A stretch of DNA of 64,000 bases from Tubulanus polymorphus. Its lineage: Eukaryota; Animalia; Nemertea. Made by a program: the position numbers and the translations under genes. The stretch spans positions 13,796,485 to 13,860,484 of the forward strand of contig NC_134027.1 of the NCBI RefSeq assembly GCF_964204645.1, in the 5' to 3' direction. How positions within the stretch are numbered: the stretch's first letter is position 1; each line of letters starts with the position of its first letter. The notes beneath the pieces are model-generated. The model did no database searches. It had not been told where the DNA came from and saw only the letters and a list, made by a program, of their open reading frames with translations. Below are positions 1 to 64,000 of this stretch, one piece after another.

Positions 1-470
1 GGAAATACTAAGCCATTCTACTATTCAACGCCCCCTGGTGACCATATGGAAAAACTTATGTCCTTAAAAACTCACCACAATCATAGACGATGTCATGAAC
101 TACAACTTTGCAATTGATCATGGTAACAAACTATGCCTAGGTACCAATCTAATAAGGAAAAACTAAGCTTTTCTACTATTCAACGCCCCCTGGTGACTAT
201 ATGGAATAACTAATGTCCTTAAAAACTCACGACAATCATAGACGATGTCATGAACTACAACTTTGCAATTGATCATCGTAACAAAATATGCCTTGGTACA
301 AATATAATATAGCAATACTAAGTTATTGTATTATTCAACGCCCCCTGATGGCCACATACAAAAACCAATGACCTTGAAACTCACCAAAATCATAGAACAC
401 GTAAGGGGCTACAACTTTCCAATTGAATATAGTAACACAATATGCTTAGGTATCAATTTAATGTGGAAAA
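1..470. repeat. 155-bp tandem repeat (central repeats of HINE-B)
   Basis: TTCAACGCCCCCTG recurs at about 24, 179 and 334. Confidence 0.85.
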
Positions 471-1057
471 ACTTTTTCCCACCTACGAATGAGTACTGAT
501 GACACCAAGATGGCCGCCAATTGCGTCATAATTGGCTAATCAAAAATACCTGTCCCAGGTATAAAACATCCCTCTCTAAAGAATACCCATCAGCAATTGC
601 AATGAGAAATTGCAAACCAGTAGGAAGCTACAGGACCTAGAATTCTGGCCAAAATTGACATTTTTGGGCACTAAAAAGGTCATAGGACGGCCATCTTGAG
701 TCAGATCGACCCAATTTTCTTATGCTGATGGGCCTTTGGTAGATTCAAATAGAAACGAAAGATCAAGGTAATTGATCAAAGCGTCTTCAAAATTTCCCAC
801 GAAAATGTTTAAAAAGTGCTGATTTTGGCAAACAACAATGGCTGCCAGTCGGCCATTTTGAATCTGACAGGGCCAGTTTTTTGGTTGACGATGTGGCTAG
901 GGTAGATACATGTATAAACCAAATATCAAGACATTACCTTGAAGCGTCTTCAAAACTTCCCAAAATAACTGGATTCCGTCTATGGACGGACGGACGAACA
1001 GACGGACGAAAAGTGAATGCAATAGCCCACTGGGACTAAAGTCCCAAGTGGGCTGAA
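1..1057 (-). mobile_element. Non-autonomous Helentron-type element, family B (5' part; runs off the window)
   Basis: Reverse complement of 53712 onward: 5' hairpin AGCCCACTTGGGAC-TTTA-GTCCCAGTGGGCT, a GTCC/GTTC-type microsatellite, then 155-bp repeats. It sits at a T-run in the 31-bp array. Confidence 0.75.
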
Positions 1058-2060
1058 AAAGAATTGTTGCGGGCAACAAAAACCAAACTACTGAATTGTC
1101 GCGGGTGATAAAACCAAAATATTGAATTGTCGCTGGCGATAAAACAAAAATATTGAATTGTCGCGGGCGATAAAACCAAAATAATGAATTGTCTCGGGCG
1201 ATAAAACCAAAATAATGAATTGTCTCGGGCGACAAAACCAAAATAATGAATTGTCTCGGGCGACAAAACCAAAATAATGAATTGTCGCGGGCGACAAAAC
1301 CAAAAAAGAATTGTCGGGGCGACAAAACCAAAATAATGAATTGTCGCGGGCGATAAAACCAAAATAATGAATTTTCTCGGGCGACAAAACCAAAATAATG
1401 AATTGTCGCGGGCGACAAAACCAAAAAAAGAATAGTCGGGGCGACAAAACCAAAATAATGAATTGTCGCGGGCGATAAAACCAAAAAAATTAATTGTCGC
1501 GGACGTCAAAACCAAAATGGTGAATTGTCACGGGCGACAAAACCAAGATAATGAATTGTCGCGGGCGATAAAACCAAAATAATGAATTTTCTCGGGCGAC
1601 AAAACCAAAATAATGAATTGTCGCGGGCGACAAAACCAAAAAAAGAATAATCGGGGCGACAAAACCAAAATAATGAATTGTCGCGGGCGATAAAACCAAA
1701 AAAATGAATTGTCGCGGACGTCAAAACCAAAATGGTGAATTGTCACGGGCGAAAAAAAAACCAAAATAATGAATTGTCGCGGGCGATAAAATAGTAATAA
1801 TGAATTGTCGCCGGCGATAAAACCAAAATAATGAATTATCGCGGGCGATAAAACCAAAATATTGAATTGTCGCGGGTGACAAAAACAAAATATAAAACCA
1901 AAATAATGAATTGTCGCGGGCGACAAAACCAAAAAGAAGAATTGTCGCGGGCGACAAAACCAAAATAATGCATTGTCGCTGGCGATAAAACCAAAGCAAT
2001 GAATTGTCGTGGGCGATAAAACCAAAATAATGAATTGTCGCGGGCGACAAAATCAAAATC
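1058..2060 (-). repeat. 31-bp satellite array
   Basis: Unit on minus strand GACAATTCATTATTTTGGTTTT(A/G)TCGCCCGC, head-to-tail with no spacers. Confidence 0.97.
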
Positions 2061-3164
2061 ATTGTTTTCTCGCGTTATTCTAGTTTTGTCGTAATGTCGC
2101 CCTCATTTGCATATTCGTGTTTTTTTATTTTATCAGCCACCATACAAATGCTTTAAGGTCGCGTAAAACTCGATAAACACTTCAAGCGACACAGCGAACG
2201 ATCTCCTTTCCCCCACAGCGAACGCTTACTCCGAATGTCAAGTGTGAGTCCAGCATACGGATAGGAGTGTGTTATATACTTGTATTTAGTAAATACCTTG
2301 CGGATTTGACAATGATCGGTATGTACTGTAGGAAATATAGAGTATTGATGGTATTGATATAGAGGCCCGCGGCCGAATAAAGTAATATATTCTTTTATTT
2401 TGATACCTCGTCGACATAACAGCTTTTCTCCGCTATATCTCTTCGGCGTGTTTAGTTTAGGCCTACGACTCCCCGGTACACTTATGATGTATCTAAGTAA
2501 AAACACGATAAATTTGGTAAAGAAAAATAGGTATTGCTAAATTAACTGCCTGACGCCCGCAGCCAAATCACTGGTAGTAATAAATTAATTTGTACTCGAT
2601 TTGATTCTCAGAATGAGGAGAAACTCGCAGCTGATTCCCAGAACGACGATGTAGTGACACACGTCGATTTGTCGATGTTTACGGCTCGACAGTGCTTTTA
2701 AAATCTAAAGTAGTAAATTTCCTGTGTATTGGTATTATAATTTGATGAGGAAAATGGGTTATTGTTAAAATTAGTTTTTAAAAACCACGACAGAATGTGC
2801 AATCTTTGGGTAATAAATTTGTTAATTTATGCTTGAATTGATAATCGATGTGACAAGAAACGTGCGGTAGATTTCGGAAAGACGACTTAGAAAAACATGT
2901 CGGCTCTTTGAATGGGGCCCAATTTTCGATGTTTACGGCCCGACAGTGCTTTTGTAACGTTGATTCTTCAAAATTCGCACGGAGTATTTGTAGATCGAAC
3001 TGAGCTGAATGATATCAGACGGATTGTATCGGCAACAGCGGTAATGTAAAAAAGCCTATGTACTTTTGACAAAAAATGTGTGGAAAAAAATAATAATAAT
3101 AAATATAGCTGCAAAGCAGCGATAACGGGTTTTCTGCACAGTCTTAGAATCCAGTTCAACGGTG

Positions 3165-3395
3165 GATTTCGACAAAGCATTTGATAAGGCACAACATCAG
3201 GCATTACTAACCAGGCTATTAGGAAACATCATTAATGAAAGGTCACTCAAATGGCTCAGCAGTTATCTCTGAACGAAAACTTGTAGCCGAAATCAACGGT
3301 ACGCCTCATCTTGGAATAAGTCAGTCTAACTAGTGGAGTCACGCAAGGTAGTATCCTAAGTTGTCTTCTGTTTAATGTCCTGACAAATGACATAC
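3165..3395 (+). pseudogene. Captured fragment of a CR1/L2-type LINE reverse transcriptase in the HINE-A tail
   Basis: Translates with breaks to VDFDKAFDKAQHQALLTRL..KWLSSYL..LTSGVTQGSILSCLLFNVLTNDI (DFxKAFD and GVPQGS motifs). Copies also at ~55760-55995 and ~60845-61085 on the minus strand. Confidence 0.75.
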
Positions 3396-3444
3396 ACAGT
3401 TATCCAACATATACCAGACCGAGTAAATTTCCAAATCGAACTTA

Positions 3445-3960
3445 ACGCGCTGTTCGACCAAAAAACTTAATGTTCCAACCAGAAAATCTTGTTCGAATGA
3501 AAATAATTCTGTTTGATCGAACAATACGCTTTTTGCTTGAACCAAAAATTTTCTTCATTCTGACAGAAAATGTGTTCGAATAAAAAGCTATGTTATTGTT
3601 GAATTGAAAAATTTGGTTGAGCGAAAACAATTTTTTCGAACGAATGTTTGAATGAATTCTGTTCGATTGAACGAAATACTTAATACTTTCGGTTCGGAGA
3701 AAAAACTTTTTTCAATATACTTGTTCGAACGAAAAACTTAATGTTCTGACAAGAAAATTCTGTTCAAATTAAAACGATTCTGTTCAATTGAATGATTGTT
3801 CGAACGAAAAGCCTTTCGTTTGGACAAAAAAAAGTTTGTTCAACTTTGTTCTAACGATTTTTCAAATTGGTTCAATTGTATAGAATATTATTGGTTCGAA
3901 CGAAATAAATATTGTTCCGACGAAAGAATTTTCAAGGGAAAGGTCTTTTGAACGAAAAAA
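3445..3960. repeat. Degenerate GTTCGAA-rich repeat tract
   Basis: Repeated TGTTCGAA/GAACGAAAA motifs; AAAACTTAATGTTC recurs at ~3462 and ~3733. Confidence 0.6.
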
Positions 3961-4186
3961 AAGATATTTCTGGTGCTCCGCAGTAACTTAAAGCCAGACG
4001 TTGGTTGTTCTTGTGACACGATGCGATCCTCGCGTTGCATCGCAAGTTTCGATGCAAGTCGCTTGCAATACGATTGTGTGCGACTAGTTTCTGCCAGTCG
4101 CAAGAGTGCGTCGGTTGGTTGTGACAGTCGTGTCGCGTCGCAGAAAGTAGAACACCTACGACTCCATGTGACTGGCGTTGCTGAAA

Positions 4187-4340
4187 GATGAGGACGCCAG
4201 CGATATGACGACTGAGTTTCAAGTCGTCAAAACGTCACGATATGTCGACATATTCATCTCGAATTGATGCGATATATCGACATAGATATGGCGACTTGTC
4301 GAGTTGGAACGCAACAACTCGAGGCCCTTTATCGCTTCCG
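4187..4340. mobile_element. Partial copy (one terminus) of the TA-flanked MITE
   Basis: Ends ..CTCGAGGCCCTTTATCGCTTCCG|TA, as at 4831-4855, and is inverted relative to 4442-4660. Confidence 0.6.
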
Positions 4341-4441
4341 TAGATCTTTCATTAAGTAGGATTACTTGAATGTTCGCTTTAATATCACTTTAAAAAAAAA
4401 AGAATCTGCCAAAATGACCTTAATATTCGACACTATATCTA

Positions 4442-4853
4442 CGGAAGCGATAAGGGGCCTCGAGATGACGCGTTCCAACTCGACAAGTCGCCATATTATT
4501 GTCGACATACCGCGATGTATCGCGTCAAGTCGACATGAATATGTCGATATATCGTGACGTTTTGACGACATATTTCGTTTTCTCAACCATTTTCCTCGCG
4601 ACAAGTCGACATATTCATGACGACTTGAAACTCAGTCGTCATATTACTGGCGTCCTCATTTTACATTTAGACATGTCTTCAAATGACGGCTTGTCCCGTG
4701 GAAAATGAGCAAATAAGCGAAATTTGTCGTGAAAACGTCACGATATGTAGACATATTCATTTGGACTTGACACGATATATCGCGATATATCGACATAAAT
4801 ATGGCGACTTGTCGAGTTTGAACGTGACAACTCGAGGCCCTTTATCGCTTCCG
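4442..4853. mobile_element. MITE with TA target-site duplication (Tc1/mariner-type)
   Basis: TA|CGGAAGCGATAAGGGGCCTCGAG ... CTCGAGGCCCTTTATCGCTTCCG|TA, with ~120-bp imperfect TIRs. Confidence 0.75.
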
Positions 4854-4939
4854 TAATATATCAGATTAATCGACTTCAAAATAGGCGAAAGCATAAGTCT
4901 TTATTACGTTATTAATTGGCCCAATTATTCAAAAGCTAA

Positions 4940-7900
4940 TAATGTGGGCGACAAAACCAAAAACATTAATTGTCGCGGGCGATAAAACCAAAATAATCAA
5001 TTGTCGCGGGCGATAAAACCAAAATAATGAATTGTCGCGGGCGATAAAACCAAAATATTGAAGTGTCGCAGGCGATAAAACCGCGACAAAAAGAGAAAAA
5101 AATTGTCGCGGGCGATAAAACCAAAATCATGAATTGTCGCGGGCGACAAAACCAAAATATTCAATTGTCGCGGGCGACAAAACCAAACTAATGAATTGTC
5201 GCGGGCGATAAAGCCAAAATAATGAATTGTCGCGGGCGATAAAACCAAAATATTGAAGTGTCGTAGGCACCAAATCCAAAAAATGAATTGTCGCGGGCGA
5301 TAAAACCAAAATCTTGAATTGTTGCCATTGTCGCGTGCGACAAAACCAAAATAATGAATTGTTCCGGGCGATAAAACCAAAATAATGAATTGTCGCGGGC
5401 GATAAAACCAAAATATTGAAGTGTCGCAGGCGATAAAACCGCGACAAAAAAAGAAAAAAATTGTCGCGGGCGATAAAACCAAAATATTGAATTGTCGTAG
5501 GCGCCAAATCAAAAAAATGAATTGTCGCGGGCGATAAAACCAAAATCTTGAATTGTCGCCATTGTCGCGTGCGACAAAACCAAAATAATGAATTGTTCCG
5601 GGCGATAAAACCAAAATAATGAATTGTCGCGGGCGATAAAACCAAAGTATTGAAGTGTCGCAGGCAATAAAACCGCGACAAAAAGAGAAAAAAATTGTCA
5701 CAGGCGATAAAACCAAAATAATGAATTGTCGTGGGCGATAAAACCAAAAAATTGAATTGTCGTGGGCGAAAAATCCAAAAAATGAATTGTTGCGGGCGAT
5801 AAAACCAAAATCTTGAATTGTCGCCATTGTGTTGTGCGACAAAACCAAAATAATGAATTGTCGCGGGCGATAAAACCAAAATAATGAATTGTCGCGGGCG
5901 ATAAAACCAAAATATTGAATTGTCGTGGGCGACAAAACCAAAATATTGTTTTGTCGCGGGTGACAAAACCAAATTAATGAATTGTCGCGGGCGATAAAAC
6001 CAAAATAATGAATTGTCACGGGCGATAAAACCAAAATACTGAATTGTCGCGGGCGATAAAACCAAAATACTGAATTGTCGCGGGCGATAAAACCAAAATA
6101 CTGAATTGTCGCGGGCGACAAATCCAAAAAACGAATTGTCGCGGCAGAAAAACCAAAATCTTGAATTGTCGCGGGCGACAAAACCAAAATATTCAATTGT
6201 CGTGGGCGACAAAACCAAACTAATGAATTGTCGCGGGCGATAAAACCAAAATAATAAATTGTCGCAGGCGATAAAACCAAAAAAATGAATTGTCGCGGAC
6301 GATAAAACCAAAATCTTGAATTGTCGCCATTGTGTTGTGCGACAAAACCAAAATAATGAATTGTCGCGGGCGATAAAACCAAAATAATGAATTGTCGCGG
6401 GCGACAAAACCAAAATATTGAATTGTCATGGGCGACAAAACCAAAATATTGTTTTGTCGCGGGTGACAAAACCAAATTAATGAATTGTCGCGGGCGACAA
6501 AACCAAAATAATGAATTGTCGCGGACGATAAAACCAAAATACTGAATTGTCGCGGGCGATAAAACCAAAATACTGAATTGTCGCGGGCGACAAATCCAAA
6601 AAATGAATTGTCGCGGCAGAAAAACCAAAATCTTGAATTGTGGCGGGCGACAAAACCAAAATATTCAATTGTCGTGGGCGACAAAACCAAACTAATGAAT
6701 TGTCGCGGGCGATAAAACCAAAATAATAAATTGTCGCAGGCGATAAAACCAAAAAAATGAATTTTCGCGGACGATAAAACCAAAATCATGAATTGTCGCG
6801 GGCAACAAAACCAAACTAATGAATTGTCGCGGGCGATAAAACCAAAATAATAAATTGTCGCAGGCGATAAAACCAAAAAAATGAATTGTCTTTGACGATA
6901 AAACCAAAATGATGAAATGTCGCGGGCGACAAAACCAAAATATTCAATTGTCGCGGGCGACAAAACCAAACTAATGAATTGTCGCTGGCGATAAAGCCAA
7001 AATAATGAATTGCCGCGGGCGATAAAACCAAAATACTGAATTGTCGCGGGCGATAAAACCAAAATATTGAATTGACGTGGGCGACAAATCCAAAAAATGA
7101 ATTGTCGCGGCAGAAAAACCAAAATATTGAATTGTCGCGGGTGAAAAAACCAAACTTATGAATTGTTGCGGGCGATGAAACCAAAATAATGAAATGCGCG
7201 GGCGATAAAACCGCGACAAAAAAAAAATTGTCGCGGGCGATAAAACCAAAATAATGAATTCTCGCGGGCGATAAAACCAAAATAATGAATTGTCGCAATA
7301 TTGAATTGTCATGAGCGACAAAACCAAAATATTGATTTGTCGCGGGTGACAAAACCAAATTAATGAATTGTCGCGGGCGACAAAACCAAAATAATGAATT
7401 GTCGCGGGCGATAAAACCAAAATACTGAATTGTTGCGGGCGATAAAACCAAAATACTGAATTGTCGCGGGCGACAAATCCAAAAAATGAATTGTCGCGGC
7501 AGAAAAACCAAAATCTTGAATTGTGGCGGGCGACAAAACCAAAATATTCAATTGTCGCGGGCGACAAAACCAAACTAATGAATTGTCGCGGGCGATAAAA
7601 CCAAAATAATAAATTGTCGCAGGCGATAAAACCAAAAAAATGAATTGTCGCGGACGATAAAACCAAAATCATGAATTGTCGCGGGCAACAAAACCAAAAT
7701 ATTTAATTGTCGCGGGCGACAAAACCAAACTAATGAATTGTCGCGGGCGATAAAGCCAAAATAATGAATTGCCGCGGGCGATAAAACCAAAATATTGAAG
7801 TGTCGCGGGCGATAAAACCAAAATATTCAATTGTCGTGGGCGACAAAACCAAAATATTGTTTTGTCGCGGGTGACAAAACCAAATTAATGAATTGTCGCA

Positions 7901-8225
7901 GGCGATAAAACCAAAATAATGAATTGTCGCGGGTGAAAAAACCAAACTTATGAATTGTTGCGGGCGATAAAACCAAAATAATGAAATGCGCGGGCGATAA
8001 AACCGCGACAAAAAAAAATTGTCGCGGGCGATAAAACCAAAATAATGAATTGTCGCAATATTGAATTGTCATGAGCGACAAAACCAAAATATTGATTTGT
8101 CGCGGGTGACAAAACCAAATTAATGAATTGTCGCGGGCGATAAAACCAAAATAATGAATTGTCGCGGGCGATAAAACCAAAATAATGAATTGTCGCGGGC
8201 GACAAAACCAAAATTATTGTTTTGT
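4940..8225 (-). repeat. 31-bp satellite array
   Basis: About 100 units of the same monomer, with recurring variant blocks. Confidence 0.97.
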
Positions 8226-9569
8226 CGCGTTATTTTAGTTTTGTCGTTTTGTCATAATGTCGCCCTCATTTGCATATACGTGTTTTTTTACGCATGGCCC
8301 TTATCAGCCACCATACTAAAGCCTTAAGGTCGCGTAAAACTCGATAAACACTTCAAGCGACACAGCGAACGATCTCCTTTCCCCCACAGCGAACGCTTAA
8401 CCTAGTAGAGGCTACTACCCTATGAAGGCCTATGTATATGCGTAGGCCTAACATCCGGACAGATTGGTCGTAGGCCTATTGAATTCAACAACCCACCTAA
8501 ATATCGTAAATTTTGTTTTGAAGTTCAATCCAATGAGTCCGTTAATAAACGCAACATTTGTACTGTGTTTGTTTGAGACAGTAAAGCTCAGTACCGGTAG
8601 GCCTAAAGCCGCGTCAAACTCGATAAACACTTCAAGCGACACAGCGAACGATCCCTTTCCCCCACAGCGAACGCTTACTCCGAATGTCAAGTGTGAGTCC
8701 AGCATACGGAAAGGATTACGTGTTTTATACTTGTATTTAGTAAATACCTTGTGCATTTGACAATGATCGGTATGTACTGTAGGAAATATAGAGTATTGAT
8801 GGTATTGATATAGAGGTTGAAGCCCGCGGCCGAATAAAGTAATATAATCTTTTATTTTTATACCTCGTCGACATAACAGCTTTTCTCCGCTATATCTCTT
8901 CGGCGTGTTTAGTTTAGGCCTACGATTCCTCGGTACACTAAAGATTTATCTTAGTAAATACTCGGTTAATTCGGTAAAGAAAAATAGGTATTGTTATACT
9001 AACTCCTTGAAACCGCAGCCAAATTACTGGTAGTAATAAATTAATTTGTACTCGATTTGATTCTCATGATGAGGAGAAACTCGCAGCTGATCCCCGGAAC
9101 GACGATGTAGTAACACGCGTCAATTTGTCGATGTTTACGGCTCGACAGTGCTTTTAGAATCTTAAGTAGTAAATTTCAAGTGTATCGGTAATATGATTTG
9201 ATGAGGAAAATGGGCTATTGTTAAAATCACTGTTTGACGACCGCGACTGAATTTGAAGTCTGCGGCAATAAATTAGTTCATTTATACTTGAATTGATAAT
9301 CGAAGTGACAGTCGGCCTGCGGGTTGATTTCGGGATGACGACTCGAAAAACATGTCGCCCCATTGAATGGGGCTAAATTTTCGATGTTTACGGCCCGACA
9401 GCGCTTTTGTAACGATGATTCGTGAAAAAACACGCGGGCTATTTGTAGATCTCAGTGAGCTGAACGATATTATATGGATTGTATATGAAACAGCGGTAAG
9501 GTAACAAAGCCTATGTTCTTTTGGTAAAAATAGTGTGGAAGAAAATAATAATAATAATAATCACGCGGA

Positions 9570-9788
9570 TATCAATAGGGTTTTCTGTGAAATAACAGAA
9601 AACCCTAATAATAATAAGAAACACGCGAATCTCAATAGGGTTTTCTGTGATGTAACAGAAAACCCTAATAATAATAAGAAACACGCGAATCTCAATAGGG
9701 TTTTCTGTGATGTAACAGAAAACCCTAATAATAATAATAAGAAACACGCGAATCTCAATAGGGTTTTCTGTGATGTAACAGAAAACCC

Positions 9789-9821
<33 letters not shown>

Positions 9822-9930
9822 GAAACACGCGAATCTCAATAGGGTTTTCTGTGATGTAACAGAAAACCCTAATAAGAAGAAACACGCGAATCTCAATAGG
9901 GTTTTCTGTGATGTAATAGAAAACCCTAAT
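9570..9930 (-). repeat. Six tandem ~60-bp HINE-A heads separated by (TAA)n
   Basis: AATAGGGTTTTCTGTGATGTAACAGAAAACCCTAAT-type hairpin at ~9574, 9634, 9694, 9757, 9838 and 9895. Confidence 0.9.
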
Positions 9931-11202
9931 TAATATTACTGTAATTGAGAATTTATTCAAATGAAGTGATAACTTAATTGTTAGATCGTACTGGTATATG
10001 CACATAAAACAAAAAACACATCTAACAATCCACGCAATCCGAGCTCAGACCACTATTCCAAAATCTTCTATATCCTATAGTAAAAACAAGAAATTCGAGA
10101 GTTTAGTTCATATATAAGCGTATAAATTCAGGGGAAATCCTGCTTATGGCTCATAGGCCAGCATCTTAGCTACGCACATGCCGTATATGCAGTGATAGAG
10201 AGCCTGTTCTAGATCTGTAGTAAACAGTATTTTTATCACTCTACGAGTCGATTGTTTTGCCGTTGAAATAGCACATTCTCGAGTGAACGCAACTGAGGAA
10301 TTTTTATAGCCTTGTTTGTGCCGCATATACGTACAAGTAATAGCATCCTTGCAGTAACTTCCCTGGATAGAGGTAATGAATGCAGCTATCTATACGCGAG
10401 AGCCTGGATGACTATATTCTTCTGCTAGTATTACAATATTCCTTGACGGATTTACTTGAAACTTTCGTGAGATGTACGGAACACAGGTACCTTGAGGTAA
10501 GTCGAAGGGATCCTTGATTGGGGACCCCATTCACCCACCAGGGGGTGTTTTACATTCTGACAATGCATTCCCCCTTACAAAATTCTGACATCGAAAAGTT
10601 ACTGTGTGAGAAAATTTCAGCCTCGGGCGAGCACAAAAGTTGTTCATGACAGCCCGGAGGCTAAAAAAGTCAATGGCACGTCCTATCTGCGATTAACCGT
10701 TTGGGCTCTACGGGCTCGAAAATGGGACCCCAAATTTTTCAATGAGATTTTTGCTCCTAGCTCCTTAACCGTTGGAGATAGAATTGTGGTTGCGACGGGT
10801 GATCAGTAGCCCTTGACAAGACGCTTGTATTGATGTATGGTATAACTATGTAACTCATATGGTTCTCCAGTAGCGCCACCTATAAGACGCTGGAAAACGC
10901 ATTTTCATCTATATCGACTAAGAGTATCAATGGATTTCTATAAAAATTCATTCACATGTACCTGGTTACTAAATGCAACGAACCCCTCACATGATTAGTT
11001 CCTATTTTAACCACTAGGGGGCGTAAATTTTGAAAAATCGATTTCAGCATCCATTTTTCCCATCCATGATTATTATGAAAATCACAAAACTTAGTATGAG
11101 TACATAGAAATGTGTGTAATATGCACATTATAGTATTTTTCCTCCTAGGTCCTTAACCGATGGTGATAGAATGGAGGTTGGAATGTGTGGTTAGTAGCCC
11201 TT

Positions 11203-12905
11203 TGTAACAATTGTCGTCTTCTATTCTAATGGTAATATAAGAGGTAATCGCCGCTGTAGTAGGGGACGTTCCGGGTCTTGAACCGGGACAAAAGATAACA
11301 CACGACTCACCAGGACAAAGCATTCTTTTCAAGAGGAAAATTATTATTATTACATTTATTAATACCAATACAAATACACTATATTACAATACAATTACAG
11401 GCGGGAGTTATACCGTTACACCACTCCCCCTAACAATGAGTTCTGAACTACGGTTCAGTACAAAATTAACTTTCACGACGCAATAACACTCCAATACCGG
11501 TATGCCGAGTTCCCATCGCAAAACGACGATCGATAACACCCATGGTTCGCATGGTACACAAGAGTCAGATTATTTACATATTTACATTTCCGCTAAATCC
11601 ATTCCTGAAGTACGACGTAGACTAGGGTTCACCGCTGGGGGGTAGATGGCTGGCCATTTATCGATATCTGGTGTTGGCCCCGCCATCCCCATACCTACTC
11701 ACGTGACGGAACTTGCGGTCTATATACACATGACGGTCTATATACAAGTGATGGTTTATATACAACGATTCTCCAAAGTAGCGCTGAAAAAGTAAAAGAG
11801 AAGAGGCCAGCAGAAAAAGTTCTAACACACAGAACCAGGACTGAGGCAGGGATGCACGAGTCAAAAGGCCATGTTTTGTAGGGTGGGTATTGACCATAGT
11901 AAGGTTTCCCACCTACAAATTTAGGACTCTAAATGACTCTTGACGGGGGCAATAATATGACTAATTCGTTGACTGCCTTCGTTCGATAATGGATCCCTCT
12001 GTAGTCGTGGTCTGGAAGGTCCGGATGTTCGATGGTGCGGAACCCGGCCTTTTCGAAATGTACATTGATGCGGTCAATCGGGATGACCGTCTTGCCTTTC
12101 ATACACGGGGCTTTTGGGACACGAAGGTTGAAAATCGGGACAAGGGGATATTTTCGCTGTATAAGGTTGGCCAGGCTATATATCTCCCTGACCGTATCAC
12201 CGAATTCCCGCACGTTATTCACCCCGTGGTTAAGGACAGCAGCTGAACCGCTGACACTAATCAGTCGTATGGTCCGACTGACCTCCTCAATCCGTTCTCC
12301 TGAGTGAGCGATGACATACATGTCATCTTTGCACTTGACTCCTTTAAACATGGAGTCGCTCAGCAGGAGAATTGGACACCGTAGGTCTCCGACTCGGAGC
12401 TGTCGATTTAGCTTCTCCAGCTAAATGCCGGGATATCAAACAGCTGAGTTCTGTCCCCAGCCGATTAAACCTCTCCATCGACATGGATGGCCGTGACCGC
12501 TTGGCTGACGCCAGGAAAGCCTTGACACCAGCACTACTGAACCAGCAACCATGTCACCTGGTTGGTACAGATGGCACTCACATGAACTTACCAAAGCACT
12601 GAAGTCCGGAGTCCATTGGGGCTCAGTCCTTTTCGTGTAGCTTTGCACATATTTTTGCACATCCTGCACAGCGGCCTTCTTCAGGTCTCGTGTTTCTTCG
12701 TTCAACGTATCCAACTGAAGCACATCAGACATTTTGGCAGCTAAAAACAGAAGGAAAGAGAGGAAAACATTAAGTTGGCCGGAGGGCAGAGAGTCTAACC
12801 GGTGAAGTGTTCTCTGTCTCGCAGCAATTTTCGCGCTTTCTTCAGCCACAGATCTTTCTTCTCCCGGATTCTGGACCATCGCTGACAGCAGGTGGTACAA
12901 TCGCC
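11203..12905 (-). mobile_element. 3' part of an LTR retroelement (3' LTR 11203-11420, polypurine tract 11421-11430)
   Basis: On the minus strand GGGGGAGTGG directly precedes a 218-bp TGTAAC..GTTACA segment containing AATAAA, and host repeat resumes at its end. No gag/pol or second LTR is visible; the upstream boundary is approximate. Confidence 0.65.
11929..12732 (-). CDS. Spliced 210-aa SGNH/GDSL-hydrolase-like protein (exons 12732-12592 and 12420-11929)
   Basis: Phase-0 intron TTG|GTAAGT..TTTAG|CTG joins MSDVLQ..DFSAL to LEKLNRQ..ILLLSDSMF. SGNH-like blocks: LLLSDS, SG, HGVNN, DYRGIH. A pyrimidine tract and AG acceptor lie 8 nt before the ATG. Confidence 0.6.
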
Positions 12906-12909
12906 ATTA

Positions 12910-14048
12910 ACTGCTGAAAGTTGAATTAGAACAAAAATTAAATGGTCAAAATTTATTTTTTTAATGAATTTTTAAGGAACTTACTCTTCAACTGGTAACT
13001 CATCACCTACAGGCCAGTTATCTCGGACGAAATCATAAAAAACATACTTTTAAGACCTCGGGCTCGAGGCAGTTTACTCTGAAACCATGCACTTCAGTAA
13101 TGCAGGGTACATTGTTGGCAGTGCTTATTTCTTTAACGCATGGAAACTCTTGGCAGCACACATTCATTCGAGTTTTTTCCATAATGCTGCAGACATTTCT
13201 GCACAAACACCTAAAAATATATTCATTTTTAAATATTGTATATTATCTAATTATTTCTTACCTGAAAAAATAAAAATTTGTTCAGCGAATAATCACTATA
13301 TTTCCTTGTTATTTTTGGCGCAAAAAATGAGGGTTTTATTCACCTTTAATTTATACAATAATAGTCTTGCCCACTGAGGAGAGTAGAAATGTAAACCGGG
13401 AAAATTGTTTGGCAAACAAACGGTAACAATAAAGTTTATTGAATTTGTTTCGATCAGCTGATTGACGTAAACAATTTTACCAAATGCCAGAATCCAACAT
13501 GGGAATTAATCTACGCAGTCCTAAACGTATTTATTCTTATTTAATAAAAATATCCTACATACCAGTCCGTATTGTCAGCTCGCTGACGATATTCTTCATC
13601 ACTGCTTATATCGTCCGTTGAAGATGAAGCCGAGCTGTCGTCGGAGTTAGGCCTAATTTCCCTATTTGCTGCTAGCGGTTCAAACATGTAAGGAGCCACG
13701 TTATTTACGCTCCTTGCATCTATTTCAGTTATATCCAAAATTTCTTCATCCGATGACATTTCGCGACAATAGCACGAATGAATAGCGCTTGAATCGACGT
13801 ATTGTTCTATTGTTATCGCAACATTGGCGAGATCGCTTGTCGGAATCTACGTCACGGCATCGGGCCACCTATCGGAATTTTTATGAACTGGCGTTTCGGC
13901 AAATACCGTAAAAAGTGAAATTTCAACAACCAATTTGAAACCAATGATCAATTTATTTCTTGCTTAATTGTCTCTATAATCAATTCTTTAATATAAAAAA
14001 ACTTCTGATGAAGTAAAATCGCGGATATAATTAGAGGTCATAGGACCT
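12910..14048 (-). mobile_element. Kolobok-type DNA transposon fragment (one end)
   Basis: Terminus TTAA|AGGTCCTATGACC (TTAA at 14049-14052) joins host HINE-C sequence; carries a KolX-like gene. The other end is not found. Confidence 0.6.
12985..13759 (-). pseudogene. KolX-like protein with a P2X7 C-terminal (cysteine-rich ballast)-like domain; exons 13759-13563 and 13210-12985
   Basis: Splicing gives PYMFEP..RADNTDW|CLCRNVCSIM..VCCQE..CITEVHGFRVNCLEPEVL. Stop or frameshift near 13035; downstream part missing. Confidence 0.7.
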
Positions 14049-14677
14049 TTAAGAGCCATGGGTCAACATCCATGATATGGGCTGACCCATGATACAGACT
14101 GACCCCTAGGTGGCTCTTCTTCACAGATAGCGGCACGTAATGAACTGACCTCAATGAAATCTTTTGCAACCTTCCTAGTACGGCATTTAACCAAGCAAGG
14201 CAGAAACCCGTTATCGCTGCTTTGCAGCTATATTTAGGGTTTCTGCTGCTTTCGCAGAAACCCTATTGTAAATTCTGTTGATTATTATTATTATTATTAT
14301 TATTATTAGGGTTTCTGCTGCCTTCGCAGAAACCCTATTGTATTTCTGCTGATTATTATTATTAGGGTTTTCTGACTTTCGTCGAAAACCCTTTTGTAAT
14401 TCTGTTGATTGTTATACTTATTATTATTATTTACATATTTTCCACTTTTTTTCGCACATAAAATTCATCTTCTATCAGATTCGACAACTAACTGCTTCTA
14501 ATTGAAATGTAGAATTCTGATAGTAATATAACACGCATTCGCTCCGCGTAGATTATACCTATGCACTCTCCGTCCTATTTTAAACTTAAAATTACTTACT
14601 GAAAGATAACACCGGATGATAGTAGCAATCGCGACTCGCCCTGTCCGGTACTCCCACTAATGATAAAGACAGCGTCC

Positions 14678-14750
14678 TGTCCTGTGGCATGGTGGATAAG
14701 GTGTTTGACTTCCAACTGAGAGGTCGATGGTTCGAATCCTTTTGAAACCA
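14678..14750 (+). other. tRNA-derived sequence (SINE head or tRNA pseudogene)
   Basis: A box TGGCATGGTGG (14685) and B box GGTTCGAATCC (14729) at tRNA spacing; acceptor and anticodon stems pair poorly. Confidence 0.55.
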
Positions 14751-17700
14751 TGCATTATTACAGTACAGCGCCGGCGCGCAACAATTGTTTTATTAATGAA
14801 GCAACATGGTGGATGGTTTAAATTATTTTCGGCTTAAATTTATCGCGAGTTTTAGGACTTTAATGAATTTCACGAAACCATGATTTCTAAAATGAGTCAA
14901 TTGATTAATTCTATTCGTAAATCAATTTACGTTGGCTACATTTCCTGAAGATTTAGGGGTCAAATCAACGTGATATGGAGGACAGAAATTGTAGGAATTT
15001 TCACACGGAATTTTACTTCCACGTTCAGTTGACGACTCGTATCGATGACAACGACAGCGGAGTTTATGTATCTATAACGGATATTCCGTATAGTTCTATG
15101 ATGTATTTTAAAGTGAGAATCCGTTAACCAGGGAATGTATTAAATGATTTCTTTAATAATATGAGTATGGTAGCAAATGAGTAGGCCTACTCGGTGAAGC
15201 AATGATCATTGTTGGCTACTTACTTAATGCCTAGCTTTTTGGGGGGATGCGCCTAGAATAGATTTAGGCCCTAAATATAATGGGTAGAGCCAGTCAGTGG
15301 AATGCCTTAATAGCAGCTAGTTATGGCCTGGTTTACACTGAATGTGCATGACAATTTATTTTGATTACTTTCTTTCCAGCTATTATTCGTGGAATGAACT
15401 GGGCACTACGGTCTTCAATTCCTTTGCGGATTCTTGCAGGTATATTAAACCACAGTGCGCAAATGTATGTTTCAAATTAGGCTTTTTCGACGTTGACAGC
15501 CAAAGACGTAACTTAACACGCTAACTTAAGCGCAACTGTCTCAGATGCTGTAAGTACTTGACGTTTTGCGTAATTTTTTTTTTGTAATATAATATTTGGA
15601 TTAGTAATCAGTCGTGCTAACGTACATGCAGAATTGGATTCATTGTAATTATGGGATGATAATTCATGGGCGTCACGAGTCCTGCGACATACCCTTGATA
15701 TGAAGCTTTTTTAATGTTAATCATTGACTTGTTTTGGAGTAAACTGAATAGCCCTTAAAATACCAATGCCACGTGGCTTGGTGTCTATGCTCTACGAGAC
15801 TGTAGTAATAGATTTTCACAACAAACTCATGATTTCAAATAGTCTCCTAAGATATCTATATATTATTTCGCTCCTTACCTAAGTAATTCTTACATTTGAT
15901 TGCTTAATTACAGATGGAAAGAGGTCAGATGGCATGAAAATCGACTGTGGCTGACTAATTGGCACGAGTAACCAAAATGCTTCAATCATCAGGAGTAGAC
16001 AAATTAGCCGAAGATGAATGAAAATTTCACCTTGATGATCATCAGTTGATTTTGCTATAATTATTTGCCTGGATATATCCTTCATTTCAAAATCTGTCTT
16101 CAGTAGAATTTCTTTCAATAGAATATTTTGAAGATTGAATTTGAATTGATCTTAAAACCAGAGAAAGCATTCAGAAATTTAGAAAATCCTTGACTCATAA
16201 TCAAATTCTGTGAAGTCAGTTAAGGTCTTTTTGGTCGAATCAAGCCGAGGGCTCGGGTGACTAAAACTCAATTCCTCACTGTCTTATAATGCCGAGTACG
16301 ACGGAGTTTACACACTGAAACACGTTGGGCTGTGTAAGTGTAATTTGGATAAGTCCACAATATAATGACCGCCCTGCCCCGCTGCATCTGAGACGTCAAC
16401 AAGTTAGACTGTATTGCTTCGATGACAAACTGACTCCTACGCAAGATAACCATCCAATTCAAATGTAAATTAAGAAAGAAAACAACAAAACTAGTTGCGT
16501 TGATCAACTAAAATAAATCAATAGTTTATTACAATACTTCAATTTCAAAATAAGGATAGGAAAAAGCTTGTTGGTATGTGTGGTTAGTAGCCCTTTACAA
16601 GACACTTGTATTAATGTTTGGTTTAAGTAGATAACTCATATGGTTCTCTAGGAGCGCCACCTACAAGTTGCTGGAAATGCATTTATATTGATAGCTACTA
16701 AGTGGATAAAGGGATTTCTATGAAAATTGATATACATGTACCTGGATATAAGATACAACGAATCCCTAACATAATTAGTTCCTATTCTGACCACTAGGGG
16801 CGTTAATGTTGAAAACTCATCCTAGCATCAGTTTTTTCGATTGTAATTCAATAGTATGCTAACCGGCAAATTACCGGCCACTTGGGCGTGGTAAAAGTAC
16901 CGTATCTTCGTATTCTCGGTGTCATTTCCCCTAACCTTGGTACATTTGACCTTTTCGTGTAGTAGCCCATGTGGATCAACATAGCCAAGTTATCAGCTGA
17001 CCCCTAGGTGGCGCTCCTTATCCAGCAAGGCAGAAACCCGTTATCGCTGCTTTGCAGCTATATTTATTATTATTATTATTATTATCATTATTATTATTAT
17101 ATTCTTTTTCACACTGGATCTTACTGAAAGGATATAAACAACTACAATTTACTTTCACTGGCAGTGAAACCATTCTGTATCACAAGTACTACGCTGCATT
17201 GACAAATACTGTACGTGATATTAATCAGAATTGCACGGTTTACTCACTGTGAGCCTCTAAACATCGAAATTTAAGCCCGATTCAAACAGTATCCATCTAC
17301 GTATGCGTATTGCCTACGTGTCATTCCCACAGCGCGTCAGTGCGTCTGTTTGTGTCAGTGTCCCTATAAGCAGTGATAGAGCGTGTGTACTAGATCTGTA
17401 GTTTTTTAGTATCTTTATATATATGTGGCGCACTGAATGGGGTCAGTCTCGAGTGAACGCAACTGAGGAATTTTTGTGCCACATATACAAGCAATAGCAT
17501 CCTTGCAGTAACTTCCCTGGATAGAGCTAATGAATGCAGCTACGGTATCTATAGGCGAGAGCCTGGATGGCTATATTCTGTTAGCATTACAATATTCCTG
17601 GACGGATTTACTTGAAACTTTCGTGAGATGAACGGATCACAGGTACCTTGAGGTAAGTCGAAGGGATCTTTGTTTGGGGTCCCCGTTCATCCACCACGGG

Positions 17701-18454
17701 GCGTTTTACTTTTGAAAATTCTGACATCGAAAAGTTACTGTGTGAGAAAAATTTTTGTCTTTGAGTTTTCAGCTTCGGTCGAGCACGAAAGTTGTTCATA
17801 ACAGCCTGGAGGCTAAAAAAAAGTCAATGGCACGCCCTATCTGCGATTAACCGTTTGGGCTCTACGGGCTCGAAAATGTACCCCAAATTTTTCAAAGAGA
17901 TTTTTGCTCCTAGCTCCTTAACCGGTGGAGATAGAATTGTGGTTGCAACAAGTGACCGGTAGCCCTTGCGAAGACGCTTGTATTGATGTATGGTATAACT
18001 ATGTAGTTCATATGGTTCGCCAGTAGCGCCATCTATAAGACGCTGGAATACGCATTTTCATCTATATCGACTAAGGGTATCAATGGATTTCTATAAAAAT
18101 TGATACACATGTACCTGGTTACTAAACGAAACGAACCCCTCATATGATTAGTTCCCATTTTAACGACTAGGGGGCGTTAATTTTGAAAAATCGATTTCAG
18201 CATCCATTTTTCGCATTTAGTGCGGTCTGTTTATTATGAAAATCACAAAACTTGGTATAAGTACAAAGACATGTGTGTAATATGCCAACCTGCATAAATA
18301 GTTCATACAACTGCCACCAGGGGACTGTGAAAACTACGATTTTTGCTCCTAGGTCCTTAACCGTTGGTCATAGAGTCGATGTTGCAATGCGTGGTTAGTA
18401 GCCCTGTAACAAGACACTTGTATTGATGTATGGGTTAAGTAGGTAACTCATACG

Positions 18455-21400
18455 GTTTATTTACACTCCAACCATTTCCATGGTATATGGAGGAAACTTA
18501 TTACACATGTATATACAAATATTTACAAAACAACACTGAAGTGATTAAAATTTAGAGAATGAAAACGTAGCGAAATATGTATACATCAACTATTTACAAT
18601 ACTATATATACTATTATATACATCAACTATTTACAATACTATATATACTATTGGAGGGATCTATATACATCTAAGCCGGTCTTAATGAATTTAGCTAAGT
18701 TGACCGTTGGGTTTTTCAGAATATCAAGGGTATTAAAGGTATTCAAATTCAAAAAGTTTTTGCGTTGTTCGTTAAGAAAGGTACAGTCAAACAGAAAATG
18801 GGATTCGTCACCTAAAGTATTACAAGCGGGGCATATTCTATCCGCTCTGTCTAAATGAAGGTTTGAAAATTTGTTCACAGGTAAAAATATAGGACCCGAC
18901 CCTAAATTCAAATAAACTAGTTCCTAAGTCATCACCAAGTTCTATTATATACTTCTCTAACCTAATATCATTTTTATATTGCCTAAAGTTAGTGTATATC
19001 GGATTAGTATTTATGGCAGATACAGTTTCTTGAAGGTGCTGGTCACGGAGTATCTGTTTTATTCGTTTTGAAAAAGATTTACTGTTAGTCATGAATTGCT
19101 GCGTCCAAATGCAGGCCAAACCACAGTCATCAAAGGTTTTCTTTATATATGATAACCAAGGGCTCATAAATTTATCCCTTAAAAATTTATATTTTATAGA
19201 TATTTTATATAGTATTGAATTAAGTTTGGTTTGCTTTCCAGATACTGTTTTAACCCAAAAGTTAATCATCCTGCGTCTAACATCTATATTCAAAGGGTAA
19301 CGTCCTAGCTCTGATAAAACTTGTAAATCAAGATTTTCGTATCCCCAGATCTCACACCCATACATGGCTATTGGAGCAACACACGTATCAAATAATTTAA
19401 ACATAACATCTATGGGCAATTTCAAACGTCTGCCTTCTTGAACGATCGAAAACATAGCTCTCATAGCTTTATCGTAAAGATACTTTTTTGCCTTAGCAAA
19501 GTTACCATTCCAATTGAATTTTACTCCGAGATAAACATAATCTTCAACTACCTCTAACTCTTGATCACCAAACATAAATTTCGAAATCGTTTTTATCCGG
19601 GATTTACTTCGCGCAAATACTAGTACTTTAGTTTTCTCTGAGTTAACAGTGAGACCATTAGCCGCGCAATATTCAAATAAGGTATCTAAGTGTAGCTGAA
19701 GAGATTTCTCATCCTCAGCAAGAATAACTGTATCATCTGTGTATAGTATTATGAATAAATTCAGTAAAGTATCAATATCCTGATCACGATTCAAATTTAG
19801 TTTTTCTATAAATGACGAAGTCGGTTTTCCACGATCAATGAAAAATTCTTCAATGTCGTTTAAGATTAACGAAAAGAGGATAGGTGAGAGATTTTCGTCT
19901 TAAGCCTCTATCAGCTGCAAAGTATTGTGACGTGCAACCATTAAATTTAACACATGATTTTATGGAGTTATACATATTTTTGACCACATTGAAAAAGTTT
20001 CCATTAACACTGTTAGCTATTAATTTTCGCCATAACGTTACCCTACAAATCGAGTCGAAAGCTTTCTTAAAATCAACAAAGGCGCAAAAAAGTCTTCTTC
20101 CCTGACAAAGATACAGCTCTACGATTGTTTTAAGCGTGTAAATATGATCAATGGTGGAATATTTCGATCTAAAGCCAGCCTGGGCTTCACTTATAATGTG
20201 ATTCGTATCTAGGAATGTTGACAATCTTTGATTTAGGATACTTGTAAATAATTTACCAAGACAGCTAACTAAGGTAATTCCTCTATAATTATCAGGATTA
20301 GAGGGATCGCCATTCTTTTTGAAAATGGGTTTGATGACGCCTATAGACCACATCTCTGGAACATATCCTGTTTTAAGAACTAAATTGAATAATTTTTGTA
20401 ATATATCAACTAAAACGGATACTGACTAACTCCCAACAGCTCATTCGTGATTCCATCAATGCCTGGGGCCTCATTGTTTTTGAGTAAAGAGATTAATTAC
20501 TTCATCACTGGTTATATCACTGTTCAAAATATAATTGTCATAGACCGGATGGTCACCCACGTCTGGGGGCTCATCACCGTCATCGGTTTCATTGTTAACA
20601 TTATTCAAATCATTTAATCTCATAAAATGTTCAAGAAAAATATCAATATCTATATTAGCTTCATTATTTTTTGTTCCGCTCGCAGAGTTATGCATCGACC
20701 AATACTTTTTTGGGTTATTAATTTCGCATTCTCTCAATTCCTTAATAAATTCATCCTTTTGTTTCTTCTTATTTCCTCGGATGACCTGTTTATAGTTTTT
20801 AGATGAGTTCTTAAGGGATTCAAAATTGGAAGGGGTAGGGCAACCCCTATATCTTTTTTTCATATAATTATATTTCTTCTGCGCATCTCTACAGTCCCTG
20901 CCAAACCATCTGTTGCGAACCGGTTTTTTGCAGTTATTACTTTTCCTACTTTTTCTATGGTACATCAAATTACACTCATCAGCACTTGATAATAAGGAAG
21001 ATCCATTTAATGTCATCTGGCGATTGATTTCCTAGATCTTGCAACCCGTCCAAAAGTAACTTATCTAAATCATTATCTCGTAATTTTGATTCTACATTCA
21101 GGAAAAATTGATTTGATCTAGTACTGTCCCACCTAATTAAAGTGTTAAAGTTCGCGTGTTCATTACCCCTTTCATTATCGCTAGCAATGGTGTCCCTAGA
21201 ATTCGTATACACGCACAGATTAATAGGATTATGTCCATCAGATAATAATGGGTCAAAATGCATTATTTCAAAGTCCTCAACATAACCAAACAGTTCTAAA
21301 TCGCACACAAAATAATCGATGACACTAGTGTTCCTAAAAGTATAATTACCTGTCTGATCATTGCCACATCTGCCATTGAGGATAATTAGTGAGTGGTTCT

Positions 21401-22199
21401 TACACAAATCTATTAGTTGATAGCTTGTATTATTCGTTCTTTTGTCCTGATTATTTCTAGTAGTGGGAACGCCTAAATTAATCAATGAGTCAACAATAGG
21501 GTCTAAGTTATCATCTTGAATTATCTGATTATCAGGTTCCAAAAAGTCTGGCATACAAGCGGTGTGAGCATTAAAGTCACCAGAAATTAACACATTGAAA
21601 TCATACTCAACTTTCAATTGCATTAACTCTATTTCAATTTCTCTGATAGCTATTTCTAAATAATAACGACTATTTTCTGGAGGAATATAAATTACACCTA
21701 AAAGTACATGTTTGTCGCGATTAAATAAATCTTTATCTAATAAATACCAAGATACAAACTGAGAGTCAGTCGAAATTAGTTTTATTTTATTTTTCATGAA
21801 CTTCCTATATATGATACCGACGCCACCTGATCATTTTTTTGAAAACTTTTTCCTATTTTTAAAGTGCGCCATATGGGAGGCGGGCAAGCTACAACCTAAA
21901 TTACCGTCTAAATCATCTAAGTGAGTTTCAGTTAGACATGTGATGTCATTATTGCTAATAAATTCACTGAATTCTGGGATATCGAGTTTAGCTATAAGGC
22001 CACATACATTCAGCGTAGAAAACTTTAATGATGATTTGATACAAGGAATTTCACTTATGTTTGCTGCGTTTGCTGTACTAGTTACATTTTGCTTATTTAA
22101 ATCAGAAGTGTTAACATATCGCTTATTTACATCAGAAATGAAATTGTTAGGAGTTACATCAGGTACATGATTGTTACTATTTACATCAGGGTATGTATC
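18455..22199 (-). mobile_element. Decayed non-LTR retrotransposon ORF2 (APE endonuclease, RT, C-terminal CCHC), RTEX/CR1-like; 5' part continues at 35461-~35700
   Basis: APE motifs TLNVCGL, CLTETH, GDFNAH, SVIDYF, SDGH; RT motifs NYRGITL, QAGFR, VDFKKAFD, YTDD; CPAC..ESHFLFDC; AATAAA at the 3' end; multiple frameshifts and stops. Confidence 0.92.
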
Positions 22200-22392
22200 A
22201 GTAATAGGGATAATAGGCTTTCAGATCAAAGGTCGATCGGTCGAGCGAGCTCGTAAAAAAATGAAAATAACAATAATTTACAGTTGAATGAGTCGCGCAC
22301 ACTCCTAATTCAACTGTAAATTATTTTTATTTTCATTTTTTACTCACTCGCCCCTTCAACCTTTAACCTGAAAGCCTATTATCCCTATTACT
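22200..22392. repeat. Terminal imperfect palindrome of the left TIR
   Basis: AGTAATAGGGATAATAGGCTTTCAG ... CTGAAAGCCTATTATCCCTATTACT, with a further internal stem of ~37 bp. Confidence 0.93.
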
Positions 22393-22807
22393 CTTAAAAT
22401 ATTCATATATATAAACATAATTTACATGAATAACATTTAAATTTACAGATTATTCAATATAAAAGTGTAAGCTCTTATAGAATAGATATATAGATAGATA
22501 TATTTTAAACATTATTTCAATATTCATATTTGTATGAGTTAGATTTTTAAACATTAAAAGTGTTAGTAAAGTGTGATTGAAATAATACATGATATAAATC
22601 ATTGAACTTCTAAAATCAATTTAGTAAAAAATATGTATAATAAATGGAATAACAGTTATTATATTATCCGGCGTAATATATAAATCAAAATTCAAATCTG
22701 ATGATAAAGATGATTCCAATGATGATAAACCTATTATACCAGAAAATAAGTCAAATCATAAAGCCATTGAAACTAAATCTAAATTATTATTAATGGATTA
22801 AAATAAG

Positions 22808-23905
22808 ATGAAAAAAGAACAATATTTAAGAGATTTATATTATAACCCAGAAAGTGAAGTATCATATTCTAACGTTTCAGAATTATGGAATAAAATTAAA
22901 TCTGATAATGGTGGTATAAAATATAGCGAATTAAAATCATGGTTACAAAATCAACCAACATATCAAATCCACAAGAAAATGGATAAAACTTATTTAACAA
23001 GAAAAGTTATGGTTTCATATATCGATCAACAATGGCAAGCTGATTTAATTGACATGAAGAACTTAGAAGAATACAACAAAGGATATTTCTGGATACTGAA
23101 TGTTATAGATATATTCAGTAGATACGCATGGTCAATTCCAATCAAAAATAAAACTGGAATAGAAGTTACAAATGCTTTTAAATCTATATTTAAAGAAGCT
23201 ATTCCAGATAAGATACAATTTGATGAAGGTAAGGAATTTTATAACAAACATTTTAAAAAACTATTATCTGATAACGATGTAGAATATTTTTCAACACACT
23301 CAGATAAAAAAGCATCTATTATAGAAAGGTTTAATAAAACATTGAAAACTAGAATGTGGAAATATTTTACTGCTAATGAAACATATAAATATATCGATGA
23401 GTCTATAAATATGTTAGATGATTTAGTGAAAGGTTATAATAATTCTAAACATAGTTCTATAAATATGAAACCTATACAAGCTAGAAAAGAAGATAATTCA
23501 GAAATAGTTTGGAATAATTTATATGGAGCGTTTGTTACACATGATTTCGGTGAACCTAAATTCAAAATTGGACAACACGTAAGAATATCTAAATATAGAA
23601 AAACATTTTATAAAGGTTATACCCCAAATTTTACTGAAGAAATATTCAAGATTAAAAAGATAATATTAACTAAACCATTTGTTTATAAATTAGAAGATAT
23701 AAAAGATGAAGAAATATTAGGTTATTTCTATGAACAAGAATTATCACTTGTACCAAATCCAGATGAAATAGAATACAAAATAGAAAAAGTATTCAAAACA
23801 AAAACTCTTAAAGGAAAAAAGTATTCTTTGGTGAAATATAAAGGATACCATGATAAATTTAATGAATGGATTTTATCTAGTAAAATTAAAAGAATAAATG
23901 AATAA
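22808..23905 (+). CDS. Polinton retroviral-like (rve) integrase with C-terminal chromodomain, intact ORF
   Basis: WQADLIDM, QFDEGKEF and IIERFNKTLK (DDE triad); YKIEKV..LVKYKGY..FNEWI. Confidence 0.93.
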   Translation: MKKEQYLRDLYYNPESEVSYSNVSELWNKIKSDNGGIKYSELKSWLQNQPTYQIHKKMDKTYLTRKVMVSYIDQQWQADLIDMKNLEEYNKGYFWILNVIDIFSRYAWSIPIKNKTGIEVTNAFKSIFKEAIPDKIQFDEGKEFYNKHFKKLLSDNDVEYFSTHSDKKASIIERFNKTLKTRMWKYFTANETYKYIDESINMLDDLVKGYNNSKHSSINMKPIQARKEDNSEIVWNNLYGAFVTHDFGEPKFKIGQHVRISKYRKTFYKGYTPNFTEEIFKIKKIILTKPFVYKLEDIKDEEILGYFYEQELSLVPNPDEIEYKIEKVFKTKTLKGKKYSLVKYKGYHDKFNEWILSSKIKRINE

Positions 23906-24508
23906 AGATTTATTCATATTCGAACCGCATAATATGTTAGTTACTGGAGTAACCAACTGTGGTAAAACACATTTCATATTAGATTTGTTAGAAACTATTT
24001 ATAAGAATCATTTTGATAATATAATATTATTTTGTCCTACTTATGAAATGAATAAAACATATAATAGAGATATAGTTAAGATAAAAAAGTTTATTATATT
24101 AGATCCTAAAACAGTAAAAGAAAATTTAGATAATTGTATTAAAATAGCAACTGATACTTATAAAGGATCAAATACATTATTCATTATAGATGATTGCGCA
24201 AATTTACATTTTTAAAAGTTAGAGAAAGTGAGTTATGCTATTTAGCTTTCTCTGGGAGACATTTTGGGATAACAACATGGGTTTTAAATCAAAAATATAA
24301 TTCAATTGTTAAAGACTTTAGGGAGAATATAAGATTTCTAGTTCTATTTAATAACAAAGATAAAAAATCTATGCAACAATCATTAGAAGAAAATCAAATT
24401 ATACCTACTGAATTACATGATGAATATATGAATAAATTAAAGAATAATAAAGGTTCAAAATTATTACTGAGATTACAATTTCCCTATGAATATAAGTTTA
24501 TAAAATAA
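23898..24508 (+). pseudogene. Polinton packaging ATPase (A32/FtsK-HerA-like), frameshifted near 24210
   Basis: Walker A GVTNCGKT and Walker B IIDD, then SGRHFGI..NQ in another frame. Confidence 0.88.
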
Positions 24509-24888
24509 CTTACTTAAATAATAAATTTATATATCTATCTATCTAATACGTATTAAATACGTATTAGATACGTATTAAATACATTAATACTTAAAACCCC
24601 ATTTTTAAAATAAATATTATTCATATAATTTTCAACCAATTTATTTTTATTTTTTTCAACTAATATATGAATAAGTTTGAAAATAATAAAGGTTATTTAT
24701 TATTACTGAGGTTTCAATATAAATTTAAAAAAGAAATATAATTTAAGGCATTTTCAAATAATATGCATTAAATACGTATTAGATACGTATTAGATACGCA
24801 TTAGATACGTATTATATATGTATTAGATACCTTAATACTTAAAACCCCTTTTTTATTTACTATTATTTTATACAATTTTCAACCTTTA

Positions 24889-25086
24889 TTACTTTCTGAG
24901 TGTTAGATAATTACTTTCTGAATCACTTCCATCATCACTCTCCAATTCATCATCAGACCCCAACAATCTATTCAAATTCTCTACCGAATTTTCTTCTTCA
25001 AATTCTTTATTATTTTTGTACTTATTCTTCACCATTTTTACCGCATCTTCATAAATAATTGGTTTATTGATATACTTATTAGTCAT
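24889..25086 (-). CDS. Polinton hypothetical acidic ORF (possibly a frameshifted tail of the upstream ORF)
   Basis: 65-aa ORF inside the element; no motif recognised. Confidence 0.35.
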   Translation of the reverse strand: MTNKYINKPIIYEDAVKMVKNKYKNNKEFEEENSVENLNRLLGSDDELESDDGSDSESNYLTLRK

Positions 25087-25176
25087 CTCAACTATATCTT
25101 TATTTCTGATTTAAGTTTCATAGAATCTTTATTATCAATGCGCTTTCCTGTATTTTCGTTATCATCTTTCTTAGTG

Positions 25177-25755
25177 TTAGACCTTAATATTGTATTTACA
25201 ATGCTTGATTCTAGTATTTTTTTTTGCAGCAGTTAAATCTAATTCATCATTACTAGGTTCCTTAGATAAAAATTCACCTAATAAATCTTTATATAAATCT
25301 TTACCATCTACTTTTTTATTTGAAACAAACTTTGTAACATAATTAAATGGGTGTTCTATAAATTCTCTTATACCAACACGATCTATTACATTAATAATAT
25401 GTGAATTTGTATTCATATGATTATTCCAATTTGATGGAGCGTTTGAAAATTCACCTTTACAATAATCACAATAATTTCTATTTTCACTAACATTTAATAT
25501 TATTGCATTATTATATGTAGTAGGTATTACATTATTTGATGTAGAGGGTATTACATTATTAGATGTAGAAGGTATTACATTATTAGATGTAGTAGGTATT
25601 ACATTATTAGATGTAGTAGGTATTACATTATTAGATGTAGAAGGTATTACATTATTATCAATTACATTACTTAAATTATCAACAATTTCACTTTTATTAT
25701 TATCGATTTCTATTAGTTTAGTTTTATAAATTTTGAAAATAGGATCAAATATCAA
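25177..25755 (-). CDS. Polinton hypothetical protein with NNVIP(S/T)TS repeats and a C2H2-like zinc finger
   Basis: 24-bp tandem repeats at ~25510-25660; CDYC..HMNTNSH. Confidence 0.55.
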   Translation of the reverse strand: MIFDPIFKIYKTKLIEIDNNKSEIVDNLSNVIDNNVIPSTSNNVIPTTSNNVIPTTSNNVIPSTSNNVIPSTSNNVIPTTYNNAIILNVSENRNYCDYCKGEFSNAPSNWNNHMNTNSHIINVIDRVGIREFIEHPFNYVTKFVSNKKVDGKDLYKDLLGEFLSKEPSNDELDLTAAKKNTRIKHCKYNIKV

Positions 25756-25880
25756 AGCTATATTACAAGGTATTACATAATATAAACCATCATTATTTTC
25801 ATGTGTATCGATGTATGGAATATGTTTATATACTTTACCTCATTCCATTTATATAATAAATATTTATTAAAGTTAAAATT

Positions 25881-26528
25881 TTAATACATAACACTATCTA
25901 ATTGTGAATTTACAATATTTAATTGCGCGTCAGATATAATATAAATGTGCATTTTGAAATTTAGACTTCCTTTTTTCTTTGTCATGAATAATTGTATTCC
26001 ATCTTTAGTGTTCTGTAGTTTTTTTCGAGAACCATGTAATGAATTATCCTCTGTTGTTCTAAAATCTAACCATAATGCATATTTATTACCGGTATAATAA
26101 TCAATTTGATTAACGTTACAATTTTCAGATGATTTCACTTTTTCATTCATAAAATGTTTTCTAATTTCTGGCCATTGATCTATCATTCTCATTCCTTGAC
26201 AAAATATTTTATTTGCTAATCCCTTCGGTAAAATTTTTTCAGTTTGAACTTCTCTTGAATTAGGTCTACTAGTTTTGGAAGTTTTATTCTGTTCAGAACT
26301 TGTTTCTGGTTCTAAATTATTATCGATTATTTCAAATAAGTCATCAATTCTTTGACTAAATACTCTTATATTATCATCTCTTTCTTCTTGTGTAACATTG
26401 GTTATTTCATTACTATTAATTATTCTCTTAATTCTATCTGGTTCTAACTTAAGCAAAGTTGATTCTGCTAATATTTTACTTAGTCTTGTACTTTGATTAG
26501 TGATATTAATATAATAATCATCTTTCAA
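25881..26528 (-). pseudogene. Chimeric ORF: C-terminal ~115 aa of a putative major capsid protein fused to an unrelated N-terminus
   Basis: GLANKIFCQGM..ALWLDFRTTEDNSLHGS..IYIISDAQLNI resembles, from recall, the C-terminus of invertebrate Polinton MCPs. Too short for a double jelly-roll. Confidence 0.55.
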
Positions 26529-26653
26529 TTTATAATATTATTCACCATCTAAATATTTTAAATCTTCTACTAAAAATCTGGCCCCTCTGTCATTTATATT
26601 ATATCCAGATCTTTCAAATACAGGTTGGAATTTATATATAAATTTTTTATTTT

Positions 26654-26890
26654 CTAAATCTCGACTCGATAAACCTTGATTTTCATATTCAGCAGGTATT
26701 CTCGATCTAATTCTTCTATCATTTTTTCTGTTGATGGGACTTTAGAACCACTATCTGCTATATTAGAATTATATGCTGATTCATCATCATTATCAATATT
26801 AGTTTCATTAAAATCAGGTTGTGGTTCATCACTTATACCGGGTTCATCACCAAAAGTATCAAATGGAATATCTTCCCCACCTTCTGCCAT
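26654..26890 (-). pseudogene. Polinton hypothetical protein N-terminus (MAEGGEDIPF), probably once continuous with the 26528 ORF
   Basis: TAAATG start context as in neighbouring genes; acidic N-terminus; breaks downstream. Confidence 0.45.
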
Positions 26891-27102
26891 TTACATAATA
26901 AAAAAATTAAAATTTAAAATATAATATTCCTCCGATTACAATTCCTATACAAGTTATAGCTAATTTAGTATTTTCATGGGATTTATTATCATCATTTGGT
27001 TTAATTATATCATGTTGAATAATATCAGTTTTTATATTTTCTGATGTATTATAATCTTTTATTTTAGAATCATTATTTAATTTAATATTCTTAGTTTTAG
27101 TT

Positions 27103-27789
27103 TCAGTTGATTGAATGTTTTTTATTTTTTTCTCCTTCCATTAATTTTGGAGCAGTAATAATCTTTTTATTTATATCATTCAATCCAAATGAATTATTTA
27201 TTGTTGCAGTTTTAATTAGATTATTATAACCAATTATGTTTCCCATCTTTAATACTAAATCATTAGAAATAATTAATAGATTAGGGCCTATACAATAATT
27301 TAATCTAATATGTGATTTATCTAAATAATTTTGATATCTTACAATGTTTTCTGGAATCGATCTATTTTTATCATTATGAATTGAATCTTCAAATAAAACT
27401 TTAAATTGTTTTTGTGTATCGAATGATGTATTCAAATTTCCAATTATCGGTGATCTTGTTTCAACTTGTGATCCTAGAATACAAATCAAATAAGTTCTAA
27501 TAGATTGATTTATTCTTTCTATACCTGATTTAGTAAAACCTTCACTATTTTCTAAAATAAAATAAACCCAACCATTATTGTTTTCTTGTTTTAAATGATC
27601 ATAAAATTTCGGTAATTTATTGAAATTTAATGTTTCTAAATCCTTAGTTTCTATTTTACCATAACCTAATTTATTGGATGGTATGGGAAATGCACAATAT
27701 TCTGCAATCTTTTTAGGGCAAGGAAGTGATCTTATTGTCCCAATTTTTGTTCTAAAATCAGAATCAATATTATCAACTTTATCTTCCAT
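27103..27789 (-). CDS. Polinton hypothetical protein
   Basis: 228-aa ORF, TAAATG start, co-oriented within the gene array. Confidence 0.6.
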   Translation of the reverse strand: MEDKVDNIDSDFRTKIGTIRSLPCPKKIAEYCAFPIPSNKLGYGKIETKDLETLNFNKLPKFYDHLKQENNNGWVYFILENSEGFTKSGIERINQSIRTYLICILGSQVETRSPIIGNLNTSFDTQKQFKVLFEDSIHNDKNRSIPENIVRYQNYLDKSHIRLNYCIGPNLLIISNDLVLKMGNIIGYNNLIKTATINNSFGLNDINKKIITAPKLMEGEKNKKHSIN

Positions 27790-27805
27790 TTATTTAGCAA
27801 AAAAA

Positions 27806-28231
27806 TTAATAATTAGTAAATTTATATGCTACAAATATAACAATAACTGTTCCCCCTAAAATCCAAATTATTTCATATTTCTTCTGTTCATTACTTGGGG
27901 TATAATAATCGGATAATTTAGGTTTGTATAGATGTAATTTTTCTTTATTGGTTACCGCGTTATATAAACTCATTGCATCATCAACTGATTGAAAATCTCT
28001 ATGTGAAATCTTCTGATCATATAATTCTTTATTGATGTAATCCATATAGTTTTGTCGTTTTTCTCTATATTCTTCTGCTGCTTTATTATATTTCTCTAAT
28101 GCTGAGTTATGTCTTTTTTGTTCTGTTAATGAACCTTTTTTATCAATATGCTTGAATAAATAACCACCACCAGTAAATGCTAAAGCGTTAACAATTGCCG
28201 ATCCTATAATAGTTATAACTGCAGAAGCCAT
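27806..28231 (-). CDS. Polinton hypothetical membrane protein
   Basis: 141 aa with hydrophobic N- and C-termini (IVNALAFTGGGYLF; IIWILGGTVIVIFVAY). Confidence 0.65.
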   Translation of the reverse strand: MASAVITIIGSAIVNALAFTGGGYLFKHIDKKGSLTEQKRHNSALEKYNKAAEEYREKRQNYMDYINKELYDQKISHRDFQSVDDAMSLYNAVTNKEKLHLYKPKLSDYYTPSNEQKKYEIIWILGGTVIVIFVAYKFTNY

Positions 28232-28256
28232 TTATTTAGTAAAATAATTATGTATT

Positions 28257-29552
28257 TATATGGGAGGAATATATTTTTGTTTTTCTAAATAATCAATAGT
28301 TAAATTAGATAAAGTAACTGCTAATGTTAATTTTAAAATATCATTTTAAAAACTCTTCAGTTGGCGTCACCACGTCTCACGTGACAGCTTTAACAAAGAG
28401 ACTAGGTCGTGGTCACGCCTCAAGTGACGGTTCCTTTTACCCCCGATAGATGGCAAAGTAGTCAAGCCTGGCTGCTGACACTGAGTCAGTATGCTCTATA
28501 GAGAGCCAGTATGCTCTATAGAGAGCTCACAAGCGATTGTATATACTCTACACACACAGGCAGTATGTACTGGTTGTCGTCGGCAACCAGGAATGTGAGT
28601 GTTGTATCAGCGGTTTTGGACCATATTCCTTGTTTCGACATATACCATACCCAGCTCAATTATCGCTTAGAACATATCAATCTTTTAACTAAACAAACTT
28701 GCAAAATGCAATCTTATCACTAAATAAACTCTCAAATTAATGCTTTAATAAATTTGAACGATTTCTTTGAATTTCATTTGAATAAGATTTCTTTGAATTT
28801 CATTTGAATAAGTTTCATTTTTAGGAGCCTAATTATCTGAAAACCCTGGGTCATCTGGGGGGTCAAGATGACCCCCAGATGACTCCCTGGCACGTTTTAT
28901 ATCAAGGAAATGAGATATCTAGAGGATTCAGAGGATCAACATTGAGGAAACCCAAAGAAACCAAACAACTGAGAAGTGATTACGAAATCAGCGAAAATTG
29001 AGCGATTTTCACTTTTTTGAGACCCTGAGGATTTTTTGAAATTTTTGACCCCCCAAAGAATAAAATGACTGCCCTGGATGGTTTTCTTGTTGTCCTATGA
29101 TATTATGAAAGAAAATAGCTATTTACTATTTTATTTGTATAAGATTCTGGCTTCTAAAGTGCAATACAAAGACGTTTTTGGTTGCGTGACCTCAACTTGA
29201 CCTCAGGTTTTGGGGGTCCTACCTTGCACCCTGTAGGTCCAAACTTTTTATAACTAACATTTTCTGGTAGAGATACCTATTAGCTTCATAACAGATATTG
29301 GTTTTAGGAGGGTCTCTACACTGGAAATGTATCTAACTTTACATAGAAATCATAAGACAATAAAGGCCAAAATTAATTCCCCACATTGAATGGATAATGA
29401 AGAAATATATCCCCAGCGGAAGAATCAAATCTATCAACATTAACACTTGCCATTTTGAATACTTTTTTTAATACCATTGAATAACCAACAGTTCCAACTG
29501 ATAGTAAGGCGCCATTATATAATCCAGTTATTATCCACTTATTATCACTCAT
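28257..29552 (-). pseudogene. Small hydrophobic Polinton ORF split by a ~1.07-kb insertion
   Basis: MSDNKWIITGLYNGALLSVGTVGYSMVLKKVFKMASVNVDRFD (from 29552) appears to continue as NDILKLTLAVTLSNLTIDYLEKQKYIPPI* (from ~28346). Confidence 0.6.
28347..29423. mobile_element. Unclassified non-coding insertion in the Polinton
   Basis: Higher GC than its flanks; interrupts an ORF; imperfect subterminal IR TCTTCAGTTGG / CCAGCGGAAGA; no clear TSD. Confidence 0.5.
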
Positions 29553-29909
29553 TTATTTATCAAAAAAATTACTATCATCAAAATATTTAGTTAACTTATT
29601 TATGATTAATTCAACATTTATTTCATTACTAGTTTCATTTGTATATATTTCAATTATAATTTTTTTAATATCATCAATAATAAAATCTTCATCTAATTCA
29701 TAAAATCTTAAAGATTCTCTAATTAAATTAGTAATCTTTTCTACATTTAAAGTTTCTTTATTTATTGTTGTTTCATACTCAAATGTTGTTTCATTAGAAA
29801 ATGCAATATTTTTAATATGTGTAATTACATCATTAACGTTAAATTTCATTTCTTTCTCACGTCTAAAATCAAACCCAAAACATATACTCGGCCCAACAGT
29901 TATATTCAT
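29553..29909 (-). CDS. Polinton hypothetical protein
   Basis: 118-aa ORF, TAAATG start, in the tightly packed array. Confidence 0.55.
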   Translation of the reverse strand: MNITVGPSICFGFDFRREKEMKFNVNDVITHIKNIAFSNETTFEYETTINKETLNVEKITNLIRESLRFYELDEDFIIDDIKKIIIEIYTNETSNEINVELIINKLTKYFDDSNFFDK

Positions 29910-29925
29910 TTATATAATGAAAAAA

Positions 29926-30684
29926 TTACTCTCTACATCTTATAACTAATTCATAAATTACAGGAAAGTTATTCAAATCAATTAAATATCCATTATGATT
30001 TCTTATTTCTAATTTAAAATTATTGAATTGAGGAATACAAGGTTTAAAATCACATTCAGTTAAATTATAATTTATTTGAGTTCCAAATTGTTTAACATTT
30101 TTTAGCGGTAAAATATTTAGTATACTAGAATTACAAATTGTATCTTTAGTTGTTTCGAATGTTTTTGTAGGATCAATTAAATTGCAATAAATATAAAAGT
30201 GTGTAAAAGGTATTATATTTGAATTACCATCTACGTTTCCTGTAACAGTATGTGGTACAATTCTTAACAGTTTAGCTATAGGGTTTTTTACCATAAATGC
30301 ATGTTGACTTTCATCATATACCTTTATTTTAATTTTATTTGTGCTATCACTTTTTATAAATCTAATTAAAAATTTATCATCTTTTCTAATTTTCAACCGT
30401 GCTCTTCGATTAATTTCTTGAGCTAATGTTTCTAAATTATATAATCCTGGTTTTAAAATTAGATGAAACCATTTATTTACATTTCTAATATGAATCATAA
30501 AAGCATTATCTTCAATAGTTTTATCCGTTATATTATAAAAAGAATTACATAAACTTATATTTACTAATTTTAAATCTACACAATTTTTATATTCCCTATC
30601 TAATTGAACTAGTAAATTATGAGATTTATAATTTGTAAGTTTTCTAGAATCAACAAATATTCTGTATTCTTTTAATTCCGCCAT
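29926..30684 (-). CDS. Polinton minor capsid (penton) protein
   Basis: 252 aa; IFVDSR, PGLYN..L..EIN, YIYCNLI and a C-terminal LEIRNHNGYLIDLNNFPVIYELVIR, typical of single jelly-roll pentons. Confidence 0.72.
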   Translation of the reverse strand: MAELKEYRIFVDSRKLTNYKSHNLLVQLDREYKNCVDLKLVNISLCNSFYNITDKTIEDNAFMIHIRNVNKWFHLILKPGLYNLETLAQEINRRARLKIRKDDKFLIRFIKSDSTNKIKIKVYDESQHAFMVKNPIAKLLRIVPHTVTGNVDGNSNIIPFTHFYIYCNLIDPTKTFETTKDTICNSSILNILPLKNVKQFGTQINYNLTECDFKPCIPQFNNFKLEIRNHNGYLIDLNNFPVIYELVIRCRE

Positions 30685-30701
30685 TTATTTTACATATTTT
30701 C

Positions 30702-31055
30702 TTATTCGAAATCTATTTCATTGTGCCCTTTTTCATTCTTACCTTTGTATACGAAATAGAAATCTCCAGAACATAATTCTTCTAAATCTTCACTTGATAA
30801 TCTATGAAATCTATCCGGTAAATATGTTCTGAGTTTATGTGTATTTCCTTTTAATCCTTCATATTCTAAGTGTATAACTAATTTATCTCCATATTTGTTA
30901 GTAACTGTATCAATATTTGTAATTAGATATTTCTTATGGATTATCAATTCTGTTAACTTTTTGAATTTATAATCTACAGATTTTACATTTGTAGTATCTT
31001 TTATTCTATCTAGAAATAATTTGTTGTTCTCACTGTGTGTTTGTTTACTCTCCAT
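30702..31055 (-). CDS. Polinton hypothetical protein, possible OB-fold/ssDNA-binding
   Basis: 117-aa ORF directly after pPolB; TNKYGDKLVIHL..YLPDRF. Function is inferred only. Confidence 0.5.
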   Translation of the reverse strand: MESKQTHSENNKLFLDRIKDTTNVKSVDYKFKKLTELIIHKKYLITNIDTVTNKYGDKLVIHLEYEGLKGNTHKLRTYLPDRFHRLSSEDLEELCSGDFYFVYKGKNEKGHNEIDFE

Positions 31056-31084
31056 TTATAATACATATTTTTATTAAAATTTGA

Positions 31085-34000
31085 TTAACACGTTAAAATT
31101 CTTTTCATTATCTCATTCTCTTTTGTTTCTTCTCTTTTAAATTTTAAGTATTCATCTAAATTACAACCATAAGCAACTGTATGAATTCCATCATCTAAAA
31201 TATATCTTTCATCATCAAATGGGTTTAGACTTATCTTTTCAATTTCTTCAATACACATTTCATGATCTTCAGATCTTAAACATCTCATCTTATGTTTTCT
31301 AACTTCATTGAATATACAATTGATGTAATCTTTGAAATGAATATTCTTTTCTACTACACTTTTGGTTATTCCTTTTAACTTTTTAGCTTCATGTTCTTTA
31401 GTTTTATATGAATACATTTTAGATCTAATACCTATGAATTCAATCATTTCTTCACCACCTAATTCATCTTTGAATTTACCGGGAACTTTTTTATTATCAT
31501 TGCTAAACAATTCATGATCTTTAGGATAGTTACTAAAATCAGAATGATGTTTTAATGTTTTTAAATCATCTGTTATGTTATCAGTTTTTATCTTTAATAT
31601 GTAACTGTCGGTATCAAAATATAGTATTTCTATATGTTTTTCTCCAAAAAGTGGTTGTAATACATTATAATAGAATTCATACATTAGTAATTTTGATAAT
31701 TCTAAAACTGAAGCGCCAACATAGATTGGTTTATTAAATTTCATTGATGTTCTTCTCATCTTAACTGCAGCTAAATTTTCATCAAATATTCTGTTACCTA
31801 AAAACTTAGGATATGACTGTAAATGTCTAATAATTCTTTTACCATTACTGACTAACTCAATATCATTTCTATTTCTAATATTTTCACAAGTCTTACCATA
31901 GAATGCATTGTTCATTAGTTTGAAGAAATCATTTTCGAAATCAGTTTTAGCTTCAGTTCTCTGTTTGGTGTTAAAATCTATATATTTTTTCTAACCACTT
32001 AGATTGACTAAATGAAATATATCTATGTACTTTTTTTAGAACCATTCCTTGATTCAAATAAAACTTTAACATTCTATAATGAACTACATAATTATATTTA
32101 TCTTCTTGAGTTACCATTAACTTTTCTGTATGAATATGATTTTCAGGTTTAATTCTTTTTTGATAACTTGATAATTCTTCATGAGTTACAGTTTTATGTT
32201 CGGGGCAGTATGCTAGATTTCTAGATTTAAATTTAATATGTTTAGGATATTCTAAATCTACAACAAAGAAGTAACCAGTATCTGAATCATCTGCAATATC
32301 TAGAATTCTTTTCTTCCAATCAAATTTATCATTATTTTCATTCTGTAAAACTTCACTTATTTCGAATACTCCATAAGGTTGTGGTTCCAACATTGCCCAA
32401 CCATACAAGTTATTTGCATCTATATATAATAACTTATATCCAGGATTATCATTTACATTGAAATATCTATCACCTAATACACCTGAAACTCCTCCTCTTA
32501 TAGATTTTTCAAATAATAGTAATTGATCTATATTTGTTAACAAATCCATTTTTATATCTGTAAATTTTAATCCACAATCCCATGTTAAACCTGGTGATGA
32601 ATAACAATGACATGGATCAATATTGAAATATTTTAGGTTTACATCTCTAAACCTTTCGAATATATCCGATAATATTAATACATCTGATTTTAAATATAAA
32701 TCTACTAATTGCCCATGATTTTCTATTTTGAAATGATTCCAAATATTCAATGTTCTATTATATACTTCATCTTTAACATATTCATTTTTTAATTCATCAT
32801 AGAATTGTTCTTTCAATAATTCAGTTATATTGAAATCATTATGATTTTTATAGAAAGAATATGGAATTGCTCCTTTATATCTCATTAATTTAAAATCATC
32901 ATTATTTGGGTAGTGTTGTTTTAATATTTTTAATTCTCAGGTGTTTTAGCTAACATTCTAAATTTATAAGTTGGTATTTTATCTTTTGATCTATTTGAAT
33001 TTAATCTTTCTATTTCATTATTAATTTCTTCTATTTTATGACATAACTGTTTGATAAATAAATGTGCATCATATCCTGATAGATTATGAAATATAACTGG
33101 TACAAAATTAATTTTCTTAGCTTGTAAGTTACAATTCTCATGTGCAGCGCCTCTAAACTTTCCATTCAAATGATCATGGTCTCTTACTTTTTTATCTTTA
33201 TAATTAAATATCTTTTCACAATAATAACATTTATCTGCAAACGCAAATGCTTCTTTATCTTCTTCTGTCATTATAATTTCTATATTTGTATTCAATAATT
33301 TACTAAATCTTATTTCATATTCAATTAATAAGTCACAAAAATGATTGATAACATTTTCATTTCTGTAATGATAATATTCACTTTCAATTAGTTCTGGATA
33401 ATCAGATTTTATATATAACCCGAAAGCTGCAGCTGATTGATGAATCTTTTTAATAGTATTTGTTTTTGGTGGTTCTTCAGAATAATCATTTTCATTAGAA
33501 TTTAATTTCTTTCTTTTATAATATATTTCTTTTCTATCTTGATCAGTTAATTCTTTATTTAATGATTCAAAATCTCCATATATTACAAATGGTACTTTAT
33601 TTTTGTAATCATATTTTTTGAATTCTAATATTTTATCCTTTTCATTTGGTAAAACTAATTTACAATAATCATGATTTTCACATAATTGTTTATGATTTAA
33701 TAATGTACTTTCATTACTGAATTTATGTAAACATTTTCTACATAGATATATTTTATTATGGTGATCACTTTCTGTTCTAAAGAATAAATCTATTTGTTTA
33801 ATCCACATATAATGATTCTCATAATATAATATATCTATAACATCGTTTGAATCATAATCTTTTGATAGGTATAAAGGTTCTAATGTATAATGTTTTATAT
33901 TATTACCTTTTGTATTTGGTAATTTGATAAAAATAAAATACATTTATCTTTATATTATTATCTCTTTCTATCTTTGGGATGTTTTTAATTATAACAGGAT

Positions 34001-35021
34001 ACTTATCTATCTTATAATTATTTTCAAATGGTTTATAATGAGTTAACCTACAAATATTATGAGTTGCAGGATGTAAACAACTTATTATAGCCCATAGAAA
34101 ACATTTATCATCAAAATTGTGTACATTTATTACAGCATTAGTTTTAAATGGTAGTTTAATATAACTCGATGCTTCAATATCTGGTTCTTTATAATATGAC
34201 ACATTATTTTCATCTATTGGTTTTGATTTAGTTAACTTATTATATTTTGTGTTATAAACATGTAAAGTCATAAATATTATTTCATCAAATATTAAACCAG
34301 ATCCTTCAAAATATTTCTCTTCTATTTTAGTTTTTACTTCATTATAACATTTATCTAATTTATCATCTATATGTTGTTTAGATATAATATGTTGTGAATG
34401 AGAATTTATATTATATATTGGTTTATCTTCAGATTTTATAAACTTTACTTTAACTGATATACTAATTTTAGGATATTCAACATCAGTTATTATTTTTATT
34501 ATTTCTTTCATATTTTCTAAATGTTTTTTATTTTCTTCTAATGTTTTTCCTTTATGAAATTTAAACTCGATAGCTGCTGGACCAATATAACTTTTAAATG
34601 CTTCGGTTATCTCTATATCTTTTTAATTATCCAATGAATTAATATATTTTCTTACATCTTCCATGTATGGTCTTTTATTGTTTAATTTATTTTTTATGCT
34701 TTTAATTGTCTTCTGTTTCTTATCATTATCTTTATCAAAATAATCTTCACCTAAAATATCATTATTCTTATTTCTAATATGACTTTTAGATTTTAAACGT
34801 TCATTATAATATATTTTATCACTGAATGATTGATTACATGTATCACATTTGTATGTTTCTTTTTCATTCTTTAATTCATCTAATTTAGTTTCTAATATAT
34901 CATCGTTATATTCTAATTTTAATTTATTCTCTAAATGTGTTTTAGTTTTATTGTGTCTTGCTTTTTGGGATTTATCTATATTGATATTACATGTTGGGCA
35001 GTAGTACTTATTTGCTTCCAT
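31085..35021 (-). pseudogene. Protein-primed family B DNA polymerase (pPolB), broken into five ORFs
   Basis: N-terminal C2H2 fingers; KCFLWAI (OTU-like); YGDFES; CYYC..DHDHLNGKFRGAAHENCN (EndoVII-like); HNLSGYDAH; DANNLYGWAM; KLMNNAFYGK; YFDTDS. Confidence 0.93.
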
Positions 35022-35271
35022 TTTAATATCAAATTTTTTATTAAAATTGATTTTAGAAGTTCAATGATTTATATCATGTATTATTTCAATCACACTTTAC
35101 TAACACTTTTAATGTTTAAAAATCTAACTCATACAAATATGAATATTGAAATAATGTTGTAAATATATCTATATATCTATTCTATAAAAGCTCACACTTT
35201 TATATTGAATAATCTGTAAATTTAAATGTTATTCATGTAAATTATGTTTATATATATATGAATATTTTAAG

Positions 35272-35460
35272 AGTAATAGGGATAATAGGCTTTCAGGTTA
35301 AAGGTTGAAGGGGCGAGTGAGTAAAAAATGAAAATAACAATAATTCACAGTTGAATTAGGAGTGTGCGCGACTAATTCAACTGTAAATTATTGTTATTTT
35401 CATTTTTTTACGAGCTCGACCGTTCGACCTTTGATCTGAAAGCCTATTATCCCTATTACT
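35272..35460. repeat. Terminal imperfect palindrome of the right TIR
   Basis: Reverse complement of 22200-22392, 4 bp shorter. Confidence 0.93.
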
Positions 35461-35700
35461 TGTATCTACCGTATGAGAATTTACATGCGAGTCAACGATA
35501 TTTCTATTTACATTTGGATAACTGTCACATTAATTTACACTATTTACAAATTCTATAACATAACAACAACTTCGAGACAGTCCAGTCTACGAATTGTACG
35601 CAAAGTCCCTCCGCTGGTTCCTAGTGGCTTTCCATCGGTTTGTAGACCAAGTTGTAGACATCAGCACTCACAAACTAACACTAGTGACTAGTGACATGTT
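35461..35700 (-). mobile_element. 5' remainder of the LINE interrupted by the Polinton
   Basis: Removing the Polinton gives in-frame DSYPNVNRNIVDSHVNSHTVDT|YPDVNSNNHVPDV leading into the APE domain. Confidence 0.7.
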
Positions 35701-37660
35701 TGAGACGAGTGATCAGTAGCCCTTGACAAGACGCTTGTACTGATGTATGGTATAACTCTGTAACTCACATGGTTCTCCAGTAGCGCCACCTATAAGACGC
35801 TGGAAAACTCATTTTCATCTATATCGACTAAGGGTATCAATGGATTTCTATAAAAATTGATGCACATGTACCTGGTTACTAAATGCAACGAACCCCTTAC
35901 ATGATTAGTTCCTATTTTAACCACTAGGGGGCGTAAATTTTGAAAAATTGATTTTAGCATCGATTTTTCGTATGTAATGCGGTCTGTTTATTATGAAAAT
36001 CACAAAACTTGGTATAAGTACAAAGACATGTGTGTAATATGCCATCCTGCATGATTAGTTCATACAACCGCCACAAGGGGACTGTGAAAACAACGATTTT
36101 TCTCCTAGGTCATTAACCGTTGGTGATAGAATCGAGGTTGCAATGTGTGGTTAGTACCCCTTTACAAGACACTTGTATTAGTGTAAGGTTTAAGTAGGTA
36201 ACTCATATGGTGCTCCAGTAGTGCTACCTACAAATTGTTGGAAATGCATTTTCATTGATATCTACTTATCGGATGGAGGGATTTCTATGAAAATTGATAC
36301 ACATGTACTTTGTTACGAGGGAATGGTATTTTCTTGAAGTTATTTTCCCTAAACTTGGTACATCATTACTTTGCACTTACGAGCCATGGGTCAACATATC
36401 CATGATATGGGCTGACCCATGATACAGGCTGAACCCTAGGTAGCGCTTCTTCTCAGATAGTGGTACGTAATGAACTTATTTCAGTGAAATCTTTTGCAAC
36501 CTTCCTAGTACGGTATTTAACCCGGCAAGGCAGAAACCCGTTATCGCTGCTTTGTAGCTATATTTATTATTATTATTATATTCTTTCTCACACTGGATCT
36601 TACTGAAAGGATAAAAACAACTGCAATTTACTTTCACTGTCGGTGAAACCATTCTGTATCACAAGTACTACGCTGCATTGACAAATACTGTATATAATAT
36701 TAATTAGAATTGCACTGTTTACTCACTGTGATCTTTGATTGGAGACCCCGTTCACCCACCAGGAGGCAGTAGCCCTTGACAAGACGCCTGTATTGATGTA
36801 TGGTTTAACCATGTAACTCATTTTGTTCTCCAGTAGCGCCACCTATAAAATGCTGGATAACGCATTTTCATCTATATCGACTAAGCGTGTGAATGGATTT
36901 CTATTAAAATTGATACAAATGTACCTGGTTACTAAATACAAAGAACCCCTCACATAATTAGTTCCTATTTTAACCACTAGGGAGGGCAAATTTTTAACAC
37001 TAATTTCAGCATCCGATTTTCGCATGTAATGCGGTCTGATTATTATGCAAATCACAAAACTTGGTATAAGTACATAGAAATGTGTGTAATATGCCAGCCT
37101 GCATGATTAGTTCATACAACTACCACCAGAGGACTGTGAAAACAACGATTTCTGCTCCTAGGTTCTTAACCGTTGCCAATAGGATCGTTGTTTGAATGTG
37201 TGGTTAGTAGCCCTTTACAAGACACCTGTATTGATGTATGGTTTAAGTAGGTAACTCATATGGTTTTCTAGGAGCGCCACCTACAAGTTACTGGAAATGC
37301 ATTTTAATTGATATCTACTAAGCGGATACAGGGATTTCTATGAAAATTGATATACATGTACCTGGATAGAAGATACAACGAATTCCTAACATAATTAGTT
37401 TCTATTCTAACAACTAGGGGGCGTTAACGTTGAAAACTCATTCTAGCTTCATGCTAACCGGAAAATTACCGGCCACTTGGGCACGGTAAAAGTACCGTAT
37501 CTTTGTTATTCTCGGTGTCATTTCCCCTAACCTTGGTACATTAGAACTTTTCGCGTAGTAGCCCATGTAGATCAACATAGCCATGTTATCAGCTGACCCC
37601 TAGATGGCTCTCCTTATCCAGCAAGGCAGAAACCCGTTATCGCTGCATTGCAGCTATATT

Positions 37661-38170
37661 TAAAACTATTATTATTGTTAAGCATTTCCATGTAGTAAGA
37701 GATATGAAATATTATGAACCGTTCCTTATGAAATTAGTATGAATGTAAATATAAATATGATTATGAAATATGTGACTTATATCAGGGTGACCAAGACAAG
37801 TGGAAAAAACACAAGTTAGCTTGATTCTCGTATTCAAATTTAATTCAACTTTATTTTATTCATCATATTTACAAAGCATATCATTGGTTCATGCAGTAAT
37901 AAAAATTAGGACAGAACAAATACTATTATAGAATTTTCAAAAAGGTAATGAATTTCTATAACTAAATGAACATTATATTTCTAATAACGAAGATCAAGAG
38001 TGACTCTTCCGTTTATTAGGAAACACTTTGACGTTTACACAGTGGATGCATATTAGGTTCGAATCTGTCAATGCATTTTATTCTATGTATCGGTATTTCA
38101 ATTTACTACAATTCCCATCATCCTGAATGGCTTTGCAGAAAACCCGACATCGCTGCTTTGCAGCTATATT
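37661..38170 (+). mobile_element. 3' part of another HINE (tail 38135-38170) that cuts the second Polinton
   Basis: GCAGAAAACCCGACATCGCTGCTTTGCAGCTATATT; matching head not identified in the window. Confidence 0.6.
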
Positions 38171-38227
38171 TAATATTTTGTACATATAATTGTATTTTAA
38201 TAATATTGGGGTGTCAGCTATTACAGA
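38171..38227 (-). other. Putative intein N-terminal splicing block (block A) inserted at pPolB motif C
   Basis: ILYFD is followed by SVIADTPILLKYNYMYKIL instead of TDSYIL; truncated by the HINE tail. Confidence 0.7.
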
Positions 38228-38661
38228 ATCAAAATATAATATTTCGATATGTTTTTCCCCAAAAAGTGCTTGTAAAACATTATAATAAAAATCATACATT
38301 CATAATTTTGACACTTCTAAAACAGTTGAACCTATAAATATTGGTTTATCAAATTTAATTGTCATTCTTTTTAATTTTACTGCTGTTAAATAATCTTCAA
38401 ATCGTTTATTTCCTAAATGTCTAGGACTTTAATTTAAAAAAGTCTTTTTCAAAATCTGTATTTGATATGGTTCTCTGTTGAGTGTTGAAATCTATATTTT
38501 TCTAACCATTTCGATTGGTTAAATTCAATATATCTATGAACTTTTTTTAATTTCATTCCTGGTTGTAAATAAAAATTTACCAGTATATAAAGAGCAATAT
38601 AATTATATTCATTATTTTTTGTTAATATTAATTTTTCTTTAAAAACATGATCTTTCGGTTT
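38171..38661 (-). pseudogene. Second Polinton pPolB remnant, downstream piece (up to motif C)
   Basis: KPKDHVFKEKL, KKVHRYIEFNQSKWLEK, IGSTVLEVSKL and MYDFYYNVLQALFGEKHIEILYFD align with the first Polinton's pPolB. Confidence 0.88.
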
Positions 38662-39887
38662 TATTAGGGTTTTCTGTTACATCACAGAAAACCCTATTGA
38701 GATTCGCGTGTTTCTTATTATTATTAGGGTTTTCTGTTACATCACAGAAAACCCTATTGAGATTCGCGTGTTTCTTATTATTATTATTATTATTATTATT
38801 TTTTCCACACATTTTTTGTCAAAAGTACATAGGCTTTTTTACATTACCGCTGTTGCCGATACAATCCGTCTGATATCATTCAGCTCAGTTCGATCTACAA
38901 ATACTCCGTGCGAATTTTGAAGAATCAACGTTACAAAAGCACTGTCGGGCCGTAAACTTCGAAAATTGAGCCCCATTCAAAGAGCCGACATGTTTTTCTA
39001 AGTCGTCTTTCCGAAATCTACCGCACGTTTCTTGTCACATCGATTATCAATTCAAGCATAAATTAACAAATTTATTACCGAAAGATTGCACATTCTGTCG
39101 CGGTTTTTAAAAACTAATTTTAACAGTAACCCATTTTCCTCATCAAATTATATTACTGATAAACAGGAAATTTACTACTTTACATTTTAAAAGCACTGTC
39201 GAGCCGTAAACATCGACAAATCGACGTGTGTCACTACATCGTCGTTCCGGGAATCAGCTGCGAGTTTCTTCTCATTCTGAGAATCAAATCGAGTACAAAT
39301 TAATTTATTACTACCAGTGATTTGGCTGCGGGCGTCAAATAGTTAATTTAGCGATACCTATTTTTCTTTACCAAATTTACCGTGTCTTTACTAAGATAAA
39401 TCATAAGTATACCGGGGAGTCGTAGGCCTAAACGAAACACGCCGAAGTGATATAGCGGAGAAAAGATGTTATGTCGACGAGGTATCAAAATTAAAGAATA
39501 TATTACTTTATTCGGCCGCGGCCCTCATTATCAATACCATCAATACTCTATATTTCCTACAGTACATACCGATCATTGTCAAATGCACAAGGTATTTACT
39601 AAATACAAGTATATAACCGGTTCCTGAACTTCGCTGAAAAAGCTGAATCACTGAAACGCTGAAATAAAAACGCTGAAATTTCAGGGAATTTCCGAAAAAC
39701 GCCGAAATTTCAGGGAATTCCCGAAAAACGCTGAAATCGTGCTAGGTACCAACAATACACGTTTTGAAATATTTTCCGGGCCGGTGTCCGCTGCCGAGTC
39801 CTGAACCGTGTTTTAGTCTCTACCTTCGGTTACAGAGACACGCATGGACAGTATGTGTGGAGTATACTTCTAGAGGGCCACTTGTTG

Positions 39888-41545
39888 GCAAAAGGTAGAA
39901 AGTTTCTAATGTCCGATCGACAGTACCGGTAGCGCCGCTACTTAGCAATAATAAGAACTAATGTTATTGACGATGTTTTGTTAAGTTGAAAGACGCCGAG
40001 TACCAGTATATATCCGATAGGTTCGAATCCCCAATTTCTTCGGGATGTTTTGATTTTAAAATAGCGATCGTTTTAATAGATTTGGTCTGATTTGGTGTAC
40101 CTTATTAAACTTACCCACGGCACCACACCTGCCGGATGTGAAACAGGGGACGTCCTATTCCAATATTGACGCAAAAGATTTAGTGTCAATTTTATAGTAC
40201 TGTAACGGCGGTATGAATTAAATTCAGCTTATAGACTGAGAGTTATTTTAAGGCAAACTCTAATGGGCTGTTTTGCACATCGTCGAAAGACTTCTCATCC
40301 ATCGATACTTGATAAAAATGAAATAAAACATCTAGTTCCAATTATCTCATGTAAGCGTAACATTTATTTTGAAAATCTCAACCATACATCAAAACATTTT
40401 AAAGCCTTCTATATCAAATGCAATCTTTTGCTAACATAAACAATGGACAAATGGCCATATCTCTATCATATTAATTATATCACGAATGCAAAATATTGCG
40501 ATATTAATTGAAATCGTTCAACCAACAAATGAATTTAGTTAACATATCATCACAAACCATTCATATCCTTGGCAAAGGACTTATAAGCTTTTAGAATATC
40601 CAAACAGGAAAACTTTAGTCTCATTTCTATGCGAGTAGAAATACATTATCATTATAACATCCATATCGTTGCATTATATATAACATCCATATCTTTGCAT
40701 TATATATATGTTTATAATGTCATATCTCTTAATAATAATCAATCCAATAATTGAATCAATAATACTAATTCATTTATAAATCAATAATTGATAATTAAAC
40801 TATCAACTCTGCTATAATTGAGTTACACATGAGGTAAAAAAATTATGACATAAAAACTCCTGTCAGAGTAATAGAAGTAACAGTCTAATATCTATTTATT
40901 AATTGATGAGACCTGTTTTTCTGGGATATTTTGCTTACTTTTTGGGGTACATACCTCATTTATGTCTTAACAGAATGCCAAAAACGCGGACAACAACTGA
41001 ATATCCGATATATTTCCAGTTCTGTACCAATTAGATGGATTGGCAAAAAGACTCCTTAAGTCCAGTTGAATGAGAGAGAAAATCCTCCATTTTGTCAAAT
41101 TTCTTGGATTTGAACATTGTTACCATGCCTACGCCACCCTGATTTAGTTGTTGAGACCCCACAAGAAAAATAACTTCATTTCGTAGGCATGGTGACAATG
41201 TAAAAATTCAAGAAATTTGACAAAATGAAACATTAATTAATACATGAAATAAAACATTTTATACAATGAACTGAGCTCTGAATCTGATGAAAATATTCAA
41301 TCTGAGATCTTGCGAATGATGTTATTTTAGCCCTCTACTTCTGAAAACTGAATAGCGCGCTGTGAACTTCAACTTCAAAACAAATTTGCTGAACAGCAGT
41401 GTATCGAAAAACTGTACGTACAGTGCACTGCGAACTGAACACGGCGTCCTCTCACTTAGAAAATTATCGACTTGACAGATTAGTTCGATTTTCGACCGCA
41501 GCGGCGCTATACGACATTGGACAAAAGAAACTTTCTACCTTTTGC
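39888..41545. mobile_element. Nested non-autonomous TIR element (~1.66 kb)
   Basis: TIR GCAAAAGGTAGAAAGTTTCT at both ends; flanking duplication CACTTGTTG, extendable to CCACTTGTTGG. Confidence 0.75.
41088..41227. repeat. 46-bp inverted repeat with ~48-bp spacer
   Basis: CATTTTGTCAAATTTCTTGG..CCATGCCTACG / CGTAGGCATGG..AAGAAATTTGACAAAATG. Confidence 0.8.
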
Positions 41546-43695
41546 CACTTGTTGGACAAATTAATTCGCTTGAAATCCGGATTTTTAATGCATACAGGCA
41601 GCATAATGAGGAAAACCCATTAACAAACCGTGCAAGCCAACTTAAACACTATGCTCAATATTCCCTGCAAGACGCAAAATATCTTATTTGAACGTTCATG
41701 TATAAAACATGGAGCAACTTTTCTTTTGTCAACACGTTGATGGGCGACGGACTATGTCATTATGGTATTCTCTGAAGGAGGTAAATTAAATTTGACAGCT
41801 AGTTATATAAATGATGCAGCTTTTGGACAAAAGGGATCTAACTAAATTTCTTTTTAATTCACTGTGGAATGGAATGGAATGGATTGACGCCAACGGCATG
41901 CAGTAGGCCCCTACGTATGGGTCATACTGATTAGCGTCAACCAATTAATCTAAATCGGGCTAACCATTCAACAACTGTGAATAATTTATTTGCTGTGGCG
42001 TGATAATAATTAGCTTTTTTGAAGAAATGACATACCAACTGTTAGAAAAATGTACCGATTCTTATTTTTAGACTACTACTGAATCTATAAAAGGAGGAGT
42101 CATAGACAAAGTTGATTTGCTTAGCTGGTGACACTTCTTGTCAAGTACATCATCTCAAGTACTGGGTGTTTTGTAAGTTTAATTTCAGTATTTATTTACT
42201 AAGTGCTGTTCTCTCGGACCTCAGTGCTTTCAAACTAGGCCCACCCCATAGGCTATATAGTCCAGGGTGTATTAGCCACTATTCTTTTATATCCGACTAA
42301 AATGCACCTTTTTCTATTTTTAGATTCAGGCTTAGAATGTGCAAATTTTTTGAGATACTGAGAAATCAGATGGCACCAGTAAACTTCAACTGCGAAATTT
42401 GCAGCAGGATAGCTGAACGACACAATTTTTAAAAATAAAATGGCTATTCTAATGCTATTTCAATAATAACTTGAGTCAACCAGAGAGAAATAAGTCAATT
42501 GCGGATGTACAGTACACCCACTTTTCTTCCCTGTTTCCTGGTACCAAATTTTTAGTCTTAAGCTAAGCGATATTCTAAGGTATACTAGTGGATTTCATTA
42601 GAATATGAAGCAATGGAACCAGAATTCTAGCCAGAGTTAAGCGAACTATTGATTCTGATATAGCCTAATGTAAGAACTGATTTCCTTTGTGTACTCTTGC
42701 AGAATATGTATTATTTCAAGCTGTTAAATAATATAGTTAGACAAATGTCCAATTATTGGAACTTTCTTGTTGACTCGTTTAATTTTGTGAGTTAAGAGTT
42801 CCAGTCAATCCACAATGTGCAGTGCCTAGCCTTCATCTACACTAAAGCCATGCCTGTGTATGGGAAAAAAATATCGTTCGACTCCTATAGGCCAGACACA
42901 TCAAAGCATGCAATACATTGCAGATAGTAGTCTCCGGCAAGTCGAAAGAGAAAGTAAACCAGGTTTTACCCCGTATCCTACCCGGGAACAAAGACACTTA
43001 AAGATTCCTTCCTCCTTGTAGAAATTGTAGAAATATGGCACCCAATTGTAGCAATGCTAAGTACAGTATACTATGACGGTTGAACCTTTATTAACGAATT
43101 TCAATGACACCGAAAATAGAATCAAAATAATCATTAGTTCCATGCTATGTTAGCACTTAATTTGGGTTATCAGGTTCAGCCTAACTGTACTTTCATTCAG
43201 CTACTACTTGTATGAGACTTGGCAATGATAAGTTGCAAGAAATCACCAAACATAAGAAAAAATATTGTGAATTAATATTACTGTGATTAAGAATTTATTC
43301 AAATGAAGTGATAACTTCATTGTTAGATCGTACCGGTATACGCACATAAAACTATGGCAAAAAACACATCTAACAATCCACGCAATCCGCAATCGATCAA
43401 GTCGATCATGACGACGACCTTAAGGCATGTCTCTGTAACCGAAGGTAGAGCATAAAACACGGTTCAGGACTCGTCAGCGGACACCGGCCCGGAAAACATT
43501 TCAAAACGTGTATTGTCGGTACCTAGCACGATTTCAGCGTTTTTCGGGAATGGGGCTCGCCGCGCTGAGCGCTGCCGCGAGATGGCGCGCGCGTGTTAGT
43601 GGCCCTAGTGATTTGAATTTGAATTGTAAACAACATTTTATTCATCTCCGCGTTCGAGCGAATTGACGATTTGAAAAGCGCTTGAATCTATTATA

Positions 43696-45398
43696 ATGCC
43701 TCGCTATTGTTGTGTACCCCTTTGTAAGTCAAGAGTAGGCGGATTTAAGTTCCCTACGAACACAGATTTGAAAATGAAATGGCTTGTTGCGATAAAACGA
43801 CTACAGAGTAGCGAGAAATCTGCAAAATTATGGCAGCCATCGGATACAGCTATCGTATGCCATCGACATTTTTTACCAACGGACTATAAACAGACACTTA
43901 CCGGTAAATATGGCTTTCCTATTGAGTTTTCCAACTAAGGTGAAATAAGCGGTCAAGATCCAAGGCAGGCTGATTCGTTTAGGCCTCAGCTTGGGCCTAT
44001 CGATATTATGCAATGTCGATGTTTTGAACTTTTTTTAAAAAGCCAGGCGCTTATTTTCATATCATCATAGTAGTTTGTTGATAACAGGATAATGATATAA
44101 CTCAATTATGATAATAACAACAATAGGCCTAATAATTTATGTGGTAGATTTATCTTTTTAATTTAAAGGTTGTTGACTTGACTGGCAGCTGTTGATCTTT
44201 GAGTAGAAATATGTTTTTTTCTTTATGTGTTTCAGGTTCTAGAAGAAAATTAAAAGAGAATGCCATTCCGCGTATATTTGCCTTCACACCACCAGTTTCC
44301 TCAGATTCAGAGAGAGAAAGTAGAGCCAGTCGGCGAAGATTAAAACTGGAGGAAGAACCTGTACACCATGACATAGCCACTGAAGTTGAAATAGGCCTAC
44401 AACATACCAGCAATTACAGAATGGACATAATAGAGGAACCAACCAATAAAAACACTAACTTGGATAAGAATATTCAGTGTTCCCTCCTTTCAGATCAATT
44501 TTTCTGTATCGAGAGATTTATGGTGGATCCTAGGTCGATCAAATATTACACCAGTTTTAAAGACTATGAACATTTGATGATGTTTTTCAGTGTACTAGGA
44601 CCTGCTGCGTACGATTTGAATTACAAATGTCAGAAACTAACACCGGTCAATCAATTTTTCTTGACATTAATCAAATTAAGGCGTGCCAAGGAAGATATAG
44701 AACTGAGTATTCTGTTCGGCATATCAGAGAGTGTAGTTTCTAGGATTGTGTTAACCTGGGTAAACTTCATGTATTTCCAATTAAGTGAAATCAATACATG
44801 GCCAGAGAGAGAAGAGATAGACTGTTTCATGCCCAGTGGCTTTAAGCATCATTTTCCGTCAACCAGAGTTATTTTAGATGCTACAGAGATTCCAATTGAA
44901 AAGCCGTCGAATGTAAAATCTCAAACTGCAACTTTCAGCACATACAAACATAAGAACACGCTTAAAACTATGGTTGGAATATCACCGAGAGGGGTCGTTA
45001 GTTATGTAAGTGAAAGTTATGCGGGTTCAACAAGTGACCGACAAATCATTGAACGATCCCAGCTGTGTTCAAACACCTCAAAATACTTCAGCTCGAATGA
45101 CAGCATCATGGCCGATAGAGGTATAATGGTACAAGATCTTTTTGCTACCAAGAACATTAAGGTGAACACCCCAACTTTATTGAAGGGCAAGAGTCAACTT
45201 GAACCTGAACAAGTAGTTCATGATCGTAGAGTAGCCAGTAAACGCATCCAAGTAGAAAGAGTAATCGGATTGTCAAAAACTTTTCTTATTTTGAAAAAAG
45301 ACCTGCCGCTTAGTAAAGTCAATATGGGTTCTAGGATAGTTTATGTTTGTTTCAGTATAAGCAATTTCAGACCAGCTATTGTGAACGAATTTGCTTAA
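43696..45398 (+). CDS. THAP-HTH-DDE transposase, 456 aa, exons 43696-43903 and 44236-45398, intact
   Basis: THAP motif CCVPLC..FP..W..CHRHF..AIP completed across a GT-AG intron; ILDATEIPIEKP, GSTSD, MADRG, RIQVERVIG. Confidence 0.9.
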
Positions 45399-46119
45399 CC
45401 TTATTGTTAATGTCTGTTAATTGATATCTAAAGTATATATTTTTGAGTTTTGTTTTGAGATTCATCGAAACCCCTGCTTTAAAGAAACATCATTGTTTCT
45501 CTTAATAGATTATTTAGGTAAATCCCAAATTCTTAGATATCAATTATGGGCCTGGACTGTAATTAATTGTCTGTCGTTGATATTCAAAATCTGTGCGCAA
45601 TATAACCTATTTCACTTTGACTTAATCCACTCTTTTGCAGTGTTTTCAATTCAAAGGACAAACTAATTTTCATTCCAGTAACAAACCCTTTTATTGATTT
45701 AAAACTGGTAAAAACCAAAAATACAACAACGCTACATAAAATCTTTTTAAAATGCATGATAACACAGATATTTTATGTAAAATGGAAGAGTTTGAGTTTT
45801 GGGACTAAAGCATTCATGCCATAGTCAGGCGCAGCACATAATGAAATAATAAATAATCATGGTAATGAAATATGGTCAGAAAAGGAGTAAATCATTAATT
45901 TTCAAACTTTTGACCCACCATCGTCAGTAATTATGCATATAACTACACAACCTGACAAGTATATCTGTTTGAAATAACTATATATGATAAAAAATATTGA
46001 TAATAGATGATAAAAAATATTAAAACTTAAAAGTATCAACAAATAGTAAGCCGATATTGACATGAAATCTATATCATACAATTGGGATGTACATGTATTT
46101 ACAAATTTAGTTGTATGAA

Positions 46120-48394
46120 GAAACAATTTCACCGAAACGAGATGCAGTTAATCGTAGCTGCCTTTCCTGAAACCATTGACTAGATTCTGCCTGCTTCCTA
46201 GTACTCCTTTCTAGTAATATTGCCTGTGTTTCATTTAACTGAAAAGGCAAAATGGAATATTAATTATAAGCACAGAGGGAAGGATAACATAGGTCACTCT
46301 CAGACACGTTGATTAAAAACTTACCTTAATAGAGTTTTCCACCCAATATTCAAGCAAAGTTTTTTTCAGATAATCATGGTCAATTGCTGCTGTTTTGATA
46401 TCGGCTTTCTTGTACTTATACTTGATGGGTAGGTCTAAAGACGATACAGAGCAGTAATTAAGGACAATTCCCCGGACATAATCCTCGTATCCAGCTGATT
46501 TCCGGTATTTCACAGGCCTTGGATCCTCCATTGATACCTCGCGTTTCTTTGATTTTGATAGAGGTAAGTCACCAGCCTTGACAGGGGAACCTGTTAAGAA
46601 GTGACGGGTAAATTTAAACAAGGTCACAGCCGAGCTAAAAATTGAAAACCAAGTACATTATGTAAAACATTGCCATTACATCAGAATTTATAAAAAATAA
46701 GATATATAGGGTACGAATTTGCTGAATGGTGGCGATGTAACCAAACAACTTACCAGTATAAACAGACTTGGGCTTATGGAATGTTTGTAGATTTTCCGTA
46801 CACGATTTAAGTATTTCGGGAGCGTTAGGCCCATCTGATGACACAAAATTAGCAAACATCAAAAGTACAGCCGCGACATGCTTACAGGTCCCATTAGGAC
46901 CCTTACCGGCAGGGCACTCACAATGGCTGTTTCTGAATTCACCAGTTGTTTGAGACAATGATATCTGGTACGAGTATGAGATCTGCAATGAAATATAAAA
47001 ATAAACTAATCAACAATGTTTGCTACATTACAACCTTTTAAGAATACAGTTGTATTGCAGATTTATGTGGATTTAAAGGAGGGAATATTGTGTTATTTTG
47101 ATGAAATATAAAACTGGCCTACCTTTTTTTTCATAGCAGCACCAACTAATCCAGTCAGATAAACAATTCCGCTTTTGATGAGAATACTGCAGGCTTGAAC
47201 ACGTTGCGATTCTATGAGCTGCTGACCCTTCTCAATAGCTTTAATGTCTTTGGTACAGTGGTTGTCCATTGCCATTCTATACGTGAAATATGCAGTTACT
47301 GTGTCAATATTGAATTTTGGCAATACAATCTTATGATCATTTGTAAGCTGTTTGAAACCGCATGTGGGCCATTCCGGAACTGTTTCTTGTGGTAATGTTA
47401 TGGCCGGTCCCCTAAAATCGTTGTTACGGCCGTATGCTTCTAATCTGCAATGAACACGAAATAATCATGAAATATAAACATCTAATGTCAAAAATCATTC
47501 AATCAACTAACAGAAAGTTGACCCAGAGTTGAAATGTTACATCGAAATGATTACTCCAAGCATGGACGTCTATACGTCCATGGTCATACAGATTTGTATT
47601 TAACTCAACTGTGTTGTGGTAAGAAGGTATATAAGTAAGGTATTCAGTTTACCGTCACCTCAAGTTGATCAGGGTTCTGACTATAATTCCAATAACATAT
47701 AAAAATTCAATAGAGACTAGACACAGCAGCAGACATGTCCAATGATTTATGGATACATTGGCAGTAAAATTTGGCATCAGCTTCAATTCATGTTCGATAG
47801 ATGGCGCCAGTGGTAACTCAGCTGTTGCGATGGTTAGCTGACAAGGCGTCCTACATCCCGATAATAATCCCTACATTTCAAGATATAAACATTGCCATCT
47901 AAACTTCTCAAGGCAATCATAATATCAAATAGTGATTTAAAAAACGTTTTATCGATGACTTTTATGTGCATTATGTTTATTTTCCGGACATGAAAACCGA
48001 AAAATAATGAAAGATATCGCGGGACGGGACGCGTGGGACCGGCCATAGCCATCCTCGCAGCCCGGGCTGGTGACGGTAAACTTGTACTATACCCTGACCC
48101 ACAACCCACTGAGGTTTAGCTTTCATCTCTGGATCTATTAAAACACGTTCATTTCACTTGAGCATAGGTCTAGAATCATCGATGATTTTGGCAAAAAATC
48201 ACTGTTGATTCCATGATCATTGCAACATTTTTGCGCAGACTAAACGACTGAACACCATCAACCGCATGGAAATATGATCGACATTTAAATTACCTTTCAA
48301 TTAGGTTGATTTTCCTCCCATAGGTTACCGCACCTCGTCGGCTTAACTCTTGTTTCAGCTTCGGTACAGTCCATGACCCGTAATTCTCTGACAT
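46120..48394 (-). pseudogene. ISL2EU ORF2: SAP, SWIM finger and YqaJ exonuclease N-terminus (exons 48394-48294, 47444-47123, 46982-46754, 46590-46325, 46238-~46120); nuclease core missing
   Basis: WTVPKLKQELSRRG..GRKINLIERL (SAP); CECPAG..CKH (SWIM); TRKQAESSQWFQERQLRLTASRFGEI (YqaJ start) then a stop. GT-AG junctions keep the frame. Confidence 0.82.
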
Positions 48395-48518
48395 TATTAC
48401 AATTTAAAAGTAGGAAATCGAGCGCGGAAGTGAGCGGAAGTCGATACGCGATGGCTACTAACGCACACACGCCACCTGGTGTCCATAGCGACGGCGAGCC
48501 CCATTCCCTGAAATTTTG

Positions 48519-51066
48519 AGTGAAGTCAATCTTAAGAATCAGCAGAACATGGCGTCACAAGCCCCGGGGCTTGTCACGCCATATCTGACATGGCGTCACA
48601 AGCCCCGAGTAAAATGCAGACTATATATAATTCACGCGGAACGAAGATATATGTTCGCGTCGAACAGACCACGTTTTTAAGTCCGATACGACGTGTAAAA
48701 CCTGAATGATATAATTTCAAGTACCGGTATGTCAATGTGTAATGAATTTCTATTTTTTCTTAACTTATTGTCTAAACGTATACACAGTACCGGTACTTAT
48801 ACATTATTTTGAAGTATCCGTTCAGTGCAACCACTTTGAAAGAAAATTATATCCCTTTTTTACTTAAGATTTTTATGTAAAATTCTTCGAATATGTTTTT
48901 TGCAGGTTTCCGTTATGGTGCGAGACGATCAGGAGATCATCAGCTACATTTACCAAAGCGATTTTTTGTATATTTTTACATATGAACAAAATAAAAACAA
49001 CGATTTATAAACTTTCTAAGACTTAATGATTGTTGTACTACTGATTGAAATTTAAGATAATCAGTCACAATTATTCATTTATTTCTACGGAAATCCGATC
49101 GGGTCCTCTCACGCCATGAAAATTGAAGCTATTCTGCAGACCATTTAGGGCTCGATACGCCATATTGGCTGCTGAACATTTGGGGCCTGACACGCATAGA
49201 AGACAAATCGCGATTTTTTTAGCAGTATTTGTTTTGTTTTATAAGACTTTATGATTATGAACAATATATATAAATAATTGAAACTAAAGATATAATTAGT
49301 GGCAATTAGTTGCTTCCATAGAAAACTGATCGGGTCCTCTCACGCCATATTGGCGGCAGAACACTTTGGGGCCTGACACGCCATGTAGAAGACAGCGTGA
49401 TTTTAGGAGCTTTTTGAAACAATATTTGCCTTTTTTTCTAAGTCTAAATGATTGACAAACCATGTATAATGATCAATCTTTGAATATTCATGAAAATTAT
49501 TCATCAATTGAAGCTACTCTGCAGACCGTTCGGGGCCTGACGCCATATTGGCTGCAGAACATCTGGGGCCTGACACGCCATGTAGGAGACAGCGTGATTT
49601 TAGGAGCTTTTTGAAACAATATTTGTCTTTTTTCTAAGTCTAAAGGATTGACAAACCATATAGTATGATAAATCTTTGAACATTTAACACAATTAATGAC
49701 AATTATTCATTTGTTTGTACGGAAAACCGTTCGGGTCCTCTCACGCCATGTCTCAATTGAAGCTATTCTGCAGACCATTTGGGGCCTGACACGCCATATT
49801 GGCTGCAGAACATTCGGGGCTTGACACGCCATAGAAGACAAATCGCGGTTTTTCTAGCAGTATTTGTTTTGTTTTCTATCACTTTGTGATTGTCAAATCA
49901 TGAACAATATATAACTAATTGAAACTAAAGATATAATTAGTGACAATTAATTGCTTCCATAGAAAACCGATCGGGTCCTCTAACGCCATATTGGCTGCAG
50001 AACATTTGGGGCCTGACACGCCATGTAGAAGACAACGTGATTTTAGGAGTTTTTTGTAACAGTATTTGCTTTTTTCTAAGACTAAATGATTGACAAACCA
50101 TATAGTATGATTAATCTTTGAACATTTAAGAGAATTAGTGACAATTATTCATTTGTTTGTAGGAAAACCGATCGGGTCCTCTCACGCCATGTTTCAATTG
50201 AAGCTTTTCTGCAGACCATTTGGGGCCTGACACGCCATGTAGAAGGCTTAGTGATTTTAGGAGCCATATTGACTGCAGATCACACTAGATTGGAGCCTGG
50301 CTCACCATACATGTTTTTCTAACATTATCTATGTTCTTCTAAGACTAATTGATCAACAAATCATGTGAAATAGATGAATGATTCATTGAAATGTAAGATA
50401 GTTCATTAAAATTTTTATTCTGTAAAACTCATTCAGTAGATATGTAATGTTTTTGTATTTTTCATATGCTGGCGAAATATGTGATTGTTTAAATTGTGTT
50501 TCAAAATAAAGTGTGTACACTGCATTAGATTAACAAACAACGATCAATTTCTATTCTGTAAAACTCATTTTGTAAATATGTATGCCAGTGAAGTAGGATA
50601 AGATAAGTTTTTAATTGTGTTTTAAGTGTAAAATGTTTTCAATCTATCAATACATTCCGTAAATAGATATGTTAAGTTTTACCTTACCCTGGTATTTTCC
50701 TGTTCCATCAGATTCTTACAAAATAAGAAATTCATATCAAATAAAGTTTGATTCAAACATTACTCGTTATAAGTTATTGATTAAAAATAATCTTCTGAAT
50801 CAAATCATTTTCATATATGCGATGTAATATGTAGTTCTTATTATGTATATATAGTACGTTGTAAATCATCTATGACAAATAAATATCCAATCGAATATTT
50901 CAACTTCGGAAGAAAAACCCGTGAGACGTAGTCAACGTTTCATCTCCTGCATAGGATTTGATTTTCATTTTATGTTTACCACATGGCGTGTCAGGCCCCA
51001 ATATGGCGTGACAAGCCTCGGGGCTTGTGACGCCATATGCAGCAGGTCTTAAGATTGCCCTAGATG
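48519..51066. mobile_element. Non-autonomous TIR element with internal GGGGCCTGACACGCCAT repeats
   Basis: Subterminal IR CAATCTTAAGA..ATGGCGTCACAAGCCCCG(G/A)GGCTTGTCACGCCATAT; flanked by GAAATTTTG (48510-48518 and 51067-51075); superfamily unresolved. Confidence 0.75.
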
Positions 51067-51384
51067 GAAATTTTGGCGTTTTTCGGAAATTCCCTGAAAT
51101 TTCAGCGTTTTTATTTCAGCGTTTCAGCTTTTCAGTGTTTCAGCTTTTTCAGCGAAGTTCAGGAACCGGTATATAACACACTCCTATCCGTATGCTGACT
51201 CACACTTGACATTCGGAGTAAGCGTTCGCTGTGGGGGAAAGGAGATCGTTCGCTGTGTAGCTTGTGTTTATCGAGTTTTAGGCGACCTTAAAGCTTTAGT
51301 ATGGTGGCTGATAAGATAAATAACACGAATATGCAAATAAGGGCGACATTACGACAAAACTAAAATAACGCGAGAAAACAATGA

Positions 51385-53711
51385 TTTTGATTTTGTCGCC
51401 CGCGACAATTCATTATTTTGGTTTTATCGCCCACGACAATTCATTACTTTAGTTTTATCGCCAGCGACAATACATTATTTTGGCTTTGTCGCCCGCGACA
51501 ATTCATTATTTTGGTTTTATATTTTGTTTTTGTCGCCCGCGAAATTTTTCTTTTTTGGTTTTGTCGCCCGCGACAATTCAATATTTTGATTTTATCGCCC
51601 GCGACAATTCAATATTTTGGTTTTATCGCCAGTGATAATTCATTATTTTGGTTTTGTCTCCCGCGACAATTCATTATTTTGGTTTTGTCGCCCGCGACAA
51701 TTCACCATTTTTGTTTTATCGCCCGCGACAATTCATTATTTTGGTTTTATCGCCCGCGACAATTCATTATTTTGGTTTTGTCACCCCGACAATTCTTTTT
51801 TTGGTTTTGTCGCCCGCGACAATTCAATATTTTGGTTTTATCACCCGCGACAATTCAATATTTTGGTTTTATCGCCCGCAATAATTCATTATTTTGGTTT
51901 TACAGCCCGCGACAATTCATTATTTTTGTTTCGTCGCCCGAGACAATTCATTATTTTAGTTTTATCGCCCGCGACAATTCATTATTTTGGTTTTATCGCC
52001 CGCGACAATTCAATATTTTGGTTTTGTCGCCCGCGACGATTCACCATTTTGATTTTGTCGCCCGGGACAATTCATTATTTTGGTTTTGTCGCCCTGACGA
52101 TTCTTTTTTTGGTTTTGTCGCCCGCGACAATTCAATATTTTGGTTTTATCACCCGCGACAATTCATTACTTTGGTTTTATCTCCAGCGACAATTCATTAT
52201 TTTGGTTTTGTCTCCCGCGACAATTCTTGTTTTTGGTTTTGACGCCCGCGACAATTCATTATTTTGGTTTTATCGCCCGCGGCAAATCAATATTTTGGTT
52301 TTATCGCCCGCGATAATTCATTATTTAGGTTTTATCGCCCGCGACAATTCAATATTTTGATTTTATCGCCCGCGACAATTCAATATTTTGATTTTATCGC
52401 CCCCGACAATTCAATATTTTGATTTTATCGCCCGCGACAATTCAATATTTTGGTTTTATCGCCCGTGATAATTCATTATTTTGGTTTTGTCTCCCGCGAC
52501 AATTCATTATTTTGGTTTTTTCACCCGCGACAATTCACCATTTTTGTTTTGTCGCCCGCGACAACTCACCATTTTGGTTTTGTCGCCCGCGACAATTCAT
52601 TATTTTGGTTTTATCGCCCGCGACAATTCATTATTTTGGTTTTATCGCCCGCGACAATTCATTATTTTGGTTTTGTCACCCCGACAATTCTTTTTTTGGT
52701 TTTGTCGCCCGCGACAATTCAATATTTTGGTTTTGTCGCCCGCGACAATTCAATATTTTGGTTTTGTCGCCCGCGACAATTCATTATTTTGGTTTTATCA
52801 CCCGCGACAATTCAATATTTTGGTTTTATCGCCCGCGATAATTCATTATTTTGGTTTTACAGCCCGCGACAATTCATTATTTTTGTTTTGTCGCCTGAGA
52901 CAATTCATTATTTTAGTTTTATCGCCCGCGACAATTCATTATTTTGGTTTTATCGCCCGCGACAATTCAATATTTTGGTTTTGTCGGCCGCGACAATTCA
53001 CCATTTTGATTTTGTCGCCTGAACAATTCACCATTTTGGTTTTGTCGCCCGCGACAATTCATTATTTTGGTTTTGTCGCCCCGACAATTCTTTTTTTGGT
53101 TTTGTTGCCCGCGACAATTCATTAGTTTGGTTTTGTCGCCCGCGACAATTCAATATTTTGGTTTTATCACCCACGACAATTCATTACTTTGGTTTTATCA
53201 CCAGCGACAATTCATTATTTTGGTTTTGTCTCCCGCGACAATTCTTGTTTTTGGTTTTGACGCCCGCGACAATTCATTATTTTGGTTTTATCGCCCGCGG
53301 CAAATCAATATTTTGGTTTTATCGCCCGCGATAATTCATTATTTAGGTTTTATCGCCCGCGACAATTCAATATTTTGTTTTTGTCGTCTGCGACAATTCA
53401 TTATTTTGGTTTTGTCGCCCGAGACAATTCATTATTTTGGTTTTATCACCCGCGACAATTCATTATTTTGGTTTGTCGCCCGCGACAATTCATTATTTTC
53501 GTTCTATCGCCCGAGACAATTCATTATTTTGGTTTTATCGCCCGCGACAATTCAATATTTTTGTTTTATCGCCCGCGACAATTCATTAGTTTGGTTTTAT
53601 CGCCCGCAACAATTCATTAGTTTGGTTTTGTCGCCCGCGACAATTCAATATTTTGGTTTTATCACCCGCGGCAATTCATTAGTTTGGTTTTGTCGCCCGC
53701 GACAATTCTTT
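51385..53711 (+). repeat. 31-bp satellite array
   Basis: Same monomer; resumes at 55390 after the HINE-B insertion. Confidence 0.97.
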
Positions 53712-54852
53712 TTCAGTCCACTTGGGACTTTAGTCCCAGCGGGCTATTGTGTTCACTTTTCGTCCGTCCGTCCGTCCATAGACGGAATCCAATTATTTTG
53801 GGAAGTTTTGAAGACGCTTCAAGGTAATGTCTTGATATTTGCTTTATACATGTATCTAGCCTAGACACATCGTCAGCTCAAAAACTGGCCCTGTCAGATT
53901 CAAGATGGCCGACTGGCAGCCATTGTTGTTTGCCAAAATCAGCACTTTTTAAACATTTTCGAAGGTTTCATGGGGATATTTTGAAGACGCTTTGATCAAT
54001 TACCTTGATCTTTCGTTTATATTTGAATCTACCAAAGGCCCATCAGCATAAGAAAATTGGGTCGATCTGACTCAAGATGGCCGTCCTATGATCTTTTTAG
54101 TGCCCAAAAATGTCAATTTTGGCCAGAATTCTAGGTCCTGTAGCTTCCTACTGGTTTGCCATTTCTCATTGCAACTGCTGATGGGTATTCTTTAGAGAGG
54201 GATGTTTTATACCTGGGACTGGTATTTTTGATCAGCCAATTATGACGCAATTGGCGGCCATTTTGGTGTCATCAGTACTCATTCGTAGGTGGGAAAAAGT
54301 TTTTCCACATTAAATTGATACCTGATATTGTGTTACTATATTCAATTGGAAAGTTGTAGCCCATAACGTGTTCTATGATTTTGGTGAGTTTCAAGGTCAT
54401 TGGTTTTAGTATGTGGCCATCAGGGGGCGTTGAATAATACAATAACTTAGTATTGCTATATTATATTTGTACCAAGGCATATTTTGTTACCATGATCAAT
54501 TGCAAAGTTGTATTTCATGACATCGTCTATGATTGTGGTGAGTTTTTAAGGACATTAGTTATTCCATATAGTCACCAGGGGGCGTTGAATAGTAGAAAAG
54601 CTTAGTTTTTCCTTATTAGATTGGTACCTAGGCATAGTTTGTTACCATGATCCATTGCAAAGTTGTAGATCATGACATCGTCTATGATTGTGGTGAGTTT
54701 TTAAGGACATTAGTTATTCCATATAGTCACCAGGGGGCGTTGAATAGTAGAATGGCTTAGTATTTCCTTATTAGATTGGTACCTAGGCATATTTTGTTAC
54801 TATGATCAATTGCAAAGTTGTATTTCATGACATGTACTACGATTGTGGTGAG

Positions 54853-55105
54853 ATAAATGAAGAAATCCCACACTTCGAATTTGAAATTATACTATCAAAT
54901 TTATTATTACGAAACCACAACGTTTCGGCTGTCGACTAACAGCCATCATCATCATCATTCCACCTGATGATGGCTGTTAGTCAACAGCCGAAACGTTGTG
55001 GTTTCGTAATAATAAATTTGATAGTATAATTTCAAATTCGAAGTGTGGGATTTCTTCATTTATCTACAGTTTACACGGATTATAGTGTTTATTCGACAAC
55101 TAACT
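54853..55105. mobile_element. Penelope-like element remnant (inverted pseudo-LTR ends)
   Basis: ~100-bp near-perfect inverted arms (54851-54951 and 54965-55065); hammerhead motif; 12-bp duplication GATTGTGGTGAG (54841-54852 and 55106-55117). Confidence 0.8.
54960..55001 (+). ncRNA. Minimal type I hammerhead ribozyme
   Basis: CCAC-CUGAUGA-U-GGCUGUU(AGUC)AACAGCC-GAAACGUU-GUGG: stem I, conserved core, stem II and palindromic AACGUU in place of stem III. Confidence 0.82.
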
Positions 55106-55389
55106 GATTGTGGTGAGTTTTAAGGTCATTGGGTTTTGCATATGGTCAACAGGGGCGTTGAATATTAGAATAACTTAGTATTTCCATATTAAATTGGTAA
55201 CGAGGCATATTTTGTTATCACAATCAATTACAAAATCATAGCTGCTCACATGTTCTAGGATTGTGGTGGGTTTCAAGGTCATTGGTTTTTGTATCTGGTC
55301 ACTAGAGGGCGTTATGTATTGAAATTGTTAGATTGTTGAGCATTCGAAACCACTTCACAAGTGAGCATGGTGTCCCTGGACCCCTAGTT

Positions 55390-55690
55390 TGGTTTTGTCT
55401 CCCGCGACAATTCATTATTCTGGTTTTGTCGCACGCAACAATTCAATATTTTGTTTTTGTCGTCCGCGACAATTCATTATTTTGGTTTTATCGCCGCGAC
55501 AATTCAATATTTTGGTTTTAACGCCCGCGACAATTCATTATTGTTGTTTTATCGCCCGCGACAATTCATTATTTTGGTTTTATCGCCCGCAACAATTCAT
55601 TATTTTTGTTTTGTCGCCCGTGACATTTCAATATTTTGGTTTTGTCACCCGCGAAAATTCATAATTTTGGTTTTGTCCCCCGTGGTTTTG
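55390..55690 (+). repeat. 31-bp satellite array (continuation)
   Basis: Same monomer, leading into the HINE-A tail. Confidence 0.95.
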
Positions 55691-57114
55691 TCGGAACATT
55701 AATTTTTTTGGTCGAACAGTGTGTTAAGGTCGTTTTGGAAATTTACTCGGTCTGGATTACTGTGTATGTCATTTGTCAGGACATTAAACAGAAGACGACT
55801 TAGGATACTACCTTGCGTGACTCCACTAGTTAGACCGTCTCATTCCAAGATGAGGCGTTCCGTTGATTTCGGTTACAAGTTTCCGTTCAGAGATAACTGC
55901 TGAGCCATTTTAACGACCTATCATTGATACTGTTTCCTAATAGCCTTTTTAGTAATGGCTGATGTTGAGCCTTATCAAATTCTTTGTTGAAATCCTCCGT
56001 TGAACAGGATTCTAAGACTGTGCAGAAAACCCGTTATCGCTGCTTTGCAGCTATATTTATTATTATTATTATTATTTTTTTCCACACATTTTTTGTCAAC
56101 AGTACAAAGGCTTTTTTACATTACCGCTGTTGCCGATACAATCCGTTTGATATCATCCAGCTCACTTCGATCTACAAATACTCCGTGCAAATTTTGAAGA
56201 ATCAACGTTACAAAAGCACTGTCGGGCCGTAAACATCGAAAATTGAGCCCCATTCAAAGAGCCGACATGTTTTTCTAAGTCGTCTTTCCGAAATCTACCG
56301 CACGTTTCTTGTCACATCGATTATCAATTCAAGCATAAATTAACAAATTTATTACCCAAAGATTGCACATTCTGTCGCGGTTTTTAAAAACTAATTTTAA
56401 CAGTAACCCATTTTCCTCATCAAATTATAATACCAATACACAGGAAATTTACTACTTTAGATTTTAAAAGCACTGTCGAGCCGTAAACATCGACAAATCG
56501 ACGTGTGTCACTACATCGTCGTTCCGGGAATCAGCTGCGAGTTTCTCCTCATTCTGAGAATCAAATCGAGTACAAATTAATTTATTACTACCAGTGATTT
56601 GGCTGCGGGCGTCAAGCAGTTAATTTAGCAATACCTATTTTTCTTTACCAAATTTACCGTGTTTTTACTAAGATAAATCATAAGTGTACCGGGGAGTCGT
56701 AGGCCTAAACTAAACACGCCGAAGAGATATAGCGGAGAAAAGCTGTTATGTCGACGAGGTATCAAAATAAAAGAATATATTACTTTATTCGGCCGCGGGC
56801 CTCTATATCAATACCATCAATACTCTATATTTCCTACAGTACATACCGATCATTGTCAAATGCACAAGGTATTTACTAAATACAAGTATATAACACACTC
56901 CTATCCGTATGCTGGACTCACACTTGACATTCGGAGTAAGCGTTCGCTGTGGGGGAAAGGAGATCGTTCGCTGTGTCGCTTGAAGTGTTTATCGAGTTTT
57001 ACGCGACCTTAAAGCATTTGTATGGTGGCTGATAAGATTAAAAAACACGAATATGCAAATGAGGGCGACATTACGACAAAACGACAAAACTAAAATAACG
57101 CGAGAAAACAATGA

Positions 57115-60100
57115 TTTTGATTTTGTCGCGCGCGACAATTCATTATTTTGGTTTTATCGCCCACGACAATTCATTACTTTGGTTTTATCGCCAGCGACAA
57201 TGCATTATTTTGGTTTTGTCGCCCTCGACAATTCTTCTTTTGGGTTTTGTCGCCCGCGACAATTCATTATTTTGGTTTTATATTTTGTTTTTGTCGCCCG
57301 CGACAATTTTCTTTTTATCGCCCACGACAATTCATTACTTTGGTTTTATCGCCAGCGACAATGCATTATTTTGGTTTTGTTGCCCGCGACAATTCATTAT
57401 TTTGGTTTTATCGCCCGCGATAATTCATTATTTTGGTTTTGTCGTCTGAGAAAATTCATTATTTTGGTTTTATCGCCCGCGACAATTCATTATTACGGTT
57501 TTGTCGCCCGCGACAATTCACCATTTTGGTTTTGTCGCCCGCGACAATTCACCATTTTGGTTTTGTCGCCCGCGACAATTCATTATTTTGGTTTTATCGC
57601 CCGCGACAATTCATTATTACGATTTTATCTCCCGCGACAATTCATTATTTTGGTTTTGTCGCCCGCGACAATTCACCATTTTGGTTTTGTCGCCCGCGAC
57701 AATTCATTATTTTGGTTTTATCACTCGCGACAATTCATTATTTTGGTTTTATCACCCGCGACAATTCATTATTTTGGTTTTGTCGCCCGCGACAATTCAT
57801 TATTTTGGTTTTGTCGCCCGCGAAAATTCACCATTTTGGTTTTGTCGCCCGCGACAATTCATTATTTTGGTTTTATCGCCCGCGACAATTCATTATTACG
57901 GTTTTATCGCCCGCGACAATTCATTATTTTGGTTTTGTCGCCCGCGACAATTCACCATTTTGGTTTTGTCGCCCGCGACAATTCATTATTTTGGTTTTAT
58001 CACTCGCGACAATTCATTATTTTGGTTTTATCGCCCGCGACAATTCTTTTTTTGTCATTAGTTTGGTTTTGTCGCCCGCGACAATTCAATAATTTGGTTT
58101 TGTCGCCCGCGACAATTCATTATTTTGGTTTTATCGCCCGCGACAATTCATTATTTTGGTTTTGTCGCCCGCGACAATTCATTATTTTGGTTTTGTCGCC
58201 CGCGACAATTCACCATTTTGGTTTTGTCGCCCGCGACAATTCATTATTTTGGTTTTATCGCTCGCGACAATTCATTATTTTGGTTTTATCGCCCCGAAAA
58301 TTCTTTTTTTGGTTTTGTCGCCCGCGAAAATTCATTAGTTTGGTTTTATCGCCCGCGATAATTCATTATTTTGGTTTTGTCGCCCGAGACAATTCATTAT
58401 TTTAGTTTTATCGCCCGCGACAATTCATTATTTTGGTTTTATCGCCCGCGACAATTCATTATTTTGGTTTTGTCGCCCGCGAAAATTCAATATTTTGTTT
58501 TTGTCGCCCGCTACAATTTTCTTTTTTGGTTTTGTCGCCCGCGACAATTCAATACTTTGGTTTTATCGCCTGTGACAATTCAATATTTTGGTTTTATCAC
58601 CCGCGATAATTCATTATTTTGGTTATATCGCCCGCTAAAATTCATTATTACGGTTTTGTCGCCCGCCACAATTCTTTTTTTGGTTTTGTCGCCCGCGACA
58701 ATTCAAAATTTTGGTTTTGTCGCCCACGACAATTCAATATTTTGGTTTTATCGCCCGCGACAATTCATTATTTTGGTTTTATCGCCCGCGACAATTCAAT
58801 ATTTTGGTTTTATCGCCCACGATAATTCATTATTTTGGTTTTATCGCCCGTGACAATTCATTATTTTGGTTTTATCGCCCGCGATAATTCATTATTTTGG
58901 TTTTGTCGCCTGAGACAATTCATTATTTTAGTTTTATCGCCCGCGACAATTCATTATTTTGGTTTTGTCGCCCGCGAAAATTCAATATTTTGTTTTTGTC
59001 GCCCGCTACAATTTTCTTTTTTGGTTTTGTCGCCCGCGACAATTCAATACTTTGGTTTTATCGCCTGTGACAATTCAATATTTTGGTTTTATCACCCGCG
59101 ATAATTCATTATTTTGGTTATATCGCCCGCTAAAATTCATTATTACGGTTTTGTCGCCCGCCACAATTCTTTTTTTGGTTTTGTCGCCCGCGACAATTCA
59201 ATATTTTGGTTTTGTCGCCCACGACAATTCAATATTTTGGTTTTATCGCCCGCGACAATTCATTATTTTGGTTTTATCGCCCGCGACAATTCAATATTTT
59301 GGTTTTATCGCCCACGATAATTCATTATTTTGGTTTTATCGCCCGCGACAATTCATTATTTTGGTTTTGTCACCCGCGACAATTCTTCTTTTTGGTTTTG
59401 TCGCCCGCGACAATTCATTATTTTGGTTTTATATTTTGTATTTGTCGCCCGCGACAATTTTCTTTTTTGGTTTTATCGCCGGCGACAATTCAATATTTTG
59501 CTTTTATCGCCCTCGATAATTCATTATTTTGGTTTTGTCGCCTGAGACAATTCATTATTTTGATTTTATCGCCCGCTAAAATTCATTATTACGGTTTTAT
59601 CGCCCGTGACAATTCATGAGTTTGGTTTTGTCGCCCGCGACAATTCAATATTTTGGTTTTATCGCCTGCGACAATTCAATATTTTGGTTTTATCGCCAGC
59701 GATAATTCATTATTTTGGTTTTATCGCCCGCTGAAATTCATTATTACGGTTTTATCGCCCGCGACAATTCATTATTTTGGTTTTATCGCCCGCGACAATT
59801 CAATATTTTGGTTTTATCGCCCGTGATAATTCATTATTTTGGTTTTGTCGCCCGCGACGATTCATTATTTTGGTTTTATCGCCCGCGACAATTCAATATT
59901 TTGGTTTTATCGCCCGTGATAATTCATTATTTTGGTTTTATCTCAGCGACAATTCATTATTTTGGTTTTATCGCCCGAGACAATTCATTATTTTGGTTTT
60001 ATCGCCCGCTAAAATTCATTATTACTTTTTTATTGCCCGCGACAATTCATTATTTTGGTTTTGTCGCCTGAGACAATTCATTATTTTGATTTTATCGCCC

Positions 60101-60760
60101 GCTTAAATTCATTATTACGGTTTTATCGCCTGCGACAATTCTTTTTTTGGTTTTGTCGCCCGGGACAATTCTTTTTTTGGTTTTGTCGCCCGCGACAATT
60201 CATTATTTTGGTTTTGTCGCCCGCGACAATTCTTCTTTTTGGTTTTGTCGCCCACGACAATTCATTATTTTGGTTTTATATTTTGTTTTTGTTGCCCGCG
60301 ACAAATATTTTGGTTTTATCGCCTGCGACAATTCAATATTTTGGTTTTATCACCCGCGATAATTTATTATTTTGGTTTTGTCGCCTGAGACAATTCATTA
60401 TTTTAGTTTTATCGCCCGCTAAAATTCATTATTACGGTTTTATCGCCTGCGACAATTCATTATTTTGGTTTTGTCGCCCGCTACAATTCTTTTTTTGGTT
60501 TTGTCGCCCGCGACAATTCAATATTTCGGTTTTGTCGCCCGCGACAATTCATTATTTTGGTTTTATCGCCCGCGACAATTCAATATTTTGGTTTTATCGC
60601 CCACGATAATTCATTATTTTGGTTTTGTCGCCTGAGACAATTCATTATTTTGGTTTTGTCGCCCGCGACAATTCATTATTTTGGTTTTGTCGCCCGTGAC
60701 AATTCAATATTTTGGTTTTGTCACCCGCGACAATTCATTATTTGGTTTTGTCCCCGTGGT
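57115..60760 (+). repeat. 31-bp satellite array with higher-order duplications
   Basis: About 115 units; a variant block recurs at 58619 and 59114 (495 bp apart). Confidence 0.97.
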
Positions 60761-61141
60761 TTTGTCGGAACATTAAGTTTTTTGGTCGAACAGTGTGTTA
60801 AGGTCGTTTTGGAAATTTACTCGGTCTGGTATATTTTGGATTACTGTGTATGTCATTTGTCAGGACATTAAACAGAAGACGACTTAGGATACTACCTTGC
60901 GTGACTCCACTAGTTAGACCGTCTCATTCCAAGATGAGGCGTTCCGTTGATTTCGGTTACAAGTTTCCGTTCAGAGATAACTGCTGAGCCGTTTGGGCGA
61001 CCTATCATTGATACTGTTTCCTAATAGCCTCTTTAGTAATGGCTGATGTTGAGCCTTATCAAATGCTTTGTTGAAATCCACCGTTGAACAGGATTCTAAG
61101 ACTGTGCAGAAAACCCGTTATCGCTGCTTTGTAGCTATATT

Positions 61142-62930
61142 TATTTTCTGATATTCACTTAAATAACTATTATCTACGGTTATATGTTCTGGGCAATATG
61201 GTAAATTTCTAGATTTAAATTTTATTCCATCGGGATATTCTAAATCAACTACAAAGAAATAACCAATTGGAGCATCATCTTTAAAACCCATAATTGCACT
61301 TTCCCAATCGGTTTTATCATCATCTCTTACTTCTGATAATATAAAATTGTTGAACGGTTGATATTGCATCATTGCCCAACCATGCCCAACCATAAATCAT
61401 TTGCGTCAATATATAATATTTATATTCATCATTTGCTTTAAAATGTTTATCTCCCATAACTCCACTTATTCCAACTCTAATTGATTTTTCAAACAATAAA
61501 ACCATATCTGGTTCTTTTCATAAATCTAATTATACATTTGTATATTTCAAACCACATTGCCAGGTTAAACCAGGACTTGAATAACAGTAACAAGGATCAA
61601 CATTAAAATTATTTAAATTAACTTCTCTAAATCTTTCAAATATATCAGCCAATATCATAACATCTGATTTTAAGTATAAATCTACTAATTCACCATGATT
61701 TTTTATCTTGAAATTATTCCAAATATTTAATGTTTTGTTAAAAACTCCATCTTTCACGGACTAATTTTTTAATCGATCGTAAAATTGTTCTTTTAATAAT
61801 TCTGTTACATTAAAATCATCATGTGTTTTATGAAATGAATAAGGAATTGCACCTTCATATCTCAATAATTCAAAATCTTGTTCATTTGGATAATAATGTC
61901 GCGTTATTATCGAATCATTATCAACTAAACTTTTTGTTAAATCATCTAATGAACTTGCTAAAAATCTATAAGAATCTAAAAATCTCAAACAACCAAATTG
62001 AAATGAAATGTAATTTTCAGATGTTTTAGCTAATAGTTTGAAATAATATTTTCTTACATTTGCGTCATTTATAGCATTATATTCTTCTATTTCTTGATTA
62101 ATTACGCCTAATTTTCCTGATAATAGTTTAATAAATAGGTGAGAATATCCTGATAAATCCTGAAATAATATTGGTACGAAATTAACTTTTTTAGCCTGTA
62201 AATTACAATCTTCATGAACAGATCTACGATATTTTGAATTTAAATGATCATGATCTTTAACTTTTTTATCAAATGAATAAAAACGCTTTTCACAATAACA
62301 ATGAGTTGCATAATCGAAATCGATTTTATCTTCTTTTGTCATAACTATTCTTTTATTTTTGTTTAATAATTGTGCAAAATCATTTTCTAATTCTATAATT
62401 TTATTACAAAATTCATTTACTACATCTTCACCTATAAAAGAAATATATTGACTCTCATATAATTCGATTTTATATAAATTCCGTATGCAGCAGCTCTTTG
62501 ATGAACTTTTTTAATTGTATTTATAATTGGTGGATCTTGAATTGTATCTTCATTTAGTTCATTTCCTTTATCAATAGATTTTAAAAATTGCTTTTTAATG
62601 TATATTTCTTTTCTATCTTGATGAGTTAATTCTTTATTTAATGATTGAAAATCCCCATAAATTACAAATGGAACTATATTTGTAATGGAACTATATTTTC
62701 AAATTTATAATTAGTAAATTTCAATTTATAATCTTTTTCTGTTGGCATTATCAATTTACAAAATCTGTATTATCGCATAATTCTTTTAATAATCTCTGTC
62801 ATAAATTTAGATAAAGATTTTCTACACAAATAAATTATTATGGTGGTCACTTTCTGTTCTAAAAAATAATTCTATTTGTTTTTACCACATAATATGTTCA
62901 TTTTCATCTTTTTTTGTAATATAATAAATG
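61142..62930 (-). pseudogene. Second Polinton pPolB remnant, upstream piece
   Basis: KDHDHLNSKYR..HEDCN, RFLDSYRF, DLYLKSDV, YSSPGLTW and YFFVVDLEYP, co-linear with ~32160-33830 of the first Polinton; many frameshifts. Confidence 0.9.
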
Positions 62931-63957
62931 AAAGGCTGAATCCAAGAACATGTCTATCGCACTGTTGAGCCCAAACGTCTACTTTTACTTAGTAGCCACT
63001 TGAGAACAATAAGCAATTAACGATATCGGCTACTTTTCCAGTAGTATACATTTCAAAACAGTCACTCTGAAATAGTATTCCTTTCAATTCGGTTGGTTTT
63101 CTATAGTGGCTGTTTCGAAGAGTCTACTATTGAAAAGTGACCATTTGAAAACATCTGGTTTTGATAGTGCACTAGAGGTGACTGTAAAACCACCCGCCTG
63201 TAAACAGTGACTTTGTGATAGTAACTCATACCATAACGGCTACTCTCAAAACATATCGTTTCTAAAAGTCAACTATTGAAAAGTGACAATTTTGAGATCG
63301 CTTGCCAGATTCCCTGTTATAAATACACTGTAGCAACATATGCTTCAGATTTGCAGTGTTACGTGACAATATAAACATACTGAGAAACTCTACTCACCTA
63401 CAGTTTGGAGTATAATTCCATTTAGAGTGACTCATTTAAGATCTGAAGATATTGTAGATACTCTTTGAGGATGTGAAATGTAATGAGCGATTCCCAACTC
63501 TAACCAATAAAAGTCGAGATTGGAGTTAAATTTATTTACAAATTGTCAATAGTTATGTAATTTTAAGATAAATCGAAATTTCCTTCTTTTTCATGGCGAT
63601 ATAATTTAATGAAGAATTTAATTTGAACAAATGCAGCTATTTTCAAGCATAGGTCTGTATTTATTTTCGATTTAAATTCTTTAATTATAAGCGCAATCAT
63701 TAATTCAGGCTAACCTCTCAGTATTGAAATGGTGGTTTATTTTCAACGGGGGCCTGGATGTCTTAGCATCTTAAATTACGATCTGTTCGAATTTCCCTGA
63801 ATTCTAATTTCGCTGCATCATTGATTTTCTTAAACAAAATATGCTATATATATCCATGTGGATTTTAAACATTCTAAAAAAATCAACTAAAACAAGCCCA
63901 TATTTGATCAAATTTAATATCAATAAGAAACTTTGTATGGTATTCAAGATTTCATTT

Positions 63958-64000
63958 GGTGAAACCGCAACGTTTCGACGGGTGACTAAAACAGCCATCA
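63958..64000 (-). ncRNA. Possible second Penelope-type hammerhead, cut by the window edge
   Basis: Minus strand TGATGGCTGTTTTAGTCACCCGTCGAAACGTTGCGGTTTC resembles 54968-55005; stem II is degenerate and the start of the core lies outside the window. Confidence 0.4.

Follow-up and report, generated by a model that had tools for sequence, protein, structure and literature searches.

The best described counterpart of the element reported here is the intein in the DNA polymerase B (PolB) of Mimivirus (Ogata et al. 2005, PMC549080): in the available text of that study it occupies the pol-c site YGD|TDS, to be compared with Y/F-x-D|TDS in the Polinton inteins, and both share an initial serine (Ser1), a TxxH motif, a LAGLIDADG domain, a terminal asparagine, a threonine as first C-extein residue (Thr+1) and a length of about 350 amino acids. 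The hosts differ: that of the Mimivirus intein is a PolB of the RNA/DNA-primed kind (PF00136 type) from an amoeba-infecting giant virus, whereas the Polinton inteins reside in a protein-primed PolB (pPolB, PF03175 type) of an integrating multicopy element, likely in an animal nucleus. PolB inteins on giant-virus contigs (IMG/VR GVMAG contigs) are 40-45% identical to the Polinton inteins, use the same site and in some cases share their C-terminal GFPLIVKN-type end, but the Polinton-hosted inteins form a branch of their own.

Inteins have also reached the eukaryotic nucleus inside endogenous viral polymerase genes: the accessible part of Gallot-Lavallee et al. 2023 (PMC10710043) describes them in algae and in a labyrinthulid, within viral PolB genes that have integrated there. 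These cases are however giant-virus-like insertions in non-animals, and the strings 'metazoa', 'animal' and 'transpos' do not occur in the available text of the article. Nucleases inside the pPolB of Polintons are known as HNH/VSR insertions (Jeong et al. 2023, PMC10748475; Krupovic et al. 2024, PMC11071308), but, as far as the available texts go, these domains are fused, at other positions and without a described splicing domain; in the available text of the latter paper, the pPolB nuclease insertions are suggested to stem from intein invasions. The word 'intein' has no occurrence in the available main texts of Jeong et al. 2023, Barreat and Katzourakis 2021 and Starrett et al. 2021, and the available portions of four further articles (PMC12220804, PMC5718144, PMC3671162, PMC13768754) mention inteins only in general terms. 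Green et al. 2018 (PMC5784728) state, in the text available, that inteins are absent from metazoan genomes, which is their rationale for intein inhibitors, and the viral inteins in their list are those of giant-virus families and of unclassified viruses only; the view of the initial annotation of this locus that canonical inteins are essentially unknown from animal nuclear genes agrees with this. The iridovirus inteins counted in the available text of the same article (PMC5784728) are also in viruses of animals, but these are non-integrating relatives of giant viruses. The HINT domains of animals (Hedgehog and intein-like) have neither a homing endonuclease nor a rejoined host protein, unlike the Polinton inteins, whose full-length relatives combine a LAGLIDADG domain with the two exteins of a single polymerase. 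No earlier report of an intein in a Polinton pPolB was found in the main texts of the openly available literature, in line with the initial annotation, which was aware of none.

Here we describe what we consider, with good confidence, to be a canonical Ser-type intein that is truncated after its first codons and interrupts motif C of a Polinton pPolB, in what is likely an animal genome; the complete members of its family are predicted to splice and likely home into intein-free Polintons.

An intein stub in a broken Polinton polymerase gene

The window (the whole stretch of DNA that was analysed, 64,000 nucleotides) contains two copies of a Polinton pPolB gene. Copy 1 is part of an element with both ends:

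22200..35460, no strand: Polinton copy 1 with both ends, terminal inverted repeats of about 450 bp (94.7% identical) and a 6-bp target duplication (TGTATC)
31085..35060, minus strand: copy-1 pPolB in several frames, with an Endonuclease VII domain and an intein-free motif C (site between 31613 and 31612)
22802..23905, plus strand: copy-1 rve integrase with chromodomain
23898..24508, plus strand: copy-1 A32-like packaging ATPase, in two frames
29926..30684, minus strand: copy-1 probable minor capsid protein (look-alikes 0.97-0.98)

The terminal inverted repeats, the target duplication, the pPolB, the rve integrase and the packaging ATPase are hallmarks of Polintons/Mavericks. The look-alikes of the minor capsid protein are all viral clusters, one of which carries the name Sputnik minor capsid, with PF21507 present in 26% of its members; a candidate piece of a major capsid protein (25881-26537) had no informative match in Pfam or in the Atlas, and no cysteine protease was recognised in copy 1. 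The Endonuclease VII domain of the copy-1 polymerase is separate from the intein. The element is 13.3 kb long and inserted in the 5' part of a LINE (18838-22220), and its terminal repeat at 35272-35460 is internally palindromic (85% self-inverted).

Copy 2 survives only as pieces of pPolB and is assigned to the Polintons by similarity to copy 1 and to P0006, its closer empty relative (69-80% in four of the five pieces that align, 47% in the most decayed piece):

38189..38227, minus strand: the 13 codons of the relic that are securely intein (N-terminus with Ser1 and block A), on the evidence of profile score, relatives and contigs
38172..38188, minus strand: five to six extra codons up to the repeat end, uncertain, either decayed intein or filler
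38228..38665, minus strand: part of the copy-2 pPolB N-extein, reaching as far as the first motif-C Asp; a pseudogene with stops and frame changes
61145..62932, minus strand: upstream piece of the same broken pPolB gene
38131..38171, plus strand: terminus of a HINE-like repeat, truncating the intein; the window has eight copies of this end
38661..39617, no strand: repeat abutting the other end of copy 2, with 87-97% identical copies near 2271-3102, 8722-9671 and 56057-56894

The two gene pieces, 22.5 kb apart, adjoin: in terms of the copy-1 ORF, the upstream piece runs to residue 260 and copy 2, the downstream piece of the broken gene, restarts at residue 262. The 22.5-kb block of nested repeats that splits this polymerase gene (38666-61142) is bounded by repeat ends on both sides. 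A repeated end and T-rich flanks are what is observed at 38131-38171; the label HINE is that of the initial annotation and is assumed here. HINEs are non-autonomous Helentrons, characterised by inverted repeats in subterminal position, a palindrome at the 3' end, a T-rich target and the lack of a target duplication. Elsewhere in the window, a DDE_Tnp_4 transposase faces a SWIM-finger gene that is in short pieces, which may be exons (44196-47464); the element is presumably of a kind resembling the Harbinger/ISL2EU type. Tandem arrays with a period of about 31 bp and strong AT skew are found at about 1056-2074, 5000-8230, 51370-53900 and 57100-60900; they are long, occur in both orientations and lie inside larger repeats.

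As the initial annotation stated, the minus-strand frame 38299-38171 reads through the last part of a Polinton polymerase N-extein into SVIADTPILLKYN and then a few more codons, and the copy-1 ORF (31085-31990) runs on as TDSYIL where copy 2 switches to the intein. The DNA similarity of the two copies stops exactly at the Asp codon (38228 in copy 2, 31613 in copy 1): the switch into the intein comes after the first Asp of motif C in copy 2, and the proposed insertion at the pol-c site, between the first Asp and the Thr of PolB motif C, is correct. The two copies had been called nearly identical, but they are only 75-79% identical in DNA and 60-66% in protein, and for this reason copy 1 is not an 'empty allele' but an empty homologue of another subfamily.

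The start with Ser and block A was scored with a position matrix of the 13 N-terminal residues of 157 inteins from outside the Polintons: the stub reaches 33.2 bits (true inteins 21-43), the runner-up among all 59,892 13-mers without stops in the six reading frames of the window reaches 2.2 bits, and the match probability under background composition is 1.7e-11. The stub is identical to the relative P0001 at ten of its 13 residues and to P0003, P0011 and P0024 at nine. About 19 codons had been read as visible intein; 13 of these (38189-38227) are secure, but the next five match relatives at only one or two of the five positions. The stub has Ser1 with block A in frame with the N-extein, as is expected of a class 1 intein, and ends before block B, with everything past block A missing. 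A tblastn search of the window with the P0003 intein did not recover the remainder of the copy-2 intein (best E 0.81), which had been suspected to lie beyond the repeat, and the window contains no copy-2 C-extein. The intein of copy 2 itself is a dead relic that neither splices nor homes. The 42-residue junction peptide of the window alone matched no Pfam family, the Rfam search returned no match, and the intein junction pattern had no match in prokaryotic genomes.

Other copies of the junction are present in DNA of the same organism, in three DNA-contig runs (X1, X2 and X3) that come from one study and at most two samples and are possibly the source of the window. Four of the 17 contig pieces listed (there are 51 more) bridge the junction with at least 31 letters on each side; they differ from the window at 8-18 letters and are therefore other copies. 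Also among the pieces listed, three contigs depart from the window exactly at 38228, as expected of empty copies, and three depart at 38189, which is why the secure intein is limited to 13 codons. Summed depths on the intein side and just across the junction, which are not copy numbers, are about 7,500 versus 55,000-58,000 in X1, 38 versus about 810 in X2 and 0 versus 7 in X3. The runs suggest that intein-bearing copies are a repeated minority.

Complete inteins in related polymerases

A search with the 42-residue junction peptide identified P0001 (two matches from four candidates), which has the same junction and continues for about 70 residues into the intein (TIGR01445 E 0.0085, below the cut-off). 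P0001 in turn led to P0003, a Polinton-type polymerase of 1693 amino acids with an insert of 354 amino acids that starts with Ser and ends with N|TDS (PF14890 E 4.5e-7, PF14528 E 5.8e-7). The P0003 intein returned 3,189 proteins, with at least five Polinton-type polymerases among the 120 listed (P0003, P0011, P0024, P0028 and P0029), and a second search returned 2,121 proteins, with P0158 and P0212 among the 150 listed. P0158 contains the C-terminal half of an intein, N|TDA and the return to a C-extein that is 84.5% identical to P0006; P0212 is an intein fragment without exteins. The uninterrupted copies that the initial annotation had proposed to look for are thus found in relatives, as five full-length inteins.

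These five inteins are 337-354 amino acids long and all inserted at the D|TDS site. Ser1, VDVTEDH (the TxxH motif of block B), the first LAGLIDADG motif and the Asn|Thr junction (N|TDS) are present in all five; the second LAGLIDADG motif was recognised by pattern in four and by inspection in P0024. The block B motif and the LAGLIDADG domain had been anticipated from the stub, and HMM and motif checks find both in the full-length relatives; of the anticipated H/K-N before TDS, the asparagine is universal and a penultimate His is present in only three of the five. The two LAGLIDADG motifs of the relatives have acidic catalytic residues, with matches to PF14528 or PF05204. P0011 clears the gathering thresholds of PF14890, PF05204 and PF14528, and P0003, P0024, P0028 and P0029 fall short of the one for PF14890. 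A model of the P0003 intein, built from a 38-row alignment (pLDDT 90.6), has the TliVMA intein as its best match in the PDB (E 4.7e-18, TM 0.66) and also matches the PhoVMA, PI-PfuI and PI-SceI inteins; a HINT fold is therefore predicted for this relative. Full-length copies with neither a HINT domain nor a return to TDS had been named as evidence against an intein; the full-length relatives have both features. Just before the Endonuclease VII motif of the polymerase, P0003 has a low-complexity repeated insert (residues ~540-640).

Among viral contigs, P0001 gave 15 pattern matches and no confirmed relative, and a PDB sequence search with P0001 returned one irrelevant match; the intein alignment profile was dominated by polymerase exteins. 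A pattern of the C-terminal motif found 20 viral and 58 metagenome stretches. A single one of the 115 loci fetched has a Polinton-type polymerase, namely the metagenome contig L103, where both intein junctions are present in two ORFs; none of the 115 loci matched the integrase, ATPase or capsid candidates of copy 1. Five ORFs of the window were absent from the protein collection. Related inteins are also present at non-PolB sites (P0023, with type II topoisomerase Pfam domains, P0215, with at least two inteins, P0276 and P0280), and six PolB inteins on viral contigs (L038, L042, L046, L048, L052 and L053) have the same type of end and a length of only 221-277 amino acids, suggesting that they have lost parts of the endonuclease.

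Probable origin of the intein lineage and possible traces of homing

When a FastTree phylogeny was calculated from 173 inteins of 320-400 amino acids, setting aside five near-identical cluster members, 35 of 213 inteins outside this length range and loci L058-L115, the six Polinton-hosted rows formed one group with a support of 100. An IQ-TREE analysis (LG+G4) with 33 of the 167 other rows and three partial inteins recovered the same clade (100/100), now including P0001, P0158 and P0212. The Polinton clade is placed among the inteins that PF00136-type PolBs have at the same site, many of them on giant-virus contigs; this pol-c grouping comes from a tree built without named archaeal and Mimivirus inteins. 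The clade enclosing the Polinton inteins has a support of 82/92, in a tree whose outgroup is not one side of a branch. The fold matches in BFVD are polymerases of a phycodnavirus, Pandoravirus, Marseillevirus and Megavirus. A giant-virus PolB is the likely donor of the Polinton intein lineage, and only likely because the root of the tree is weak.

P0024 has a strong match to PF03175 (E 9e-32), and we assign its polymerase to the other class, the Alpha class of Starrett et al. Alignment of its exteins with those of the others is marginal (E 1.7e-4 or worse), while its intein is 44-46% identical to the inteins of P0003 and P0011, which points, somewhat more weakly, to transfer of the intein between the two main Polinton polymerase classes. 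A nested placement of the P0024 intein is only tentative, as the AU test does not reject a tree in which it stands apart from the remaining Polinton inteins (p 0.247). Within the Endonuclease-VII-type polymerases, inteins are 42-47% and exteins 36-50% identical.

The P0011 cluster comprises 136 sequences. Its 15 listed members are on contigs of 57 kb to 1 Mb: seven have intact inteins, six have none, and in two the site is not covered. The seven inteins are 95-99.7% identical to each other and the N-exteins of full and empty copies are 95-99% identical. The differences between full and empty copies are unevenly distributed: 8-11 of the 40 residues beside the site differ, whereas in the rest of the protein the figure is 0.7-2% in five of the empty copies and about 5% in P0139. 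The divergent tract extends from residue -7 to about +44 around the site, and the full copies have no differences among themselves in the 31 residues before it; the comparison was made on proteins only, with p-values that treat positions as independent. Such local divergence is what gene conversion from a diverged donor leaves, but may also be the trace of a single inherited event or of ordinary recombination. Motif C of the empty copies also varies (P0132, P0134-P0136, P0138 and P0139): four have D-TDA and two D-CDS. These non-standard motifs could reflect escape from the endonuclease and would then be candidate resistant sites.

Proposed mechanism, alternative explanations and significance

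Excision by means of Ser1, a TxxH motif, Thr+1 and a terminal Asn is the established chemistry of class 1 inteins. In the Polinton inteins, an acyl shift at Ser1, helped by TxxH, would be followed by transfer to Thr+1, and cyclisation of the Asn would rebuild the D-T-D motif, in the way set out for the Mimivirus intein in the available text of its description (PMC549080). The unspliced polymerase precursor would be inactive because the insert separates the two motif-C aspartates. Other Polintons of the same nucleus or virus population would have their empty motif-C DNA cut by the LAGLIDADG endonuclease; with an intein-bearing copy as the template of repair, the empty copies would be converted, along with some of the flanking codons.

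The first question is whether the stub is an intein at all. A chance or chimeric join of a polymerase fragment to unrelated DNA might be suspected, as there are only 13 informative codons in a decayed copy flanked by repeats, and the initial annotation had itself considered an unrelated repeat joined by a deletion. We regard this as extremely improbable: the background probability of the match is minute, the switch is exactly at a known site, and the presence of the same junction in the independent protein P0001 and in diverged contigs refutes such a join. Granted that the intein is real and splices, it may have ceased to home, with one old entry followed by inheritance, patchy loss and ordinary recombination. 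The similar identities of inteins and exteins among the Endonuclease-VII-type polymerases look like co-divergence and would fit such a history, as would the apparent minority of intein-bearing copies in the runs; we nevertheless consider it very unlikely, given that both LAGLIDADG motifs are kept across inteins that are less than 50% identical, that the P0024 intein resembles the others far better than its exteins do, and that the divergence in the P0011 cluster is concentrated at the site.

The host is most probably an animal, judging from the surrounding repeats and from the multicopy family in the runs of the organism. The surroundings of the intein consist of HINE-like repeats, a LINE with endonuclease and reverse transcriptase and the DDE_Tnp_4 transposase with its SWIM partner, a mix that we take to be typical of invertebrates. 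They speak against a non-animal host (a fungus, an oomycete or another protist) or a contaminating scaffold, in which case the intein would be real and would have a new viral host but provide no metazoan record. HINEs have been described from mites, flies and oyster, as far as the available texts of PMC4067079 and PMC7492417 go. A non-animal origin draws some plausibility from the look-alikes that both PolB classes have in non-animal eukaryotes, according to the accessible part of Starrett et al. (PMC8502044), and is in our view very unlikely.

A spliceable, probably homing intein of Polintons in what is likely an animal genome remains our preferred reading. The intein itself is of a known kind and occupies a known site; what is new is the class of host and, probably, the kingdom-level niche. 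An intact multicopy family of Polinton inteins would overturn the metazoan absence of inteins for nuclear DNA, although not for host genes; it would also add the protein-primed polymerases to the intein hosts and show gene traffic between giant viruses and Polintons. As the polymerase needs splicing, the spliced product would be a direct read-out of Polinton polymerase being made. In a genome with many full and empty copies, the homing cycle of invasion, co-conversion, resistant sites and decay would become measurable within one assembly. We see an even chance that Polintons are a working vector of inteins in animals, with one lineage from giant-virus PolB that has crossed both polymerase classes, is still homing among invertebrate copies and drives the evolution of resistant motif C variants. 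If this is true, an active cycle of intein homing takes place in animal germlines, within the confines of one genome.
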